Source: Trichormus sp. ATA11-4-KO1 | GTDB taxonomy: Bacteria > Cyanobacteriota > Cyanobacteriia > Cyanobacteriales > Nostocaceae | Assembly: GCA_019358915.1 (NCBI GenBank) | Contig: JAHHIM010000015.1 | Coordinates: 1-64,000 of the forward strand | DNA length: 64,000 nt | Direction of reading: 5' to 3' | Shown here: piece after piece, positions 1 to 64,000 of the stretch | Layout: each line of letters begins with the position of its first letter | Numbering within the stretch: the first letter of the stretch is position 1 | The notes under the pieces: generated by a model | Databases searched by the model: none | Told to the model about the DNA's origin: nothing | The model's input: only the letters and a program-made list of their open reading frames with translations | Position numbers and translations under genes: made by a program

Positions 1-125
1 TGGCTACCTCGAACATCGAAGCAAAACACCCATTGGTATTCAAGTCCTGTGGCGCGGTTGGTTAAAATTGCATGACCTCTGTGAGGGCTGGAAGCTTGCT
101 AAACAGACTTAACGGGAAAAGTCAG
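1..125 (+). mobile_element. 3' end of IS4-family (IS50/Tn5-like) transposase plus right terminal sequence; element continues left of the window
   Basis: Frame 2..112 reads GYLEHRSKTPIGIQVLWRGWLKLHDLCEGWKLAKQT*, matching the Tn5-type C-terminal 'GY....K..PG...LWRGW..L' motif. It is followed by ACTTAACGGGAAAAGTCAG, a ...CAG terminus. Confidence 0.7.
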
Positions 126-216
126 GTGCTGTTGGAGTCAAGAGGCTTGTACTGAGCGTGGCCGAAGTGAAGAAGGATGAAGATCATTCGTCTTCCTTCT
201 TCCATCTGACTTGAAA

Positions 217-246
217 GTGCTGAGTGCTAAGTGCTGAGTGCTGAGT
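217..246. repeat. STRR-type heptamer tandem repeat (GTGCTGA)n
   Basis: gtgctga-gtgctaa-gtgctga-gtgctga. The same heptamer or its complement recurs near 7951, 15402-15437, 18361, 18608, 34617-34646, 36621 and 47304. Confidence 0.8.
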
Positions 247-302
247 AAAAATCCCAGTCCCCATTGCCCCTTATCCCCAGAGGGGGCACCGAGTTCCCCA
301 GT

Positions 303-351
303 CCCTAGTCCCTCTTTCATACTTGGCTGTGAAACTCGTTTCATTGGGACT
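303..351 (-). repeat. 49-bp dispersed repeat, second copy inverted at 21222-21270
   Basis: Reverse complement AGTCCCAATGAAACGAGTTTCACAGCCAAGTATGAAAGAGGGACTAGGG matches 21222-21270 at 47/49 positions. Confidence 0.85.
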
Positions 352-377
352 TCCCTCTGACTTAGTTGAAACCACAG

Positions 378-1424
378 CTAATTCCTCATCACTGCATCCA
401 ACAGCACACTGGCACCAAAGCGCACAGGATCGGTGCAAGTTAGTCCAGTTTCTGCTGTTGTTTGCGCGATCGCTTCTTGCGCGGCAAATTCATCTAGATG
501 AGCTGTGTTCAAAGCAATACCTACTACTGGCACACCTTTAAAGGCTCCACCTGCGCTGGCCACAGTCTCATACAGCCGAATCACTTTTGGTAATGGCGGA
601 ATCATGACATGGGGATGATTCCGCACATGCATTTGTCCTGCTCGATGCACTAGTATCAATTGAGTTGGTTGTGAACCACGAATTAGGGGGAGGGTTGCTG
701 TTGAACCAGGATGCAGCAGTGAACCTTGTCCTTCGACGTGGAGGATGTCGTAATTTTTGCCATAGCGCATTACCATCTGTTCCACAGCGCCAGCCGCAAA
801 GTCTACCCGTACTGCATCTAAGGGTACGCCGTCTCCTTCTAACATCACGCCAGTTTGACCTGTCGCTAAGAATTTAGAACGCCACCCCCGCAGTCGTGAT
901 GCCCAATGTAACTCTAGGCTGGTGGACATCTTGCCGATTGCCATATCAGTCCCCACTGTCAGCACCCGCCGACAAGGGAGGGTGCGTGCCAACCCATTAG
1001 CAACATCTAAATTAGCTGGTTCTTTCCGCACATCCCAAATTAATTGCCCTGGTTTGAGCAGTGTGCTTAACTCTGGCATGTTGGCTAATGGCGTGTGTAA
1101 ACCATTGACTAAGGACATCCCAGCTGCTAAAGCGTTTTTGATTTCTAGCCAGTAATCATCTGGTACAGCACCACCTTTGGGAGCAATGCCAATTACCAAA
1201 ACTTCGGGTTTATACTCTAGGGCTGCTGCTACTGATGCCACAATTGGGACATCACGCTTAATTCCTGTTAGTTCTGGCACGGATTTGCCAGCAGACTCGC
1301 GATCAATCAACGCGACAATGGGAGCTTCACTGTAGCGTAAAAGTGACAGCCCTGTTTTGCCCTGAGTCCCACTAATTCCTTCATGTAACAGAATTGCTAT
1401 TCTTTGATTAAGTGGCAGACGCAC
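378..1424 (-). CDS. DUF1611 family protein (DgcN-like, P-loop)
   Basis: GKTG..L, VGTDMAIGKM, ATGQTG and EGQGSLLHP motifs; overlaps and is co-oriented with the epimerase gene. Confidence 0.85.
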   Translation of the reverse strand: MRLPLNQRIAILLHEGISGTQGKTGLSLLRYSEAPIVALIDRESAGKSVPELTGIKRDVPIVASVAAALEYKPEVLVIGIAPKGGAVPDDYWLEIKNALAAGMSLVNGLHTPLANMPELSTLLKPGQLIWDVRKEPANLDVANGLARTLPCRRVLTVGTDMAIGKMSTSLELHWASRLRGWRSKFLATGQTGVMLEGDGVPLDAVRVDFAAGAVEQMVMRYGKNYDILHVEGQGSLLHPGSTATLPLIRGSQPTQLILVHRAGQMHVRNHPHVMIPPLPKVIRLYETVASAGGAFKGVPVVGIALNTAHLDEFAAQEAIAQTTAETGLTCTDPVRFGASVLLDAVMRN

Positions 1425-2460
1425 TATATTGCACCCCCAAGCCTGGTAAATCGTTTGGTAAAATTCTTCCTTCTTGCACTAATGCACCCTTAAAAGGATC
1501 ATCAATTAAGTTAAGGTGACTGTCTAAATCTAAATAATCCGCCAATGGTGCTAGCTGTGCTGCAGCTGTATTAGCTAACGAACTGTCAGAATAGCAACCG
1601 AACATGATTTGCAACCCATAAGCTCGCGCTGTATGTACCATCCGCATAGCCTCGGTTAATCCCCCTGATTTCATCAGCTTGATATTGATGCCATCCACGT
1701 AGTTTGCTAAATGGGGAATATCGGCATTGGTAAAGCAACTTTCATCAACAAAGATTGGCAGGGGCGATCGCTCCTTCAGTTTGAGTAAACTTTCCTCCTG
1801 CCCCCGTGGTAATGGTTGTTCTACATACTTTATACCTAAATCAGCCAACCAACTACACATCTTTACAGCATCTTCCCAGCTCCAACCCCCGTTTGCATCC
1901 ACGAATAATTTTAAATCAGGTGCTTCTTTTTGCACCGCTAATAACATTTGTTTGTCTGCATTTATGCCATCCGGATTCCCTAATTTCACCTTGAACAGGC
2001 GAACATCCATAAATTGTAACCAGTCCCGCGCCCTGGCTCTAGCTGCTGCTGGTGAATTAATCCCAATGGTGACTGAAGTCGGCACAATAGCGTGGCGATC
2101 AAGTCCCCAGATTTGCCACAAAGGTAATCCCACAAGCTTGCCTAGCCAGTCATACATTGCCATATCCAGGGCAGATCTGACGGATGAAGGAATCTGTTGT
2201 TTTGTGAAGATTTGCTCAATTTGCTGGCGCTGCAACGGGCTAAATGCTTGTAATAATGGTGCAAGTTGCTGCAAATGACTTTTAATGATCTCAGTTGATT
2301 GGGAATGAGTGCCTACACCAAATGGCGATGCTTCACCCCAGCCTTCAATACCATCATGTAAAATTCTTACCCATACATTCGTTGTTTGCGCTGTTGTACC
2401 ACGACTAATTGTCAAGGGAAATCGCTTGTTGACAGTAAATAAATTTACTTCTAATTGCAT
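1408..2460 (-). CDS. L-Ala-D/L-Glu dipeptide epimerase family (enolase superfamily, DgcA-like)
   Basis: FPLTISRG, KVKLG, DANGGW, EQP, DES, INIKLMKSGG and DLDSHL motifs; start chosen at MQLEV. Confidence 0.85.
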   Translation of the reverse strand: MQLEVNLFTVNKRFPLTISRGTTAQTTNVWVRILHDGIEGWGEASPFGVGTHSQSTEIIKSHLQQLAPLLQAFSPLQRQQIEQIFTKQQIPSSVRSALDMAMYDWLGKLVGLPLWQIWGLDRHAIVPTSVTIGINSPAAARARARDWLQFMDVRLFKVKLGNPDGINADKQMLLAVQKEAPDLKLFVDANGGWSWEDAVKMCSWLADLGIKYVEQPLPRGQEESLLKLKERSPLPIFVDESCFTNADIPHLANYVDGINIKLMKSGGLTEAMRMVHTARAYGLQIMFGCYSDSSLANTAAAQLAPLADYLDLDSHLNLIDDPFKGALVQEGRILPNDLPGLGVQYSASAT

Positions 2461-2587
2461 AAGTATGCTCAATTTTTGGTTAGAGCAAAAATAGTGTATG
2501 TGCAAATTTTAGATTATTTGAGGTATCTGTTATACTTTTTTACATTCATAAATTTATTGCCTAAATTTTTATCTCAATAATTTATCT

Positions 2588-3154
2588 ATGGACAACATAA
2601 AAAAATGGCATATATTAAAATCCCAAATGGTTTTAAATCATCGCTGGTGTCAAGTGCGGCAAGATAAAATAGAATTACCTAATGGTCAAATTATAGATGA
2701 TTTTTTCGTGATTATGAGACCAGAAATTGCTTTAATTTTACCAATTACCAATAATCAAGAAATTGTTTTTGTACGTCAATATAGGCATGGAGTTGGTGAA
2801 ATTCTGTTAGAACTTCCGGCTGGGAGTTTCGACGCAGCCAAGGAAGATGCTGAAACAGCAGCAGTCAGAGAACTACAAGAAGAAACTGGTTATATAGCCC
2901 AAAAAGTTACTAAATTAGCTACTTTATACGATAATCCGGTTAAGGATACTAACCAAATACATCTATTTTTGGCGGAGAATGTGAGAAATTCCGGGGTAAG
3001 AAAGCTAGATATTACAGAAGATATTGAAATTGTCTTAATTCCTGTAGAATCAGTTTTTGAGCAAATTACTCAAGGTAAAATTGCTGTAACAGGAAGTATT
3101 GCGGCTCTATTTTTAGGTTTAAATTTTCTCAAGCAATCCCAAAATCTTACTTAA
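2588..3154 (+). CDS. NUDIX hydrolase (ADP-ribose pyrophosphatase-like)
   Basis: RQYRHG..LELPAG and Nudix box AAVRELQEETGY. Confidence 0.9.
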   Translation: MDNIKKWHILKSQMVLNHRWCQVRQDKIELPNGQIIDDFFVIMRPEIALILPITNNQEIVFVRQYRHGVGEILLELPAGSFDAAKEDAETAAVRELQEETGYIAQKVTKLATLYDNPVKDTNQIHLFLAENVRNSGVRKLDITEDIEIVLIPVESVFEQITQGKIAVTGSIAALFLGLNFLKQSQNLT

Positions 3155-3424
3155 TTTATTGGCATAATCTGGGAAATATGAAAATTAATAATAGCAGTTA
3201 ATAGAATGCTTGCTGGGTCAAAAAATCCTTTTTATTCTTCAGTAAGTAGGTAGAGATAATTAATGTATTTTTTTGTTCGCAGCGATTTATCGCTTTCTTA
3301 CAAGGTTTTAAAGGGCTAGAGCCGCCTAACTACGAACTTCTATTGTGTAAGTCTTAGCTACTGACAAAAAAAAGCCTAGCAAGTTTCAAATACTCAAATC
3401 GCGATTTCATAGGAGTATCTATTT

Positions 3425-4087
3425 GTGCAGCCGGACTTAATAGGTTTGGAAATTAGCAAAGGTGAATTGAGACGTTTGACAGGATTCGATCCAGATGATG
3501 TTTTTCGACCTTCTATCTGGCAAGATAGCGAGAAGCGATTAGGACTTATTATTAATGAAATGCTGGTAGCACTGGCTTTAACTCCAATTGTTGTTGGCTT
3601 TGTTTATGCCTTGATTATTCTGCCGACAATTGGTTCTTCAATTACACTAGGAATTATTTTATTAATTTTAGTGCCAATTTCCGTAATAGTGGGGCGATCG
3701 CTATGGCAACGTTTGACCTGTCCTCACAGTCTGACAGTACTTTTAGATGAAGTGGATAAATATCATACTGTTGTTACAGCAATCGATATTAATGACCAAT
3801 TAGCAACATCTGGAAATCCTCAAAGTAGTATCAATGACCGAGAGCAAGTGATTGCTGCTCTCCAACTTATTAGAGAAGATTTAGTCCGATCTCTCAAAAG
3901 TGAACGAATTTTGCGGGATAATAAAAAGCTACTGGCAAATAACCAAGAGTTATTGATTAATAATTTAGCCAATCTGCAAGCTTTGCAAGTTAGTAATCAG
4001 AGCAGCGAATATGCTCAACTTCTCAATCAATCTTTGCAGATTGCTTTGGATGTGCAAGCAGAAATCCGAAAATTGCAGAAAATTTGA
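3425..4087 (+). CDS. Conserved cyanobacterial membrane protein, two TM helices plus coiled-coil C-terminus
   Basis: GTG start with AGGAG RBS upstream; two hydrophobic segments. Confidence 0.7.
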   Translation: MQPDLIGLEISKGELRRLTGFDPDDVFRPSIWQDSEKRLGLIINEMLVALALTPIVVGFVYALIILPTIGSSITLGIILLILVPISVIVGRSLWQRLTCPHSLTVLLDEVDKYHTVVTAIDINDQLATSGNPQSSINDREQVIAALQLIREDLVRSLKSERILRDNKKLLANNQELLINNLANLQALQVSNQSSEYAQLLNQSLQIALDVQAEIRKLQKI

Positions 4088-4253
4088 GTCAGATTTTCCT
4101 AGAAAATATTCGCCACCCGTTGACTTATGGGATTTCCCAGAAATAAATTATCCAAATAAACAAACCACAGAGACACGGAGGACGCAGAGAAATCAGGAAC
4201 AGAGAAGTTTATTGTATGAGGTTGTTGGCTGTTTTTTTTAATTGGAAGTCCCT

Positions 4254-5579
4254 ATGAATAACAAACCCAAAATTATTGTCCTAGATGATGACCCCACAGG
4301 ATCGCAAACAGTCCACAGCTGCTTGCTGCTAATGCACTGGGATGTGGACACTTTACGCACTGGGTTACAAGATGATTCCCCCATTTTCTTTGTATTAACA
4401 AATACTAGATCCTTACCTCCAGAGTTAGCAGCATCCGTGACTAGAGAAGTTTGCCAGAATTTAAAACTGGCGTTAGCGGCTGAAAATATGCGGGATTTTT
4501 TGATTGTTAGCCGTTCTGATTCTACATTACGGGGACATTACCCCATCGAAACTGATGCGATCGCCCAAGAATTAGGGCCATTTGATGCTCATTTTTTAGT
4601 ACCAGCGTTTTTTGAAGGTGGACGTATCACCCGCGATAGCGTGCATTACTTGATCATTGATGGTGTACCCACCCCAGTACATGAAACAGAGTTTGCCCGT
4701 GATTCTGTGTTCGGCTACCATCACAGTTATTTACCTAGGTACGTCGAAGAAAAAACTCAAGGGCGGATTCATGCGGAATCTGTCGCCAGGTTTATACTTA
4801 CTGATATCCGTGCGGGTAGCTTAGAGCGCTTATTGCAACTCAGTGGTAATCATTGCGCTGTTGTCGATGGTGAAACTCAAGCTGATCTCAACTTGTTTGC
4901 TGTAGATGTGCTAGAAGCAGCCAGTCAAGGAAAACGCTTTTTATTTCGCAGTGCTGCCAGTATTTTAACTGCTTTGGCTGCCTTACCTCCCCAACCCATT
5001 GCCGCAGAAAATATGGCTGAATACGTGCGCCAAGGTAAACCTGGTGCGGTAATTGTGGGTTCCCACGTGAAAAAAACGACTCAGCAGTTGCAAGCACTAT
5101 TGCAAGTTGAAGGAACGGCGGGGATGGAAGTGGATGTAGCGCGGTTACTAGATGATGAGGCAGACCAATTTGCTACACTACTAAACGAAATTCTCGAAAG
5201 TGCCAGGACAGCACATACAGATGGCAAAACACCAGTAATTTATACTAGCCGTCAGGAACTAACTTTTAAGGATGTCAAAACCAGGTTAGATTTTGGGGTC
5301 AAAGTTTCTAGTTTATTAATGGATATTGTGCGGGGTTTACCATCCGATATTGGGTTTTTAATCAGTAAAGGTGGGATTACCTCAAACGATGTCTTGAGTA
5401 CTGGTTTGGCTTTAAATTCAGCTCGGTTACTCGGTCAAATTTTAGCTGGTTGTTCGATGGTAATCACCACTTCGGATCATCCCCAGTTTCCCAATTTGCC
5501 AGTGGTGCTGTTTCCTGGTAATGTTGGCGATGCTGATGCCTTGGGGACAGTTTACAAAAGATTAACTAAAAATACATAA
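4254..5579 (+). CDS. Four-carbon acid sugar kinase family (DUF1537/YgbK)
   Basis: IIVLDDDPTG, SRSDSTLRGH, SKGGITS and FPGNVG motifs. Confidence 0.9.
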   Translation: MNNKPKIIVLDDDPTGSQTVHSCLLLMHWDVDTLRTGLQDDSPIFFVLTNTRSLPPELAASVTREVCQNLKLALAAENMRDFLIVSRSDSTLRGHYPIETDAIAQELGPFDAHFLVPAFFEGGRITRDSVHYLIIDGVPTPVHETEFARDSVFGYHHSYLPRYVEEKTQGRIHAESVARFILTDIRAGSLERLLQLSGNHCAVVDGETQADLNLFAVDVLEAASQGKRFLFRSAASILTALAALPPQPIAAENMAEYVRQGKPGAVIVGSHVKKTTQQLQALLQVEGTAGMEVDVARLLDDEADQFATLLNEILESARTAHTDGKTPVIYTSRQELTFKDVKTRLDFGVKVSSLLMDIVRGLPSDIGFLISKGGITSNDVLSTGLALNSARLLGQILAGCSMVITTSDHPQFPNLPVVLFPGNVGDADALGTVYKRLTKNT

Positions 5580-5653
5580 GTTAAAAATGTTGTTGCATTG
5601 TGCAACTAACTTAATATTGGTAATTACTCGGTGTGTCTTTTGGCTGGTGCTGC

Positions 5654-6733
5654 ATGACTTCTGATTCTCATATCTCCGATCTAGAGTCAAATTCTGCACT
5701 CCCTGATGCAGGGTCAATCTCTCACATTTCGGATTTAGAGGTAAATTCTCCCGTTTCTGATGATATGAAGCCAAATTTTGTTATTTCTGATGCTGATTCT
5801 CATGACATTATCCCGGATGCAGAATTAAATTCTGTTCTCCTCTATTTACAGTCAAATTCTTCCCCTGATGATCTAGAGTTAAATTCTCACTCTATTGAGC
5901 CAGATTCTGTTTCTGGTTTTGGTGATGTAGAATCTAGTTCTGTGATTTTAGATATTGACTCTGCTGAATTAGTCACAGTCGGGAATCAGGTAAATAACCA
6001 TATTCAAGTGCAGTTAAAAAGTGAAGGGGGAAAACTGTTAGTTATTTTGCCCACAGAAACTCAAATACCCGCTTCCGAACTCACATGGTCTGAAATTTGG
6101 CAACAATTGAAGATCCGGTTAAATGCCAGCGATCGCTTTCGCACATCAAATATCCCAGTGCATCTCATCGCCCAAGACCGCTTATTAGATGGTAGACAAC
6201 TACAAGAATTCGCCGAAGCCTTTAGTGAAGTCCAACTCCAACTAAAATCTGTAGCGACTAGTCGTCGGCAAACCGCGATCGCGGCTGTCACCTCTGGCTA
6301 TTCAGTTGAACAACTACAACCAGACACCTCCCTCAATTCACAGTTCAAAACTGCCACTCCCATCCCAGCAGATGCGCTTTATCTGGAAATGACAGTCCGC
6401 TCTGGAGTCGAAATTCGTCATCCCGGAACAGTAATTCTTTTAGGAGATTTAAATCCAGGTGGTAGTGTAGTTGCAGAAGGAGATATCCTAGTATGGGGTC
6501 GTCTACGTGGAATTGCCCATGCGGGTGCCGGGGGCAATCGTGAGTGTCTGATTATGGCCTTGCAAATGGAACCAACCCAGTTGCGGATCGCAGATGCTGT
6601 CGCTAGGGCACCAGAGAAATCACCGATGCAATTTTTTCCCGAAGTGGCACATATTACCTCCCAAGGAATTCGCATCGCCAGGGCTACTGATTTTTCCCGA
6701 AACCAATTAGCCAGGATTAATCAGGTACCATAA
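5654..6733 (+). CDS. minC: Septum site-determining protein MinC with long acidic N-terminal extension
   Basis: TVRSGVEI..GDLNPGG..AEGDILVWGRLRGIAHAGAGGN; first gene of minCDE. Confidence 0.93.
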   Translation: MTSDSHISDLESNSALPDAGSISHISDLEVNSPVSDDMKPNFVISDADSHDIIPDAELNSVLLYLQSNSSPDDLELNSHSIEPDSVSGFGDVESSSVILDIDSAELVTVGNQVNNHIQVQLKSEGGKLLVILPTETQIPASELTWSEIWQQLKIRLNASDRFRTSNIPVHLIAQDRLLDGRQLQEFAEAFSEVQLQLKSVATSRRQTAIAAVTSGYSVEQLQPDTSLNSQFKTATPIPADALYLEMTVRSGVEIRHPGTVILLGDLNPGGSVVAEGDILVWGRLRGIAHAGAGGNRECLIMALQMEPTQLRIADAVARAPEKSPMQFFPEVAHITSQGIRIARATDFSRNQLARINQVP

Positions 6734-6778
6734 GTATCTACTATAATTTCCTGAACCCTAATCGAGCGCAACTCTACC

Positions 6779-7585
6779 ATGACTCGCATTATTGTGATTA
6801 CCTCCGGTAAAGGAGGAGTGGGTAAAACCACTGTTTCGGCAAATTTAGGCATGACTTTAGCCAAAATAGGGCGTCAAGTTGCTTTGGTTGATGCAGATTT
6901 CGGTCTGAGAAATTTGGATTTGCTGCTAGGACTAGAAAACCGCATCGTCTACACTGCGGTGGAAGTTCTGGCTAGAGAATGCCGATTAGAACAGGCTTTG
7001 GTGAAAGATAAGCGACAACCCAACCTCGTACTTTTACCAGCAGCCCAAAATCGCTCGAAAGATGCCGTCACACCTGAACAAATGAAATTACTGGTGAATG
7101 CACTGGCACAAAAATATCAGTACGTGATTATCGATAGTCCGGCTGGTATCGAAAATGGCTTTAAAAATGCGATCGCCCCAGCCAAAGAAGCCCTAATTGT
7201 CACCACACCGGAAATTTCCGCAGTTCGTGATGCTGACCGCGTAGTTGGCTTACTAGAAGCACAAGGCATTAAGCGTGCCCATTTAATCATCAACCGCATC
7301 CGACCCGCAATGGTTCGGGCAAATGATATGATGTCTGTGCAAGATGTTCAGGAACTTTTGGCAATACCCCTAATCGGGGTAATCCCTGATGATGAGCGTG
7401 TTATTGTTTCTACCAATCGCGGCGAACCTTTAGTCTTAGGGGATACCCCCTCTTTAGCTGCCATAGCCTTTGAAAATATTGCCCGTAGATTGGAAGGGGA
7501 AAAAGTCGAATTTCTTGATCTCGACTCACCCCATGACAACATCTTCGCCCGCTTGCGAAGGTTGTTGTGGACAAAGATTGTTTAA
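6779..7585 (+). CDS. minD: Septum site-determining ATPase MinD
   Basis: [38 protein letters not shown]. Confidence 0.97.
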
Positions 7586-7617
7586 CTTATGTTCCAGTCT
7601 CCACACACCTATTGGCA

Positions 7618-7926
7618 ATGATCCTTGAACTTATAGAACGGCTTTTTTTGCGTAGTCCTGATACCAGTCGCACTCAAGTGAAACGTCGCCTACAACTGGT
7701 GATTGCCCACGATCGCGCTGATTTAGACCCTCAACGATTGGAAAAAATGCGGCAAGAAATCCTCGAGATAGTCTGTCGCTATGTAGAAATTGATACGGAG
7801 GGCTTGGAATTTTCTTTAGAAAGCAACCAAAGAACCACCGCGTTGATTGCCAATTTACCTATCCGTCGGGTGAAAGAAGCTACGCCAGAATCACCTGAAT
7901 TGGAAAGCAGCGATCAATCGCAATAG
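7618..7926 (+). CDS. minE: Cell division topological specificity factor MinE
   Basis: [17 protein letters not shown]...[10 protein letters not shown]...LIANLPI. Confidence 0.95.
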
Positions 7927-8013
7927 TTGACATCATGGTATTTGATGAATTGCTGAGTGCTGAGTAAGAAGAAAAGGAAGAAAGTACTCAGCACTGAGTA
8001 TGGTAAAAATTTC

Positions 8014-8062
8014 AGTCCACTTTAGTGGACTTTAGCTATTAGCCAAGAAATTTATTTCTTGG
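8014..8062. repeat. REP-like double hairpin in intergenic repeat
   Basis: AGTCCACT-tt-AGTGGACT followed by CCAAGAAAT-tt-ATTTCTTGG. Confidence 0.5.
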
Positions 8063-8237
8063 TGGGATATGGGACAGGGACAAGATATCAGTTAAACAAT
8101 GCTCTTGTTAGCACTATTCATTCTAGACTAGTAAAAGTAAAAAAACTTCTTCATAAAATCTATCTATAGATATTTTATACAAATAGGCAATCGCCAATAA
8201 ACTGACAAGGTTGTATTCAGTTTTTATAGATATTTAT

Positions 8238-9548
8238 ATGGTAGATATTTACATTCTTGACCTACTGATTATTGGTCTACTGTTACTAGTAGTTACACTA
8301 GGGTCAGGTTGGATTAAGCGCTTACCACTTTCTTTCGCACTAATATATCTATTAATGGGTATATTTTTAGGTTCTGAAGGCTTAGAAATGATCCAACTGA
8401 GAGAAAATAATGTATTTAATGCCAAAGTACTCGAAAGATTAACGGAATTTGTCGTAATTATTTCTGTATTTAGCTGTGGCTTGAAAATTATTCATCCTCT
8501 ACGCTTGAGAGTGTGGAATATTACAGCACGACTGATTGGGTTATTAATGCCGATTTCTATCTTGGGATTGGCAATAGTCGGGAGATTATTTTTAGACATG
8601 AATTGGGGAGAAGCGATTTTATTAGGAGCAATTCTTGCACCCACTGACCCAGTATTAGCTTCAGAAGTACAACTAACAGATATTAACGATAGAGATGAGT
8701 TACGCTTTGGTTTAACCTCTGAAGGGGGGTTAAATGATGCTTTAGCTTTTCCTTTTGTTTATTTTGGTATTTACGCCATTAAAGATAATAATTGGCACAA
8801 CTGGTTTCAGGATTGGTTAATAGTTGATGTATTTTGGGCGATCGCATCTGGTATTGTGATGGGTTTTCTGGTAGCTAAACTAGTAGTTTGGGTTGACCAA
8901 AAAATTCAAAAAAAGCGTTTTGCTGATGCAGTCATGGAAGATTTCGTTGCTATTAGTGCAATTTTAATAACCTATTCTTTAACAGAAATTATCAATGGCT
9001 ATGGATTTTTGGCAGTATTTGTAGCTGGTGTGGTTGTCCAAGACAGCTACAGAGATCCTCACAAGCCCATGGCACAATTAGAATTTATTGAACGACTAGA
9101 AAGATTATTGGAAATAGGAATAATTTTATTATTGGGAACAATATTATTATGGCAACCAATGCTTAATTATGCCTTTCAATCTTTAATAGTCATAGTGTTA
9201 TTATTCTTAGTAATTCGACCTGTGGGAGTTTGGATTAGTACAATTGGTCAACGTCCCTTACGCTCCCAACGCCGCAGTTTTCATCCGGCAACCCGTTGGT
9301 TATTTGGCTGGTTTGGTATTCGTGGCGTAGGCTCTTTATATTATCTTGCCTATGCGTTTAGCCATGGCTTAAAAGGAGAGGTTGGTGAACAAATATCTTG
9401 GATAACTTACACCACTATTGTAGTTTCTGTAATTTTACACGGCATTTCTGCTACGCCCTTAATGAACTGGTATGAACATCAGGTGGCTACAAAAAAATCT
9501 TTTGCTCACACTACCATGAGCGAATTAGAAGATAATTCTCAAAATTAG
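8238..9548 (+). CDS. Cation:proton antiporter (CPA1/NhaP-like)
   Basis: LAPTDPVLA, SEGGLNDALAFPF, GWFGIRGVGS, SVILHG; many TM segments. Confidence 0.9.
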   Translation: MVDIYILDLLIIGLLLLVVTLGSGWIKRLPLSFALIYLLMGIFLGSEGLEMIQLRENNVFNAKVLERLTEFVVIISVFSCGLKIIHPLRLRVWNITARLIGLLMPISILGLAIVGRLFLDMNWGEAILLGAILAPTDPVLASEVQLTDINDRDELRFGLTSEGGLNDALAFPFVYFGIYAIKDNNWHNWFQDWLIVDVFWAIASGIVMGFLVAKLVVWVDQKIQKKRFADAVMEDFVAISAILITYSLTEIINGYGFLAVFVAGVVVQDSYRDPHKPMAQLEFIERLERLLEIGIILLLGTILLWQPMLNYAFQSLIVIVLLFLVIRPVGVWISTIGQRPLRSQRRSFHPATRWLFGWFGIRGVGSLYYLAYAFSHGLKGEVGEQISWITYTTIVVSVILHGISATPLMNWYEHQVATKKSFAHTTMSELEDNSQN

Positions 9549-9639
9549 ACTTTCCTGTTAAGTTAGGTATTAGCATGAGCGGGCTAAAATAGGGCAATAA
9601 CATTTTCATGCAGAAGAACTGCATGACAAAAAACTGCAT

Positions 9640-9714
9640 CAGGAACATCTTGATAAACCTGTCGAGCCAGAACATTTGTTGCGGACGATCGCTGGAGTAG
9701 TTAGGCACCGTTGA
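9640..9714 (+). pseudogene. Remnant C-terminus of a receiver domain from a hybrid histidine kinase
   Basis: Reads QEHLDKPVEPEHLLRTIAGVVRHR*; compare QRHVTKPVEPNELVKTIVTLL at the end of the adjacent kinase. Confidence 0.55.
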
Positions 9715-9782
9715 AACTGATAGATAATAGTATCATTACCGTTGTATTTCCAGCCTGCTACTCGCCCACTGACTCAAAGTCC

Positions 9783-12700
9783 ATGACTGAAACTTCCCCT
9801 AAACCCATTGCAACCACCGCCCCTTTACCTGCAAATGAAGGAGAACGCTTAGAGGCACTGCGGCGATACAACATTCTCGACACCCCACCAGAAGCTGCCT
9901 TTGATCGCATCACCTCCCTAGCAGCGCGTTTATTCAATGTGCCGATCGCCCTGGTTTCCCTGGTTGACGAATCGAGAGGCTGGTTTAAATCTGCCTATGG
10001 CTTTGAGATGCGGGAGGTGCAGCGAGATGCGACTATTTGCAGCTTGGCACTATTATCTAACGAGGTATTAGTTATTCCCGACACTAGGCAAGATCCTCGT
10101 CTCGCCTGTAATCCATTTGTCCAAACCGAACCGGGTCTGCGGTTCTATGCCGGCGCGCCATTGCTGACCCAAGATGGCTTCAACTTAGGCACGCTTTGTT
10201 TGTTAGATACACAAACGCGTGATGCCTTAACCGATGAGCAAAAAGCTATCTTAGCGGATCTTGCTGCAATGGTGATGGATGAACTAGAGCTACGACTGGC
10301 AGCCCGGAAAATTGCTCAAATCGATGCAGCGTTGCTAGAAGTGACTCAGGGTATTTCTGCTGTGATGGGTGAAGCATTTTTCTTGGCTTTGGTGCAACAT
10401 TTGAGTAAAGTGCTGGGGGTTGATTATACGTATATTGGTTTAGTGGACGGAGACCACCAGGCAGCAATCCGCACGATCGCCGCCTGTGCCAAGGGGCAGA
10501 TCATCGATAACTCTACATACCTGCTGCATGATACCCCCTGCCAGGAAATACTCCAGCAACGAAAATTGTGCAGCTATCCCCAACGAGTCCAAGCTTTGTT
10601 TCCCAACGCGCCTCTTTTAGAACCTTTAAATGTGGAAAGCTATGTAGCAGTGCCATTCTTTGACACCACGGGCGCGCCTCTGGGCCTACTGGGTGTGATG
10701 GATAGCAAGGCTTTGACAAATGTTCAGCTAGCAGAATCTCTATTAACCATCTTTGCCTTACGCATCGCCACCGAATTGGAACGACAGCAAACAGAAGCAG
10801 CACGGCAAGAAGCCCAGCAGGAATTGCAGCATTTAGTTGCACAACGAACGGCTGAATTATCTCAAGCAAACGAATTACTCTACTTAGAAATTGCGGAACG
10901 ACAGCAAGCCAAAGCAGACCTGGAAAAAGAACAGGAGTTACTCAGAGTGCTGCTTGATCATGTGCAGGCAGGAATCGTAGCGTGTAATGCTGAGGGGATT
11001 TTAACCCTATTTAATCGAGCAGCACGAGAATTTCATGGCTTGCCTGAGCAACCACTGCCACCTGATCAGTGGGCAGATTACTATGACCTGTATTTACCCG
11101 ATGGCAAAACGCGGATGCCCAAAAACGAGATCCCGCTATTTCGAGCGTTACAGGGACAAACAGTTGAGAATTTGGAAATGGTGATTGCGCCCAAACAGGG
11201 AACCGTGAAGACGCTGCTTGCCAGTGGACAGGCGATCGCCGATAGCCAGGGCAGAAAACAGGGGGCAGTCGTCGTGATGCATGACATCACCGAACGCAAA
11301 CAAGCCGAAGCTGAGTTACTGATTTCCGATGTAGCCTTGCAGCAAATGCCCGATGCCATTTTGTTGACCGATTTGGAGGGGAAAATTCAACGCTGGCTGG
11401 GTAATGCCGAGCAAATCTTTGGCTATACAGCAAAAGAGGCGATCGGCAGACACGTTAGCGTTCTCCATCGCTCAGATATGAAAGCGGCGATGACGACCCA
11501 AATGATTCGCTCTATTCAGGAAACCGGAGCATTTTGTGGTGAAGTTCCCTGCCAACGCCAAGATGGATCGGCGGTGCTGATCGAGACAACAGCCAAAACC
11601 GTGTATGACAAAACTGGAAATCCCATCTTTTTCATTGGTATCAACAAAGATATTACCGAGCGCAAACAGGCAGAAGCGGAACGCGCCCAATTGATGCGGC
11701 AACAAGTTCAAGAGCAAACTGCGCGTCTAGAAGCAGAAGCCGACCACAGGCGATCAGCATTTCTGGCAGAAGTCAGCACAGTGTTGGCATCCTCATTAGA
11801 TTATGAATGCACTCTAGCAAGTGTGGCGAATCTGGTAGTGCCGTTCTTTGCGGACTGGTGTGCAATCGACTTGCTGCAAGACAATCAATGCATTCATCGG
11901 GTGGCAGTGGCTCACTGTGATCCCACCAAAGTAGAGTTGGGCTGGGAAATTCATCGGCAATATCCCAGACAAATCGATGCCACGGAGGGAGTGCCCAAGG
12001 TGCTGCGAACTGGGAAAACCGAAATGGCGGCGGAAATTCCAGATACTGTATTGGTGATGGTAGCTCAAGATGCTGAACATCTGCGAATCTTGCGCGAACT
12101 GGGCTTAAAGTCTGGCATTATCTCACCGTTAGTTGCCCGGGGACAGATATTAGGGGCAATTTCCTTTGTCACGGCTGAATCTGATCGCCGTTATACTGAG
12201 GCAGATATGGCGTTGGCAGAAGACATCGCCCATCGAGCTGTGATCGCCATTGATAATGCCCGCCTCTACCGGGAGGCACAGCAATCTGCCGAGCGCATTA
12301 CCCGACTTCAGTCTGTGACGGCTGCTTTTTCCGAATCGCTAACTCCCCTCCAGGTGGCGGATGTGATTGCAGATCAAGGAATTGCGGCTTTGGGTGCTAA
12401 TTTTGCCCTTGTGGCCTTAGTGAATGACACTGGCACTGAACTCGAAGTCGTCCGCATCGTAGGTTGTGAACTTGACCAAATGAACGGTTGGCAGCGTTTT
12501 TCTCTCAATGCGCCCGTGCCTTTGGCAGAAGCCGTACGCACCGGACAGCCGATTTGGGCAGAATCATCACAAAAACGAGCCATCCGCTATCCGCATCTCA
12601 CCGAACAGTATGAGCAGCATCGCTTTGGTGCCTGGATTTCCATTCCTCTAATGGTTGAAGGTCGAGCCGTCGGCGGCATGTCCTTCGCTTTTATTGAGCC

Positions 12701-13946
12701 GCAACAGTTGGATGAGGAGCGGCAAGGGTTTATCTTATCACTGGCACAACAATGTGCCCAGGCGATTACCCGTAGCCGTCTCTACGAAGCAGAAAGCACA
12801 GCCAGAAGTGCGGCAGAAGCTGCCAACCGGGTTAAAGATGAATTCTTGGCGGTGCTGTCCCATGAGTTACGATCGCCTCTCAATCCCATCTTGGGCTGGT
12901 CAAGGCTGCTCCAGAACAACAAACTAGACAAAGCGAAGACGGCACAAGCCCTGGCAACAATTGAGCGCAATGCCAAGCTACAATCTGAACTGATTGAAGA
13001 CTTACTCGATGTCTCCCGAATTTTACAAGGGAAGCTCAACTTGAACGTCAGTCCGGTGAATTTAGCAGCGATTATTCAAGCTGCGATCGAAACCGTGCGG
13101 CTGGCGGCAGAAGCTAAATCCATTGAGATAGAAACAAGTTTTGCTTCTCAGGTGAAACATGTCTTTGGGGACTCAACTCGTTTGCAACAGGTGATTTGGA
13201 ATCTGCTTGCCAATGCCGTTAAATTCACCCCCGCAGGCGGTAAAGTTGAGGTGCGACTAGAGGAGGTGGATAATCAGTCTCAAATCACCGTTAGTGATAA
13301 CGGCAAGGGCTTTCCTTTAGAGTTTTTGCCCTACATATTTGACTACTTCCGTCAAGCCGATAGTACCACAACACGTAAGTTTGGCGGATTGGGATTAGGA
13401 TTGGCGATCGTGCGTCATCTTGTGGAATTACATGGCGGTACCGTTGAGGCAGACAGCCCTGGCGAAGGACTAGGAGCCACTTTTACCGTCAGATTGCCGC
13501 TCATGCCAATTAGTCTAGCAGCAAATCAGGAGGAGCAATTCTCCCAGTCATCCCTCAATCTACAAGGTGTGCAAGTTTTGGTGGTAGATGATGATACCGA
13601 TACACGAGAGTTTATTGTGTTTTTGTTGGAACAAGCTCAGGCCAGCGTCATCTTTGCAACCTCAGCCAGCGAAGCCTTGGCCGCGTTAATGCAATCCCCA
13701 CCGGATATCCTCCTCAGTGACATTGGGATGCCAGAGATGGATGGCTACATGCTCATACAGCAAGTGAGAGCTTTGCCACCAGAGCAGGGTGGGCAAATTC
13801 CGGCGATCGCACTGACTGCTTACGCTGGAGACTTTAATGAAAAACAAGCTCTCGCTGCTGGCTTTCAACGTCATGTAACAAAACCTGTGGAACCCAATGA
13901 GTTAGTTAAGACAATTGTGACATTGCTAAATAGACCTGTTGTATAA
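9783..13946 (+). CDS. Hybrid sensor histidine kinase (GAF-GAF-PAS-PAS-GAF-GAF-HisKA-HATPase-REC)
   Basis: ERLEALRRYNILDT GAF, DITERK PAS ends, LSHELRSPL, NAVKFT, GLGLGL and REC DIGMP...KP. Confidence 0.93.
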   Translation: MTETSPKPIATTAPLPANEGERLEALRRYNILDTPPEAAFDRITSLAARLFNVPIALVSLVDESRGWFKSAYGFEMREVQRDATICSLALLSNEVLVIPDTRQDPRLACNPFVQTEPGLRFYAGAPLLTQDGFNLGTLCLLDTQTRDALTDEQKAILADLAAMVMDELELRLAARKIAQIDAALLEVTQGISAVMGEAFFLALVQHLSKVLGVDYTYIGLVDGDHQAAIRTIAACAKGQIIDNSTYLLHDTPCQEILQQRKLCSYPQRVQALFPNAPLLEPLNVESYVAVPFFDTTGAPLGLLGVMDSKALTNVQLAESLLTIFALRIATELERQQTEAARQEAQQELQHLVAQRTAELSQANELLYLEIAERQQAKADLEKEQELLRVLLDHVQAGIVACNAEGILTLFNRAAREFHGLPEQPLPPDQWADYYDLYLPDGKTRMPKNEIPLFRALQGQTVENLEMVIAPKQGTVKTLLASGQAIADSQGRKQGAVVVMHDITERKQAEAELLISDVALQQMPDAILLTDLEGKIQRWLGNAEQIFGYTAKEAIGRHVSVLHRSDMKAAMTTQMIRSIQETGAFCGEVPCQRQDGSAVLIETTAKTVYDKTGNPIFFIGINKDITERKQAEAERAQLMRQQVQEQTARLEAEADHRRSAFLAEVSTVLASSLDYECTLASVANLVVPFFADWCAIDLLQDNQCIHRVAVAHCDPTKVELGWEIHRQYPRQIDATEGVPKVLRTGKTEMAAEIPDTVLVMVAQDAEHLRILRELGLKSGIISPLVARGQILGAISFVTAESDRRYTEADMALAEDIAHRAVIAIDNARLYREAQQSAERITRLQSVTAAFSESLTPLQVADVIADQGIAALGANFALVALVNDTGTELEVVRIVGCELDQMNGWQRFSLNAPVPLAEAVRTGQPIWAESSQKRAIRYPHLTEQYEQHRFGAWISIPLMVEGRAVGGMSFAFIEPQQLDEERQGFILSLAQQCAQAITRSRLYEAESTARSAAEAANRVKDEFLAVLSHELRSPLNPILGWSRLLQNNKLDKAKTAQALATIERNAKLQSELIEDLLDVSRILQGKLNLNVSPVNLAAIIQAAIETVRLAAEAKSIEIETSFASQVKHVFGDSTRLQQVIWNLLANAVKFTPAGGKVEVRLEEVDNQSQITVSDNGKGFPLEFLPYIFDYFRQADSTTTRKFGGLGLGLAIVRHLVELHGGTVEADSPGEGLGATFTVRLPLMPISLAANQEEQFSQSSLNLQGVQVLVVDDDTDTREFIVFLLEQAQASVIFATSASEALAALMQSPPDILLSDIGMPEMDGYMLIQQVRALPPEQGGQIPAIALTAYAGDFNEKQALAAGFQRHVTKPVEPNELVKTIVTLLNRPVV

Positions 13947-14101
13947 GTTCAGTAGTAGCTATGTCTGTATTATTACTATATATTTGCGATAATAACATTA
14001 ATTTTATGCATTATTTGCATGACTACGGATGCACTAAAGTGTAATGGGTGCGATCCTATTCAGTAGGAATAGAGTAGTTGATGGCATATTACAGACTAAT
14101 T

Positions 14102-14131
14102 CCCCTGGTACTGACCAGGGGTTTTTATTTT
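14102..14131 (+). terminator. Intrinsic terminator
   Basis: CCCCTGGT-actg-ACCAGGGG followed by TTTTTATTTT. Confidence 0.65.
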
Positions 14132-14303
14132 TAACTTTTGCGTAGCGGAATACCAATTCACCAAAATTCAGCAACAAATCCAAACTGAGAAACCCCTGTG
14201 AAATCTGGCTTTCTTCATTGTGAATTTTGAATTGGTATGAGCAATCAAGACCGTCCTCACCTATGTGACTACGGTAATAAATTTTAAGACTTGTAAAGCC
14301 TGA

Positions 14304-14335
14304 TAGATTCTCTAGTTGGCTAGAGAGTTTAGGAT
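14304..14335 (+). promoter_or_regulatory. Candidate MerR/CueR-type promoter-operator for copZ-copA
   Basis: TAGATT, 20-nt spacer, TAGGAT; a perfect dyad TCTCTAG-ttgg-CTAGAGA (14309-14326) spans the spacer, upstream of copZ. Confidence 0.6.
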
Positions 14336-14517
14336 AAATATTGAGGTATATCTCAATCAAAAAAGCTGACTTTAGTCGAGATGTCCCCTTGCAGTCATCA
14401 AAATGATGATTTACCACAATTAAATAGCATTTGAGATGGCTGTGTTATTTTTGCAGACTGCAATTCAGCAGATGCAAGCTTGGTTTTGATAGGTTTTTCA
14501 TTCAGTACCGTAAATTT

Positions 14518-14712
14518 ATGACACTCCAACTTACAGTTCCTAACATGGCTTGTTCTGCTTGTGCCAACACTATTACCAATGCAGTGAAAACAGTTGATGC
14601 CAACGCTAATATTCAAGCTGATCCACAAACCAAACTTGTGAGCGTAGACACTCAAGCATCAGAAACAGCCATTAAGGAGGCATTAGCGGCCGCAGGCTAT
14701 CCAGCTGCCTAA
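14518..14712 (+). CDS. Heavy-metal-associated (HMA) copper chaperone, CopZ/Atx1-like
   Basis: MACSAC metal-binding motif and C-terminal AAAGY. Confidence 0.9.
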   Translation: MTLQLTVPNMACSACANTITNAVKTVDANANIQADPQTKLVSVDTQASETAIKEALAAAGYPAA

Positions 14713-14736
14713 GACGCGACTTCCAGTCATTCGGGC

Positions 14737-15565
14737 TTGGTGCAAAAATCAAGCTTCATATTTACATCAGTCCGGCAACTCATGGGACTGCAACCCAAAA
14801 ATGCCAGAGTCATCCGTGATGGTGTAAAAATGGATATTCCCATTGCAGAAGTCCAAATCAACGATGTGATTTTGGTACGTCCTGGTGAAAAAATTCCGGT
14901 AGATGGCGAGGTGATTGCAGGGGCTTCAACTGTAGATGAGGCTATGGTGACAGGTGAAAGTGTACCAGTGCAAAAGCAAATAGGAGATGAGGTAATTGGT
15001 GCCACGATTAACAAAACTGGTAGTTTTCAGTTTCGGGTGACACGAGTTGGCAAAGATACGTTTTTGTCGCAGATTGTCAAATTAGTCCAGCAAGCACAAG
15101 GTTCTAAAGCACCAATTCAGCGATTAGCAGATCAAGTGACGGGATGGTTTGTACCAGTTGTGATTGCCATTGTGATCGCCACTTTTGTCATTTGGTTTAA
15201 CTTCATGGGCAACTTTACCTTTGCCGCAGTCAAAACCCTACAAAAGTTAGGCTTAGAAGTAGTCATGCTGACCGGAGATAACCGGAAAACCGCAGAAGCG
15301 ATCACCCAAGAAGTTGGTATTCAGCGAGTTTTTCCCGAAGTGCGTCCAGACCAAAAAGCAGCCATGATCCAATTCCTTCAGCAAGAAGGACTAAAGAAAA
15401 AGCACTCAGCACCCAGCACTCAGCACTCAGCACTCAGAAAGGCACTCTCTAGTAGCAATGGTAGGTGATGGTATTAATGATGCCCCAGCGATGGCTTTAT
15501 CTTCGGTCTCTGTGGTGAAAAATGCCCTGAGATTGCGTAAATTCCAACCAAAAGTTATTTCCTAA
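14737..15565 (+). pseudogene. Collapsed copper-translocating P1B-type ATPase (copA/pacS-like) with several large deletions and a frameshift
   Basis: Retains the A-domain ([14 protein letters not shown]), [19 protein letters not shown] (second frame) and MALSSVSVV..ALRL. Lacks the N-terminal HMA/TM region, CPC, DKTGT and the N-domain. Confidence 0.85.
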
Positions 15566-15566
15566 A

Positions 15567-16007
15567 ATGTTCAGTAAAAATCCGTTTTGGGCCAGCCTTA
15601 CAAAGAAAGGCAGAGGGCAGAGGGCAGAAGGCAGAAGGAAAGGAGCATCAATAAAAACTTTAGTTCTGGGTCTAAAGCCCAGTTAAAAAAAAGAATTGTA
15701 TCGAGACGCGTAGCGCAAGATACAAAGCTTCCTTGCTTCAATCCCACGTTTTTAAACGTGGGTTCCCTTCTGCCTCCTGCCTTCGTACTTCTGCCTTCTG
15801 AACGCTTTAGGGCTAGTCCTGGGAACTGCATCAGCTGCCATGCCAACAACTTCCTCGTCAGGGCAAACTAGCCAGTTTAAATCCATCGACCAACCGTTAG
15901 GCATGAAAATTGGTGTGACTATCGGTGGTTTAGCATTAATGGGACTAGAACTATGATGGTTTCTGTTGAGTAAATCACAAACACAAACGAACCGCAAAGG
16001 AAACTAG
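15567..16007 (+). pseudogene. Disrupted small membrane/exported gene resembling the N-terminal part of the copA-associated cupredoxin-domain protein
   Basis: MFSKNPFWASLT-[insertion]-ALGLVLGTASAAMP...QFKSIDQPLGMKIGVTIGGLALMGLEL*WFLLSK, with an internal TGA at the WW position. Confidence 0.55.
15604..15800. mobile_element. ~200-bp MITE-like repeat with heptamer (GGCAGAR / YTCTGCC) inverted ends and two internal hairpins
   Basis: ggcagagggcagagggcagaaggcagaagg at left, ctgcctcctgcc...ttctgccttctg at right; hairpins CTGGG..CCCAG and CCCACGTTT-tt-AAACGTGGG; interrupts an ORF. Confidence 0.65.
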
Positions 16008-16201
16008 GGAAATTGAAGAGTCTTTGCGTAAACCTCCATAAAAGAAGCGATCGCAGTTCCGTACAGCGATCGCCTGATTAATCCCTAGCCACAGGAATCA
16101 ATCATGAAAATTGTAATTCCTCCAAGGTCACAAATGATTGTAGTGGCACGCCCCCCATCTCCACATTAGTGAGATAGAAGGCGGATTTCCTCTTCTGTGT
16201 C

Positions 16202-16633
16202 CTAAACCTGTTGGATAATCGGGCAGATAGCATCCTCTGGTTGATCAGTTGGATTCTTCCAGCCTGATAGTAATTCCCCAATTTCCGAACGTAAGGTGAA
16301 CAACTGATCAATTTGGCGATCAATCTTTGAAAGCTTTTCTGCTAACTTTTCTTTGATTTCACCACAAGGAGGTTGTCCTTGGTCATAGACTTGAAGAATA
16401 TCTCGAATTTCTTCCAGACTCAAACCTAAGTTTTGCGCTCTTTTAATGAAAGCTAGGCGAGTTAGCACATCCATAGAAAACTGGCGAAAGCCCCCTTCTG
16501 TACGTCTTGATGATTCGACTAAACCAATACTTTCGTAATAGCGAATTGTTCTAATAGGGATTCCGCTCAGATTTGTGACTTGACCAATTAAAAGTAGTTT
16601 TTCATCCTGAATTAACACGGCATATTTTCCCAA
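16202..16633 (-). CDS. MerR-family heavy-metal-responsive regulator (CueR-like)
   Basis: IGQV..TIRYYESIGL..RTEGGFRQF, GLSLEEI, PPC and C-terminal ICPII; real start may be GTG at ~16618. Confidence 0.92.
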   Translation of the reverse strand: MGKYAVLIQDEKLLLIGQVTNLSGIPIRTIRYYESIGLVESSRRTEGGFRQFSMDVLTRLAFIKRAQNLGLSLEEIRDILQVYDQGQPPCGEIKEKLAEKLSKIDRQIDQLFTLRSEIGELLSGWKNPTDQPEDAICPIIQQV

Positions 16634-16965
16634 CTCTGGTAATTATTATGACATATTTCCCGGATTGTTAACATATTTTAGAGATTAGCAAAATATTGTT
16701 ATTAGTAGCTAAAATTTTTAGTAAATTAGAGATTTTACTAAGTTTTTGTTTTTCAAATATATATCCACCGTCAATGTCAGTATCTATCAGCTTTTATTTA
16801 ATTGGTAAAATTTTAACATTTTATTAGTAGTTATTTAGCTTTCCTCTTCTAAAATTTATTAATCAAATTGGATAATTATCTTTCCCAGTACTAAAAGTAA
16901 CTGTTTGCTTGAGATTAACATGCTAATTCTAGATTAACCGCTTCACTTTAAGTGAATCTCTGAAA

Positions 16966-18054
16966 ATGAATGTTAACTCGCAGAATCTTAGCTCAATCCG
17001 TAAAAATAAAACTTTCAATAATCCAGAACGTTTTATTGAGGGATGGTATTGGGTATTACCATCTCAAAATCTGCGGGTAGGAGATGTCAAAGCCGTCACA
17101 ATTTTGGGCAGAGAATTAGCAATTTACCGTGGTAAAGATAAAAGAGTAGTTACCTGTGATGCCTACTGTCCGCACATGGGTGCACACCTTGGCGAAGGCA
17201 ACGTTAAGGGTAATGAATTGCGTTGTTTTTTTCATCACTGGAAGTTTGATGCGGAAGGAATATGTGTTGATATTCCATGTTTAGATGAGCCGCTTCCCAT
17301 CAAGATTAGAACTTGGCCAACTGCTGAGAAATATGGATTAATTTGGATTTGGACTGGAGACATTCCCAAACACCCCATACCTTCGGCTCCAGAGTTGGAA
17401 TATAAAGAGTTTGATTTTACCTTTGGCCCCCGTATAGTGATGAACTCTCATCCTCACGTGGTCATGATTAATGCCATCGATATTCAACATTTCAATACAG
17501 TTCACAAACTGGCATCAGACATTGTCTTTGAGAAACAAGAGTTACATCAAAATGCTATTACCTTCGTTAATACAAAATATGATGGCAGAGAAGCTTTTTT
17601 TATCAAAGTTATCCGTCCCTTCTACAAAAATGCTATTACATACAGGGTTTGCTATTGGTACGGTAGTACTGGCATAGTCACAATTGGCACTGATTTCCTT
17701 CATGTGCACATTATGTTTACTCTGCGCCTCCTGGAAGCAGGAAAATCTGCCGCTCAGTCTCTAATAATGATTAAAAAACGTCAGGGTATTTTTGGTTGGT
17801 TATACAATCTATTTGTGCTGTGGCTGGCCAAAACTTTTGTTAAACACTTTATTCAAGGTGACACTAAGGTGTTTCAGACGATGCAATTTAATTTAAAAAC
17901 TCCCATCAAGGCAGATCAGTCAATCATGCAGTTTATTAACCATCTTGAAAGGCAAAAACCCTTGAACTGGGGTACTTGGAATTTAGCGCGATCGCAAAAT
18001 TTAGAAATTAAAGAAAGTCGCGAAAAATGGCGTGATGCGCTGTCTAATGACTAA
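16966..18054 (+). CDS. Rieske [2Fe-2S] non-heme iron oxygenase alpha subunit
   Basis: CPHMGAHL...CFFHHW Rieske motif; NAIDIQHFNTVH mononuclear-iron motif. Confidence 0.9.
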   Translation: MNVNSQNLSSIRKNKTFNNPERFIEGWYWVLPSQNLRVGDVKAVTILGRELAIYRGKDKRVVTCDAYCPHMGAHLGEGNVKGNELRCFFHHWKFDAEGICVDIPCLDEPLPIKIRTWPTAEKYGLIWIWTGDIPKHPIPSAPELEYKEFDFTFGPRIVMNSHPHVVMINAIDIQHFNTVHKLASDIVFEKQELHQNAITFVNTKYDGREAFFIKVIRPFYKNAITYRVCYWYGSTGIVTIGTDFLHVHIMFTLRLLEAGKSAAQSLIMIKKRQGIFGWLYNLFVLWLAKTFVKHFIQGDTKVFQTMQFNLKTPIKADQSIMQFINHLERQKPLNWGTWNLARSQNLEIKESREKWRDALSND

Positions 18055-18144
18055 TTAAAATTAAATAAAAACTAAAAAGTAAAATTTACTTGCTTTTTCG
18101 TCTTTTGTGAATACTTTCTTTGGTGGTCTACCATTCTCATAAAA

Positions 18145-18167
18145 ATGAAGTGGCAAAGCCACTTCAT
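18145..18167. terminator. Hairpin downstream of Rieske gene (terminator/REP-like)
   Basis: ATGAAGTGGC-aaa-GCCACTTCAT. Confidence 0.45.
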
Positions 18168-18676
18168 AATTCCCAGGTAGAACCTAACAATGAGTATAAC
18201 GACTATAAAAACTGAAAATAGTATAAATTAACACTAATTAATTTGACATTTCTGTTATCTTCGCTTTTTAGATTAAGGTATGCTAATTTGTATCCTGCAA
18301 ATAACTGTATATTTAGCACTATTTACAATTGGCATTTCATCGCTAAGACGCGATCGTTGAGTGCTGAGTAAAGAAAAGTATTGGGCGATTAGAAGTCGCT
18401 ACTACACAAACAAAGTCCACCTGCGCGGACTAAGACAAAGTAAGGGTTTTGAACCCACGTAGGTGGCCTTCTCTTCGGGAAGACGCTATGCGTCATGTCT
18501 GTGTAGCCGCCGTCATTAACGTGAGTCTCCAACGGAGGCGCACCTGCGGGAAGAGCAAAAGAAACATAATCCTCCGTACTTTTTATTCCTTTGTATTTTT
18601 TACTCCTCACTCAGCACTATTTCCTAGGAGTTCGACAAGTGAAAAATACCCCTCTCCGAACCTCTTCCCTTGCAGG

Positions 18677-19366
18677 CTACGGTGTACACATATTTTGTCG
18701 AAGACTGCGTTTATAGGTTTTTTCACGGTTAAGGGCATTGAGAGCCAAACGTCGTAAAATGGCAAAATTATGGGGACTATGGAAAGAACGAATGCGACAA
18801 GCATCTTTTTTTAAGGTACAATCGAGAGTCCAATGAACATCGTTTTCAATGCCCCAATACTTGCGGATAGCCCGACCGATAATTTGAGCATCACTGTTTA
18901 AAGAAGTGAGATGATACCAATTCGCAATTCGCAATTCGCAATAGAGCCTACGGATGCCGCCAGGCTGTACGCAATTGAATCAAGCCCGACACTAGGGGGA
19001 GCCACTGCGGTGGACGGGTTCCCCGGCATAAAGCAAGTGGCGTTAGGGTTTCTACCTACCTTGGGATATAAGGACTGTTTCGCCCACAATTCCACTCGGT
19101 TTTAAACCTTCACTTTTTTCATAAAGCTCACCAATAGCCGCAATGGGTACAGTCCAAACTTCACGAATTTCTGTGCGATGATGTCCTTTTTCAATCCGTT
19201 TGTCATAACTAACATTAATCCCCGAAAATTGCTCTGCTTGCGCTTTGTCAAACCATTCTTTGACTTGAGAATAGAGGGTGGGATGGTTAGCTTTCAGTGC
19301 CAAGACATAATCGGCTTTCTTGTCGATAATCTGTTTGGCAATTTCAGTTTGTGTCCCCATTGCATC
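18677..19366 (-). pseudogene. ISAs1-family transposase remnant, interrupted by a ~190-bp repeat insertion (~18918-19110)
   Basis: DAMGTQTEIAKQI..DYVLALKANHPTLY..KGHHRTEIR and LTSL...WGIENDVHWTLD...DACRIR motifs. Confidence 0.85.
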
Positions 19367-19407
19367 TTGACTACCTACCTCTAATAATCGAGTAAATTCA
19401 TCACTTA

Positions 19408-20025
19408 TTATTGACCAGCATTAAAAACTTGTTCCGCCGTCAAATTTAACTCAGGGAAAGTAGGAGATATGATTTTATCGCTACCCCGAAACTGACTGAC
19501 TTGGTATTCTCCATCAATTAGTTGATAAACTGAAAAAGTGGGTTGTTTAGGATTACCGATAAACTTCCTAGCTCCCAATGCTGCATAGTCAACAATCCAA
19601 TATTCAGGAATGCCCATCTCCTCATAATCAGCCAGCTTCAGATAGTAATCATCGCGCCAATTTGTACTGACAACCTCAATAACTAAAGGAATTGATGTAC
19701 CCTTAGTCACAGTAGAAGATTTTTCCCAAAGCGGTTCATCAACTAAAGCAGCGTCATTGAGGATTAAGACATCTGGGAAATAACCTGATTCTCTTTGGGG
19801 TGGTCTGACTATTGCTTGATTAGGGATAAAGTAGGGGAGATTTAATCGTCTAAACTCTACAGTCAATTCAGCCGCAGAAAATCCTTTTATCCTTTCATGC
19901 TTCCCTGTAGGCTGTGCCATTTCGACAATTTCCCCATTGTGCAGTTCGTAGCGTACCCCTGAGTTTTCGGGATACCACGCGATAAAGTCGTCAAAGGTAA
20001 CTATTTTTGATAAGGCTTGGGTCAT
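19408..20025 (-). CDS. Uma2-family (PD-(D/E)XK) endonuclease-like protein
   Basis: YELHNGEIVEM, PDV, LVIEVVSTNW, YEEMGIPEYWIVD. Confidence 0.9.
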   Translation of the reverse strand: MTQALSKIVTFDDFIAWYPENSGVRYELHNGEIVEMAQPTGKHERIKGFSAAELTVEFRRLNLPYFIPNQAIVRPPQRESGYFPDVLILNDAALVDEPLWEKSSTVTKGTSIPLVIEVVSTNWRDDYYLKLADYEEMGIPEYWIVDYAALGARKFIGNPKQPTFSVYQLIDGEYQVSQFRGSDKIISPTFPELNLTAEQVFNAGQ

Positions 20026-20051
20026 AAGAATTGATGACTGTGGGTTTGCTT

Positions 20052-21221
20052 TTATTCTAGAAGTTCTGCACTTTCTTCAGTTTCTTCCTCCCCTTCTAGC
20101 AACACCGTCAACGCCTCCATTTGGGCGATCGCTGTTTGCAACTTCGTCATAATAGCCGCCGCAATCACATCTGGTTCAGGTAAATCATCCCCCGACTGCA
20201 AACATTTCATCCCGCAGCCAAGTAATATCCAGGTTTTCGCCGCGTTTAGCAATATCCTCCCGCGTGAAGCAACGCCAACGCCCCAACTCCCCTTCATCTA
20301 CACGCGGACTTCCCCCATTAGCATCATCCCCGTAAACTTCTTTAAATGCCCGAAAATGCTCTCTAGTTAAAGGTGTGCGCTTGCCAAAAACAGGTATATT
20401 CGTCCGCATATCGTAAAACCACACCTGCTTGGTATTCCCCTTCTCCGTCGTTCCCCGTTGGAAAAACAGCACGTTAGTTTTGACACCTTGAGCGTAGAAA
20501 ATCCCCGTAGGCAACCGTAAAATTGTATGCAGGTTGCACTTATCCATCAAATCAGCGCGGATGCTACGCCCTTGACCATCTTCAAACAGCACATTATCAG
20601 GTAACACCACCGCCGCCCGTCCTTGGGGTAACAGTCCGCGATAGATATGCTGTAAAAAAGCTAACTGCTTGTTTGACGTAGGATAAGTAAAATCATCCCG
20701 TGTAGGCAGTCCGCCGCCCTTTTTCGTGCCAAAGGGAGGATTAGTTAAGATAACATTGGCTTTGGGTAACTGCTGTCCATCACTGGAGAGAGTATCGCCT
20801 AAGCTGACATCGCCCTCAATGCCATGTAGCAGCATATTCATTAATAACAGCCGATGGGCATCCTGTACTAATTCAATGCCGTAGAATGCTTGGTAACGCT
20901 GGAATGATTGTTCAGCTTCGCTTAAATCAAATAAATCATCAGTGTGTTTTTTAATATAGCGATCGCCGGCAATTAAAAACCCACCTGTCCCTGCTGCGGG
21001 GTCTTGTACCAGTTCTCCCGGTTGCGGTTTGATGAGTTCCACCATGCAATCAATCAAGAGACGCGGCGTAAAGTATTGCCCTGCACCAGATTTTTTCTCA
21101 CTGGCGTTTTTTCTAACAGTCCTTCGTACAAATCGCCTAAGCCTTCTGACTTGGCTGAGTACCAGTCCAGTTCATCAATGCTTTTCACCAGCTTATTGAG
21201 AATTTGCGGTTTTTTCAGGGC
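20052..21221 (-). pseudogene. hsdM: Type I restriction-modification methyltransferase HsdM, 5'-truncated with two frameshifts
   Basis: GDLYEGLLEK, DPAAGTGGFL, NPPFG, VVLPDNVLF, LRLPTGIFY and LPEPDVIA; frameshifts at the T6 run 21107-21112 and near 20205. Confidence 0.88.
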
Positions 21222-21522
21222 AGTCCCGATGAAACGAGTTTCACAGCCAAGTACGAAAGAGGGACTAGGGGTCAAAGTTTAAGATTGTTGTGATGATTGG
21301 CGTAAAAAAGGATGACAACAGATAAAGTTATTTTCTGACTTACTATAAATTAAGCAATGGCTGTTTAATTATGCTAATTGCTAAGGATATAAGTAAAAAT
21401 TCCCTTGATAATTTTATTCCAAATATTGGGAAATAAATACCATGACAATCAAAAATCATTGAATTATCCCAATGAAAATTGGGAATATTTTGATAAAGTA
21501 AAACATATATGGAGGTAAGATT

Positions 21523-22137
21523 ATGACCCAATCTTTACCAAAATTACTGACATTTGATGAATTTAGTGAATGGTATCCCAACGATGGTAAACGCTATGAA
21601 TTACATAGGGGAGTAATTGTTGAAATGCCCCCTCCATCTGGAGAACATGAAAAAGTTGTGGGATTTATAGCTCGTAAGTTAACTGTCGAGTTTGATCGCC
21701 TGAACCTTCCTTACACTATACCCAAAACCGCATTCGTCAAAACTCCTACTGCTGAATCTGCTTATTCGCCCGATGTCTTGTTATTAAATCTAGACAACCT
21801 CAGCAATGAACCACTTTTTCAAAAGCAGTCAACAGTCAGCCAAGCTGCATCTGTGCCGTTGGTGGTTGAGGTTGTATCGACTAACTGGCGAGATGATTAC
21901 TACAATAAACTTAGGGATTATGAAGAAATGGGCATTCCTGAATATTGGATTGCTGATTATGCTGCTTTGGGAGCTAGGAAATTTATTGGTAATCCCAAAC
22001 AACCGACTATTTTTGTATGTAATTTAGTTGATGGTGAATATCAAATGACTCCATTTCAAGGTGACACAGCGATTAAATCACCTACCTTCCCTCAATTAAA
22101 TTTAACCGCACAGCAGATTTTTGATGCTGCTAACTAA
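21523..22137 (+). CDS. Uma2-family endonuclease-like protein, paralog of 19408-20025
   Basis: Same motifs; GGAGG RBS upstream. Confidence 0.9.
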   Translation: MTQSLPKLLTFDEFSEWYPNDGKRYELHRGVIVEMPPPSGEHEKVVGFIARKLTVEFDRLNLPYTIPKTAFVKTPTAESAYSPDVLLLNLDNLSNEPLFQKQSTVSQAASVPLVVEVVSTNWRDDYYNKLRDYEEMGIPEYWIADYAALGARKFIGNPKQPTIFVCNLVDGEYQMTPFQGDTAIKSPTFPQLNLTAQQIFDAAN

Positions 22138-22156
22138 TTGATGGGAAATAATTACC

Positions 22157-22417
22157 ATGACAATCAATTTACCTCTAAAATTGTCACACTTGCCAAATAG
22201 TCTACCCTTAGATGGTGCTGTTCGCATCGAGTTAGTAGAAGGCGTGCCAATATTTCGTGCATCCAGCTTAGTCCAAGGGCGAATTGAAGCTTTATTAATT
22301 AAACAAAAAGAATCGGCTCTGACTTCCGAAGAAGAAACCGAATTAGATGGATATGAAGAATTAGACGATTATCTGAGTTTGGTGAATCGGATTATTAGAA
22401 ATACATCATTAATTTAA
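22157..22417 (+). CDS. Small hypothetical protein, possibly antitoxin-like
   Basis: 86-aa ORF co-oriented 19 nt after Uma2; LTSEEETELDGYEELDDYLSLVN. Confidence 0.6.
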   Translation: MTINLPLKLSHLPNSLPLDGAVRIELVEGVPIFRASSLVQGRIEALLIKQKESALTSEEETELDGYEELDDYLSLVNRIIRNTSLI

Positions 22418-22477
22418 AATTGAAAGTTTATCGACATACAATATCATCCCACATCTTGCCATAGTGCTTCATTAATC

Positions 22478-23085
22478 CAGGGCAAACGCATCTTATTTAC
22501 TAATAAAAACTAAGGAAGATTTAAAAATGACATAGATAATTGTAAAAATTGCTGGTATGATAAGTAAATTAAATCAAATTTTTCCCAAAATGTGAATTAG
22601 CTTATATTCAACTGAATAACTAATCATTAATACTAAAATAATTCAATTATGGGATACACAAAATTATATTTACCTAGAGAATAAATAAAACTTTTATGTA
22701 AAATATTAAGCTCAAGTTTGGATGCACTATTTTAAGCTAACGCTAAAATACTTAGTAAATATTTGTTATCCATCGCCGCGAGAAACTGTTTATTTTTGAT
22801 TCCACGTTTGACACGCTTCTCTTGAGTTAAAAGATTGACTGCAATATGTCTAAGAATTGCAAAATTCTGTGGAGCATTATCTTTTCTAATCCGACAGTCA
22901 TCTTCCCTTAAGCCAATATCTAATACCCAATGTAATGAATTCTCAACTCCCCAATGACTGCGAATAGAATTACCAAACTGTTCAGCATTATCTTCAAGGC
23001 TACTAATAAAATAACGAGTTTCAACTGTTGTTTTACCGTCTAATAAACGGACAGATTCTACCATGCCAACACTATTAAAGTTTGA
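22478..23085 (-). mobile_element. Second ISAs1-family remnant: transposase C-terminus plus probable right end
   Basis: ETRYFISSL...IRSHWGVENSLHWVLD...EDDCRIR; CAGGGCAAACGCATCT at 22478 resembles ISAs1 termini. Confidence 0.8.
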
Positions 23086-23371
23086 CAGGCAGCCGTCCTG
23101 ACTTTTCACGCCATCTGTAAAAGTCACTTTAATCAGTTAGCGATGGCGTAACCGCCCTTCCCGGTGGCGATCGCATAAATTGAGTTTTTCTTTGCGCTGA
23201 TCTTCTCCTGATTCCTAGTCATTAATCTAAAACTTTGGAAGCATAAGCACGTAAAAACGGCAATCTTATCCTTCCACCGACAATTATTAAATCCGCTTTA
23301 ATATCTGCGGAATGTGGTTTCAAAATCGCCTTGTTTGCAGTTTTATCGCTGGATGTTTGCAGTTTGCTACA

Positions 23372-23500
23372 GCTAGTGGCAGGTTCTTTACGAAGTATGG
23401 TTCTGTTGAAGTCTTTGAAACTCATTGCAAAAGGAGCAAAAGTCGGTGCCCAAGCTAGCCTTTGTCTTGGGTCTATACTCTTGTCTTGCAGTAACTTCAT
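23372..23500 (-). pseudogene. Fragment resembling the N-terminal part of an AetD-like heme-oxygenase-like diiron protein
   Basis: LLQDKSIDPRQRLAWAPTFAPFAMSFKDFNRTILRKEP, recognised from memory of the family; truncated before the H..ED..H iron ligands. Confidence 0.5.
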
Positions 23501-23939
23501 GAACATTGAATCTCTGCAAAAGTTCCATATTTTCTTGTTTCTGTTTCAGGTAGGCTTCATACCAAAAACTTGCCCTCATCTGCTCTGGCTCAAAGTCAGG
23601 GGGATTGATTAGGGTGGGCAGTAGTTGGTCGTTAATTGCCATGTTCCTGATAATACAGTCCCTGTCAGTTTTTTGTCCATTCTCATTTAATGTTTCTTAT
23701 TGCACTGACTAATTACGGTTCATATTTGTGATACTCACCCTCAAGTGTTCCCTTTGTCAATACTCTGCCACCTGAATCCTTACGTTTTAATGCTTAGTCT
23801 TTCCCTCCATTGGTGACAAAATTTGAAAACAGTTTCGCCACTTGCATAAAAATCAAAATTGCTACTGAAGACTTAAATAAGAGACGGTTTGGTAAGAGTA
23901 ATGATTTAAACTCTCTGATTAAATTGTTTCTCAGAAATT

Positions 23940-23953
23940 GTATCTAAAAATAC
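23940..23953. promoter_or_regulatory. Candidate NtcA box upstream of PKS cluster
   Basis: GTA-TCTAAAAA-TAC 68 nt upstream of the ATG at 24022; no TAN3T at the canonical 22-nt spacing. Confidence 0.35.
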
Positions 23954-24021
23954 CAAAAGTACCTACCTGATTTGATTCGTCAGATCAGATATTTTTAGAG
24001 TCGAATAAAGGAATTATTAAC

Positions 24022-27000
24022 ATGCAAATCAATGCAGATACTCCTGCCATTGCAGTTATTGGTATGGGTTGTCATTATCCTGGTGCTAGTAGTTTGCCGC
24101 AACTTTGGGAAAATATTCTTGCAAGACGACGCCAGTTTCGTCAACTGCCAGATCAAAGATTGCCCATATCTGAGTATTATGACCCAGAACCAACAACACC
24201 AGATAAATCTTACGGCGATCGCGCTGCTGTCATTGATGGTTTTGAGTTTGATTGGCCTGGTAAACGTATTCCGAAATCAACTGTCGAATCAACAGATATT
24301 GTTCATTGGCTCACACTAGAAGTAGCATTAAAGGCTCTACAAGATGCTGGATACACTCGTCAAAGTGTTGCGACTGAACGCTCAGGTGTCATACTGGGAA
24401 ACACCTTGACTGGAGAACACACCCGTTCTCAAACGATGCGCTTACGCTGGCCTTATGTCCGACGAGCCTTGCGGGCTGCTGGTAAAGCTAAAGGTCTGCC
24501 ACAGCAAACGGTGGAAGAACTTGTAGAAACGATGGAAGAGTTCTACAAATCTGTATTTGCTCCAATTACCGAAGATACCTTAGCTGGTGGACTTTCTAAT
24601 ACTATTGCTGGCAGAGTTTGTAACTTTTTTAACTTTAATGGTGGTGGTTATACAGTAGACGGTGCTTGTTCTTCTTCATTGATTGCTGTTGCTACTGCTG
24701 CTACAGCCTTAGCTAACGGTGATCTCAATCTGGCCTTAGCCGGAGGCGTTGATATTAGTCTAGATACTTTTGAACTGATTGGATTTGCCAAAACAGGGGC
24801 GCTGACTGGTCAAGATATGACTGTTTATGACCGCCGTGCTAGTGGTTTTATTCCCGGAGAAGGCTGTGGCTTTGTTGTCTTGAAACGGTTGGCAGACGCT
24901 CAAGCTGATGGTGATTATATATATGCAGTCTTAAATGGTTGGGGTATATCATCTGATGGCAAAGGTGGAATTACAGCCCCTTCAAAAGTAGGACAAGCTC
25001 AAGCCTTACGCCGTGCTTATGACCGCGCAGGTTACAGCCCCCACGAACTGGACTTTATTGAAGGACATGGTACAGGCACTCCAGTAGGCGATCGCACTGA
25101 AATTGAAGGTATTGCCCTAGCCATGAGTTCTGATGGTGAATTAGCACCTCGTTCCTGTGGTGTTACTTCCTTTAAATCCCTAGTAGGACACACTAAAGCT
25201 GCCGCAGGTATTGGCGGCTTTATTAAAGCAGTCATGGCTGTCAATCAGCGAATTATCCCACCCACAGCAGGCTGTAAAGACCCCAACCCTGTATTTAATA
25301 ATTCTGCCAAGTGCCTGTATCCAATTATTCAAGGCGAAATCCGCCTAGCTTCTGATGAGCTGGTAGCTGGTGTTTCCGCAATGGGATTTGGCGGGATCAA
25401 TTCTCATGTCACCCTTTCTTCTGGTCATGCACCTGCACCTCATCTCAAACCCAGTCTTGCTGAAAGGGCGTTGTTAGTTTCTCACCAAGATACAGAAGTA
25501 TTTGTTTTGAGTGCAGAATCTGTGCAAGCACTACTGCAACGGACTCAGACAGTGATGAACCAAGCCGCAGGTATGAGCCTGGCTGAACTCGTTGATTTTG
25601 CTGCCCAACTGGGACAAGAAGCAAAATCTTCTCAATCTGTCCGGACGGCGGTAATTGCTGGTACTCCCAAAGAACTCATGGTACGTCTCCAGCAACTCGA
25701 ACAGATGCTGAATGACACTCCCCCCGCCCCAGGAGAAGTTAAAGTTACTCCTCAAAAAGACATTTGGATTGCCAACTCAGTTAAACGTCATCGTGTGGCT
25801 TTTCTATTCCCTGGTCAAGGCTCACAAAAGTTGAACATGGCTCGGACTTTAGTAGAACGTCACGCCTGGGCTAGAGAACTGCTGCAACAAGCAAATAACT
25901 GGCTGAAAGAAACGGGCTTTGAGCCAATTAGTGAGTTCATCTATCGTCCCCTAGACCGGGCTGCTAATCAAGAACAAGTCCAAGATTGGTTTAAGAAACT
26001 GACCGAAGTTGCGCCCGCAGCCATCTGTTTTGCTTCTTTACTGTGGCAGCGCTATCTAGAACGGTTGGGAATTAAGCCATCTGTCATCGGCGGTCACAGC
26101 TTGGGTGAACTCACAGCCTTTCAAGCAGTAGGAGCTTATGACGAAAAAACCCTACTGTGTTTTGCTGCTATGCGTGGAAAAGCGATGGCAGCTAAGAGCG
26201 AAAATGCTGGCACAATGGCAAGCCTAGCTTGTTCATTAGCAACTACTGAGAGCCTCTTGCAGGGAATCCCTGGCTATGTAGTCGTAGCTAATATCAATAG
26301 TCCAGTGCAGACTGTAATCTCTGGCGAGCGAGCCAGCGTAGAAGCAGTAATCAGACGTGCTACAGATCAAGATATCCAAACTCGCCTGCTGCCAGTTGCC
26401 AACGCCTTTCATTCCCAAATGGTTGCACAAGCAGCTGCATATCTGCGTGCCCATGCACCAATTCCAGAGAAACTTACCCAAACCTTATTACCTCTCTTTT
26501 CCAGTGTTAACGGCCAGCAAGTCCTGCCTGGAATCAATCTGCGGGAATACTTCGCTAACCAAATGATTTCCCAAGTAGACTTTGTTTCCTTAGTGAAAGC
26601 GATCGCTCCCCAATGCGATTTGATCATCGAGGTAGGCCCTGGAAAAGTGCTGTCTGGTTTGGTAGAAGCAACAAGCATCGCCAATAGCCCCTGGTGTTTC
26701 CCTGTAGAATCCCAAGCAGGAAGCGATCGCGACCTCAACACTTTGTTAGGTAGTTTCTTTGTTCACGGCGGCGAAGTTAACTGGACAGCACTTTACGAAA
26801 ATCGTCTGGTGCGTCCTTTTATACCAGCATCACAGCGTTTGTTCATCGACAATCCTTGCGAACGACCCTTCCCAGAGTCACTAGAACAAATAAATGCAGT
26901 TGTGCATATTTCTCATGTACCGAACAGATATATACCTAAGCAGGAATTAACACAGCAGAATGACGAAGAGTTTTTTGATACCCTATCTGCTTATTTTTCA

Positions 27001-27063
27001 CAACGAAGCTCGTTTTTAGCTGAGTTGATTCGAGCCGATATTGAAACCTTGCCACTTCTATGA
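24022..27063 (+). CDS. pksE: Enediyne-type (PksE-clade) iterative type I PKS, subunit 1: KS-AT
   Basis: PksE-diagnostic KS segment GNTLTGE..R...MRLRWPYVRR...EDTLAGGLSNTIAGR...GGGYTVDGACSSSL; EGHGTGT and GHTKAAAG; AT with FPGQGSQ, GHSLGE and AFHS; post-AT RPF......F..NPCERP. Confidence 0.9.
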   Translation: MQINADTPAIAVIGMGCHYPGASSLPQLWENILARRRQFRQLPDQRLPISEYYDPEPTTPDKSYGDRAAVIDGFEFDWPGKRIPKSTVESTDIVHWLTLEVALKALQDAGYTRQSVATERSGVILGNTLTGEHTRSQTMRLRWPYVRRALRAAGKAKGLPQQTVEELVETMEEFYKSVFAPITEDTLAGGLSNTIAGRVCNFFNFNGGGYTVDGACSSSLIAVATAATALANGDLNLALAGGVDISLDTFELIGFAKTGALTGQDMTVYDRRASGFIPGEGCGFVVLKRLADAQADGDYIYAVLNGWGISSDGKGGITAPSKVGQAQALRRAYDRAGYSPHELDFIEGHGTGTPVGDRTEIEGIALAMSSDGELAPRSCGVTSFKSLVGHTKAAAGIGGFIKAVMAVNQRIIPPTAGCKDPNPVFNNSAKCLYPIIQGEIRLASDELVAGVSAMGFGGINSHVTLSSGHAPAPHLKPSLAERALLVSHQDTEVFVLSAESVQALLQRTQTVMNQAAGMSLAELVDFAAQLGQEAKSSQSVRTAVIAGTPKELMVRLQQLEQMLNDTPPAPGEVKVTPQKDIWIANSVKRHRVAFLFPGQGSQKLNMARTLVERHAWARELLQQANNWLKETGFEPISEFIYRPLDRAANQEQVQDWFKKLTEVAPAAICFASLLWQRYLERLGIKPSVIGGHSLGELTAFQAVGAYDEKTLLCFAAMRGKAMAAKSENAGTMASLACSLATTESLLQGIPGYVVVANINSPVQTVISGERASVEAVIRRATDQDIQTRLLPVANAFHSQMVAQAAAYLRAHAPIPEKLTQTLLPLFSSVNGQQVLPGINLREYFANQMISQVDFVSLVKAIAPQCDLIIEVGPGKVLSGLVEATSIANSPWCFPVESQAGSDRDLNTLLGSFFVHGGEVNWTALYENRLVRPFIPASQRLFIDNPCERPFPESLEQINAVVHISHVPNRYIPKQELTQQNDEEFFDTLSAYFSQRSSFLAELIRADIETLPLL

Positions 27064-27244
27064 AGAAGGCTGAGTTAAAAGACCGCCCACACTTCGACAA
27101 GAGTTCGGCGAAGGCTACTTCGACAAGGCTCAGTACAAGTCACTCGAGCCGCTCAGTGACCGCAAAAGGCGGCGGGGACTTGTACCAAGTATTTTTACTT
27201 CACTCAGCACTAACTAAAGTCAACCATTAACAAGAGAACGCATA

Positions 27245-30200
27245 ATGACTAGCCAAAATTCCGCACATCAGCAAATGAACGACGAACTCACCAAACTTCT
27301 AACTAACTACTTTAGCCAACGTGGTTCATTTTTAGCTCAAATTATTCGCGCTGATTTGCAAAGCTTGCCACATTTGACAAAGCAGATTCATCAAACTCAA
27401 CAAAATGGTAATGGTCAAGCTCAACAGAATAGCAATGGTAACGCCAACCACCATTACATGGTTGAACTTCCCACTACTCAGCCTGCAAGTGTTCCCCATC
27501 AAGTTGTACAACAACCACAAGCAGCTCCCCAAGTAGTTTCTCAACCAACCATAGATGTGGAAGCAATTCTAGTAAATTTGGTGGTTAAGCAAACCGGGTT
27601 TCCGCGAGAAAGTATCACCTTGCAACTACGATTACTAGATGATTTGAATTTGGATTCCATCAAAGGTGGGGAACTGGTTGCTGGTACTGCAAAGGAATGT
27701 GGTGTAGCAGGTAAGGTCGATCCTTCTACTCTAGCCAACGCCTCTCTGCAAGAGATTGTTGAGGCTGTGCGTGAAGCTATGCCTAGTGTGAATCAGACTC
27801 AAGTTACTCCTGTAATTCCCCCACAACCAGTGGTAATTGAGCCTAAACTAGCATCCATACCCAATATGTTGCTAGAAATGGTGGTGCAACGCACAGGTTT
27901 TCCACGAGAAACCTTATCCATGAACCTGCATCTGCTAGATGATTTAAATCTAGATTCGATCAAAACGGCAGAGTTTGTGGCTGAAGCAGCTAAGCGTGTA
28001 GGAGTTGAGGGGCTGATTGATCCTTCTAACTTTGCTAATGCCACTCTGGCAGAGATTGCCACCGTCTTACAACAACTGACAGAGAAGCAAAAACCATCTG
28101 TGCAACCAAGCCCCAAAGTAGCAACAACTCTACCTGCATCAGAATCAATACCTTGGGTACGCGACTTTGTTGTTGAATACGTTCCGGAAGAAAAACCTGT
28201 GTTACCTGCCTCCAGTCAGGAAGATAATTGGGAAACAACCAACATGTTCGAGGTGGACAATTGGTCAAACGCCAACATCCTGATGATGTCTGAGGTAGAA
28301 GAAGCTGATTTTGTAGAGACATTACAGCAAGAATTTCTCAGCCAAGGTGCGAAAGTCCAAGCTGTAACTTTTGCAGAAGTAGGCGATCACTCACTCATCC
28401 ACAGCATTGATTTTACACACTTCATTGCCGTACTTCCCCGGTCACCAAAAGGTGAAATGACCCCAGAAGCTCGTCTCCAAAGAGCTATGCAGAGGGTTCG
28501 TGCTGCCGCTACACCACCCGCAGCAGCTAAAGCTCAACGCCAATACACCACAGTTGCTTATATTCAATTTGGTGGTGGCTACTTTGGCAGACTAGCGGAA
28601 GTAACCGATATCGAGCAATCCTGTAGCATGGGCTTTGCTGCTAGTCTCCACCTTGAGCGCTCTGACCTGAAAGTGCGGGTGATTGATGTTCCCATCAGTG
28701 TTACTCCCACCTCACTCACAGGACGAATCGTTGCAGAACTCTCCCGACCAGAAGCATTTGTGGCAGTTGGCTATGATACCGACCTGACTCGACTCATCCC
28801 CCGACCCCGTGTTCAAGACACAGTACTGTATCAACACCGAGATATCACCTGGTTACCCAAAGATGTATTTTTAATTACAGGTGGTGCTAAGGGGATTACG
28901 GCTGAGTGTGCCTTGGCTCTAGCTAGAACCACAGGAGTACGCACAGCTTTGGTTGGTAGTTCAGCCCATCCCCAAGTTGACCCCACAGGCAAGAGTAGCG
29001 CAGAAATCGCTAATACCCTGCAACACTTCCAAGATGAAGGATTAACCTGTCGGTATTATCAATGCAATGTTAATGATGCGATCGCAGTTGCTAGTTTGGT
29101 ACAACGCGTTGAGAAAGAACTAGGTAAGATTACAGGAGTAATTCACGGTTCTGCCCTCAACAAACCCCGTCGTGTAGAAAATGCCACTTTAGAAGAAGCG
29201 CGTACAGAAGTTGCACCCAAATTACTTGGTGCAATGAATTTAATGCAAGCCCTTGCTAATAAACCACCAAAAATGTTTGTCGGTTTCTCTTCTATCAGCG
29301 CTGTTCTGGGACTCCCTGGTAATACCTGGTATGGATTCTCTAATGAAGCTCTAGATTTGATCTTGCGTCGCTTTGGAGAAGAACATCCAGAAACCGCCAC
29401 TCTCGCCATTGCCTTTAGTGTTTGGGCAGAAGTCGGCATGGGTGCCCGCATGGGTACTGTCCGGAACCTCAACCGCATGGGAATCGAAGCTATGCCCACA
29501 GACGAAGCTGTACGTCGATTCCTACACCTCATGCAAAATGATCCTGGAGATCCCCAAGTCGTAGTTTCAGCTAGATTGGGTGGGATAGATACTTTACGCC
29601 GTGGTTTTGATACCTGGCGCACAAAACGGATGCCTCCAGCTGCGGACTTAAGATTTATCGAGCAGGTGCAGATTATGGAACCTGATGTTGAGATAGTAGC
29701 CCGCACCCACCTGAGCTTAGAGCGCGATTCCTACGTCAAAGACCATATTTACAAAGGCTCCTATCTGTTCCCCACTGTGTTTGGTTTGGAAGCGATGGCT
29801 CAAGCTGTTGCCTATGCTACAGGTCTAACTCAGCTAGATGCACTACGAATTGAAAATATCCGCTTAGAACGCCCGATTGTCGTAGACCCGGAAAATGGCA
29901 TAGATATTGAAATTCGTGCCGAAGTACTAGAACGTGAATCAGTTAATGACTTCCGCAAAGTGCGGGCAGAAATCAGAACTGAGCGGACTGGGTTTGCAAT
30001 GGCTCATTTTGCAGCTACCTTTGTCTTCGACCAGCAACATGAAGCTCCCAAAGAACAGATTCAACTTCCTAAAACACCTTTGGATATTGATCCTCAACAA
30101 GACTTGTACGGATGGTTGTTATTTCAAGGGCCCCGCTTCCAACGCATACAACAGGTTTACTCCCTCAACTCGAAGAAGTTTGTTTTTCGTACCCAAAAAG

Positions 30201-30739
30201 GTGTACCAGCAGTCACAGGTGAAGAAAAATTTGATAGAGCATCTGGGCCTTTCCTACTAGGTGACCCCTATTATCGAGATTCCTTACTCCAAGCTGTACA
30301 GCCTGTAGTTCCTCAAGACATTTGCCTACCCATCCGCATCAACAGTATTCAAGTTTATCAAACCGATAGCAATATATCTGGTTCCTGCATCGGTGTGGTT
30401 AACCTGCATGGTCGCCAAGGTCGGCAATATAACAGCACAGTCTTTGCTGTGGATGAAGCAGGACGCATCATTGAAAAGCTAGATGGTTATCACCTACAGA
30501 TTCTAGAACATCGTGAAAATCATCCGACTGCTGAAGATTTGGCTGATCCTACTCAGCGTGATGAGCAACTTCTGCGCCGTGAACTTAACAATCGAGCTAA
30601 AGCTTTGCAGATGACCGTACCAGAAGCTTCACTCGCGCAACTTCCCGGTTTACATGCTTTATCTGCCGCAGAACGTCACCAACGGGAAATACCAGTGTTT
30701 TCCAAAACTGTGGATAAGCTGTTAAGCACTCTCGAATAA
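27245..30739 (+). CDS. Enediyne-type PKS subunit 2: ACP-ACP-KR-DH
   Basis: Two LLDDLNLDSIK ACPs; PWVRDF; KR LITGGAKGITAECALALA and YGFSNE; DH DHIYKGSYLFPTVFGLEAMAQA, LFQGPRFQR and GDPYYRD. Confidence 0.9.
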   Translation: MTSQNSAHQQMNDELTKLLTNYFSQRGSFLAQIIRADLQSLPHLTKQIHQTQQNGNGQAQQNSNGNANHHYMVELPTTQPASVPHQVVQQPQAAPQVVSQPTIDVEAILVNLVVKQTGFPRESITLQLRLLDDLNLDSIKGGELVAGTAKECGVAGKVDPSTLANASLQEIVEAVREAMPSVNQTQVTPVIPPQPVVIEPKLASIPNMLLEMVVQRTGFPRETLSMNLHLLDDLNLDSIKTAEFVAEAAKRVGVEGLIDPSNFANATLAEIATVLQQLTEKQKPSVQPSPKVATTLPASESIPWVRDFVVEYVPEEKPVLPASSQEDNWETTNMFEVDNWSNANILMMSEVEEADFVETLQQEFLSQGAKVQAVTFAEVGDHSLIHSIDFTHFIAVLPRSPKGEMTPEARLQRAMQRVRAAATPPAAAKAQRQYTTVAYIQFGGGYFGRLAEVTDIEQSCSMGFAASLHLERSDLKVRVIDVPISVTPTSLTGRIVAELSRPEAFVAVGYDTDLTRLIPRPRVQDTVLYQHRDITWLPKDVFLITGGAKGITAECALALARTTGVRTALVGSSAHPQVDPTGKSSAEIANTLQHFQDEGLTCRYYQCNVNDAIAVASLVQRVEKELGKITGVIHGSALNKPRRVENATLEEARTEVAPKLLGAMNLMQALANKPPKMFVGFSSISAVLGLPGNTWYGFSNEALDLILRRFGEEHPETATLAIAFSVWAEVGMGARMGTVRNLNRMGIEAMPTDEAVRRFLHLMQNDPGDPQVVVSARLGGIDTLRRGFDTWRTKRMPPAADLRFIEQVQIMEPDVEIVARTHLSLERDSYVKDHIYKGSYLFPTVFGLEAMAQAVAYATGLTQLDALRIENIRLERPIVVDPENGIDIEIRAEVLERESVNDFRKVRAEIRTERTGFAMAHFAATFVFDQQHEAPKEQIQLPKTPLDIDPQQDLYGWLLFQGPRFQRIQQVYSLNSKKFVFRTQKGVPAVTGEEKFDRASGPFLLGDPYYRDSLLQAVQPVVPQDICLPIRINSIQVYQTDSNISGSCIGVVNLHGRQGRQYNSTVFAVDEAGRIIEKLDGYHLQILEHRENHPTAEDLADPTQRDEQLLRRELNNRAKALQMTVPEASLAQLPGLHALSAAERHQREIPVFSKTVDKLLSTLE

Positions 30740-30793
30740 TGTTGACAAGTCCCTGATTTCAAAAATTTAACAGTAAGGATTAAATATTAAGTC

Positions 30794-32401
30794 ATGAATA
30801 AGTCTTCATCAACTGCTGTCAAAACCAAAGCTAGACCAAAAAGCAGTTCCCGTCCAATCAGTAAATTTGGCCCAACACCTCTACAGGGTTCAGGTTTGCT
30901 GCAAAATGTTCAAATAAATTGGCTTGATTCTGGAAAGCCTGTACTTGAGGGACTAGAAAAGGAATTAGTAGATGTGTCCCTTTCTCATGACGATCGCGTT
31001 TGTCTGTGTGTCGCTGGTATTGGCCCCCAAGGTTGTGACATTGCTCCTGTAACCCATCGCTTACGAGAAGATTGGACTGCTTTACTCAGTAACTCTCGCG
31101 AGCCTGTAATGCAACAGCTACTAGAAAATAGCTCCGATTCAGTAGACCTTGCTGGTACACGGATTTGGGCAGCAATTGAAGCTGTACGTAAAGCTACGAA
31201 TGCTCAGAAAATCGACTTAGAAATTGACCGTTATGAAGGAGATAGTATTCTATTCCGGGGAATTACTGCTGAGAATCAAGTATATATCTTGACTTTTCCT
31301 CTGGCACTTACGCGGGGCCCAGAAAGAGTTGTTGCTGTTGTTGTCTCCAATCCTCAAGCTACTGCTAGCGATCGCACTCCCAAAACAGTCCGGACTACGC
31401 CAGTTGAAGATATTTACCGCATCAGTAATTCTCACGAAAACGAGAAAGTATTTGTTGTGCGATCGCCTGTCTCGTACAAAGAGACTGCTAACCTCAGCCA
31501 AAGTGTCTATTTTTCGCACTTTTTTAACTGGATGGGTAAGATTCGCGATTTAGCTATTTGGTCTATTCGTGAACCCCTAGGACAGCATTTAGCTACTGGT
31601 GAGTGGGGAATGGTCACTAATCATGCTCAAACCCGAATTCTTGGTGAAGCGGGACTAAACGATGTCATCGAAGGACGTTACTGGGTAGCTAATGTATCTG
31701 GCCCTGCTAATTCAACTGTTGATTTTCGCTACGATTGGCTCAAAGTTTTACCTGATGGTAGTTTTGAGCGGATTGCTCAAAGTCAGTTGTGTATGACTTG
31801 GGTAAATCTAGCCAAACAAGGGCCCGCCGAACTGAAACCCTTACCAGATTACTTAGAAAAGTTCATCAACCAATTATCTGACCCGTCCTATACTCCCCAG
31901 CCACTCCCAGAATCTTTTGCGGATATTCACTTAGGAAAAAAGTTATATCAAGCACTACCAGGTATTAACTCTGGTCGATTACTACGAGAACAGATTTTTG
32001 AAACATCTCTAGAAGATACAGACGCGATCGGCAATATTAACTTTGCTAACTACTACGTTTGGCAAGGACGCATCCGGGATAGTTTCTTCTACAAACTCAT
32101 CCCAGACTCTTACCGCAGAACAGCAAGTCAAGGTGAATTTCGGTGTCTGCACAGTCGGGTAGAAAACTTACGCGAAGCGCTACCCTTCGATCAAATCCAG
32201 GTGAATATGTCACTACGGGCAGTATACGAAAACAGTGTCAGTTTGGCTTTTGCATATTTTCGCCTCACACCAGATGGTAAGAAACAAAAGCTAGCCGTTG
32301 GTGAGCATGAAGCTGCGTGGTTTAGCCGTAGCCAGGATGGGAAATTCGTACCAGCGCCATTACCAGAAGTTGTGCGCTTGGCTTTATGTGAACAGTCTTG
32401 A
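30794..32401 (+). CDS. PKS subunit 3: PksE-type phosphopantetheinyl transferase fused to two hotdog thioesterase domains (PksE10/CalE7-like)
   Basis: GKP, SLSH, GCDIA and W..IEAVRKA PPTase motifs; KETANLSQSVYFSHFFNWMGKIRD and EDTDAIGNINFANYYVWQGRIRD thioesterase motifs. Confidence 0.8.
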   Translation: MNKSSSTAVKTKARPKSSSRPISKFGPTPLQGSGLLQNVQINWLDSGKPVLEGLEKELVDVSLSHDDRVCLCVAGIGPQGCDIAPVTHRLREDWTALLSNSREPVMQQLLENSSDSVDLAGTRIWAAIEAVRKATNAQKIDLEIDRYEGDSILFRGITAENQVYILTFPLALTRGPERVVAVVVSNPQATASDRTPKTVRTTPVEDIYRISNSHENEKVFVVRSPVSYKETANLSQSVYFSHFFNWMGKIRDLAIWSIREPLGQHLATGEWGMVTNHAQTRILGEAGLNDVIEGRYWVANVSGPANSTVDFRYDWLKVLPDGSFERIAQSQLCMTWVNLAKQGPAELKPLPDYLEKFINQLSDPSYTPQPLPESFADIHLGKKLYQALPGINSGRLLREQIFETSLEDTDAIGNINFANYYVWQGRIRDSFFYKLIPDSYRRTASQGEFRCLHSRVENLREALPFDQIQVNMSLRAVYENSVSLAFAYFRLTPDGKKQKLAVGEHEAAWFSRSQDGKFVPAPLPEVVRLALCEQS

Positions 32402-32831
32402 TTGAGCATAAATCTTCCCACAATGGCATTGCTGAATCAGATGCTTTTTTGCATAAATTCATAACGAATTGAGGGTGGAAATTTAAACGCAAAGGAGAGG
32501 CAGCGCGTTGCGGGGGTTCCCCCCGTTGTAGCGACTGCCGTCGCGCAAAGGTTAGCGCAGAGTAATGCCAAGGTTTGATCAAGGCAATTTTTTTTCGCTA
32601 CGAACTTGTGAAATCATGTACTAAGTAGGAGAGAAATGCAAATCATCCTGCAAATATGCAATGCCCAAATTCAATGTTTGTAAATCTCTGCATAAATTCT
32701 TCAAGCTGGTCTGAGAAGTAAATGAAAGGCGTAATCAAAAAGAAAAACGCCAGACCGATTAACCTACTGGGTTATTTAACGAAAATGGGATGCACCCAAC
32801 ATCAAGTTATTTACCAATTTAATTAAGTCTA

Positions 32832-34613
32832 ATGTACACTACTCAGTCTCAAGAATATGATGTCGTAATTATGGGAGCAGGATTTGCGGGCGTTTGTCAA
32901 GCAAGGCATCTCATGCTCAACATTCCCAATATCAAAGTTGCGCTCATTGATCCTCGCCCTGAAGAACGCACCGATAAAGATATGAAAATCGGTGAGTCGA
33001 TGATCGAAGGCGCTGCTCTCTTTGTCTGCAAGGAGTTGGGGCTTTACGAATACATGATCGAAAACCACACACCCAAGAATGGATTAAATTTTCACTGGCC
33101 TAAAGATCCTGCTCAAACCTCTAATTTGGATGACTACTATCATCTGTGGGTAAATCGGCAAACCGACATTGGTTCCTTTCATATGAACCGAGCCAAGTTT
33201 GAGCGGGATGTGCTGAAGATGAATCAGGAGATGGGTGCGGTTTTCTATAATGGTCGTGTACTAGATGTAGACCTGACTCCAGGTGATGCAATTAAAACGG
33301 TTAAGGTTAAGGTTCATGGTGAAGATATAGAACTGAAAGCCAAGCACGTAATTGATGCAGCAGGTCGTAAGTTTATGATTGGGCGTAAGAAAGACAATAT
33401 CATCTTCCATCAACCGGATGGTGGAGAAGGAGCAGATAACCTTTACGGTCTCAATAACGGCTCAGCATGGGTGCGAGTGAGAAATATAGACCGTAAACTC
33501 TTCCACGATGGCTATGACCCCACCGGAGCTGCTACCAGTCACTACTATGCCACCAATCACTGGTTTGGTCACGGTCACTGGTTGTGGATGATTCCCACAG
33601 ACAAAGACCCGTTAGAATTATCCATTGGTGTGATTCACCATCATGAGGTAATTCCAGCTAACAGTATTAATAGCTTAGATAAGTTTTCAGCTTTTCTCAA
33701 AGAAAATCACAAACTGCTTTATCAGTTAATTAATAGCGGCGAATTGGTTGATTTTCACTATTTACCTAGGTTAGGTCATAACAGTAAAACTCTATATTCT
33801 CAGGATAACTGGTATGTGCTGGGAGATGCGGCTTGTATTTTTGATGCATTTTATTCTTTCGGCACAACGATGATTGCCTTTGCTACTGAAAGCATCACCG
33901 AAATTATTCGCGCCAAACTAGCAAAAGAAGCTGATGCCGAAATAAAGCGGGAAGCTTACAATCGGTTCAATCTTCGCTATGTCCAAGATGTCAATCGTCT
34001 GTACCGCTACCATGCCAAGCAACTAGGTAACGCCAGCATTATGAGCTGGAGAATATCCTTTGAATATAGTTGGTGGTTTGGTTTGCATGTACCCCTTTAT
34101 CTTGGTAAATGGCATTTACATTTGCGCTACGTCAATACATACTTGCAACACACCAAACGAGTGGGCAATTTTATTAATCATGTCCACGACCAACTAAGTT
34201 TGCTCGTTGAACAAGGCAAAAATATTGGCTTCCTCGATCCTTATCGTGCTGATCAACTGTTCAATCATCACAGTCCTGTGAGCCATGCTGATACTTATTT
34301 GGAAAATGCCAGGTATGAACCCAGACGATGCAACATTTTTAGAAATAGTCGTCAGACTTGTTTAAACGTTGCTGTTTGGTATGCAATGTTTCTGTGGAAA
34401 GGTTTTGGAATTGCCGGATTTTTATCTCCTCGCTCTCTGCAATATCTATTCCTGTTAATTGGATTGGTAGGTTATGGAGCTTTTTATGAGATATTCTATC
34501 TCTACCAAACCAGGAAGCTTCCTGCCAACAGTCAAGTGGCTCAAAGAAATCAAGAAGTTAAAGACTATCAATACAAAGCTGAATTACAGCCTTGGATAGC
34601 TGAAGCCCAATGA
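32832..34613 (+). CDS. Flavin-dependent halogenase 1 (tryptophan-halogenase superfamily)
   Basis: GAGFAG FAD motif, KIGES, catalytic-Lys-like TPKNGLNFHW, WLWMIP (WxWxIP), GDAA..FDAFYS.G. Confidence 0.82.
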   Translation: MYTTQSQEYDVVIMGAGFAGVCQARHLMLNIPNIKVALIDPRPEERTDKDMKIGESMIEGAALFVCKELGLYEYMIENHTPKNGLNFHWPKDPAQTSNLDDYYHLWVNRQTDIGSFHMNRAKFERDVLKMNQEMGAVFYNGRVLDVDLTPGDAIKTVKVKVHGEDIELKAKHVIDAAGRKFMIGRKKDNIIFHQPDGGEGADNLYGLNNGSAWVRVRNIDRKLFHDGYDPTGAATSHYYATNHWFGHGHWLWMIPTDKDPLELSIGVIHHHEVIPANSINSLDKFSAFLKENHKLLYQLINSGELVDFHYLPRLGHNSKTLYSQDNWYVLGDAACIFDAFYSFGTTMIAFATESITEIIRAKLAKEADAEIKREAYNRFNLRYVQDVNRLYRYHAKQLGNASIMSWRISFEYSWWFGLHVPLYLGKWHLHLRYVNTYLQHTKRVGNFINHVHDQLSLLVEQGKNIGFLDPYRADQLFNHHSPVSHADTYLENARYEPRRCNIFRNSRQTCLNVAVWYAMFLWKGFGIAGFLSPRSLQYLFLLIGLVGYGAFYEIFYLYQTRKLPANSQVAQRNQEVKDYQYKAELQPWIAEAQ

Positions 34614-34750
34614 AAAGTGCTGAGTTAAAAGTGCTGAGTGCTGAGTTAAAAGACCTTAGCACCTTAGCTTTTCTCACGCAGATATCTAGGAAAATTTTCT
34701 CTAATTCTCATATTTCCATACACATTTGTTAGTTAACAAAGGAATTATCA

Positions 34751-36604
34751 ATGTATACTAGCCAGTCTCATGAATATGACGTTGTGATTATGGGTGCAGG
34801 GTTTGCTGGTCTATGTCAAGCAAGGCATCTGATGCTCAACATCCCCAATATCAAAGTTGCCCTCATCGACCCTCGACCGGAAGAACGGACTGATAAAGAC
34901 TTGAAAGTTGGTGAATCTTTGGTGGAAGTCTCTTCGCTTTTTGTGACTAAAGAGTTGGGTCTTTATGAGTACATGATTGAAAATCATACACCAAAGTTTG
35001 GTTTGAATTTTCATTGGCCGAAAGACCCTGCTCGTACCGAAACAATTGATGATTACTTGAGTATTTGGGATAATCGGCAACCATCGATTACTACTTTTCA
35101 TATGAACCGCTCTAAGTTTGAGCGAGATGTGTTGCAAATGAATCAGGAGATGGGTGCTGTTTTCTATAATGGTCGCGTCTTAGATGTTGATCTGACACCA
35201 GGTGATGCAATTAAAACGGTTAAGAGTAAGGTTAACGGTGAAGTTATAGAACTGAAAGCCAAGCACGTAATTGACGCCGCAGGTCGCAGGTTCATTATTG
35301 GCAATAAGACCAATAATTTGGTTTTTAATCAAGCTGGTGGCGGTGAAGGGTCTGATAATCTCTACGGTGTTAATAATGGCTCAGCATGGCTACGTGTGAG
35401 AAATATGGATCGATCGCTGTTCCATGATGGTTATGATCCCACAAGTGCGACTGCTAGTCACTGGTATGCAACCAATCACTGGTTTGGTCATGGACATTGG
35501 TTATGGATGATTCCTACCAGTACAGATCCTTTAGAACTGTCGATTGGGGTTATTCATCATCATGAGGTCATTCATAGTGAACAGATTAATACTCGCGATA
35601 AATTCCTTGCTTTCTTGAAAGCAAATCATACCCATCTCTATAAACTGATCACTAGTGGTGAACAAGTTGATTTCCATTACTTGCCGAGAGTAGCGCATAG
35701 CAGCAAAATGGTATTTTCTCCCGATAACTGGTATGTGCTGGGTGATGCAGCCTATATTTTCGATGCTTTTTATTCCTATGGTGCAACAATGATTTCTTTT
35801 GCTGCGGAAAGCATCACCGAAATCATTCGCGCCAAGTTGGCAGGGGAAGCCAATGCGGAACAGAAACGCTTGGCTTTTAACGAGTTTAATCTGACAATGG
35901 CACGTAGTGCTAATGGCGTCATGCGCTATCATGCCAAGCAATTAGGCAATGCTAGTGTGATGAGTTGGCGGATTTACTTTGAGTATATGTGGTGGTTTGG
36001 GATTATTTTGCCTTTGTTTATCGGTAAACGACACCTGGATATTAACTTTGTCCCTCAATTCACCAAAGCTTTTAGTGCCAATATTGATGGAGTTTTAGCT
36101 GATGTACATCAACAGTTTAATCAACTTGTAGATCAAGGCACTAATTTAGGTATTTTAGATTGTTACAGAGCAGATCAATTAGTTGGAGAATACTACACAT
36201 CTAAACGCTTTGATGACTACCTGGAAAACGCTAAGTATGAACCAGGACGAACCAATATCTTTGCTAGTATCAAATCTGCTTACTACTACGTAGCAATTTG
36301 GTACACCATGTTTCAGTGGAAAGGCTTTGGTTTAGCAGGTTTGCTAGCACCGCGATCGCTTTACAATATCTTCCGTTTACTGGCTTTGTCGAGCTATACT
36401 GCCATCGGCGAATTAATCTACCGCTTCCAGACCCGAAATTTGCCTGCTAACAGTCAAGTGGAAAAGATGCGTCAAGAATTCAAAAACTACCAATACCAAG
36501 CTCAGTTACAGCCTTGGACTCCAGAAATAGACTCGCCATGCATGGAGCAGCAATCAAGTGAGCAAGCAGTACCAAGGCTGCCAGAGTTATCTGTACTGTC
36601 CTAG
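34751..36604 (+). CDS. Flavin-dependent halogenase 2, tandem paralog
   Basis: Same motifs: GAGFAG, KVGES, TPKFGLNFHW, WLWMIP. Confidence 0.82.
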   Translation: MYTSQSHEYDVVIMGAGFAGLCQARHLMLNIPNIKVALIDPRPEERTDKDLKVGESLVEVSSLFVTKELGLYEYMIENHTPKFGLNFHWPKDPARTETIDDYLSIWDNRQPSITTFHMNRSKFERDVLQMNQEMGAVFYNGRVLDVDLTPGDAIKTVKSKVNGEVIELKAKHVIDAAGRRFIIGNKTNNLVFNQAGGGEGSDNLYGVNNGSAWLRVRNMDRSLFHDGYDPTSATASHWYATNHWFGHGHWLWMIPTSTDPLELSIGVIHHHEVIHSEQINTRDKFLAFLKANHTHLYKLITSGEQVDFHYLPRVAHSSKMVFSPDNWYVLGDAAYIFDAFYSYGATMISFAAESITEIIRAKLAGEANAEQKRLAFNEFNLTMARSANGVMRYHAKQLGNASVMSWRIYFEYMWWFGIILPLFIGKRHLDINFVPQFTKAFSANIDGVLADVHQQFNQLVDQGTNLGILDCYRADQLVGEYYTSKRFDDYLENAKYEPGRTNIFASIKSAYYYVAIWYTMFQWKGFGLAGLLAPRSLYNIFRLLALSSYTAIGELIYRFQTRNLPANSQVEKMRQEFKNYQYQAQLQPWTPEIDSPCMEQQSSEQAVPRLPELSVLS

Positions 36605-36857
36605 CTCAACACGATGAAGAGTGCTGAGTTAAAAGACCACTCACAAGGGGTGAGGTATCAACCTGTTCCCTGTAAGAAGATTCTACCCATAAGAGGTGAA
36701 GTATTTACCGAGTGCGAAAGTAACAAGCATTCTTCTTACTCAGCACTCCCCTTCGACTTCGCTCAGGGCAGGCGCACTCAGCACTTTTACATCAAGTGCA
36801 TCATAGAATTCCACTTTCTCCACATGTTTTCATTATTGAGGAATAAATTTAAAAACT

Positions 36858-37214
36858 ATGTCTGAGTTAACATCGACCCCAAGCACTAATGAAATTCATA
36901 AGGGACTCCATCTCTTGGGATTAAGTCTTTCTGAACTGGAACTCAATGACCTGAAGATAGGGCAAACTATTTCACTCGAAACCAGAAGTTTAGGTGAAAT
37001 CGGTTCAATGTTTATCTTAGCAGCAGCACTTTCAGCCGTGAATTTAGGTAAAACTAAGAAAACTGTGACCTTTGGAGATTTACCACAAGTAGTGAATGAA
37101 TCGGCAAATTCCCCAGGAATTCCCATATATTGCTGGATTTCTGATACTCTGAATAAAAAATGTCTTTACCTAACTTTAGTTGATGGCAAACCTGCACTGT
37201 GCATTACCACGTAG
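36858..37214 (+). CDS. Hypothetical 118-aa protein inside PKS cluster
   Basis: ATG with upstream GAGGA, co-oriented between halogenase 2 and devB; no recognised motif. Confidence 0.6.
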   Translation: MSELTSTPSTNEIHKGLHLLGLSLSELELNDLKIGQTISLETRSLGEIGSMFILAAALSAVNLGKTKKTVTFGDLPQVVNESANSPGIPIYCWISDTLNKKCLYLTLVDGKPALCITT

Positions 37215-37383
37215 CACTAGTAAAGCTCAGGATAAATTTACATAAGTTCGTAATTTTAGTGAAGAGCTAAAGTTCCCACCAATGGGTTATTTTATCAGTT
37301 ATGGATTTATGAAATACTGACCTCCGCTATAGTTGATAAAACTTGATGATCCGAGCTTTTTTACTTTTTTATGGGATGCTTAA

Positions 37384-38703
37384 ATGAAATCACCACTATC
37401 TTTTAAATCTACAAGCTTGGTAACAACTATTCTCTTAGTTACAGGCGCTTTAATTACAGGTGCTGTGACTACTTATTCTGTATTACGTTTCCAGTCAGCA
37501 AATTCCAGTCCGCCACCAACTACCCTAGCTACTGCGAATATTGATATTGGTGCTGTTGCTGCTACGGGGGTTTTGGAACCTAAAGACGAAGTAATTGCCA
37601 TATCTGCACCAGCTTTCCAGGAAGGAGCAAGAGTGAAGCAACTGCTAGTGAAACGGGGAGATAAAGTTGAATCTGGTCAAGTCATCGCTATTCTAGACAG
37701 CCGCGATCGCTTGGAAGCATCTCTGCAACAGGCGCAAACACAAATTAGAGTTGCCCAAGCTCGTCTACTGCAAGTCAAAGCTGGTGCGAAAAGAGGTGAC
37801 ATCATAGCTCAAGATGCTAGGTTTCAAGGTACAAAGGCTGAATTAGAAGGGCAAATCGCCACCCAAAGGGCAGCCATTGCTAGCTTACAGGCTAAGTTGC
37901 AAGGGGAAAAGAGTGCCCAAGAAGCGACGATTGGGCGCATCAAAGCTGAGTTACGAAATTCCCAAACTGATTGTGAGCGCTATGAGAATTTATATAAAGA
38001 TGGGGCGGTAGCAGCTCAACAACGTGATAGTTTTTGCCTGCAACGGGACACCAATCAAGAACGGCTCAAGGAAGCCCAAGCAAATCTCAGCCGCATTGTC
38101 AATTCTTATCAAGAAGATATTCAAGAAGCAAAAGCAAACCTGAATCGCACAGTAGCCACAAATCAAAAGCAGATTAAAGAAGCGCAAGCCACCCTAGACT
38201 CAGTTGCAGAAGTTCGTCCTGTCGATGTACAAATCGCCCAAATGGAATTTGCAGCTGCACAAGCAGCAGCTCAACGGGCTAGGGCAGATTTAGATTTAGC
38301 TTATGTGCGATCGCCTAGAGATGGTCAAGTTCTAAAAGTTCATACCTGGCCAGGTGAACTAATTGGCAATGAGGGAATTGTTGACTTAGGAAACACTGAC
38401 CAAATGTATGTAACGGCAGAAGTTTATGAAACCGATATTACTAGAGTCAGTATAGGTCAAACAGCCACAATTAGGGGTGATAGAGTAATAGGCGATTTAC
38501 AAGGAACAGTAGATGAAATTGGTTTACAAATTGGCAAAAAAGATGCACTAGGGACTGACCCCGTTGCTGATGCAGATGCCAGAGTAGTGGAAGTAAAAAT
38601 TAAGCTCGATCAAGAAGCTAGTCAGCGAGTTGCAGGCTTAACTAATTTACAAGTCAAAGTGGTGATTAATACATCAGAAACTACACAAAGCATGAGCAAT
38701 TAA
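37384..38703 (+). CDS. devB: DevB-family ABC exporter membrane fusion protein
   Basis: AVAATGVLEP, LLVKRGDKV, long coiled coil, AEVYETDI, DARVVEVKI. Confidence 0.9.
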   Translation: MKSPLSFKSTSLVTTILLVTGALITGAVTTYSVLRFQSANSSPPPTTLATANIDIGAVAATGVLEPKDEVIAISAPAFQEGARVKQLLVKRGDKVESGQVIAILDSRDRLEASLQQAQTQIRVAQARLLQVKAGAKRGDIIAQDARFQGTKAELEGQIATQRAAIASLQAKLQGEKSAQEATIGRIKAELRNSQTDCERYENLYKDGAVAAQQRDSFCLQRDTNQERLKEAQANLSRIVNSYQEDIQEAKANLNRTVATNQKQIKEAQATLDSVAEVRPVDVQIAQMEFAAAQAAAQRARADLDLAYVRSPRDGQVLKVHTWPGELIGNEGIVDLGNTDQMYVTAEVYETDITRVSIGQTATIRGDRVIGDLQGTVDEIGLQIGKKDALGTDPVADADARVVEVKIKLDQEASQRVAGLTNLQVKVVINTSETTQSMSN

Positions 38704-38712
38704 CCAAAAATT

Positions 38713-39888
38713 ATGTTTAGTAAATTACCTACAGCTTGGTTACAACTTAGCCATCAAAGAACTCGATTAATTGTTGCACTTTCCGGAGTTATCTTTGCAG
38801 TTGTGATTGTTTTTATGCAGCTTGGCATTCGTGATGCTTTGTTTGATAGTGCGGTTCGTCTCCATGAAGGTTTACAAGGTGATTGTTTTTTAATTAGTCC
38901 GCGTTCTACATCCTTAATTGCGATGGAGAGCTTTCCAGAAAGACGCTTAACGCAAGCTTTGGCGTTTGAGGAAGTGGATTTTGTGAATCCTATTTATTTG
39001 GGATTTGGTCAGTGGAAAAACCCCGAAACTAGAGATTATTGGCGCAATATTTTTGTGATTGGTTTTGAATTTCGAGATAGAGAGCCAATATTTAATTTTC
39101 CAGGAGTTGAAGAGAATTTAAATTTTCTGAAATTACCGGATATGGTTTTATTTGACCGTAGTTCTCGCTCTGAATTTGGTCCTATTGTGGCAGACTTTGA
39201 AAAACAGCGCAACGTAACAGCAGAAATTAGCGATCGCGGTATAAATCGCAAAGTTCAAGTAGCGGGATTATTTGAACTGGGAACTTCGTTTGGATCTGAT
39301 GGTAATTTACTTACTAGCCATCTTAACTTCCTGAGAATTTTTAGTGGTCGGCAGCAAGGCTTAATTAATATTGGCTTGATTAAATTAAAACCTGGAAATG
39401 ATGCTGATGCTTTTGTCACGAAACTGAAAGACTACTTACCCAAAGATGTGAAAGTTCTCTCAAAATCCGAATTAATTGCTTTTGAAAAAAATTATTGGCA
39501 AAGTAGTACAGCAATTGGCTTTATTTTTAACTTAGGAGTAGCTCTAGGAATTATTGTCGGTGTTGTGGTTGTTTATCAAATTCTTTATAGCAATGTTTCG
39601 GAACATTTAGCAGAATATGCCACTCTCAAAGCAATGGGATATCGTCATAATTATCTGTTGTCTATGGTGCTGCAACAAGCCTTGTTTATTGCCATTTTAG
39701 GTTATATACCAGGTTTGCTCATTTCTGTAATTCAATATGAATTTGCTAAACAAGCTACCTTACTACCAATTGTGATGAATTTCCCCAGAGCAACATTTGT
39801 CCTAGCATCAACTATCATTATGTGTTTTATTTCTGGTGCTACTGCGGTGGGTAAACTAAAATCCGCAGATCCGGCTGATATTTTTTAA
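38713..39888 (+). CDS. devC: DevC-family ABC exporter permease
   Basis: AWLQL..R..VALSGV.FA..FMQLG, HLAEYATLKAMGY, C-terminal ADPADIF. Confidence 0.92.
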   Translation: MFSKLPTAWLQLSHQRTRLIVALSGVIFAVVIVFMQLGIRDALFDSAVRLHEGLQGDCFLISPRSTSLIAMESFPERRLTQALAFEEVDFVNPIYLGFGQWKNPETRDYWRNIFVIGFEFRDREPIFNFPGVEENLNFLKLPDMVLFDRSSRSEFGPIVADFEKQRNVTAEISDRGINRKVQVAGLFELGTSFGSDGNLLTSHLNFLRIFSGRQQGLINIGLIKLKPGNDADAFVTKLKDYLPKDVKVLSKSELIAFEKNYWQSSTAIGFIFNLGVALGIIVGVVVVYQILYSNVSEHLAEYATLKAMGYRHNYLLSMVLQQALFIAILGYIPGLLISVIQYEFAKQATLLPIVMNFPRATFVLASTIIMCFISGATAVGKLKSADPADIF

Positions 39889-39902
39889 GGACTATATATA
39901 TT

Positions 39903-40589
39903 ATGCAACCTGTAATAGCTATTAGTAATCTCAACCATTATTATGGCAATAGTTCTTTAAAAAAACAGGTCTTATTTGATATTAACCTGGAAATATATCC
40001 GGGAGAAATTGTCATTATGACTGGCCCTTCCGGCTCTGGAAAAACTACTTTATTATCATTAATTGGGGCTTTGCGTTCTGTCCAAGAGGGAAGTATTAAA
40101 ATTTTAGGCGAAGAAATGCATGGCGCAAATGAAGAAAAAATGGTGCAAACTCGTCGCCACATCGGTTATATTTTCCAAGCTCATAATTTATTACCATTTA
40201 TGAGTGCTAGACAAAATGTCCAAATGTCAATTGAGCTGCATGAAGATATTAGCAGTCACGAAGCACGCACCAAATCGGAAGCAATGCTTCAGGAAGTGGG
40301 ATTGGGGGAGCGAGTTGACTACTATCCTGACAGCCTTTCAGGAGGACAAAAACAACGTGTAGCGATCGCTCGTGCTTTAGTGAGTCACCCTAAACTAGTT
40401 TTAGCAGATGAGCCAACTGCGGCATTAGATAAAAAGACAGGTCGAGATGTTGTAGATTTGATGCAGCGTCTAGCAAAAGAACAAGGATGCACTATCATGT
40501 TGGTAACTCACGACAATCGGATTTTAGATATTGCCGATCGCATTATTAATATGGAAGATGGTCAACTTTCACTGATGACAGTTACTTAA
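39903..40589 (+). CDS. devA: DevA-family ABC exporter ATP-binding subunit
   Basis: GPSGSGKTT, IFQAHNL, LSGGQKQRVAIARAL, LADEPTAALD. Confidence 0.93.
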   Translation: MQPVIAISNLNHYYGNSSLKKQVLFDINLEIYPGEIVIMTGPSGSGKTTLLSLIGALRSVQEGSIKILGEEMHGANEEKMVQTRRHIGYIFQAHNLLPFMSARQNVQMSIELHEDISSHEARTKSEAMLQEVGLGERVDYYPDSLSGGQKQRVAIARALVSHPKLVLADEPTAALDKKTGRDVVDLMQRLAKEQGCTIMLVTHDNRILDIADRIINMEDGQLSLMTVT

Positions 40590-40593
40590 ATAA

Positions 40594-40893
40594 GGAAGAG
40601 GGAAGAAGGAAGAAGGAAGAAAGTCTTCTTTCTTCTTGCCAAACGGATTTAAATCCCCACTTCGACAGGTGATAAGTAAGTACGCGAGAATAAATCAAAG
40701 TACATTAAGTAATGTAAAAATCTGGGGATTAGTTCGTAGTAAGGACTTCAGTCCTTATGAGAGGACTAAAGTCCTCTCTGCGAGACGCTACGCGAACACT
40801 ACAAACCTTTAATTATTTACGCCCACCTACTTACAGTGAGCCTGTCGAACTGCTCAGTGACCACCACCAATTTTCCTTCTTCCTTCTTCCTCC
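40594..40893. repeat. Nested composite of small repeats/MITEs between convergent genes
   Basis: (GGAAGAA)n with its inverse; TTCGACAGG/CCTGTCGAA; degenerate TIRs at 40673/40833; inner AGGACT hairpins with a 21-nt insert at 40777-40797. Confidence 0.65.
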
Positions 40894-40917
40894 AACAGCA
40901 CTTCCTTCTTTAATCAA

Positions 40918-42759
40918 TTACATACTTTCTTTGTATGTTATTAACAATTGCGGAATATAATCATATCCATCTACACCGATAATTGCAATCATTTTAGGGC
41001 GATGTTGCTGTAATAAACTTTGAAAAGCTTCTGCCCCCATTTGACCTTGTAATATTGTGAGTAATCCTGCTGGTTGTCGCCATTCGCTAGAGGCAATTTG
41101 CTCCAAAAGATACATTCCTAGACTGCCAGTGTAAATAGCTTTTTCTGAATTTTGTAAATTATAATAAGCTTCAGCTAAGTAAGCTAAGTTGCGTCCTTGG
41201 AGATATAAATCACCGGAAACTTGGGCTGTTTTAAAACCATTTTCTAAATATGGAATTGCCTCTTGTGGTTGATTTATCACTAGATAGGCAATGCCTAAAC
41301 TACTGCAACATAAGGCTTTACTTTGCATATCTCCTAGCTGTTCTGATAACTTTAAACCTTGTTCCAAATAGTTAATTGCCGTTTCGTAGACTTCTGTTTC
41401 TATTTGTTCCAGTTGTTGCGCTTGCATCACTTCGCTGTAACCTAAATTTACCAGGGCGTTGGCTTCCCCTGTCCGATTCCCTGCTTGCCGACTCAGCATT
41501 AATGCCCGTTGACTATAATTAATTGCCTCAGCATAGTTTTGCTCTTGTACATAAGTACGGCTGAGGTGGTTGAGATTAGCAATTTCACAGGGGCGATCGC
41601 CTGCATTTCTGGCTATTTCCAATGCTTGCTGATGAAACTGAATTGAGCGTTGGTATTGCCCTAATGCACGTTGCGAATAGCCTAAAAGTGTCAATATTCT
41701 GGCTTTTTCTTGGGTTCCTTCAACTTGTCGCAGTGGTTCATCCAGATAATCTAAAGCATCCCGTAAAGAACTGCCTGAAAACGAAGCGAAAATCCCACCG
41801 TAGAGGGGAAAATATGAACGCTGGGAAAAATTGCGTAAAATTTGTAGCATGATTTGAGAACAGGCATCACTATATACTGCCCTGCTACGAAAACCATTTG
41901 CTAACTGACTCCAAATCACTGCAAAGGTCAAAAAAGTAGAAATTGACAACTTTGACCCTGCTTGAATGTTGTAGGCTTGTTGGTCGAACCAGTTAACTAA
42001 ACCTCGTTGCAAGTACTGCAAAATTAAGGCGATTTCTACCCAATCACTCAGGGTAATATTACTTTGGCGTTCGGCAAATTCAATGGCAGATTGTTCCATG
42101 GCTAAAGTCCGAAACAATGCTTGGGCGATATCACTATTAACCTGCTTGGCCCAAGTTGCCCAAGGGCCACTTTCTCCAGGTACGCCACCAAATCCTAATT
42201 GCTGATTTCGCTCATACATCCAGCTAACTAAGTGGTCTTGCAGCCGTTGCCAAGCAGTTAAACCATTGGTAATTCCCTGTGATATTTCTGGTAAATCAGC
42301 ATTTACTTGAGCAAACTGTTGTAAAGCTTTGGATAATTGCTGTAGTTGCTGTACATTCGGTGGTTGCTTCTGATTCGGGTCGATAATGCGTAAAAATATA
42401 GCTAGACGCTCATCAGTAGCAGCTGTAGTAATTTCTTTAACTGCCGAGGCGATCGCTTCTGTAGCTTTATTTTGCTCTCCGTAGCGCTGCCATTGACTTT
42501 GAATAGTCTTAATTGCTCTTAAACTCCGATGAGCCTTGGCTTTCTTCAGTTCATCTGTTTGACTATCCACTTGAGCTTGAATGGCGCTGAGGCGATCGCT
42601 CAAAGCTAACTCAAAGACTTCTCCTGTGCCCGAAGTTATATTTTTCTGCAATAATTGATACACCATTTCTACAGAGCTAATTTTGCCCTGGAGCGTGGCT
42701 TGGACAATTTCATCAATTAAAGCGAGATAGCTATCGCGTAATGGCAGAGATTCTGACAC
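40918..42759 (-). CDS. Tetratricopeptide-repeat protein
   Basis: C-terminal TPRs (LGQYQRSIQFHQQALEIAR..., NYAEAINYSQRAL...). Confidence 0.85.
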   Translation of the reverse strand: MSESLPLRDSYLALIDEIVQATLQGKISSVEMVYQLLQKNITSGTGEVFELALSDRLSAIQAQVDSQTDELKKAKAHRSLRAIKTIQSQWQRYGEQNKATEAIASAVKEITTAATDERLAIFLRIIDPNQKQPPNVQQLQQLSKALQQFAQVNADLPEISQGITNGLTAWQRLQDHLVSWMYERNQQLGFGGVPGESGPWATWAKQVNSDIAQALFRTLAMEQSAIEFAERQSNITLSDWVEIALILQYLQRGLVNWFDQQAYNIQAGSKLSISTFLTFAVIWSQLANGFRSRAVYSDACSQIMLQILRNFSQRSYFPLYGGIFASFSGSSLRDALDYLDEPLRQVEGTQEKARILTLLGYSQRALGQYQRSIQFHQQALEIARNAGDRPCEIANLNHLSRTYVQEQNYAEAINYSQRALMLSRQAGNRTGEANALVNLGYSEVMQAQQLEQIETEVYETAINYLEQGLKLSEQLGDMQSKALCCSSLGIAYLVINQPQEAIPYLENGFKTAQVSGDLYLQGRNLAYLAEAYYNLQNSEKAIYTGSLGMYLLEQIASSEWRQPAGLLTILQGQMGAEAFQSLLQQHRPKMIAIIGVDGYDYIPQLLITYKESM

Positions 42760-42863
42760 TGTGGCTACTGGAGAACGTCAATTTTCATTTTAGGGCATGG
42801 GGCATTGGGGTTAGGCATAGATAAAACTTATTCCCTGTCACCTTGTCCCCTACTCCCTATCTT

Positions 42864-43640
42864 TTACCTTACAAACTGGGCATCGGAATTGAAAAACTGA
42901 CGATATAAACCTTTAGTCACTAAAATCGTTGTCAACAAATTGGCGATCGCCACCATGAAAATAATTAAAATTTCGTAGGAGACAGCATCTAAAGGTCTGA
43001 TTCCTGCGAGTAACTGTCCGGTGGTAATTCCAGGGATGGCTACCATACCTACTAGCATCATTTGATTGAGAGTCGGCAAAAATGCGGCTCTAATGGCTTC
43101 TTTGCGGTATTGGCTGACTGCTTGCTGGGGAGTTGCACCTAAACTTAAATGAGTTTCAATTTCTAAAGTTTGGGTGTTCATGGTGCTAACAAGACGTTCT
43201 CCCGCGATCGCGGCGGCGTTCATCGCATTGCCTAAAATTATTCCTGCTAACGGAATTACATAACGCGGTTCGTACCATCTATCTGGTTGAATAATCAAGA
43301 AAATTGTGTAAAGCACTGTCAAAGCAGTACTAACTAAAATTGCACCCCATACCAAAGGCAAAACTTGGGGAATTTTGGGACTGATGCGATTTCGGGACAC
43401 AATCGCCGTAATCGTCAAAATTACTGCTAAAATCGCCAAAACTGCCCAAAGATTGTCTAAAGCAAAGATGAAGTCTAAAACGTATCCTAATACGAGTAGT
43501 TGGAGGATGGTTCTGCCAGTAGCGATCGCTAAGTTCCACTCTAGTCCTAATTTTTCCCAGGCAGATAAACCAATGGCGATCGCCATCAATCCTACGGCCA
43601 TAGCTAAATCAACTAAATCTAGCTTGATCAAATCTGGCAT
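42864..43640 (-). CDS. fetB: Iron-export ABC permease FetB/YbbM family
   Basis: RTILQL..GYVL, WYEPRYVIPLAGIILGNAMN, LSLGATP, PGITTGQLLAG. Confidence 0.85.
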   Translation of the reverse strand: MPDLIKLDLVDLAMAVGLMAIAIGLSAWEKLGLEWNLAIATGRTILQLLVLGYVLDFIFALDNLWAVLAILAVILTITAIVSRNRISPKIPQVLPLVWGAILVSTALTVLYTIFLIIQPDRWYEPRYVIPLAGIILGNAMNAAAIAGERLVSTMNTQTLEIETHLSLGATPQQAVSQYRKEAIRAAFLPTLNQMMLVGMVAIPGITTGQLLAGIRPLDAVSYEILIIFMVAIANLLTTILVTKGLYRQFFNSDAQFVR

Positions 43641-43731
43641 GAGTGATCCATCTCCTGCTCACAAGAAAACATGAAAATATTTTTTCCCATTCCTCATTCC
43701 CCATTCCTAGTTTTTGGAACTTTAATTTAAG

Positions 43732-44005
43732 TAGGACTTACGTAACTGGCATTGAATCTTGTCAGTGTCGTCAAGCTAGACTCCAAAGAAATCATATTGC
43801 TTGTGCAATGTTTGTTTGGGTTAGGTTAAAAAATTTAGCCTATACCACTGGCCAAACTATTTATCAAATCAAGCATAACTTGCTTTCTAATTATTTAATT
43901 CAGCAACTGAAACGCCCAAGTATTCTTATGTGCTTGGTTTAATTTAAATTGTTGCGTTTCAGGGCTGCACCCTGCCCGCTATTTGTGCCAGTTGCGTAAG
44001 TCCTA
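43732..44005 (+). mobile_element. 274-bp internally deleted IS701-family element with both terminal inverted repeats
   Basis: TIRs TAGGACTTACGTAACTGGCA (43732-43751) and TGCCAGTTGCGTAAGTCCTA (43986-44005), 19/20; encloses TGIESCQCRQARLQRNHIACAM..., a transposase C-terminus. Confidence 0.8.
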
Positions 44006-44127
44006 ATAGTTTAATTTATGTTACATTAGCGGAGTAATCGCTTGAGTCTATGCTAAGTTTAATTGAAATATCTAAAAATATGTTTATTTTCTTATTTTTA
44101 AGATATTGACATTATCCCCACAAATTG

Positions 44128-44463
44128 ATGCTTGATTTCAACACCTTAGCTGAGTTCTCCCGTGCCAATTGCGTAAGTATTTGTGCGTTTCTTGTACCAG
44201 CTAACTTAATTGCCACATCACTAACAATCATACTGACAGTATTACGTTGCCCAACACATCAAGTATGGAAAGCTGTCGGCATAGCAAGTACTTTTGCTTT
44301 CATAATGGTATTGCACGTATATACTTGGTTCATCATTGGTGTGGTAATGGCTCCCACTTATATTTTGTTGTCTTTAGCAATTAGCTGCTTACTCACTAAT
44401 TTTGTCATAGTTCTTTTTCAAAAGCGCCGCGTAAACAACCCCAGTCTTGCTCACAACGCCTAA
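44128..44463 (+). CDS. Conserved small cyanobacterial membrane protein
   Basis: EFSRANCVSICAFLVPANL, HVYTWFIIGVVMAPT; three TM segments. Confidence 0.7.
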   Translation: MLDFNTLAEFSRANCVSICAFLVPANLIATSLTIILTVLRCPTHQVWKAVGIASTFAFIMVLHVYTWFIIGVVMAPTYILLSLAISCLLTNFVIVLFQKRRVNNPSLAHNA

Positions 44464-44557
44464 AATAAAGTGCTGAGTAAAATTCAGAAAGGATTTTGTT
44501 GATTTCATTCTTTAGTGGGTGATGCGCCGCCGTGTCTGCTTTTAAGTAATTTTCCAA

Positions 44558-45772
44558 CTAATCTAGTACTGCTAACACGGACTTCGGTAATAATTTATCT
44601 TTAAACCACACAATTTTTGCTGGGACATTATCTAATTTAACCCCTGCTTTTTCCAAATTCAATCGTTCAGAAATAGCCAAAATTAAATTGTCACATCCAG
44701 AACGCCGCACCTGATAAAACTTCTTTTGTAAATATTCTGGTCGCCAATAACCAACAATTTCTAATAAAAAATCACGACCATCAGGATGTACTAAACGAAA
44801 ATCGGGAATCATCACACTACCAGGAATCGGCACTAAATCAACTTCTCGCTCTAATATCCAGTCTGTTTTGAGTGCATCCCATTTATCAGCGAAAGATGCC
44901 TCCAACATACTATCGTAAGGCTTACCCTTAGAGTAGTGAGATACTAAACCACATTCAGAATTGAGGGTAAAACGTCCAGTTTTCCAAGTATTAGTATAAG
45001 CATCGCGGGTTTGCAAAGTTGCTGCCAAACTCCATTTAGTCACGTGTAATAAAGCCGGAATCAATTTAGCGATCGCCAGCCCATATCGCGTACTAGGATG
45101 AAATAAGCTCGTCGGTCCATCCACCGTAATTGTAAACCCGTGGTCAGCATCGCCTTCAATATAAGCCATCAATTGAAACAACTTCAAATAGCGAAATAAC
45201 AGCTTATATTCCCCCGGAACATTACGATGAGCATTTAAAATTAATTGACTCGCCTTATAAAAAATTCCCTGCACCTGAGACAAATTATATCTATTTAATA
45301 AATCCACCGAAGAAGGCGCATCAAAATTAGTTAAAATCTTATTCTCTGCCAAATCAGCATACAACCCATCACGCACCTGTTCTAATAAAACCTCACGTTC
45401 CAGTTCCTGACTTAACTCAGCAGCAATCTTATTTAAAGTAACTTGCGTAGATTCCCCACTGGGAACAGACTGCGCCGCCAAAGCAAACACCCGTTCTCTT
45501 AATAAAGGTGGTTCCAAAGGACTCACCACCTCAAAAGTGCAGAAACTACTCTTAAGAATATAAGCCAACCCCCGCTTCACCCGATAATCAGTAGCATCAC
45601 CCTCCAAATCCAGAAGCTGACGTTCCAACACTCCCTGACACTTCCCCACAGCCTCCTGAAAACAACCAATCAACTCATTCCCCAACTCCAAATTCTTCTG
45701 ATCAATCTTCAACCTCTTGGGAATTATCTCCTCCCCATTCAGACGATGACTTAGTAACTCCGTTGGTAACAT
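44558..45772 (-). CDS. DUF790 family (Bax1-like) endonuclease
   Basis: RYNLSQVQG, DGPTSLF..STRYG, YDSMLE..FA, IPDF, EIVGYWRPEYL. Confidence 0.88.
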   Translation of the reverse strand: MLPTELLSHRLNGEEIIPKRLKIDQKNLELGNELIGCFQEAVGKCQGVLERQLLDLEGDATDYRVKRGLAYILKSSFCTFEVVSPLEPPLLRERVFALAAQSVPSGESTQVTLNKIAAELSQELEREVLLEQVRDGLYADLAENKILTNFDAPSSVDLLNRYNLSQVQGIFYKASQLILNAHRNVPGEYKLLFRYLKLFQLMAYIEGDADHGFTITVDGPTSLFHPSTRYGLAIAKLIPALLHVTKWSLAATLQTRDAYTNTWKTGRFTLNSECGLVSHYSKGKPYDSMLEASFADKWDALKTDWILEREVDLVPIPGSVMIPDFRLVHPDGRDFLLEIVGYWRPEYLQKKFYQVRRSGCDNLILAISERLNLEKAGVKLDNVPAKIVWFKDKLLPKSVLAVLD

Positions 45773-47276
45773 CTTTCTTATCGCTCGAATAATTAATCTC
45801 TAACTGTTCCGCCGCCTTCGGACTTCTAACCTTCCCACCCCCATAAACTACCTGCAAATCCCCCCTCTTTCCCCTCTTACCTTCGCGAACGCGCCTTCGC
45901 GGTTCGTTTTCCACCCCCCTACGCCGCGCCGAAGTCCCCTCCTCACTAGTATCCTCAGCCACCACCTCATACAAAATCGCCTGCTTATTAGCCACATTCC
46001 CCTTTCTTAACACCCTACCCAAACGCTGAATATACTCCCTAGTCGAACCAGTCCCCGAAAGAATAATCGCCACAGAAGCCGCCGGGACATCAACCCCTTC
46101 ATTCAACACATGAGAAGCCACCAAAGTATTGTATTCCCCCTCCCGGAACTTACTTAAAATCTCATGCCGTTCCTTCACCGGAGTTTGATGAGTAATCGCC
46201 GGAATTAACAACTGCTGCGAAATACTGTAAACCGTCGCATTATCAGCCGTAAAAATCAAAATTCTTTCCGGAAAATGTGATGCCAACAAATCAGCCAAAA
46301 CCCTTAACTTCCCATCAGTACCCAAAGCAATAGATTTCGCCTCACGATGCGCCAACATCGCCCTTCTCCCAGCCGGCGATCGCGCACTCATTTGCACAAA
46401 CATTTGCCAACCTTGAATACTCCCTAACGATATCTTTGATTGACGTAAAAAATCATTCCGCGTTTGAATTAACTGATTGTATCTTTCTCGCTCCTGCTGC
46501 GATAACTTCACCTTAATTTGGACAATTTCGTGGTTAGCTAACGCATTCCCCGCCAAATCTTCAGCCCGTTTGCGGTATACCTCAGGGCCAATCAAAATAT
46601 TTAAATCGGCGTGCTTTCCATCAGTCCGTTCCGGTGTCGCTGATAATCCCAAACGATAAGGCGCGATCGCATATTCCGCAATTACCCGCCCAAAATCCGT
46701 TGGTAAATGATGACATTCATCAAACACAATCAACCCGTAGAGATTTCCCAAACTTTCCGCATGAATCGCCGCACTATCATAAGTCGCCACCAAAATCGCC
46801 GTGCGATCGCGCGAACCACCCCCCAACAAACCCACCTCCGCATCAGGAAACGCCGCCACCAAATGAGCATACCACTGGTGCATCAAATCCAAAGTTGGCA
46901 CCACAATTAACGTCGTGCGTGGAGTAGATTGCATCGCCATTTGCGCCAAATAAGTCTTACCAGCCGCCGTAGGTAGCACCACAACCCCCTGCCTTCCCGC
47001 CAACTTCCAAGCAGTTAAAGCCTCACTTTGATGGGGATAAGGCTCCATTTCCACACTCGCAATCAAATCCACCGGATAGAATTCTTTCGCTTCATCGACA
47101 AAATAGACATCTTCCGCTTGCAGTGCTTCCACCACAGCCCGATAGCGCAGCGCCGGAATGCGAAACTTTTCCACGCGATCGTCCCACGTAGCATAATCCA
47201 TCCAACCCTTACCGCGTGGTGGAGGATGCAAAATTAATGTACCGCGATCAAAGGTTAATGTGGGTGTGCGAGCCAT
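45702..47276 (-). CDS. XPB/Rad25-like superfamily II (DEAD/DEAH) helicase
   Basis: LPTAAGKT, DECHHL, LSATPER, EGVDVP, IQRLGRVLR; overlaps the DUF790 start. Confidence 0.9.
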   Translation of the reverse strand: MARTPTLTFDRGTLILHPPPRGKGWMDYATWDDRVEKFRIPALRYRAVVEALQAEDVYFVDEAKEFYPVDLIASVEMEPYPHQSEALTAWKLAGRQGVVVLPTAAGKTYLAQMAMQSTPRTTLIVVPTLDLMHQWYAHLVAAFPDAEVGLLGGGSRDRTAILVATYDSAAIHAESLGNLYGLIVFDECHHLPTDFGRVIAEYAIAPYRLGLSATPERTDGKHADLNILIGPEVYRKRAEDLAGNALANHEIVQIKVKLSQQERERYNQLIQTRNDFLRQSKISLGSIQGWQMFVQMSARSPAGRRAMLAHREAKSIALGTDGKLRVLADLLASHFPERILIFTADNATVYSISQQLLIPAITHQTPVKERHEILSKFREGEYNTLVASHVLNEGVDVPAASVAIILSGTGSTREYIQRLGRVLRKGNVANKQAILYEVVAEDTSEEGTSARRRGVENEPRRRVREGKRGKRGDLQVVYGGGKVRSPKAAEQLEINYSSDKKDVTNGVTKSSSEWGGDNSQEVED

Positions 47277-47607
47277 TTTTTAATTTGTAATTTATCTTAC
47301 TTAGTGCTGAGTGCTGAGATCAGAAGAAGAATAACAAAAAGTGTCTGTTTTCCCAAATAGCGCTAGTCGTAACGTTGTGGTTAGCGATCGCAGTAGCAAG
47401 AAAAATTGTCGAAAATTCTGTCTAATTTAAGCAATCAGGCGATCGCCCTTATCCCCCTCATCCCCTCTTTACCTCTTTAGATAGATTCACAGCCAGTAAT
47501 TGTTATCTGGGGATTTTTCCGTTGCAAAATAGGTGTTGAGAGAACGCACTGTTTAGCTAATTTTGGGAATACTCCCTTTAGCTGGCTGCACGAAAGGAGA
47601 CGCCACA

Positions 47608-50289
47608 TTGAAAGGAATACGCCCCCGGCTCGCACCCTACGCTGTGGCATTATTGGCTGTTGGTAGTGCATTGCTACTAACACTGTTGCTACACTCACAG
47701 CTAATCTTCAATATTTTCCCACTGTTTTTTGCTGCCGTAGCCTTTAGTGCTTGGTATGGCGGTATGAAATCAGGATTGCTGGCTGCGTTTGTATCTATTT
47801 TAGCTATCAATTACTTTTTCGTGAAACCAGTGTTTACGCACTTGATTTCTGGGATGGAAGACATAGTGCGATTAAGCGTATTCATTATGGTAACAGTACT
47901 TATTAGCTTGCTGAATGCAGAGTTGCATTATGCTAAACAGCGTCTAGAAATGGGTATGCAGAAGCTACAAGCAAGTGAGGCTAAGTTTAAAAGATTGGCA
48001 GAATCTAACATCATCGGGGTCATTGTAGCCGATGTAAACGGGACAATTCTTGAGGCTAACGATGCTTTTCTCAAGATGGTAGGTTATACATGGGAGGATT
48101 TGCTCACAGGGCGAGTGCGATGGCGTGATATGACCCCACCAGAATATCTGCAAATCAGTGAGTCTTGCATTGCAGACCTCAAAACTAAAAGCGTGTGTCA
48201 GCCCTTCGAGAAAGAATATATCCGTAAAGATGGTAGTCGCGTCCCCGTTTTAGTCGGTTCTGCCTTATTAGAAAATAATCAACAGCATGTTGTCAGTTTT
48301 GTCCTGGACTTAAGCGAAAGTAAACGCACAGAAAAGGCACTACGCCAACAAGAAGATGACATGCGGCTAATTACAGATGCTGTACCTGCGCTGATTTCTT
48401 ATGTTGATACTCAGCATCGCTATCGCTTTAATAACAAAGGATATGAAGACTGGTTGGGATTTTCCGCCTCAGAAACTTATGGCAAACACATTAAAGAAAT
48501 TTTGGGCGAGTCAGTTTACCAGTCAATTCTTCCTTACATAGAATTAGTATTATCAGGAAAACAAGTAACTTTTGAAAACCAAATTTCTTGTAAAGATAAT
48601 ACAACTCACATTGTGAATACTACTTACATTCCTCAGTTTGATATAGCAAACAAAGTCAAAGGTTTTGTGGCTTTAGTCACAGATATTACAAATCACAAAC
48701 TAGCAGAAAAAGCTCTCAAAGATAGTGAAGAAAGGTTGCGAACACTTACGGAAAAGGTGCGGGTAATTCCTTGGGAAGCAGATGCCACTACAGGGAATTT
48801 TACTTATGTAGGACCACAAATTTATGAAATTCTTGGTTATCCTTTGAAAGATTGGTACACCGATAATTTTTGGGCAGAACACATACATCCAGAGGATCGG
48901 GAGTGGGTCATCAAGTACTGCCAACAATCTTCACTGTCACTAGATAATTACGAATTTGAATACAGAATGTTGGCAGCTGATGGTAAAATTGTCTGGCTGT
49001 ATGACATTATCAATGTCGTGCGCAGTGGAGATAAATCACCACTCCTGCATGGATTCATGATTGATATTACCGATCGCAAGCAGGCAGAGCAAGAACGCGA
49101 ACACTTGCTAGAGAGCGAACAAGCAGCACGTGCCGAGGCGGAAACAGCCAACCGCATGAAAGATGAGTTTTTAGCTACACTCTCCCACGAACTCCGTACT
49201 CCCCTCAACGCCATGCTCGGTTGGACACAGCTACTCAGGAGCCGCAAATTTGATGAAACTACTACAGCCAGGGCTTTAGAGACAATTGATCGTAATACCA
49301 GATCCTTAGCACAACTCATTGAAGATGTCTTAGATGTCTCACGGATTATTCGGGGTACACTCCATCTCAATACCCAACCCGTAGAATTAACCCCAGTTGT
49401 GGAAACAGCAATTGATACCGTGCGTCCAGCAGCTGACGCTAAAGAAATTCGCATCGAATGCAGATTTGATCCGAGCGTAGGGGTAGTAATGGGTGATGCC
49501 AACCGATTACAACAAGTTGTCTGGAATTTGCTCTCCAACGCTGTCAAATTTACACCCAAACAGGGAATAGTTACTGTACAACTAGAGCGCATTAATTCCC
49601 GCGTGCAAATTCGGGTAAGTGATACTGGCGGCGGAATTGCCCCAGAATTCCTACCTTACGTATTTGATCGCTTTCGTCAAGCCAATAGCTCAACTACGCG
49701 ATCGCATGGTGGACTCGGATTAGGATTAGCGATCGTCCGTCACTTGGTAGAATTGCACGGAGGCATAGTTTGTGCCGAAAGTCCAGGCATTGGACAAGGG
49801 GCCACATTCAGCGTCACTCTGCCGATGAAAGCTGTTGCTGTAAATACCAGTAACCCCGCACAGTTTTTACCCGCCACTAACAATGAAGATGCTAATAGCC
49901 TGCCAACCCTGAAAGGCTTACGAGTGCTAGTTGTCGATGATGAGCCGGACGCTCGTCAGTTACTCACCACTATTTTGGGACAGTATGGCGCACAAGTCAT
50001 GGCCGCAGCATCTACTTTTGAGGCACTAGTTGCCCTAGAAGAATTTCACCCTGATGTCCTCGTCAGCGATATTGGGATGCCACAAGAAGATGGTTACACA
50101 CTAATTCGTAAACTGAGGGCACTTTCCCCAGAACAAGGAGGACAGATTCCCGCAGTAGCGCTGACAGCCTATGCTAGGGCAGAAGACCGTACCCAAGCCT
50201 TATTGGCAGGCTTTCAACTTCACATCCCTAAGCCAGTCAATCCCACGGAGTTAGCAGCTGTAGTTGCCAATCTCGCTCGACGTACTTGA
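47608..50289 (+). CDS. Membrane hybrid histidine kinase (DUF4118 TM region, three PAS, HisKA, HATPase, REC)
   Basis: SAWYGG TM block; PAS motifs; LSHELRTPL; NAVKFT; DIGMP; start uncertain (TTG at 47608 or 47563). Confidence 0.9.
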   Translation: MKGIRPRLAPYAVALLAVGSALLLTLLLHSQLIFNIFPLFFAAVAFSAWYGGMKSGLLAAFVSILAINYFFVKPVFTHLISGMEDIVRLSVFIMVTVLISLLNAELHYAKQRLEMGMQKLQASEAKFKRLAESNIIGVIVADVNGTILEANDAFLKMVGYTWEDLLTGRVRWRDMTPPEYLQISESCIADLKTKSVCQPFEKEYIRKDGSRVPVLVGSALLENNQQHVVSFVLDLSESKRTEKALRQQEDDMRLITDAVPALISYVDTQHRYRFNNKGYEDWLGFSASETYGKHIKEILGESVYQSILPYIELVLSGKQVTFENQISCKDNTTHIVNTTYIPQFDIANKVKGFVALVTDITNHKLAEKALKDSEERLRTLTEKVRVIPWEADATTGNFTYVGPQIYEILGYPLKDWYTDNFWAEHIHPEDREWVIKYCQQSSLSLDNYEFEYRMLAADGKIVWLYDIINVVRSGDKSPLLHGFMIDITDRKQAEQEREHLLESEQAARAEAETANRMKDEFLATLSHELRTPLNAMLGWTQLLRSRKFDETTTARALETIDRNTRSLAQLIEDVLDVSRIIRGTLHLNTQPVELTPVVETAIDTVRPAADAKEIRIECRFDPSVGVVMGDANRLQQVVWNLLSNAVKFTPKQGIVTVQLERINSRVQIRVSDTGGGIAPEFLPYVFDRFRQANSSTTRSHGGLGLGLAIVRHLVELHGGIVCAESPGIGQGATFSVTLPMKAVAVNTSNPAQFLPATNNEDANSLPTLKGLRVLVVDDEPDARQLLTTILGQYGAQVMAAASTFEALVALEEFHPDVLVSDIGMPQEDGYTLIRKLRALSPEQGGQIPAVALTAYARAEDRTQALLAGFQLHIPKPVNPTELAAVVANLARRT

Positions 50290-50600
50290 GTAGCATTGGC
50301 AGCCTTAACAGTCAACCAATCAAGGCTGCTACTAATTTGTAACCACTAAGATACCAAAAAAAATACATTACACCATGAAAAGGGTAGACTGCTACTAGTA
50401 ACCTAGCTGTGCATAGCCAAATCTTGTCGTATAATTATTTACTTTAAGAAACCTTGCTTACCTGCATAAAAGAAGCTATATCTGAATTCAAGTTGATATT
50501 CTGGTGCAGAACCACCCCAATCAGGTAGTGAGCAGGTTAGGATCTTGTCAAACTTACTTTTTAATTTGAGAAGTTCTATTCGAGAATTTTCTAGCTAAAA

Positions 50601-50616
50601 TAGTATATCTGTTCTA
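50601..50616 (+). promoter_or_regulatory. Cyanobacterial LexA (SOS) box overlapping recA promoter
   Basis: TAGTATATCTGTTCTA resembles the RGTACN3DGTWCB cyanobacterial LexA consensus (1 mismatch); directly after TAAAAT, about 60 nt upstream of recA. Confidence 0.75.
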
Positions 50617-50675
50617 CTCAAATTCCCAGCCGCACATTCCTAAAATCCATATAATCCTTATATTTAGAGGCAAGA

Positions 50676-51749
50676 ATGGCTATCAACACTGATACTTCTG
50701 GCAAGCAAAAAGCGTTGAATATAGTACTCAACCAGATCGAGCGCAGCTTCGGTAAAGGAGCAATCATGCGCCTAGGCGATGCTACCCGGATGCGAGTAGA
50801 AACTATTTCCACTGGGGCGCTCACCTTGGATCTGGCATTGGGTGGAGGTTTACCCAAAGGTCGGGTAATTGAAATTTATGGGCCAGAAAGTTCTGGTAAA
50901 ACTACAGTAGCACTACACGCACTCGCTGAAGTGCAAAAAAATGGCGGCATTGCGGCATTTGTTGATGCTGAACACGCCCTTGACCCCACTTATGCTGCGG
51001 CCTTGGGTGTAGATATTGAAAATTTGCTAGTTTCTCAACCTGATACTGGCGAATCTGCTTTGGAAATTGTTGACCAGCTTGTGCGTTCTGCTGCCGTTGA
51101 TATTGTAGTTATTGACTCAGTTGCAGCACTGGTTCCCCGGGCTGAAATTGAAGGAGATATGGGTGATACCCACGTTGGTCTTCAGGCAAGATTGATGAGC
51201 CAAGCTCTACGTAAAATCACTGGCAATATCGGTAAATCTGGCTGCACAGTTATTTTCATCAACCAGTTGCGGCAAAAAATTGGTGTGACTTACGGCAGTC
51301 CAGAAACCACCACTGGCGGTAATGCGTTGAAGTTTTATGCCTCAGTCCGCTTGGATATTCGCCGGATTCAAACCTTGAAAAAAGGCACTGATGAATTTGG
51401 TAATCGTGTCAAAGTCAAAGTTGCCAAAAATAAAGTTGCACCGCCTTTTAGAATAGCGGAATTTGACATTATTTTTGGTAAAGGAGTTTCTACCTTGGGT
51501 TGCCTTGTTGACTTAGCAGAAGAAACTAGTGTGATTGTTCGTAAAGGAGCTTGGTACAGTTACAACGGTGATAACATCTCCCAAGGTCGAGATAATGCTA
51601 TCAAGTACTTAGAAGAAAAGCCAGAATTTGCTGAACAAATTAAAGAATTAGTTCGTCAAAAGCTAGATATGGGAGCAGTTGTCTCTGCTAACTCTGTGTC
51701 AAAGGCTAATGAAGAGGATGAAGATGTTGATTTAGAGGAAGAAGAATAG
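50676..51749 (+). CDS. recA: Recombinase RecA
   Basis: [42 protein letters not shown]; no intein. Confidence 0.99.
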
Positions 51750-51791
51750 ATTCATGTGCGTTCTATTTAATCAAATAGAACGCACATGAAT
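51750..51791. terminator. Perfect 19-bp hairpin between convergent recA and kinase gene (bidirectional terminator candidate)
   Basis: ATTCATGTGCGTTCTATTT-aatc-AAATAGAACGCACATGAAT. Confidence 0.75.
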
Positions 51792-51879
51792 ACTTATTCC
51801 GGTTGCTATGTAAAATTTTTGGGCTATAAATTCCCCATCAGAATTTACCCAATATTCAGCCCAAACTTCTACTATCAAA

Positions 51880-53484
51880 TCACAATAAACCTCGTTTACC
51901 ATTGGGGCGGATTGTCATCCAATTGGTCTTAGCTAATGCTAACTGCTCATCAGAAATTTTGGCACCAGTAAGATTAGCACCACATAGATTAGCTCCTCGG
52001 AGATTGGCATTACTAAAATAGGCATTACTAAGGTCTGCGCCTCGCAGGTCTGCTCCTTCTAAATCAGCATGATTGAAGTAGGCTTTGCTCACATTAGCAT
52101 CCCTGAGATTCGCGCGAGTGAGACTAGCTCTACCAAAGTCGCTATTATGCAGATTAGCTCCTTGGAGATTAGTATTTTGCAATTGAGTAGAATGGAAATT
52201 TGTTTCCGATAAGTCAACACCTTGCAAGTTCAGAAAACTTAAATTATGTAGGGCAAAATCCCGTCTTCCCTTTAGATAAGCTGTGAGTAAACTTTGAGGA
52301 TCTAATTTGCGCCCTTGAGAATTTTGACTGTGTGAACCATTGCTATTACTACTAGTCAAAGCAGTTAATTTACCTAGGGAAGACCCTTGACGCATTCCCC
52401 CTGCGTCTGCGGCCTTGGCTCGTCTAGCTCGAATTGCTGCCGCTACCTGTGCTACACCTCCTGCACTAGTAAAAGCAGCTGCAGGATTATTGCATAAAAT
52501 AGCAGAATTTTCCCCACGATTATGTGTTGGTTCTTTAACCCCAGCATCAGATTTAACTAGTAAACCTTGAGCCAAACTTTCTAGATATGGTTCCATCTCT
52601 AAGGCTCTCAGTACTTCTTCGGCTGATTGGTAGCGATTGCGTACTGACACGTCTAACATTTTCCGCAGGACACTGGCTAAGTGGTCACTCACTTGCACCA
52701 GATGCTCCCACATCATCTCACCTGTTGTGGGATTGTAATCTAAATCTTTAGGAGTTTTACTACTCAGCAGATAAATACACGTTACCCCCAGTGCATAAAT
52801 ATCGCTGGCATAAACTGGACGCATCGCCATTTGTTCTGGGGGTGCAAAACCAGGAGTACCAATTGCATATGCGGTTAATGCTGTTTGTCCTGATTGGCTA
52901 ACCACGGCTTGGCTGACTTGATTTTTAACAGCGCCAAAATCTATGAGTACCATTCTGGCATCTTGAGTACGGCGAATTAAGTTTGCTGGCTTGATATCAC
53001 GATGAATTACTTTTTGCTCGTGGATGTATTGTAGCAAAGGCAGAATTTCGCTCAAGAATTGCTTGACACCAGCTTCGCTCAAGATACCGTTAAGTTTGAT
53101 CTCCTGTTGTAGAGTAGCACCACTGATATATTCTTGGACTAAATAGAATTGTTCATGCTCTTCAAAATAGTCCAGCAACCGTGGTACTTGGGGGTGATTG
53201 CCAATTTTACCCAGGGTTTTGGCTTCTCTCTCAAAAAGTTCTCGCGCCATCTGCAAAATGTGTGGTGCAGTCCCTGAAGGACGTAGTTGCTTGATTACAC
53301 AACTCGGTTCTCCTGGTAAGGCTTCATCGTTGGCTAAAAAGGTTGCTCCGAAGCCACCCTGACCTAATGGTTTGACTACCCGATAGCGATCGCGCAACAG
53401 TAGTCGCGAGCCACAAGATTGACACCTTTGGCTATAAGCCACATTTTCTGGATTGGGACAGGTAGGATTTAAGCAGTAGCTCAT
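51880..53484 (-). CDS. Ser/Thr protein kinase with C-terminal pentapeptide repeats (SpkB-like)
   Basis: N-terminal CxxxxC/CxxC, LGQGGFG, HRDIKPAN, DFG; A(N/D)L-x-x repeats. Confidence 0.92.
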   Translation of the reverse strand: MSYCLNPTCPNPENVAYSQRCQSCGSRLLLRDRYRVVKPLGQGGFGATFLANDEALPGEPSCVIKQLRPSGTAPHILQMARELFEREAKTLGKIGNHPQVPRLLDYFEEHEQFYLVQEYISGATLQQEIKLNGILSEAGVKQFLSEILPLLQYIHEQKVIHRDIKPANLIRRTQDARMVLIDFGAVKNQVSQAVVSQSGQTALTAYAIGTPGFAPPEQMAMRPVYASDIYALGVTCIYLLSSKTPKDLDYNPTTGEMMWEHLVQVSDHLASVLRKMLDVSVRNRYQSAEEVLRALEMEPYLESLAQGLLVKSDAGVKEPTHNRGENSAILCNNPAAAFTSAGGVAQVAAAIRARRAKAADAGGMRQGSSLGKLTALTSSNSNGSHSQNSQGRKLDPQSLLTAYLKGRRDFALHNLSFLNLQGVDLSETNFHSTQLQNTNLQGANLHNSDFGRASLTRANLRDANVSKAYFNHADLEGADLRGADLSNAYFSNANLRGANLCGANLTGAKISDEQLALAKTNWMTIRPNGKRGLL

Positions 53485-54042
53485 GCACTGTCAACTCGCT
53501 GCACGAATAATGACCAAGAGCGTTACACTCTCCTTTAATTATTGAAATCAAAATTAACTCTTGCCAGGTAATTTTTGCTGGAAATCCTTTGAAGAGTTCC
53601 TAAAGTTAACTCCGAGTTACGTAAGGCAATTGTCAAAACAAGATGATTTATTATACTTATGCTTCTAACTAGTGTCGAGATGACTTTTTATTTATATTAC
53701 TGGTGTTAAAACTTTTCAATTCAGGTAGACTGCATCATTATTTATACGTAGTTTTTAGCTTTTTACTCACTACCGCGATCGCAAATCACCTAAAACGGTT
53801 CAAAGTATGAGAATGTTGAAGATGCTGGTTTTCACGCTTGAGTGTCCAGATGCGATTCCCCGTGTGTCGAGCGATCATCGCCTGCCAGTCAGCAGAAATA
53901 AAGCCCTTATCTGGGTATGCAGTGGACGATTGAGAGCCGCTAGCGCTGAATTTGAGGGTATCTGCCACCGCTCAATGAATTAATATGATTTCATGATTAA
54001 TTAAGATACACTTTCACCCTCACATTGTATGAATTTTACGAC

Positions 54043-55113
54043 TTACACTCGTTGAAAAACTGTTTCGGCAGCAGAATTTACGGCTTGTCTGAGTTCTTGG
54101 AGTTTGGCAGCCACCGCACCACTAACTAATAATTCTTCCGCCTTGGCTAAACCCGATGGCATATCTGAACAAATGCCACTGCGCCAGAGATAAAACCCAC
54201 CATTCCATAGGGCTGTTTGTAGTAATTCACTGGGTTCACCAACTAAAAATCCCTGGATTTGTGCAAGTAATTCTTCAGTACTTCCTAGGGGGACATTTTT
54301 AGTAGTAAAACCATAATCATGGGGTGATAGTAATAACCTTTCTATCTCTTGGGGCGTTTTCGACAAAGCAATAATTGCCGTGCGATCGCGTGGTAAATCA
54401 CAACTACCTTCCAATCCCTTAACTAAGGTAAATTTTGTCACGCCCCGCAATTCCAAGGCTACCTGAAACATGGCTTCTGTGGGAGGATGAACAAACCCAG
54501 CCACAAGATGAGCATCCCCAGCATAGGGACACCAAATTAATTCCATTGTCGCCAAGGGTGGGCGCTTACCGAGTTGGTCGCGATATTCCCACATAGTGTT
54601 AGTTAACGGAAAATGCACAGGTGTATAAAGCAAGCCGATATTTGTTTGCTCAAACACCTGCTGGGTTTTTGCTAATGGTAAGGCAGTCCAATCAACACCT
54701 AAACCTTGCCAAATATCTACTAATGGTAAGCCATACTTTGTTGGTAAGCAATCGCCTCCGTGCATCACTACTGGTTGTCCAGCTGCGGCGAGTAGTAAAG
54801 CTATAACTGGGCTAATGGGTGCTGTGCGCGTTCTGCCATCATAAGGTAGTCCCAAAACCATTGCTGGGCGTGCAGCAGCGATTGGTTGCAGTTTTGGCCC
54901 CAATTCATCATAGGCATCCAACATCCCTGCTAACTCTTCCCCCGTGGGGCGTTTGATGCGGTGGGCTATTAAAAATGCCCCAATTTGCGCTGGTTTTGCT
55001 TCACCCAGTAGCATCATTTTCGTAGCGGTGGCTGCTTCAGCACGAGTTAAATTCTCTGCTGTATGGTTTCCGCTACCTACCTTTTTGAGTAAATCCCTGA
55101 ATGCGTTGCTCAT
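54043..55113 (-). CDS. cnaT: Anthranilate phosphoribosyltransferase-like protein CnaT (nir operon expression factor)
   Basis: QIGAFLIAHRIK, YDGRTRT, HGG..PTKYG; directly downstream of ntcB, as in the Anabaena ntcB-cnaT pair. Confidence 0.75.
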   Translation of the reverse strand: MSNAFRDLLKKVGSGNHTAENLTRAEAATATKMMLLGEAKPAQIGAFLIAHRIKRPTGEELAGMLDAYDELGPKLQPIAAARPAMVLGLPYDGRTRTAPISPVIALLLAAAGQPVVMHGGDCLPTKYGLPLVDIWQGLGVDWTALPLAKTQQVFEQTNIGLLYTPVHFPLTNTMWEYRDQLGKRPPLATMELIWCPYAGDAHLVAGFVHPPTEAMFQVALELRGVTKFTLVKGLEGSCDLPRDRTAIIALSKTPQEIERLLLSPHDYGFTTKNVPLGSTEELLAQIQGFLVGEPSELLQTALWNGGFYLWRSGICSDMPSGLAKAEELLVSGAVAAKLQELRQAVNSAAETVFQRV

Positions 55114-55156
55114 GGCAGCGATTAGTCAACGGTCAACATTTTGACTAATCATAACT

Positions 55157-56080
55157 TTAGGAAGCCGATCGCTGTTGCGCAAATTGTGGTGGGATATTTT
55201 CCTGCACGAGTCGCCAAAAGTTTTGGATGGGAGGAATCTGGAGGCGATCTTGAGTAGTTACCATGACTACTCCACGAGTAAAGCCACCATTATCAGCTAA
55301 GGGTCGCACAGCTAGGCTGGGGTCATGAAGTGCTTCCATGAGTGCTGAGTGAGGTAGCAAAGCCACCAATTCTCCTTGGCGCACTACTCCCCGAAAGGCA
55401 TCTAGGGTATTTACCTCTAAAGCTGCTTGAAGTTTAGCTTCCAGCCGCTCAAATTTATCTTGTACCAAGCGTTGCATCCCATAACCATCTTTAAAAACCA
55501 CTTGTGGATAACGCACTAACTCCGACCAAGGAATACGTTCATATTGGGCTAGGGGATGATTGGCTGCTGTGAGGACTTCTATCGGTTCTTCATATAGTGG
55601 TTCTACCACCATTTCTCTGCTAGTGGTTAAAAAGCGATTATTCATCACAATTGCCAGATCCACCAATCCATCTTTGAGGACCTTTAAAGCGCGATCGCTA
55701 CCCAAGGATGTGACTCGCAATTGCACTTGTGGGTAATCATGACAAAATTTTTGTAACACTGGTGGCAAGTAAGAGGCACACAGCGAGTGAATCGCGGCAA
55801 TACAAAGTTCTGGTTGCTTTCCGGCAATTAAATCTGTTAATTCTTGTGTAGCAGTTTGCCACTCTTGGCAAATTTTGCGGACACGAGGTAGCAAGCATTC
55901 ACCACCTAGAGTCAGTTTGGCATGACTGCTGCGGTGAAATAGTTCTACCCCTAAATCAGCTTCTAGAGATTGAATTTGACGACTGATAGTCGATTGAGTA
56001 ACATTACATCTTCGGGCTGCTTGTTGAAAGCTGCCGGTTTCCGCGATCGCCAGAAAGGCTTGCAACTGCTCTAGCCGCAT
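55157..56080 (-). CDS. ntcB: LysR-family nitrogen assimilation regulator NtcB
   Basis: MRLEQLQAFLAIAETGSFQQAA HTH, SLGSDRALKVLKDGLVD; canonical NtcA promoter upstream. Confidence 0.85.
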   Translation of the reverse strand: MRLEQLQAFLAIAETGSFQQAARRCNVTQSTISRQIQSLEADLGVELFHRSSHAKLTLGGECLLPRVRKICQEWQTATQELTDLIAGKQPELCIAAIHSLCASYLPPVLQKFCHDYPQVQLRVTSLGSDRALKVLKDGLVDLAIVMNNRFLTTSREMVVEPLYEEPIEVLTAANHPLAQYERIPWSELVRYPQVVFKDGYGMQRLVQDKFERLEAKLQAALEVNTLDAFRGVVRQGELVALLPHSALMEALHDPSLAVRPLADNGGFTRGVVMVTTQDRLQIPPIQNFWRLVQENIPPQFAQQRSAS

Positions 56081-56116
56081 GTTTATGTAGCCTGAATTAC
56101 ACTGATGGCATTCACT

Positions 56117-56158
56117 AAATTAACGGATTTTGAGCAGCAATTTAGTAGAGTTTGTTAC
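56117..56158 (-). promoter_or_regulatory. NtcA-activated (class II) promoter of ntcB
   Basis: On the minus strand GTAACAAACTCTAC (GTA-N8-TAC, 56158-56145), a 22-nt spacer, then TAATTT (TAN3T, 56122-56117). Confidence 0.8.
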
Positions 56159-56191
56159 AAAGTCCCTTTAGGACAGGTGACAGGTGACAGT

Positions 56192-56755
56192 ATGGGAATA
56201 CTCGATGATCAATTAAATAAAGCAGAAATACGCCGTCGTCTACTGAAAAAACGGCAATCAATACCCCTTCAAGAATGGAGAGAAAAAAGCGATCGCATCT
56301 GTACGCAACTGCAAAACTCTACTTTATTTACCCAAGCAAAAACCATACTGGCTTATTTCAGCTTTCGTCAAGAACCTGATCTCAGTCCCTTATTTACCGA
56401 CACCAAATATCGTTGGGGATTTCCGCGCTGCATTGGTAAGTCTCTGAACTGGCATCTCTGGAAACCCCAAGATGCTCTTCAAGTTGGTAGTTATGGCATT
56501 ACCGAACCCCATCCCCACGCCCCAACGATAGATCCTGTGGAAGTAGATTTGATTCTCATTCCCGGTGTTGCTTGCGACTATCAAGGCTATCGCCTGGGCT
56601 ATGGTGGAGGATATTATGACCGCTTACTCAGTTCACCAGACTGGGCTAACAAACCAACCATAGGCATTGTCTTTGATTTTGCTTATTTGCCCCAAATACC
56701 TATTGAAACTTGGGATAAACCATTACAATTAGTTATTACTGAAAACCACTTTTAA
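56192..56755 (+). CDS. 5-formyltetrahydrofolate cyclo-ligase
   Basis: KAEIRRRLL, YGITEP, DLILIPGVACD..GYRLGYGGGYYDR. Confidence 0.92.
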   Translation: MGILDDQLNKAEIRRRLLKKRQSIPLQEWREKSDRICTQLQNSTLFTQAKTILAYFSFRQEPDLSPLFTDTKYRWGFPRCIGKSLNWHLWKPQDALQVGSYGITEPHPHAPTIDPVEVDLILIPGVACDYQGYRLGYGGGYYDRLLSSPDWANKPTIGIVFDFAYLPQIPIETWDKPLQLVITENHF

Positions 56756-56769
56756 CCAAAAATTAAAAG

Positions 56770-56962
56770 TAGGACTTACGCAAAAATTGCCAAAAACCTT
56801 GATTATCGTTCGCGTAGCGTGCGCGAAGCGCATACCGCCCTTCTCCTATGGTCGTCGCTACGCGAACGGGTTCACCAGTCGCCTAGGTTGGGAGACCCGC
56901 GCGCAGCGATGCCCGCAAGGGCTGTAGAACGCCAAGAAATCGTAGAGTCTGCGTAAGTCCTA
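56770..56962. mobile_element. 193-bp MITE with 13-bp perfect TIRs TAGGACTTACGCA, carrying nested small repeats
   Basis: TAGGACTTACGCA at 56770 and TGCGTAAGTCCTA ending at 56962; same termini as the element at 43732. Confidence 0.75.
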
Positions 56963-57175
56963 AAAAGGATGCAAGAAAGCGAATTTATTTATGGAAAAGA
57001 AAAAAATGCAGAGCAACATTATTCAAGCCTCCAGATTCATCTGTGGGGTCTTCAATTTTTAATTTTTAATTTTTAATTTTTAATTCACCGAATGTGCTGA
57101 CCCTTTGTTATTGTCAGAACCTATCTTGGGCATACTAACTTGTAATCCTAATGGTAACTGCTAAGGGTAGAACCT

Positions 57176-60100
57176 ATGAGTTTAATCAGAACTGACCTAA
57201 AAATCCCTGGTTACTGCATCGGTGAACAAATCTATGAGAGTTCTAGTACTGTTGTATATCGGGGAAAGGTAGAAGCTGAATCTGTGCCTGTTGTGATCAA
57301 ATTCATGCGGAATCAATACCCCAATTTTAGTGAACTTGTCCAATTCCGCAACCAATATACCATTGCCAAAAACCTGGATATTCCTGGGATTGTCAAGCCG
57401 TACAGTTTAGAACTGTGTGGCAATCGGTATGCTTTGATTATGGAGGATTTTGGGGGCATTTCGCTTAAGGAAGAAATGAGAAGACGGGAAAACCTGGACT
57501 TGCAGATTCAGGACAATGGTGGAATTAATAATATTAGTGAATTTTTACACATTGCTCGGCAACTTGCCATAATTTTGGATGGAGTCCACAGGTATCGGGT
57601 AATTCACAAAGACATCAAACCAGCTAATATTCTGATTAACCCCGATAGTCGGCAGGTAAAGTTAATTGACTTCTCCATTGCCTCTCTCCTACCTAGAGAA
57701 ACTCAAGAAATTTACAATCCTAATGTTCTTGAAGGTACTCTTGCCTATCTGTCTCCTGAACAAACTGGACGAATGAACCGGGGTATTGATTACCGCAGTG
57801 ATTTCTACTCTCTTGGTGTCACTTTTTATGAACTGCTCACAGGACAATTGCCTTTCCAGTCAAATGATCCCATGGAACTGGTACATTGTCACATCGCTAA
57901 ACAACCCCCTGCCATCCAAGACCTTAATCTAGACATTCCCGCAGCGCTGTCAAATATCGTCTATAAACTGATGGACAAGAACGCAGAAGAGCGCTATCAG
58001 AGTGCTTTAGGGCTAAAGTATGACTTAGAACAATGTCTGCACCAGTGGCAAGAAAATCAGCAAATTTTTCACTTTGTCTTGGGACAGCAGGATGTTTGCG
58101 ATCGCTTTATAATCTCAGAAAAGCTCTATGGTCGCCAAACAGAGGTAAATAACCTCTTGGCAGCCTTTGACCGTATCAGCTGCGGTAGCAGTGAGTTGAT
58201 ACTGGTTGCAGGGTTCTCTGGGATTGGTAAAACAGCAGTAGTGAATGAAGTACATAAACCCATTGCCCGACAACGCGGCTACTTCATCAAAGGCAAATTT
58301 GACCAATTCCAGCGCAACATTCCCTTTTTTGCCTTTGTACAGGCTTTTCGAGATTTGATGGGGCAATTGCTTTCAGAAACAGATACTCAATTAGAACAGT
58401 GGAAATCTCAGATTCTGACTGCACTGGGTGAAAATGGTCAAGTAATCATTGAGGTGATTCCAGAACTAGAACATATCATTGGCAAACAGCCATCTGTGGC
58501 AAAATTGTCGGGTAATGCGGCACAAAATCGCTTCAATTTACTATTTCAGCAATTCATTCAAGTTTTTACTACCCAAGAACATCCTTTAGTGATCTTTCTA
58601 GACGATTTGCAATGGGCAGATTCGGCATCGCTGAAGTTGATGCAATTACTGATGGGTAAAACCAAAATTGGCTATTTGTTGGTAATTGGGGCGTATCGAG
58701 ATAATGAAGTTAGTCCGATTCATCCTTTGATGTTAACCCTAGATGAAATTCGCCAAGCAGAGACCACGGTTAACATCATAATTTTATCTCCACTTACTGA
58801 ATCCCATATTAGCCAGTTGGTTGCTGATACTCTCAGTTGTTCTCCAGAATTGGCCGCACCATTGACGGAGTTGGTATATCAGAAAACTCATGGCAATCCT
58901 TTCTTTACCAATCAGTTTCTTAAGTCCTTACATGAAGACGGATGGATTAATTTTAACCGGGAAAGTGGTTATTGGCAGAGTGATATTACTCAAGTTAGAG
59001 CTTTAGCACTAACCGACAATGTCGTGGAATTTATGGCAACTCAGTTGCAGAAGTTACCAAGAGAAACTCAGCAAGTTTTGCAACTAGCAGCGTGTATTGG
59101 CAACTCGTTTGATTTAGCAACACTGGCAATTGTGTATGAGAAATCTCAGGCAGAAACAGCAATAGACCTCTGGAAAGCCTTACAGGAAGGTTTAATTTTA
59201 CCCCTGACAGAAGTTTATAAGTTTTTCCAGGATGATGAATCTATGACATCAGCAACTGCTCAGACTGCAATTTCTTACCGATTTTTACATGACCGTGTAC
59301 AGCAAGCTGCATACTCATTAATTCCGGCGGAACAAAAACAGAAAACTCATCTGCAAATTGGACAATTACTATTAAATAATCTGTCAGAATTAGAGCGGGA
59401 AGAAAAGATTTTCGATATTGTGAATCAGTTGAATATTGGAGCAACTTTCATTACTCAAGAACCTCAACAAAAGCAACTGATTCAATTAAATTTAAATGCA
59501 GGATGTAAAGCTAAAAATTCTACAGCTTATGCATCGGCTGTGGAATATTTTTGTACTGGAATCAATTTCTTGGCAGAAGATAGCTGGCAAAGTGATTATG
59601 ATTTAACGTTTATCTTGCATAGAGAACTTGCAGAATCTGAGTTTCTCAATGGCGATTTTGAAACATCTTTAGCATTAATTAACCAGATTTTAGCTCAAGC
59701 CAAATCCTGCATTGATCAGGCTGAAGTGTATGAATTACTGATCATCCAGTATAGCCTTACGGCGCAGTTTTCCGAAGCAATTCAAACTGGAATTACAGCA
59801 CTGCGTTTACTAGATGTGGAAATTGCTCCACCAAATTTAGATACGGATGTACAAAAAGAATTAGCAGAGGCCAAACAGAACTTAGGCGATCGCCAAATTT
59901 CCTCTTTGATTGATTTACCAGAAATGGTAGATATAAAACAGCAATTAGTAGTGAGATTATTGATTGCTTTAGTCCCACCCGCTTACGTTACTTCTAATTT
60001 TAGCTTGTATATGCTGGTTTCGCTAAAAGCCATGAATATCTCAATTCAGTATGGCAATATGCCAGAATCAGCGATGGGATATTCCGGTTATGGGCTAATT

Positions 60101-62635
60101 TTAGGCTCAGTTTTGGGTAATTATCAATCTGGGTATGAATTCGGTTTACTTGGTTTTAAATTAAGTCAAAAGTTTAATTATTTAGCTCAACTTTGCCAAA
60201 CCAGTTTTGTTCTAGCAAATTTTATTCATGTTTGGGCTAAACCAATTCAAGGTGTAACTTTAATTAATGATGAAGGATATCAAGCGGGTTTAAACTCAGG
60301 GGATTTACAACATGCTGGTTATCATATTTCTGGTAAGGCTTGTAATCAATTATTCCAGGGAACTCAACTAGATATGATTCTGGCGGATATTGTGAAATAT
60401 CTACCATTTATTACTAGTACTAAGAATCAATCTGCTGATTATATCTTACAGGGAATTCAGTTTTTTGTTTTGGATTTGGTGAAACCATTATTTGCCAAAG
60501 AACAAATTGCCGATTTTGATTTACGTAAAAACAAATTTGTAGAGCAATGTCAATCTTCTCACAGCTTTTTTGCGTTGTGTCTTTATGATGTTTTTCAAAT
60601 GCAATTAGCCTGCATCAAGCGAAATTTTGCTCAGGGATTCAATCATGCTTTAGCAGCCAGCAAAATCCTCAATAGTATTGCCGGACATACAACTTATTCT
60701 AAATATAATTTTTACTATTCTCTCATCTTATTAAACCTTTATCCAGAAGCTTCATTAGATGAACAAAATGAATACCACAAACAGGTAGAAACGAATCAAA
60801 CACAGCTAAAAATTTGGGCTGATATTTGTCCAGAAAACTTTCTACATAAATATTTGCTAGTAGAGGCAGAACTAAGCCGCGTGACTGGTAAATCTTTAGT
60901 AGCAGTGGATTTGTACGATCGCGCGATCCAGTCAGCCAGAGATCATGGGTTGATCCACAATGAAGCATTAGCAAATGAATTTACAGCCAAATTCTATTTA
61001 GACTGGGGTAAGCATCGCATTGCTCAGGAGTATCTGACACAAGCCTACTATAGCTATATCCGTTGGGGCGCTCAAGCTAAAGTCCAGGATTTAGAACAAC
61101 GGTATCCACAACTTTTAGAGCCTATTTTGCAACAGACTCCCACAGCGTTCACCGCTAATGAAACGATCGTTGCATTGTCTCAATCAAGTACCAGTACCTC
61201 ATCTTCTAGTAGCGCTTCAGTTACTTTAGATTTGGCAACAATTTTAAAAGTTTCCCAAACCCTCTCTAGCGAAATTCAGTTGCAGAAATTGCTTTCTACT
61301 TTGATGCAAGTAGTTATTGCCAACGCGGGAGCCGAAAAATGCGTGTTAATCTTACTTGAAGATCAGCGTTTGATGATTCAGGCGATCGCTTATTCAACAC
61401 AAGCACCTACTGTTTTACAATCAATGCCAGTAGAGGAAAGCCAAGAGATTCCGCTAACTTTAATCAACATTGTGAAGCGCCGACTGGAACCTGCGGTAAT
61501 CATGAATGCAGCCGTGCATCCATCGTTGCTAGCTGACCCCTATATTGTGCAGCAACAACCTAAAAGCTTGCTGTGTACACCCATTCTGCATCAAGGCAAA
61601 CTGCTGGGGATTTTATATCTAGAGAATAACCTGACCACGGGTGCATTTACCAGCGATCGCGTCGAAATTCTCAACTTGCTCTGTTCCCAAGCAGCTATTT
61701 CCTTGGAAAATGCGCGTCTTTACCAGCAGTCCCAGAACTATGCTCAACAAATTGAACAATCTCTGAACGAATTACGGCAGATGCAACTGCAACTAGTGCA
61801 GAGTGAGAAAATGTCTGCTTTAGGTAACCTCGTGGCTGGGGTAGCTCACGAAATCAACAATCCTGTGGGCTTCATCTCCGGGAATTTGCAACCTGCTATT
61901 GACTATGTGCAGGATTTATTTAGCCTGATTGACCTTTATCAGGAACATTATCCTCAACCTAGAGCAGAAATTGACGAACAAATTGCCACCATAGACCTAG
62001 AGTATATCCGCTCTGATCTGCCGAATTTAATTTCCACCATGAGAGAGGGTGTCAAGCGGATTCGGGGGATTAGCAACAGTTTACGAATTTTTTCGCGAGC
62101 AGATAGCGATCGCCCAATCATCTGCAATATTCACGATGGCATTGATAGTACTGTTCTGATTTTGAAACATCGTTTAAAAGCTAACGAGCAGCATCCTACC
62201 ATTGAAGTAGTTCGAGATTATGGTAAATTGCCTCCTATAGAATGCTTTCCTGGACAACTTAATCAAGTATTCATGAATCTGTTAGCTAATGCGATTGATG
62301 CTTTAGAAGAAGCGAATACAGGGTATAGTTTTGCCGAAATTGCCGAAAATCCCAATCAGATTACCATTAAAACTACTTTGAGTGAAGATGAAAATTATAT
62401 TGTGATTCGCATTCAAGATAATGGCTTAGGCATGGCAGAGGAAGTAAAACAGAAAATCTTTGACCATTTATTCACTACCAAAGGTGTGGGTAAAGGTACA
62501 GGATTAGGATTGGCGATCGCTCGACAGATTGTAGTTGAGAAGCATGGTGGAACGATTAACGTAGACTCTATACCAGGAGAAGGTACAGAGTTTATGATTA
62601 CCTTGCCTGTGAAAGCTCAAGAGCAGAATCAATAG
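57176..62635 (+). CDS. Trifunctional Ser/Thr kinase / AAA ATPase / GAF / histidine kinase (HstK/Pkn41-44 type)
   Basis: HKDIKPAN, GTLAYLSPEQTGRMNR, GFSGIGKT, LDDLQWAD, GAF, AHEINNP, GTGLGL. Confidence 0.93.
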   Translation: MSLIRTDLKIPGYCIGEQIYESSSTVVYRGKVEAESVPVVIKFMRNQYPNFSELVQFRNQYTIAKNLDIPGIVKPYSLELCGNRYALIMEDFGGISLKEEMRRRENLDLQIQDNGGINNISEFLHIARQLAIILDGVHRYRVIHKDIKPANILINPDSRQVKLIDFSIASLLPRETQEIYNPNVLEGTLAYLSPEQTGRMNRGIDYRSDFYSLGVTFYELLTGQLPFQSNDPMELVHCHIAKQPPAIQDLNLDIPAALSNIVYKLMDKNAEERYQSALGLKYDLEQCLHQWQENQQIFHFVLGQQDVCDRFIISEKLYGRQTEVNNLLAAFDRISCGSSELILVAGFSGIGKTAVVNEVHKPIARQRGYFIKGKFDQFQRNIPFFAFVQAFRDLMGQLLSETDTQLEQWKSQILTALGENGQVIIEVIPELEHIIGKQPSVAKLSGNAAQNRFNLLFQQFIQVFTTQEHPLVIFLDDLQWADSASLKLMQLLMGKTKIGYLLVIGAYRDNEVSPIHPLMLTLDEIRQAETTVNIIILSPLTESHISQLVADTLSCSPELAAPLTELVYQKTHGNPFFTNQFLKSLHEDGWINFNRESGYWQSDITQVRALALTDNVVEFMATQLQKLPRETQQVLQLAACIGNSFDLATLAIVYEKSQAETAIDLWKALQEGLILPLTEVYKFFQDDESMTSATAQTAISYRFLHDRVQQAAYSLIPAEQKQKTHLQIGQLLLNNLSELEREEKIFDIVNQLNIGATFITQEPQQKQLIQLNLNAGCKAKNSTAYASAVEYFCTGINFLAEDSWQSDYDLTFILHRELAESEFLNGDFETSLALINQILAQAKSCIDQAEVYELLIIQYSLTAQFSEAIQTGITALRLLDVEIAPPNLDTDVQKELAEAKQNLGDRQISSLIDLPEMVDIKQQLVVRLLIALVPPAYVTSNFSLYMLVSLKAMNISIQYGNMPESAMGYSGYGLILGSVLGNYQSGYEFGLLGFKLSQKFNYLAQLCQTSFVLANFIHVWAKPIQGVTLINDEGYQAGLNSGDLQHAGYHISGKACNQLFQGTQLDMILADIVKYLPFITSTKNQSADYILQGIQFFVLDLVKPLFAKEQIADFDLRKNKFVEQCQSSHSFFALCLYDVFQMQLACIKRNFAQGFNHALAASKILNSIAGHTTYSKYNFYYSLILLNLYPEASLDEQNEYHKQVETNQTQLKIWADICPENFLHKYLLVEAELSRVTGKSLVAVDLYDRAIQSARDHGLIHNEALANEFTAKFYLDWGKHRIAQEYLTQAYYSYIRWGAQAKVQDLEQRYPQLLEPILQQTPTAFTANETIVALSQSSTSTSSSSSASVTLDLATILKVSQTLSSEIQLQKLLSTLMQVVIANAGAEKCVLILLEDQRLMIQAIAYSTQAPTVLQSMPVEESQEIPLTLINIVKRRLEPAVIMNAAVHPSLLADPYIVQQQPKSLLCTPILHQGKLLGILYLENNLTTGAFTSDRVEILNLLCSQAAISLENARLYQQSQNYAQQIEQSLNELRQMQLQLVQSEKMSALGNLVAGVAHEINNPVGFISGNLQPAIDYVQDLFSLIDLYQEHYPQPRAEIDEQIATIDLEYIRSDLPNLISTMREGVKRIRGISNSLRIFSRADSDRPIICNIHDGIDSTVLILKHRLKANEQHPTIEVVRDYGKLPPIECFPGQLNQVFMNLLANAIDALEEANTGYSFAEIAENPNQITIKTTLSEDENYIVIRIQDNGLGMAEEVKQKIFDHLFTTKGVGKGTGLGLAIARQIVVEKHGGTINVDSIPGEGTEFMITLPVKAQEQNQ

Positions 62636-62654
62636 GACTTATACAACTAGCAAA

Positions 62655-63497
62655 ATGATTAATTTTAAAATCCCCAATTCACGACTAAAAATTTTATTAA
62701 TTTATGGGTTATTAGCCGCGATCGCATTGGTAACGCTTTTTCCCTTGCTGTGGCTAATTAGTACAGCCTTGAAATCTCCCACAGAAAATATCTTGCAGTC
62801 GCCACCGCAGTTACTACCCAGTCAACCGACACTGGATAATTTTTTTAGTGTGTGGCGATCGCTACCTTTTGCACAATACTTATATAACAGTACCTTAGTG
62901 GCAGTGCTGACAGTGGGCTTAAATCTACTTTTTTGTGCTTTAGCCGCTTACCCGTTAGCCAGACTGTCATTTGTGGGGCGAGACTCGATTTTTATGGCGA
63001 TCGTCTCGACAATCATGATTCCCTTCCAAATCGTCATGATTCCCCTGTATATTTTGACAGTCCAGTTAGGTTTAAGAAATACTTATTTGGGCATAATTTT
63101 TCCTAGTTTAGCGTCTGCTTTTGGGATTTTTTTACTGCGACAAGCTTTTATGGGTGTGCCCAAAGAACTAGAAGAAGCTGCCCGCATGGATGGCAGTTCC
63201 GAGTTAGGCTTATGGTGGCATATCATGTTACCAGCAATTCGCCCAGCATTGGTTACCCTGGCTATTTTTGTCTTCATCGGTGCTTGGAGTGACTTTCTTT
63301 GGCCTTTAATTGTCATCCAAGATGAAAGCTTATATACCTTACCTTTAGGAGTGGCAAAGTTAGCGGGTACGTTTTCTTTAGACTGGCGATTAGTAGCTGC
63401 GGGATCAATAATTTCTATTGCCCCAGTTCTGTTATTATTCTTATTTTTACAGCGCTACATCGTACCGACGGAAACGGGTAGTGGTGTCAAGGGCTGA
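62655..63497 (+). CDS. Carbohydrate ABC transporter permease
   Basis: EAA loop ELEEAARMDG; AWSDFLWPL. Confidence 0.9.
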   Translation: MINFKIPNSRLKILLIYGLLAAIALVTLFPLLWLISTALKSPTENILQSPPQLLPSQPTLDNFFSVWRSLPFAQYLYNSTLVAVLTVGLNLLFCALAAYPLARLSFVGRDSIFMAIVSTIMIPFQIVMIPLYILTVQLGLRNTYLGIIFPSLASAFGIFLLRQAFMGVPKELEEAARMDGSSELGLWWHIMLPAIRPALVTLAIFVFIGAWSDFLWPLIVIQDESLYTLPLGVAKLAGTFSLDWRLVAAGSIISIAPVLLLFLFLQRYIVPTETGSGVKG

Positions 63498-63510
63498 ATC
63501 TATGTATTGA

Positions 63511-63954
63511 CTAATGACTTCGAGAAGTGGTCACATTCATATCATCGTTTAATCTCCGAATCAGGCGGGACAACTCTCTAATAATATTGACGGCAATTTC
63601 CGGAGTTTCTTCAATTGCGTCATATAGTTGCTCTTGGGTCAGTTCTAAAAACTCACAAGGTTCTAGAGTTGTCGCCGAAGCAGAACGGGGTTGAGTATCA
63701 AATACTGCCATCTCTCCAAAGTATTTTCCCTGTTCTACTTCTGCCAGTTTTTTATCCCCAATATGGACTTTAACTCTACCTGACACAACAATATAGAGCG
63801 ATCGCCCCTCTTCTCCTTGTTTAAAAATAGTGTAATTAGCGGGAAATGACAGTTCATGCATCACCGAAGTCAGCCGCACAATAAAATCATCACGCAATTC
63901 CTTAAAAATCGGCACTCTCCGGACAAATAATAAACGGTCAACGCTGCTGAGCAT
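63511..63954 (-). CDS. Cyclic nucleotide-binding domain protein
   Basis: IFKQGEEG, FGEMAVFD..PRSASA. Confidence 0.9.
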   Translation of the reverse strand: MLSSVDRLLFVRRVPIFKELRDDFIVRLTSVMHELSFPANYTIFKQGEEGRSLYIVVSGRVKVHIGDKKLAEVEQGKYFGEMAVFDTQPRSASATTLEPCEFLELTQEQLYDAIEETPEIAVNIIRELSRLIRRLNDDMNVTTSRSH

Positions 63955-64000
63955 AATTTAAAGTTAAAATTCACACATTAAAAATATCAAGGTCAGTAGG

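Follow-up and report, generated by a model that had tools for sequence, protein, structure and literature searches.

PksE-like iterative polyketide synthases (PKSs) of cyanobacteria have been in print since 2008, when Microcystis PCC 7806 was reported to carry one such PKS together with three halogenases (PMC2442094). In the available passages of that paper and of a later one, this cluster is an orphan, called 'enedyine type' or 'PKSI iterative' (PMC2442094; PMC3741299), and an enediyne-type KS clade of cyanobacteria recurs in subsequent surveys (PMC4247773; PMC10308959). PksE/TE pairs are described as yielding pentadecaheptaene (PMC9992847). The cluster studied here, from Trichormus sp. ATA11-4-KO1, lies in a 64,000-nt window (the whole stretch analysed, on contig JAHHIM010000015.1) and is a member of this known family of cyanobacterial PksE-like PKSs with adjacent flavin halogenases, so that the first-pass annotation, which had taken it for a candidate undescribed system, went too far on this point. 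Indeed, ORF1 shares a 38-row KS group with the Microcystis loci L007 and L009-L011, whose identity to it is 63-69%. Compared with the published description of the PCC 7806 cluster, as far as it was available, the Trichormus version has two halogenases and not three, three PKS genes, and a DevBCA exporter and a 118-aa gene downstream. What we did not find in print, unlike the cluster family, is the mode of enzyme splitting: the accessible running text of the PCC 7806 and enediyne-KS papers, figures being outside its scope, mentions neither the cut sites nor the helix presented below, and the literature found by our searches, which were aimed at subjects other than docking or splitting, describes neither the helix nor a split phosphopantetheinyl transferase (PPTase).

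The nine plus-strand ORFs of the cluster were confirmed between positions 24022 and 40589, with zero internal stops. A transposase fragment lies upstream, and a scan for promoters and terminators remained at chance level. ORF1 (24022-27063, 1013 aa) is the KS-AT subunit; ORF2 (27245-30739, 1164 aa) carries a helix, two ACPs, KR, DH and an N-terminal PPTase fragment; ORF3 (30794-32401) holds the remaining PPTase (residues 38-186) followed by two hotdog thioesterase domains. The order KS-AT-ACP-KR-DH-PPTase plus hotdog thioesterase, spread over three genes, had thus been read correctly by the first-pass annotation, but the ACP and the hotdog domain are each present twice, and the second break between genes interrupts the PPTase domain instead of separating two domains. 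The same annotation was silent on the duplicated helix, the PPTase cut, the mosaic origin and the DUF1702 genes of related loci.

The core is of PksE type in its domain order and its catalytic residues: Cys216/His349/His390 in the KS, Ser693/His797 in the AT, Ser138 and Ser238 in the ACPs, Tyr696 in the KR and His834/Asp1012 in the DH. Over 1017 columns, ORF1 and SgcE share 41.5% identity; the KS signature quoted earlier is present in ORF1, and SgcE has a very similar GNTLTGE...RLRWPYVRR stretch. In a quick KS tree, which carried a long-branch warning and contained four actinobacterial PksE rows but not CalE8 or DynE8, the ORF1 KS groups with PksE rather than with PfaA/HglE, its family being the sister group of these four rows in a joint 100* clade. 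The heterocyst glycolipid synthases PfaA/HglE with DevBCA have a related KS-AT-ACPn-KR layout and share the exporter family; however, ORF1 and ORF2 score only 425 and 201 bits with TIGR02813 (cut-off 1010), whereas the host's own PfaA-type genes reach 2255 and 1751. The proposed E10/E7-type thioesterase is supported as well, the best solved relatives including CalE7 (E 1.1e-11), DynE7 (5e-9) and an ACP-polyene thioesterase, and both hotdog domains keep the conserved Arg (Arg251, Arg428), as in the actinobacterial SgcE-type systems. The Trichormus cluster differs from these in being divided over three polypeptides with conserved cuts instead of forming a single one, in its two ACPs, in the doubling of the thioesterase and its fusion to part of the PPTase, in a helix following the AT, and in the missing E3/E4/E5 genes.

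The first cut separates AT from ACP. One 25-residue helix recurs on both sides of it, at the C-terminus of ORF1 and the N-terminus of ORF2; aligned locally, the two stretches score 100, where 5000 shuffles gave no more than 57. Copy A, acidic and C-terminal (ORF1 residues 987-1011, 26980-27054, plus strand), and copy B, neutral to basic and N-terminal (ORF2 residues 18-42, 27296-27370, plus strand), are a putative docking element and its putative partner. In 30 split loci, each half of this cut carries a copy. The 120 long, fused relatives have the helix once in 86 cases and as two tandem copies in eight, with none detected in 26; nor was it detected after the AT of SgcE, so that not every PksE requires it. 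Its mean net charge is -2.0 for A, +1.1 for B and +0.2 for the single copy, and in each of the 30 pairs the upstream helix is more acidic than its downstream counterpart. The presence of one copy in most fused relatives, together with this constant charge difference, suggests from sequence comparison a docking pair born by duplication. All 30 pairs belong to one KS clade and may thus reflect one single event. A profile search with the helix gave no solved relative below E 0.1, and a complex prediction with two A and two B helices scored 0.23 (mark 0.32). In 25 of the 30 related split loci, the corresponding stop and start overlap or are separated by at most 36 nt (range -11 to +36 nt); here the gap is 181 nt because it is widened by a dispersed intergenic repeat (27060-27165, no strand assigned), the query 27060-27244 giving 64 blastn matches in the genome.

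The second cut runs through the PPTase fold, and the fragments on either side are each conserved. It is positioned after the helix matching Sfp 49-61, in a loop of the PptT-like fold. The N-terminal fragment was delimited by alignment to intact PPTase domains (ORF2 residues ~1095-1160, 30527-30724, plus strand). The intact domain of the relative L039 has a fold like that of PptT (Z 15.9, rmsd 3.2, 184 aligned) and resembles PptT/Sfp from its own residue 11 onward; by this comparison, the PPTase is of group II (Sfp/PptT), with Asp82-Ala84-Glu129 as the aligned triad in ORF3. Group II enzymes are one chain, whereas in Trichormus the fold is shared between two. ORF3 retains Asp82, Glu129 and Lys133 and has Ala84 at the second acidic position; the second Mg-binding Glu, which belongs at this position, is replaced in 17/17 split PPTases and kept in 31/36 intact ones. 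The split forms may have a single origin, and the replacement may mean loss of activity.

Is the three-part enzyme then a functional arrangement? A misassembly or a pseudogene in decay could be read from the frameshift-like odd breaks in L018, L048, L057 and L075 and from the transposase fragment, but this is hardly credible since 11 of 79 related loci, from several families, combine the same two cuts, the tight stop/start spacing recurs, and the eight of nine ORFs tested are under purifying selection (dN/dS 0.05-0.16). The more serious objection, which we still hold to be somewhat unlikely, is that the helices do not dock, being self-associating or left-overs, and that the split PPTase is an inactive remnant, the ACPs being primed by the host PPTase. 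The genome does carry a separate Sfp-type PPTase, further catalytic positions are altered in L058, and the systematic replacement of the second Glu fits as well. Yet the other catalytic residues persist, and the second acidic position has been reported as non-essential (PMC4103896). Against this objection also stand the low dN/dS found, on few changes, for both helices and for the PPTase fragments (0.16 in ORF2, low also in ORF3), and a charge split always in the same direction. The A/B pair also moved jointly in a recombination event: the cluster has a mosaic, recombinant origin (AU p about 2e-9), and its breakpoint relative to L001/L003 lies inside ORF2 near ACP1, while that of L011 relative to L007 lies between KS and AT. 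Because of these positions, we rejected the idea that freely interchangeable subunits caused the mosaic.

Downstream of the PKS genes lie H1 (32832-34613, 593 aa) and H2 (34751-36604, 617 aa, 69% identical to H1). GxGxxG, a Lys and WxWxIP are established marks of flavin-dependent halogenases, and both proteins, assigned to the Trp_halogenase family, have these motifs intact (the Lys being Lys82 in H1), in line with their initial annotation; by these marks they are candidate halogenases. In the alignment columns, the Lys is found in 80/86 family members and both Trp of WxWxIP in 86/86. The fold family, GxGxxG, the aligned Lys and WxWxIP are common to PltA and ChlB4, which act on carrier proteins, and to CmlS, which acts on alkyl groups; H1 and H2 are nevertheless remote from all three (the best solved relative of H2 is PltA, E 2.7e-19) and have about 150 extra C-terminal residues. 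Genes of this type accompany 48/57 of the cyanobacterial loci versus 0/22 of the other related loci. No flavin reductase gene was found in the cluster; the host genome has five SgcE6-like genes.

The exporter was also identified correctly, DevB (a membrane fusion protein, 37384-38703; TIGR02971, 334.5 bits, cut-off 129), DevC (permease, 38713-39888; TIGR01185, 517.2 bits, cut-off 290.35) and DevA (ATPase, 39903-40589; TIGR02982, 384 bits, cut-off 295.8) all exceeding the NCBIfam cut-offs. Several relatives also have DevBCA linked to their PKS, though within 10 kb in only about 9/79 loci, a flank-limited count, and seven further DevC paralogues are encoded in the host genome. The 118-aa protein (36858-37214) recurs in PksE-like clusters, within 10 kb in 13/79 related loci; it has no Pfam or NCBIfam match and no usable Atlas match, and its model (pLDDT 78) reaches at best a structural Z of 3.1 among 48,161 chains.

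The absence of a recognisable E3/E4/E5 cassette, proposed for the cluster, extends to the host genome, a 99.89% complete draft in 73 contigs, by profile and tblastn searches. PF08012 detected no E2/E3 (DUF1702) gene there, in a search whose controls gave no signal, and SgcE2, SgcE3 and one cyanobacterial DUF1702 found no tblastn match; PF07593 found no E4 (CRTAC1/UnbV). SgcE4, SgcE5 and a second E5 gave nothing at E 0.01 save a weak E4 match (E 0.001) on another contig.

The product is probably an exported halogenated polyene, chlorinated or brominated, and not an enediyne. Two other products have to be weighed. H1 and H2 could share the halogenase fold but act as reductases or oxygenases, making a reduced or oxygenated polyene-derived envelope lipid for DevBCA to export. 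Both score below the curated NCBIfam halogenase cut-offs and match, weakly, the geranylgeranyl reductase (GG-red-SF) and LodB-type models about as closely as they match CmlS, or more closely; H1 has a hydrophobic C-terminal segment, and DevBCA belongs to the heterocyst glycolipid exporter family. This is unlikely: the family, which also occurs in the non-heterocystous Microcystis and Okeania, retains WxWxIP, an F.D..YS.G motif and the Lys that aligns to the PltA FPKKFG lysine. Very doubtful is an alkyne-bearing product (halo-polyyne or ene-diyne) arising by a route parallel to E3/E4/E5, in which the electrophilic halogen supplied by the halogenases would be kept or eliminated. Enediyne biosynthesis reportedly proceeds via a diiodotetrayne, and in 11/79 loci SgcE2/E3 queries find E2/E3-family DUF1702 genes next to this type of PKS and halogenases (E 1e-27 or better). 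However, the host genome has no DUF1702, E4 or E5 counterpart beyond the weak match above, and the 79 loci have no E5 match and a single weak E4 match (E 3e-5), in a non-cyanobacterial locus. Fischerellins contain nitrogen rings and are not known to carry halogen, and the Trichormus cluster has no NRPS; identity with the fischerellin cluster was considered and found unsupported. A sequenced strain of Fischerella muscicola, the species reported as source of the ene-diyne fischerellins (PMC4849077), does hold two clusters of the present type (L046, L060).

With slightly better than even confidence, we favor a working three-subunit, non-actinobacterial PksE-like PKS whose halogenated polyene is exported. 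The KS-AT subunit would load malonyl units, and the ACP2-KR-DH subunit would carry out reduction and dehydration in each round to give a linear conjugated polyene thioester, which the double hotdog thioesterase may release, decarboxylated by analogy with PksE/TE. H1 and H2, supplied by a host flavin reductase, would then put Cl or Br on the polyene or on a tethered precursor, and the lipophilic product would leave via DevBCA. Subunits 1 and 2 would be joined by the duplicated helix, whose copies have diverged, one acidic and the other basic, and subunits 2 and 3 by the two PPTase fragments re-forming their fold. Quite unlikely is the broader proposal of a second, cassette-independent cyanobacterial route from a PksE polyene to halogenated polyenes or polyynes, with halogenases replacing the E3/E4/E5 chemistry, a new kind of docking pair (one self-associating helix duplicated and polarized in charge) and an active split PPTase.

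This family, known as an orphan since 2008 and with no product named in the literature portions available to us, is found in bloom-forming and nitrogen-fixing cyanobacteria; the Trichormus version is compact, self-contained and simple to express. Relatives that have or lack a thioesterase, DUF1702 or a carotenoid oxygenase offer a comparative handle on the function of E3-family proteins; those of the L004 type, for instance, bear DUF1702 and no thioesterase. A PPTase naturally split over two genes would be unusual. If the helix pair docks, it would illustrate the origin of a PKS docking domain by duplication and provide a 25-residue connector for the engineering of iterative PKSs.

The cluster at 24022..40589 (+ strand) is real and belongs to a known orphan family. 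The nine co-oriented ORFs of the first-pass annotation are all there and intact: ORF1 (24022..27063, KS-AT), ORF2 (27245..30739, ACP-ACP-KR-DH) and ORF3 (30794..32401, a weakly matched PPTase plus a hotdog thioesterase), the two Trp_halogenase-family flavoproteins H1 (32832..34613) and H2 (34751..36604), a 118-aa gene with no family (36858..37214), and DevB, DevC and DevA (37384..40589), each above its family cut-off. Every PKS domain has its catalytic residues, dN/dS against close homologues was 0.05-0.16 for all eight genes tested (DevA left out), and it is very improbable that the cluster is decaying. Its nearest relatives are the Nostocales records L002 and L003 (89-96%) and one Chroococcales bin, L001 (91%). 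The upstream stretch 19408-23127 holds two Uma2 nucleases together with fragments of an N6 methylase and of a transposase. In the flanks of the related genome G001, the downstream TPR and UPF0014 genes matched those of the window, and none of the tested upstream window genes matched the upstream flank. Intergenic repeats dispersed over the genome in many copies lie between cluster genes (27060-27165, 34610-34652 and 36614-36800), and two of the repeat-bearing spacers gave 64 and 135 genome blastn hits.

The system had been proposed as the window's best candidate for an undescribed one, and this must be withdrawn, as the family is already in print. The sections of Frangeul et al. that we consulted describe in Microcystis PCC 7806 an iterative PKS of PksE-like type, accompanied by three halogenases and of unknown product (PMC2442094), and those of Humbert et al. 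an orphan PksE-like cluster of 15-16 kb in that strain (PMC3741299). Extracts from Calteau et al. present a cyanobacterial enediyne KS clade, with a figure that may show split genes (PMC4247773), and further extracts report enediyne-type KSs or clusters beyond actinobacteria with unnamed products (PMC10308959, bioRxiv 2022.10.12.511943, PMC4139720, PMC6520454). The split architecture, of which we found no description in the extracts searched, is a variant of this known family. The latter is broad, with 134 stretches found across the genome collection; in the best 79 loci, our related-loci set, halogenases lie within 10 kb of the PKS in 48/57 cyanobacterial loci versus 0/22 others.

The KS is of PksE type. 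ORF1 shares 41.5% identity with SgcE and 33% with the closest of the host's other PKSs. The 94-row KS tree, built by a quick method carrying a long-branch warning and without L001, whose KS is cut, puts the window in an 84-row clade (support 100*). This clade consists of four actinobacterial PksE rows and a sister group of 80 rows, nearly all non-actinobacterial, to which the window belongs. The host genes serving as outgroup are true PfaA-type (TIGR02813, 2255 and 1751 bits versus 425 for ORF1). CalE7, DynE7 and an ACP-polyene thioesterase are among the best solved relatives of the thioesterase, whose hotdog is preceded by a second one sharing an Arg motif.

The cluster is nevertheless not an enediyne cassette. 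The PF08012 and PF07593 profiles gave no match in the genome (99.89% complete, but in 73 contigs), though their controls were silent as well. In tblastn, queries from SgcE2-E5, another actinobacterial set and a cyanobacterial DUF1702 gave no genome match at E 0.01 either, apart from one weak E4 match (0.001) on another contig. With SgcE2/E3, 11 of the 79 best related loci did yield DUF1702 genes, so this test can work. The hotdog thioesterase is missing within the flank in 6 of these 11. Thioesterase-less clusters often have a tandem DUF1702 (E2/E3-family) pair beside halogenases (L004, L008, L013, L019, L020, L027 and, in genome G010, L105 and L106), where DUF1702 might act in chain release or tailoring.

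At the first gene break, between AT and ACP, a helix is duplicated: the end of ORF1 and the start of ORF2 agree at 18/34 positions, and their local score is 100, where the highest of 5000 shuffles reached 57. In 30 loci split at this point, the helix is present on each half. Of 120 long relatives, a single copy was seen in 86 and a tandem pair in 8, with none detected in 26; SgcE and a second actinobacterial PksE lack it. In a sample of 301 genomes of the order, a helix profile matched 14. All split and tandem forms of the tree lie within one KS group of 38 rows (support 87), which fits a single event of duplication and splitting, with later re-fusion in some lineages, a direction that we infer. 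The mean charge is -2.0 upstream, +1.1 downstream and +0.2 in single copies, and one position is E/D/N in 30/30 upstream and Q/K/R in 30/30 downstream copies, the 30 pairs being kin rather than independent events. The simplest reading of these sequences is that a self-associating helix became a putative heteromeric docking pair.

The subunits have a mosaic origin. In trees, KS and AT group with L003 (AT with L001 too), whereas KR-DH groups with eleven three-part loci; AU tests on 23 of 54 rows, with groups picked after the trees were seen, reject congruence in both directions (p 2e-9 and 8e-6). Identity to L003 drops from ~80-95% to ~50% within ORF2, close to ACP1, so the downstream helix travelled with the KS-AT gene. 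In a second case, L011 against L007, the breakpoint lies between KS and AT; recombination is thus independent of the gene boundary.

The domain order described over three genes stands as KS-AT / ACP-ACP-KR-DH / PPTase-thioesterase, with the correction that there are two ACPs and that the second break is inside the PPTase. The modelled intact PPTase domain of L039 (pLDDT 90) matches PptT over model residues 11 to 223 (Z 15.9, rmsd 3.2, 184 aligned). In the window, the cut lies in the loop that follows the helix of model residues 47-65, leaving ~60 residues of the fold on ORF2; sixteen loci share this cut. Asp82, Glu129 and Lys133 are retained. None of 17 split forms has the second acidic residue, which 31/36 intact ones keep; its loss could have one origin. 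Since that position is non-essential according to the portion consulted of PMC4103896, and the host encodes a separate PPTase, the ORF2 and ORF3 fragments may re-form an active enzyme or be only a tether. In L036, L045 and L052 the fused PPTase lacks its first Asp and His, and the halogenase is followed by a gene for an asparagine-synthetase-like amidotransferase.

The relatives' neighbourhoods vary. A carotenoid-oxygenase (RPE65) gene follows the PKS in 8 of the 79 best loci (L033, L039, L040, L041, L043, L047, L048, L051), all without thioesterase and mostly with an aldehyde dehydrogenase gene, and also in a Gloeothece plasmid cluster (L081), which suggests that a polyene is cleaved oxidatively. 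In 12 of the 79, the PKS has as neighbour an RTX calcium-binding repeat protein of ~325 aa (L005, L007, L016, L017, L018, L022, L023, L026, L031, L032, L044, L049). Some long relatives of 2800-3200 aa have an extra fused FAD-dependent oxidoreductase domain (P0055, P0057, P0062, P0067, P0101, P0106, P0112, P0119). The window's genome holds a separate small cluster, L109 (G000:C17:44000-56000), with a distant halogenase homologue (28%), a fatty acid desaturase, an ectoine-synthase-like cupin, a GNAT, an OYE reductase, a GDSL lipase and an amidohydrolase.

H1 and H2 cluster together with their L002 orthologues. Both retain GxGxxG, a Lys aligned with the PltA FPKKFG lysine, and WxWxIP; among 86 family members, 80 have the Lys and 86 both Trp. 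As both are far from any characterised enzyme, halogenase activity is inferred only, and redox tailoring without halogenation is conceivable if rather unlikely; an alkyne-forming route seems improbable. There is perhaps a one-in-several chance that the helices have no docking role or that the PPTase is dead, either being compatible with the same product. DevBCA lies downstream of the PKS in G001, G008, G014 and G017, but not every relative shows it within the flank, and the window's genome holds seven other DevC paralogues. The consulted part of PMC9992847 reports that PksE/TE pairs yield pentadecaheptaene. By analogy, the three subunits would more likely than not produce a conjugated polyene and release it, with halogenation and export to follow.

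Follow-up and report, generated by a model that had tools for sequence, protein, structure and literature searches.

In the window, the 64,000-nt stretch of DNA analyzed here, an iterative PKS is cut between its AT and its first ACP, and the two facing protein ends carry copies of the same short motif. We asked where the two copies came from and whether they could hold the divided enzyme together. The genes encode a PksE-like iterative PKS split into KS-AT, ACP-ACP-KR-DH, and PPTase-TE portions (Table 1). The PPTase-like label is our assumption, taken from the PksE architecture together with a weak ACPS match in one relative. Subunits 2 and 3 are fused in many relatives, and the helix motif is absent at the junction between them. 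Among the solved ACPs matched, the subunit 2 ACP is closest to the CalE8 ACP (2l9f).

Table 1. Features of the PKS locus and neighboring genes, in window coordinates
Feature	Position	Strand	Remarks
PKS subunit 1: KS-AT, 1013 aa	24022..27063	+	KS Cys216, His349, His390 and AT Ser693 intact
Variable linker, AT region to terminal helix, ~residues 930-979	26809..26958	+	Residues 930-980 of low model confidence; unconserved in alignments
C copy of helix, N980-P1011, acidic type	26959..27054	+	Core 26992-27054
Inserted dispersed repeats in spacer	27064..27218	.	19-mer at 27118-27136 has 33 genome matches
Relic of old tail of subunit 1; stop overlaps subunit 2 ATG	27219..27247	+	DNA alignment with L111-L113
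PKS subunit 2: helix, linker, ACP, ACP, KR, DH, first part of PPTase-like region; 1164 aa	27245..30739	+	
N copy of helix, M11-P42, neutral to basic type	27275..27370	+	Core 27308-27370
Q/N/P-rich linker, N copy to ACP1	27377..27544	+	Recombination boundary between linker and ACP1 (identity profile)
PKS subunit 3, 535 aa: remainder of PPTase-like region plus hot-dog thioesterase domains	30794..32401	+	
Flavin-dependent halogenase-like protein 1	32832..34613	+	Weak Trp_halogenase and CmlS matches, under NCBIfam cut-off
Flavin-dependent halogenase-like protein 2	34751..36604	+	
118-aa protein, recurs in several related clusters	36858..37214	+	No Pfam or NCBIfam match
DevB, DevC, DevA-type ABC exporter	37384..40589	+	TIGR02971, TIGR01185, TIGR02982 above cut-off

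Two related copies face each other across the gene boundary

The initial annotation had noted one motif at the end of subunit 1 and the start of subunit 2, followed in the latter by a Q/N/P-rich linker ahead of ACP1, and had proposed a homotypic docking domain. Both termini and the linker read as it described, and the 21-residue cores are indeed identical at 15 positions. The ungapped match extends beyond the core to 20 of 36 residues (Q978-L1013 against Q9-L44), and the local alignment score of the two ends is 100, compared with 46.1 ± 5.8 (maximum, 82) for 300 shuffles of subunit 2. A motif profile trained on relatives plus these two copies was searched against the 52,694 stop-to-stop frames of the genome, where it recovered both copies (E values of 3.5e-16 and 6.1e-14) and no further copy better than E 0.2. 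The shuffle scores and the genome-wide search rule out chance similarity. At the DNA level the cores share 45 of 63 nucleotides (15, 19, and 11 of 21 at codon positions 1, 2, and 3), and the synonymous codon pairs previously cited are present.

Split genes carry a copy on each end

Among 114 distinct KS-AT cores, 33 belong to split loci with a copy on each end, 49 to fused genes with one copy, 7 to fused genes with two tandem copies, and 21 to fused genes in which none was detected, 6 of the last being canonical PksE. The remaining four comprise two cut by contig ends and two apparent exceptions that seem to be assembly faults, one an N gap and the other a one-base homopolymer slip. The expectation of one copy in fused homologs and two in split homologs therefore held for the most part, but the 21 fused homologs with none and the 7 with two make "one in fused" a rule with exceptions. 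The former also indicate that PKS function as such does not depend on the helix. Searches with the post-AT region retained partial matches without the motif, so split forms lacking it could have shown up.

The C copy ends 0 to 15 residues ahead of the stop codon in all 33 split loci. When the motif was left out of the query, 343 matches were obtained; the top 120 included 76 ACP-first proteins, of which 72 have an N-end motif. Of these 72, 3 look like pieces of fused genes, and in 70 the N copy begins within the first 15 residues. The copies are thus short segments at facing C and N termini, as docking domains are. True stop codons and spacings of -20 to +791 nt in the 33 loci rule out an assembly artifact or read-through.

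In three loci a PLP enzyme gene has been inserted, and the new KR-DH subunit there bears a third copy; a small ACP-only subunit also retains the motif. The KS frame is broken in all of the three-copy loci; in those inspected, the break lies at a poly-G run. These loci may therefore be inactive or phase variable. Other division points of the enzyme lack the motif: it is absent from the KR piece of L116, from all 18 KR-first proteins, and from the PPTase-like split, which occurs in 12 of 32 scorable split loci.

A probable single origin of the two-copy forms

All two-copy forms fall within one KS-AT clade (SH-like support, 100; SH-aLRT support, 99 in a tree of 57 rows), and fused genes are nested inside it. 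Neither the fused two-copy genes (p-AU, 1e-40) nor the split genes alone (p-AU, 1e-89) form a single clade. From these trees the two-copy state seems to have a single origin; the 33 loci would then not be 33 independent events, and the charge asymmetry described below would be one event maintained rather than repeated. Both copies are kept in seven of eight re-fused genes, and L164, a fused gene nested among split genes, has neither.

Fused outgroups from Nitrospirota, Desulfobacterota, Planctomycetota, and Myxococcota carry one copy or none, and the canonical PksE relatives, which lack the motif, branch as a distant outgroup. The earlier suggestion that the copies arose by duplication of a helix is supported by the presence of the helix in the fused noncyanobacterial homologs. 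Comparison of the homologs shows that the motif, a predicted amphipathic helix of ~28 residues, was present as a single copy in the fused ancestor, located between AT and ACP. The pattern is that expected if a single cyanobacterial lineage underwent both a duplication of the helix and a cut of the gene between the two copies, in either order.

On the KR-DH tree the split forms are not one clade, and the window is a mosaic in which the C copy is paired with a KR-DH region from another clade. The scatter of split forms and the mosaic window together indicate that the history of these genes was mixed by recombination.

Both copies are under selection and have diverged in opposite directions

Duplication across a breakpoint is a common route to gene splitting, and one copy might accordingly be a functionless leftover of the event that split the gene. 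The values of pN/pS were, however, 0.28 for the C copy and 0.33 for the N copy, with pS saturated at ~0.7, in agreement with the protein-level selection on both copies that had been proposed from the codon differences. The flanks gave 0.96 and 0.88, values computed without gaps that serve as rough background only. Together with the retention of the N copy in nearly all ACP-first proteins among those top matches, these values already largely refute the idea of a leftover, which we consider hardly credible. Gene conversion between the copies was also rejected, since C and N copies taken from one locus are as similar (identity, 0.59) as those from different loci (0.58).

Residues Tyr12, Arg16, Phe19, Ile24, Ala26, and Asp27 are near-invariant in both C and N copies, and the invariant core is common to single, C, and N copies. 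A charged stripe at helix positions 15, 22, and 29 differs between the copies: the C copy is the more acidic in 34 of 34 loci. It carries two or three stripe acids in 32 of 35 loci, compared with one in the single copy (44 of 50). The opposite derived changes are also kept in the five re-fused loci that were scored.

These observations bear on the proposal of homotypic docking. The copies are homologous, as proposed, but are not strictly homotypic, having diverged oppositely on the stripe. Were they fully interchangeable, as in the initial annotation, any mixture of C and N helices would build the same bundle and the charge difference would have no role. The shared core fits such an arrangement, as do the three-copy loci, which suggest that the bundle accepts several partners; the maintenance of opposite changes in every locus scored, despite saturated synonymous divergence, makes full interchangeability very improbable. 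The opposite divergence instead points to a preferred C-to-N pairing.

Alternatively, each copy could dimerize its own subunit only (C with C and N with N), both halves keeping the ancestral dimerization element and meeting through ACP contacts. A retained surface for self-pairing would fit the invariance of the core across all three kinds of copy, and both copies are mostly kept in re-fused genes. In an antiparallel self-pair, however, the stripe acids of the C copy would face each other; KS domains dimerize unaided, which is established knowledge (see also the accessible text of PMC9491710); and the motif is kept on the small ACP-only subunit. We therefore regard dimerization of each subunit by its own copy as rather unlikely.

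Predicted structure and a proposed docking mechanism

Structure models were obtained for the natural tandem of L126 and for subunit 1. Both predict a continuous helix of 28 residues per copy, with pLDDT values of ~70 (tandem) and 39 to 49 (subunit 1). The L126 tandem, folded from a 4-row alignment, gave two helices with a pTM of 0.37; in the subunit 1 model, built from 39 rows, the KS was poorly predicted and confidence at the helix was low. On a helical wheel the motif is amphipathic, with a hydrophobic face of ~200 degrees and the near-invariant Arg16 and Asp27 at its center. A predicted complex of two C and two N copies (alignments A2 and A3) scored 0.23 against a mark of 0.32, in a job unlike those on which the tool was calibrated and with the controls not folded, and this score speaks neither for nor against pairing. 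A crude count of charge pairs over seven antiparallel registers favored the Arg16-Asp27 register; the comparison of hetero- with homopairing in this count is nearly arithmetic and was not used as evidence.

Foldseek found no match to the low-confidence L126 tandem model, and a C-copy profile searched against the PDB gave only four chance matches (E values of 0.09 to 0.66) and no solved docking domain. A Pfam search of 63 motif members revealed no common family, only four scattered chance families, and the ESM Atlas returned only unnamed short clusters, with recognition under a useful level.

We consider it fairly probable, from the comparison of homologs and copies, that an ancestral self-pairing helix was duplicated when the gene split and that the two copies were then tuned to dock C to N. 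In the PKS dimer, the ancestral helix probably paired in antiparallel orientation with the same helix of the other chain, bringing the invariant Arg and Asp against their counterparts. The cut takes away the sole covalent connection of the condensing half (KS-AT) to the half for carriage and modification (ACP-KR-DH), and the two copies may clasp the halves together, with the ACPs within reach of KS and AT. After the split, the C copy became acidic on one flank of the helix and the N copy lost the acid there, which would disfavor C-with-C and favor C-with-N pairing. The best reading is thus a putative docking pair derived from one duplicated oligomerization helix, homologous in origin and heterotypic in preference, with physical association of the two copies as an inferred property. 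Counted against a tether is the fact that re-fused genes mostly keep both copies, although a tether is no longer needed there.

Sequence data would look alike for copy-to-copy pairing and for binding to a domain surface. In the latter arrangement, resembling DHD or COM elements, the C copy would reach across to the KR or DH of the other subunit and the N copy would dock on KS-AT, with no helix-helix pairing. At KS/DH and E/C junctions, terminal segments are known to dock onto a folded domain (accessible text of PMC9113145), the wide hydrophobic face fits packing on a domain, and the subunit 1 model leaves the position of the helix undefined. Two different targets should, however, let the buried residues drift, and the same six core residues are near-invariant in both copies; moreover, the C copy of the window is combined with a KR-DH region from another clade. 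These points make domain-surface docking unlikely.

Relation to known docking domains and to enediyne PKSs

Docking domains have been sorted into five types (accessible text of PMC12284057). Class 1 and 2 cis-AT docking domains (DEBS2/3 and CurG/H) have terminal helices, a dimeric context, and electrostatic specificity, features that the present element would share. They join an ACP to the KS of the next module for one-way chain transfer, through complementary partners of different make-up (PMC9113145, accessible text), whereas the junction here is between AT and ACP within one iterative module. The trans-AT four-helix-bundle ("double-helix pair") docking domains (VirA/VirFG and MlnD/MlnE) resemble it in being C- and N-terminal segments of ~25 residues at within-module junctions, and their helices, hydrophobic core, and specificity-giving charges are like those predicted here; as described in the same accessible text, they are helix-turn-helix pairs of modular lines, whereas here each side is predicted, at low confidence, to be one continuous helix. 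Their hosts also differ, as the AT here is fused to the KS in an iterative cis-AT enzyme cut between AT and ACP, and, unlike those pairs, both sides here are apparent paralogs of one ancestral internal helix. The homotypic interactions of LINKS in trans-AT KS linker domains involve, as is proposed here, a self-pairing helical element with sequence-tuned specificity, but LINKS is part of a folded linker domain and joins equal modules sideways rather than rejoining a split module (accessible text of PMC9491710). PKS docking domains in general show direct, cognate-specific C/N binding of micromolar affinity and are required for turnover to be efficient across the junction; here both properties are putative.

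The domain order KS-AT-ACP-KR-DH common to enediyne PKSs (PksE: CalE8, SgcE, and DynE8) is found here over two genes, and the locus differs from them in its three genes, tandem ACPs, and fused thioesterases. We took DUF1702 and UnbV_ASPIC to be stand-ins for enediyne cassette genes. Neither was found in this genome (G000; 99.89% complete), the UnbV_ASPIC search having no positive control; DUF1702 was found within ~10 kb of the canonical PKS in G095, G047, and G594. Genes E3, E4, and E5 of the enediyne PKS cassette, which consists of E3/E4/E5/E/E10 (PMC5181780, accessible text), were accordingly not found in this genome. Halogenase-like neighbors, as here, occur in the PksE-like cluster of Microcystis PCC 7806, which has three halogenases (PMC2442094, accessible text). 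The cluster type is already known, and the duplicated helix element was not found in the literature searched, which included few subscription papers and no supplements. A PDB search found no whole-enzyme structures of PksE-like iterative PKSs.

The reviews consulted catalogue complementary pairs in their finished state and leave open how docking domains first arise at a gene split. Since ancestral, derived, and reverted states are all present in genomes, the birth of the pair and the shift from self- to heteropairing are testable with short peptides. The element would show where PksE-like iterative PKSs are cut and tethered in nature and is a candidate docking part for PKS engineering unlike the known types. 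We see an even chance that it is a new portable megasynthase docking element, a self-complementary helix whose duplication allows a divided iterative PKS to be rebuilt and yields, through evolution, a charge-tuned C/N pair. Such a helix could recruit a third subunit when copied again, would permit exchange of the whole ACP-KR-DH-TE half among clusters, and would be lost on re-fusion. On this view the family would contain every stage, namely one copy, a split pair, three copies, and re-fused genes with two copies or none, and would show the birth of a docking domain from a homo-oligomerization helix.

The spacer is a recent insertion

No RNA data set was present among the sequencing runs listed for this sequence, and contigs from four sequencing runs provided no independent addition, the best-matching run being possibly the source. 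Between subunits 1 and 2 lies a spacer of 181 nt, which arose when dispersed repeats recently inserted into what had been the tail of subunit 1. Target-site duplication by these repeats was rejected as the source of the two copies, as close relatives have both copies without the repeats. The stop codon of subunit 1 formerly overlapped the start of subunit 2, and the gene spacing is -1 in the close relatives L112 and L113.

Duplicated helix motif at the fission point

The initial annotation had proposed that the same motif ends PKS subunit 1 (the C copy) and begins subunit 2 (the N copy), with both copies under protein-level selection. The two 21-residue cores were identical at 15 of 21 residues, or 20 of 36 over a longer ungapped stretch, and the local score of the match was 100, against 46 ± 6 in 300 shuffles, which bears out the first proposal. 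DNA identity between the cores was lowest at third codon positions, and a motif profile run against 52,694 frames of the window's genome matched at these two sites only. Selection was also confirmed: across 33 split loci, in which KS-AT and ACP-KR-DH lie on two genes, pN/pS was 0.28 (C core) and 0.33 (N core), with pS near 0.7. That one copy is a relic is hardly credible beside these values. Identity between C and N copies was the same within a locus (0.59) as across loci (0.58) and lay below the 0.69 of both C-C and N-N comparisons; therefore, both copies are old and each has been conserved on its own, without homogenisation.

The spacer between subunits 1 and 2 is a recent insertion of dispersed short repeats within the old tail of subunit 1, and one of its 19-mers had 33 matches in the genome. 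Because two close relatives lack the repeats, the stop of subunit 1 overlapping the start of subunit 2, the repeats were ruled out as the cause of helix duplication. At locus L111, different repeats occupy the same site.

Locations of the features described
Feature	Location	Content
PKS subunit 1	window 24022-27063	KS-AT
C copy	window 26959-27054
Spacer insert	window 27064-27218	short repeats
PKS subunit 2	window 27245-30739	ACP-ACP-KR-DH
N copy	window 27275-27370
Identity drop to L112/L113	window 27377-27550	just before ACP1
Subunit 2/3 split	window 30739-30794	inside PPTase-like region
PKS subunit 3	window 30794-32401	ends in hot-dog thioesterase domains
118-aa protein	window 36858-37214	no family
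Region upstream of cluster	window 19408-22137	Uma2-type genes and gene between them
Inserted PLP-dependent enzyme genes	L150:9178-10551; L116:9415-10851	between ACP and KR
Two DUF1702 genes	G366:C87:177597-179408	few kb downstream of PKS

Distribution of copies among homologs

Searches of the post-AT region gave matches in 53 of 389 family, 28 of 401 order and 16 of 401 phylum genomes (overlapping samples), and 80 of 117 loci from the genome collection were retained. Once identical rows had been collapsed and 7 loci removed for too short a KS-AT, there were 114 KS-AT cores, including 6 protein-only rows with copy states set by eye. One copy in fused and two in split homologs had been expected, and this rule was observed: 49 cores were fused with a single copy between AT and ACP and 33 were split, each of the cut ends having its own copy, the exceptions being 21 fused cores without a detected copy (6 of them canonical enediyne PKSs, PksE) and 7 with two tandem copies. 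Of the remainder, 2 cores were truncated by contig ends and 2 looked split but had one copy; the latter proved to be due to an N gap in one and, in the other, to a homopolymer slip of one base when compared with a fused sister. Split loci among those dropped likewise have both copies. Cuts at other points were seen as well: L125 is cut between KS and AT (one copy) and L139 into many pieces (both copies kept).

With a query that itself contained the motif, 40 of 41 near-length protein matches ended in it; the exception was a fused-gene fragment. With a motif-free query, among the best 120 of 343 matches, the motif began 72 of 76 ACP-first proteins and none of 18 KR-first proteins. Of the four ACP-first proteins lacking it, two were partial, one had nothing ahead of the ACP and the fourth had an N end of unrelated sequence. 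When 1.84 billion representatives were searched with a profile, there were 60 matches, of which 43 lay in the context of this PKS, 9 were short fragments and 8 were repeat-rich chance matches; at that sensitivity, the motif is thus specific to the window's PKS family. Comparison with solved chains and Pfam families gave no match. The motif is real, conserved and family-specific.

Helix anatomy and proposed pairing

In a motif alignment model of 31 columns, Tyr12, Arg16, Phe19, Ile24, Ala26 and Asp27 hardly vary, whether in C (n=35), N (n=34) or single copies (n=50). AlphaFold2 predicted each copy as one continuous helix, with modest or low confidence, and a linker of low confidence sets the helix apart from the AT. 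In a helical-wheel projection, Arg16 and Asp27 lie at the centre of a hydrophobic face about 200 degrees wide. We consider docking of this helix on a domain surface about as unlikely as self-dimerisation of the subunits (below). Two helices set antiparallel about a centre near position 22 would bring together Arg16 and Asp27, Gly17 and Ala26, and Phe19 and Ile24.

Alongside the hydrophobic face runs a stripe made up of positions 15, 22 and 29. Two or three acids occupy it in 32 of 35 C copies, none in 31 of 34 N copies and one in 44 of 50 single copies. The C copy was the more acidic at all 34 loci, re-fused tandem loci keep the difference (all five scored), and in the window Glu1001 and Glu1008 stand opposite Gln32 and Gln39. 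Fully interchangeable copies, a reading that the shared near-invariant positions would fit, are very unlikely given this opposite divergence. Self-dimerisation of each subunit by its own copy would also fit those shared positions but would place the acidic C stripes against each other; we consider it unlikely. Building on the observed architecture, copy-number rule, single KS-AT clade, purifying selection and opposite divergence, we consider it probable that an ancestral helix paired with itself across the PKS dimer, that after fission a C-to-N clasp would join the halves, and that charge tuning would disfavour C-with-C pairing.

The subunit 2/3 split is sporadic, being found in 12 of the 32 split loci that could be scored and in 7 of 45 fused loci with one copy, and never has the motif; there, halves of one folded domain can probably find each other. 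The AT/ACP cut, in contrast, lies within a flexible linker, with nothing else to connect the two sides. At loci L044, L150 and L155, an inserted PLP enzyme gene (Aminotran_1_2) follows the ACP, and a third motif copy heads the KR-DH subunit thus released; L116 has a similar insertion and a KR piece without a copy. The inserted enzyme of L150 and L116 presumably resembles 8-amino-7-oxononanoate synthase-type release enzymes, and where the ACP subunit and inserted enzyme face each other, their ends resemble ordinary short helical docking segments. In L142, L044, L150 and L155 the KS frame is broken about 700 nt into the gene; in the three inspected, the break lies at a poly-G run whose length varies between loci, a candidate for phase variation or decay. 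Because of these breaks, the three-copy loci may be inactive.

Evolutionary history

When the KS-AT tree was rooted with canonical PksE, a single clade took in all two-copy forms (100 SH-like, 114 rows; 99 SH-aLRT, 57 rows). It also includes two long-branched one-copy Thermoflavimicrobium genes, which can be placed outside it without likelihood loss (p-AU 0.55). These Bacillota loci (L185, L186) encode a fused PKS with three ACPs; their placement beside the cyanobacterial clade is unsure, and a transfer of the PKS is possible. Outside the clade are fused genes, with one copy or none detected, from many cyanobacteria, Nitrospirota, Desulfobacterota, Planctomycetota and Myxococcota. Fused two-copy genes sit at two places among split ones; tree tests rejected both a single clade of fused two-copy genes and a clade of split genes alone. 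One duplication with fission and several re-fusions is the simplest reading; tandem duplication followed by many separate fissions, a conceivable alternative, would need more steps. L164 (Microcystis aeruginosa LEGE 91341), fused and nested among split genes, has neither copy. The series of evolutionary states is unusually complete.

The KR-DH tree conflicts with the KS-AT tree, placing split forms in three groups. Over subunit 1 and the first 100 residues of subunit 2, the window is 77-100% identical to loci L112 and L113, against 26-68% over the remainder of subunit 2. The window cluster is a mosaic whose ACP-KR-DH-TE half came from another clade. Both copies stayed with KS-AT, which linkage alone could explain.

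Comparison with known docking elements

In the portions consulted of PMC9113145 and PMC12284057, class 1, class 2, trans-AT four-helix, DHD and COM docking types are complementary pairs; unlike the helix motif, none described there is a pair of paralogous copies or lies at the AT/ACP junction of an iterative PKS. LINKS homotypic contacts join equal modules sideways (PMC9491710, in part); related literature includes bioRxiv 10.1101/2022.10.12.511943 (in part). The helix pair would work like a docking domain, at a junction and in a host outside the named classes. No description was found in the literature searched (partial coverage), and the pair is apparently undescribed.

Cluster content and relationship to PksE

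Three PKS genes with intact catalytic motifs are followed by two halogenase-like genes, the 118-aa protein gene and a DevBCA-type exporter. The PKS domain order is that of PksE, the ACP region of subunit 2 matches the CalE8 ACP, and relatives are labelled 'enediyne polyketide synthase' in databases. The literature describes, in Microcystis PCC 7806, a PksE-like PKS accompanied by three halogenases and without a known product (PMC2442094), as well as enediyne-like KSs outside actinobacteria (PMC10308959; PMC4247773) and the enediyne cassette definition (PMC5181780). The cassette marker DUF1702 was not found in the window's genome, yet three control genomes have it close to their canonical PksE genes, and we therefore do not class the cluster as an enediyne cassette. 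In genome G366, two DUF1702 genes lie near a fused one-copy PKS of the same family, a possible link to enediyne-cassette chemistry. The 118-aa protein recurs next to halogenase-like genes in related clusters. Upstream of the cluster, a truncated-looking gene, which from its motifs we take to encode a DNA methyltransferase, lies between two Uma2-type genes.
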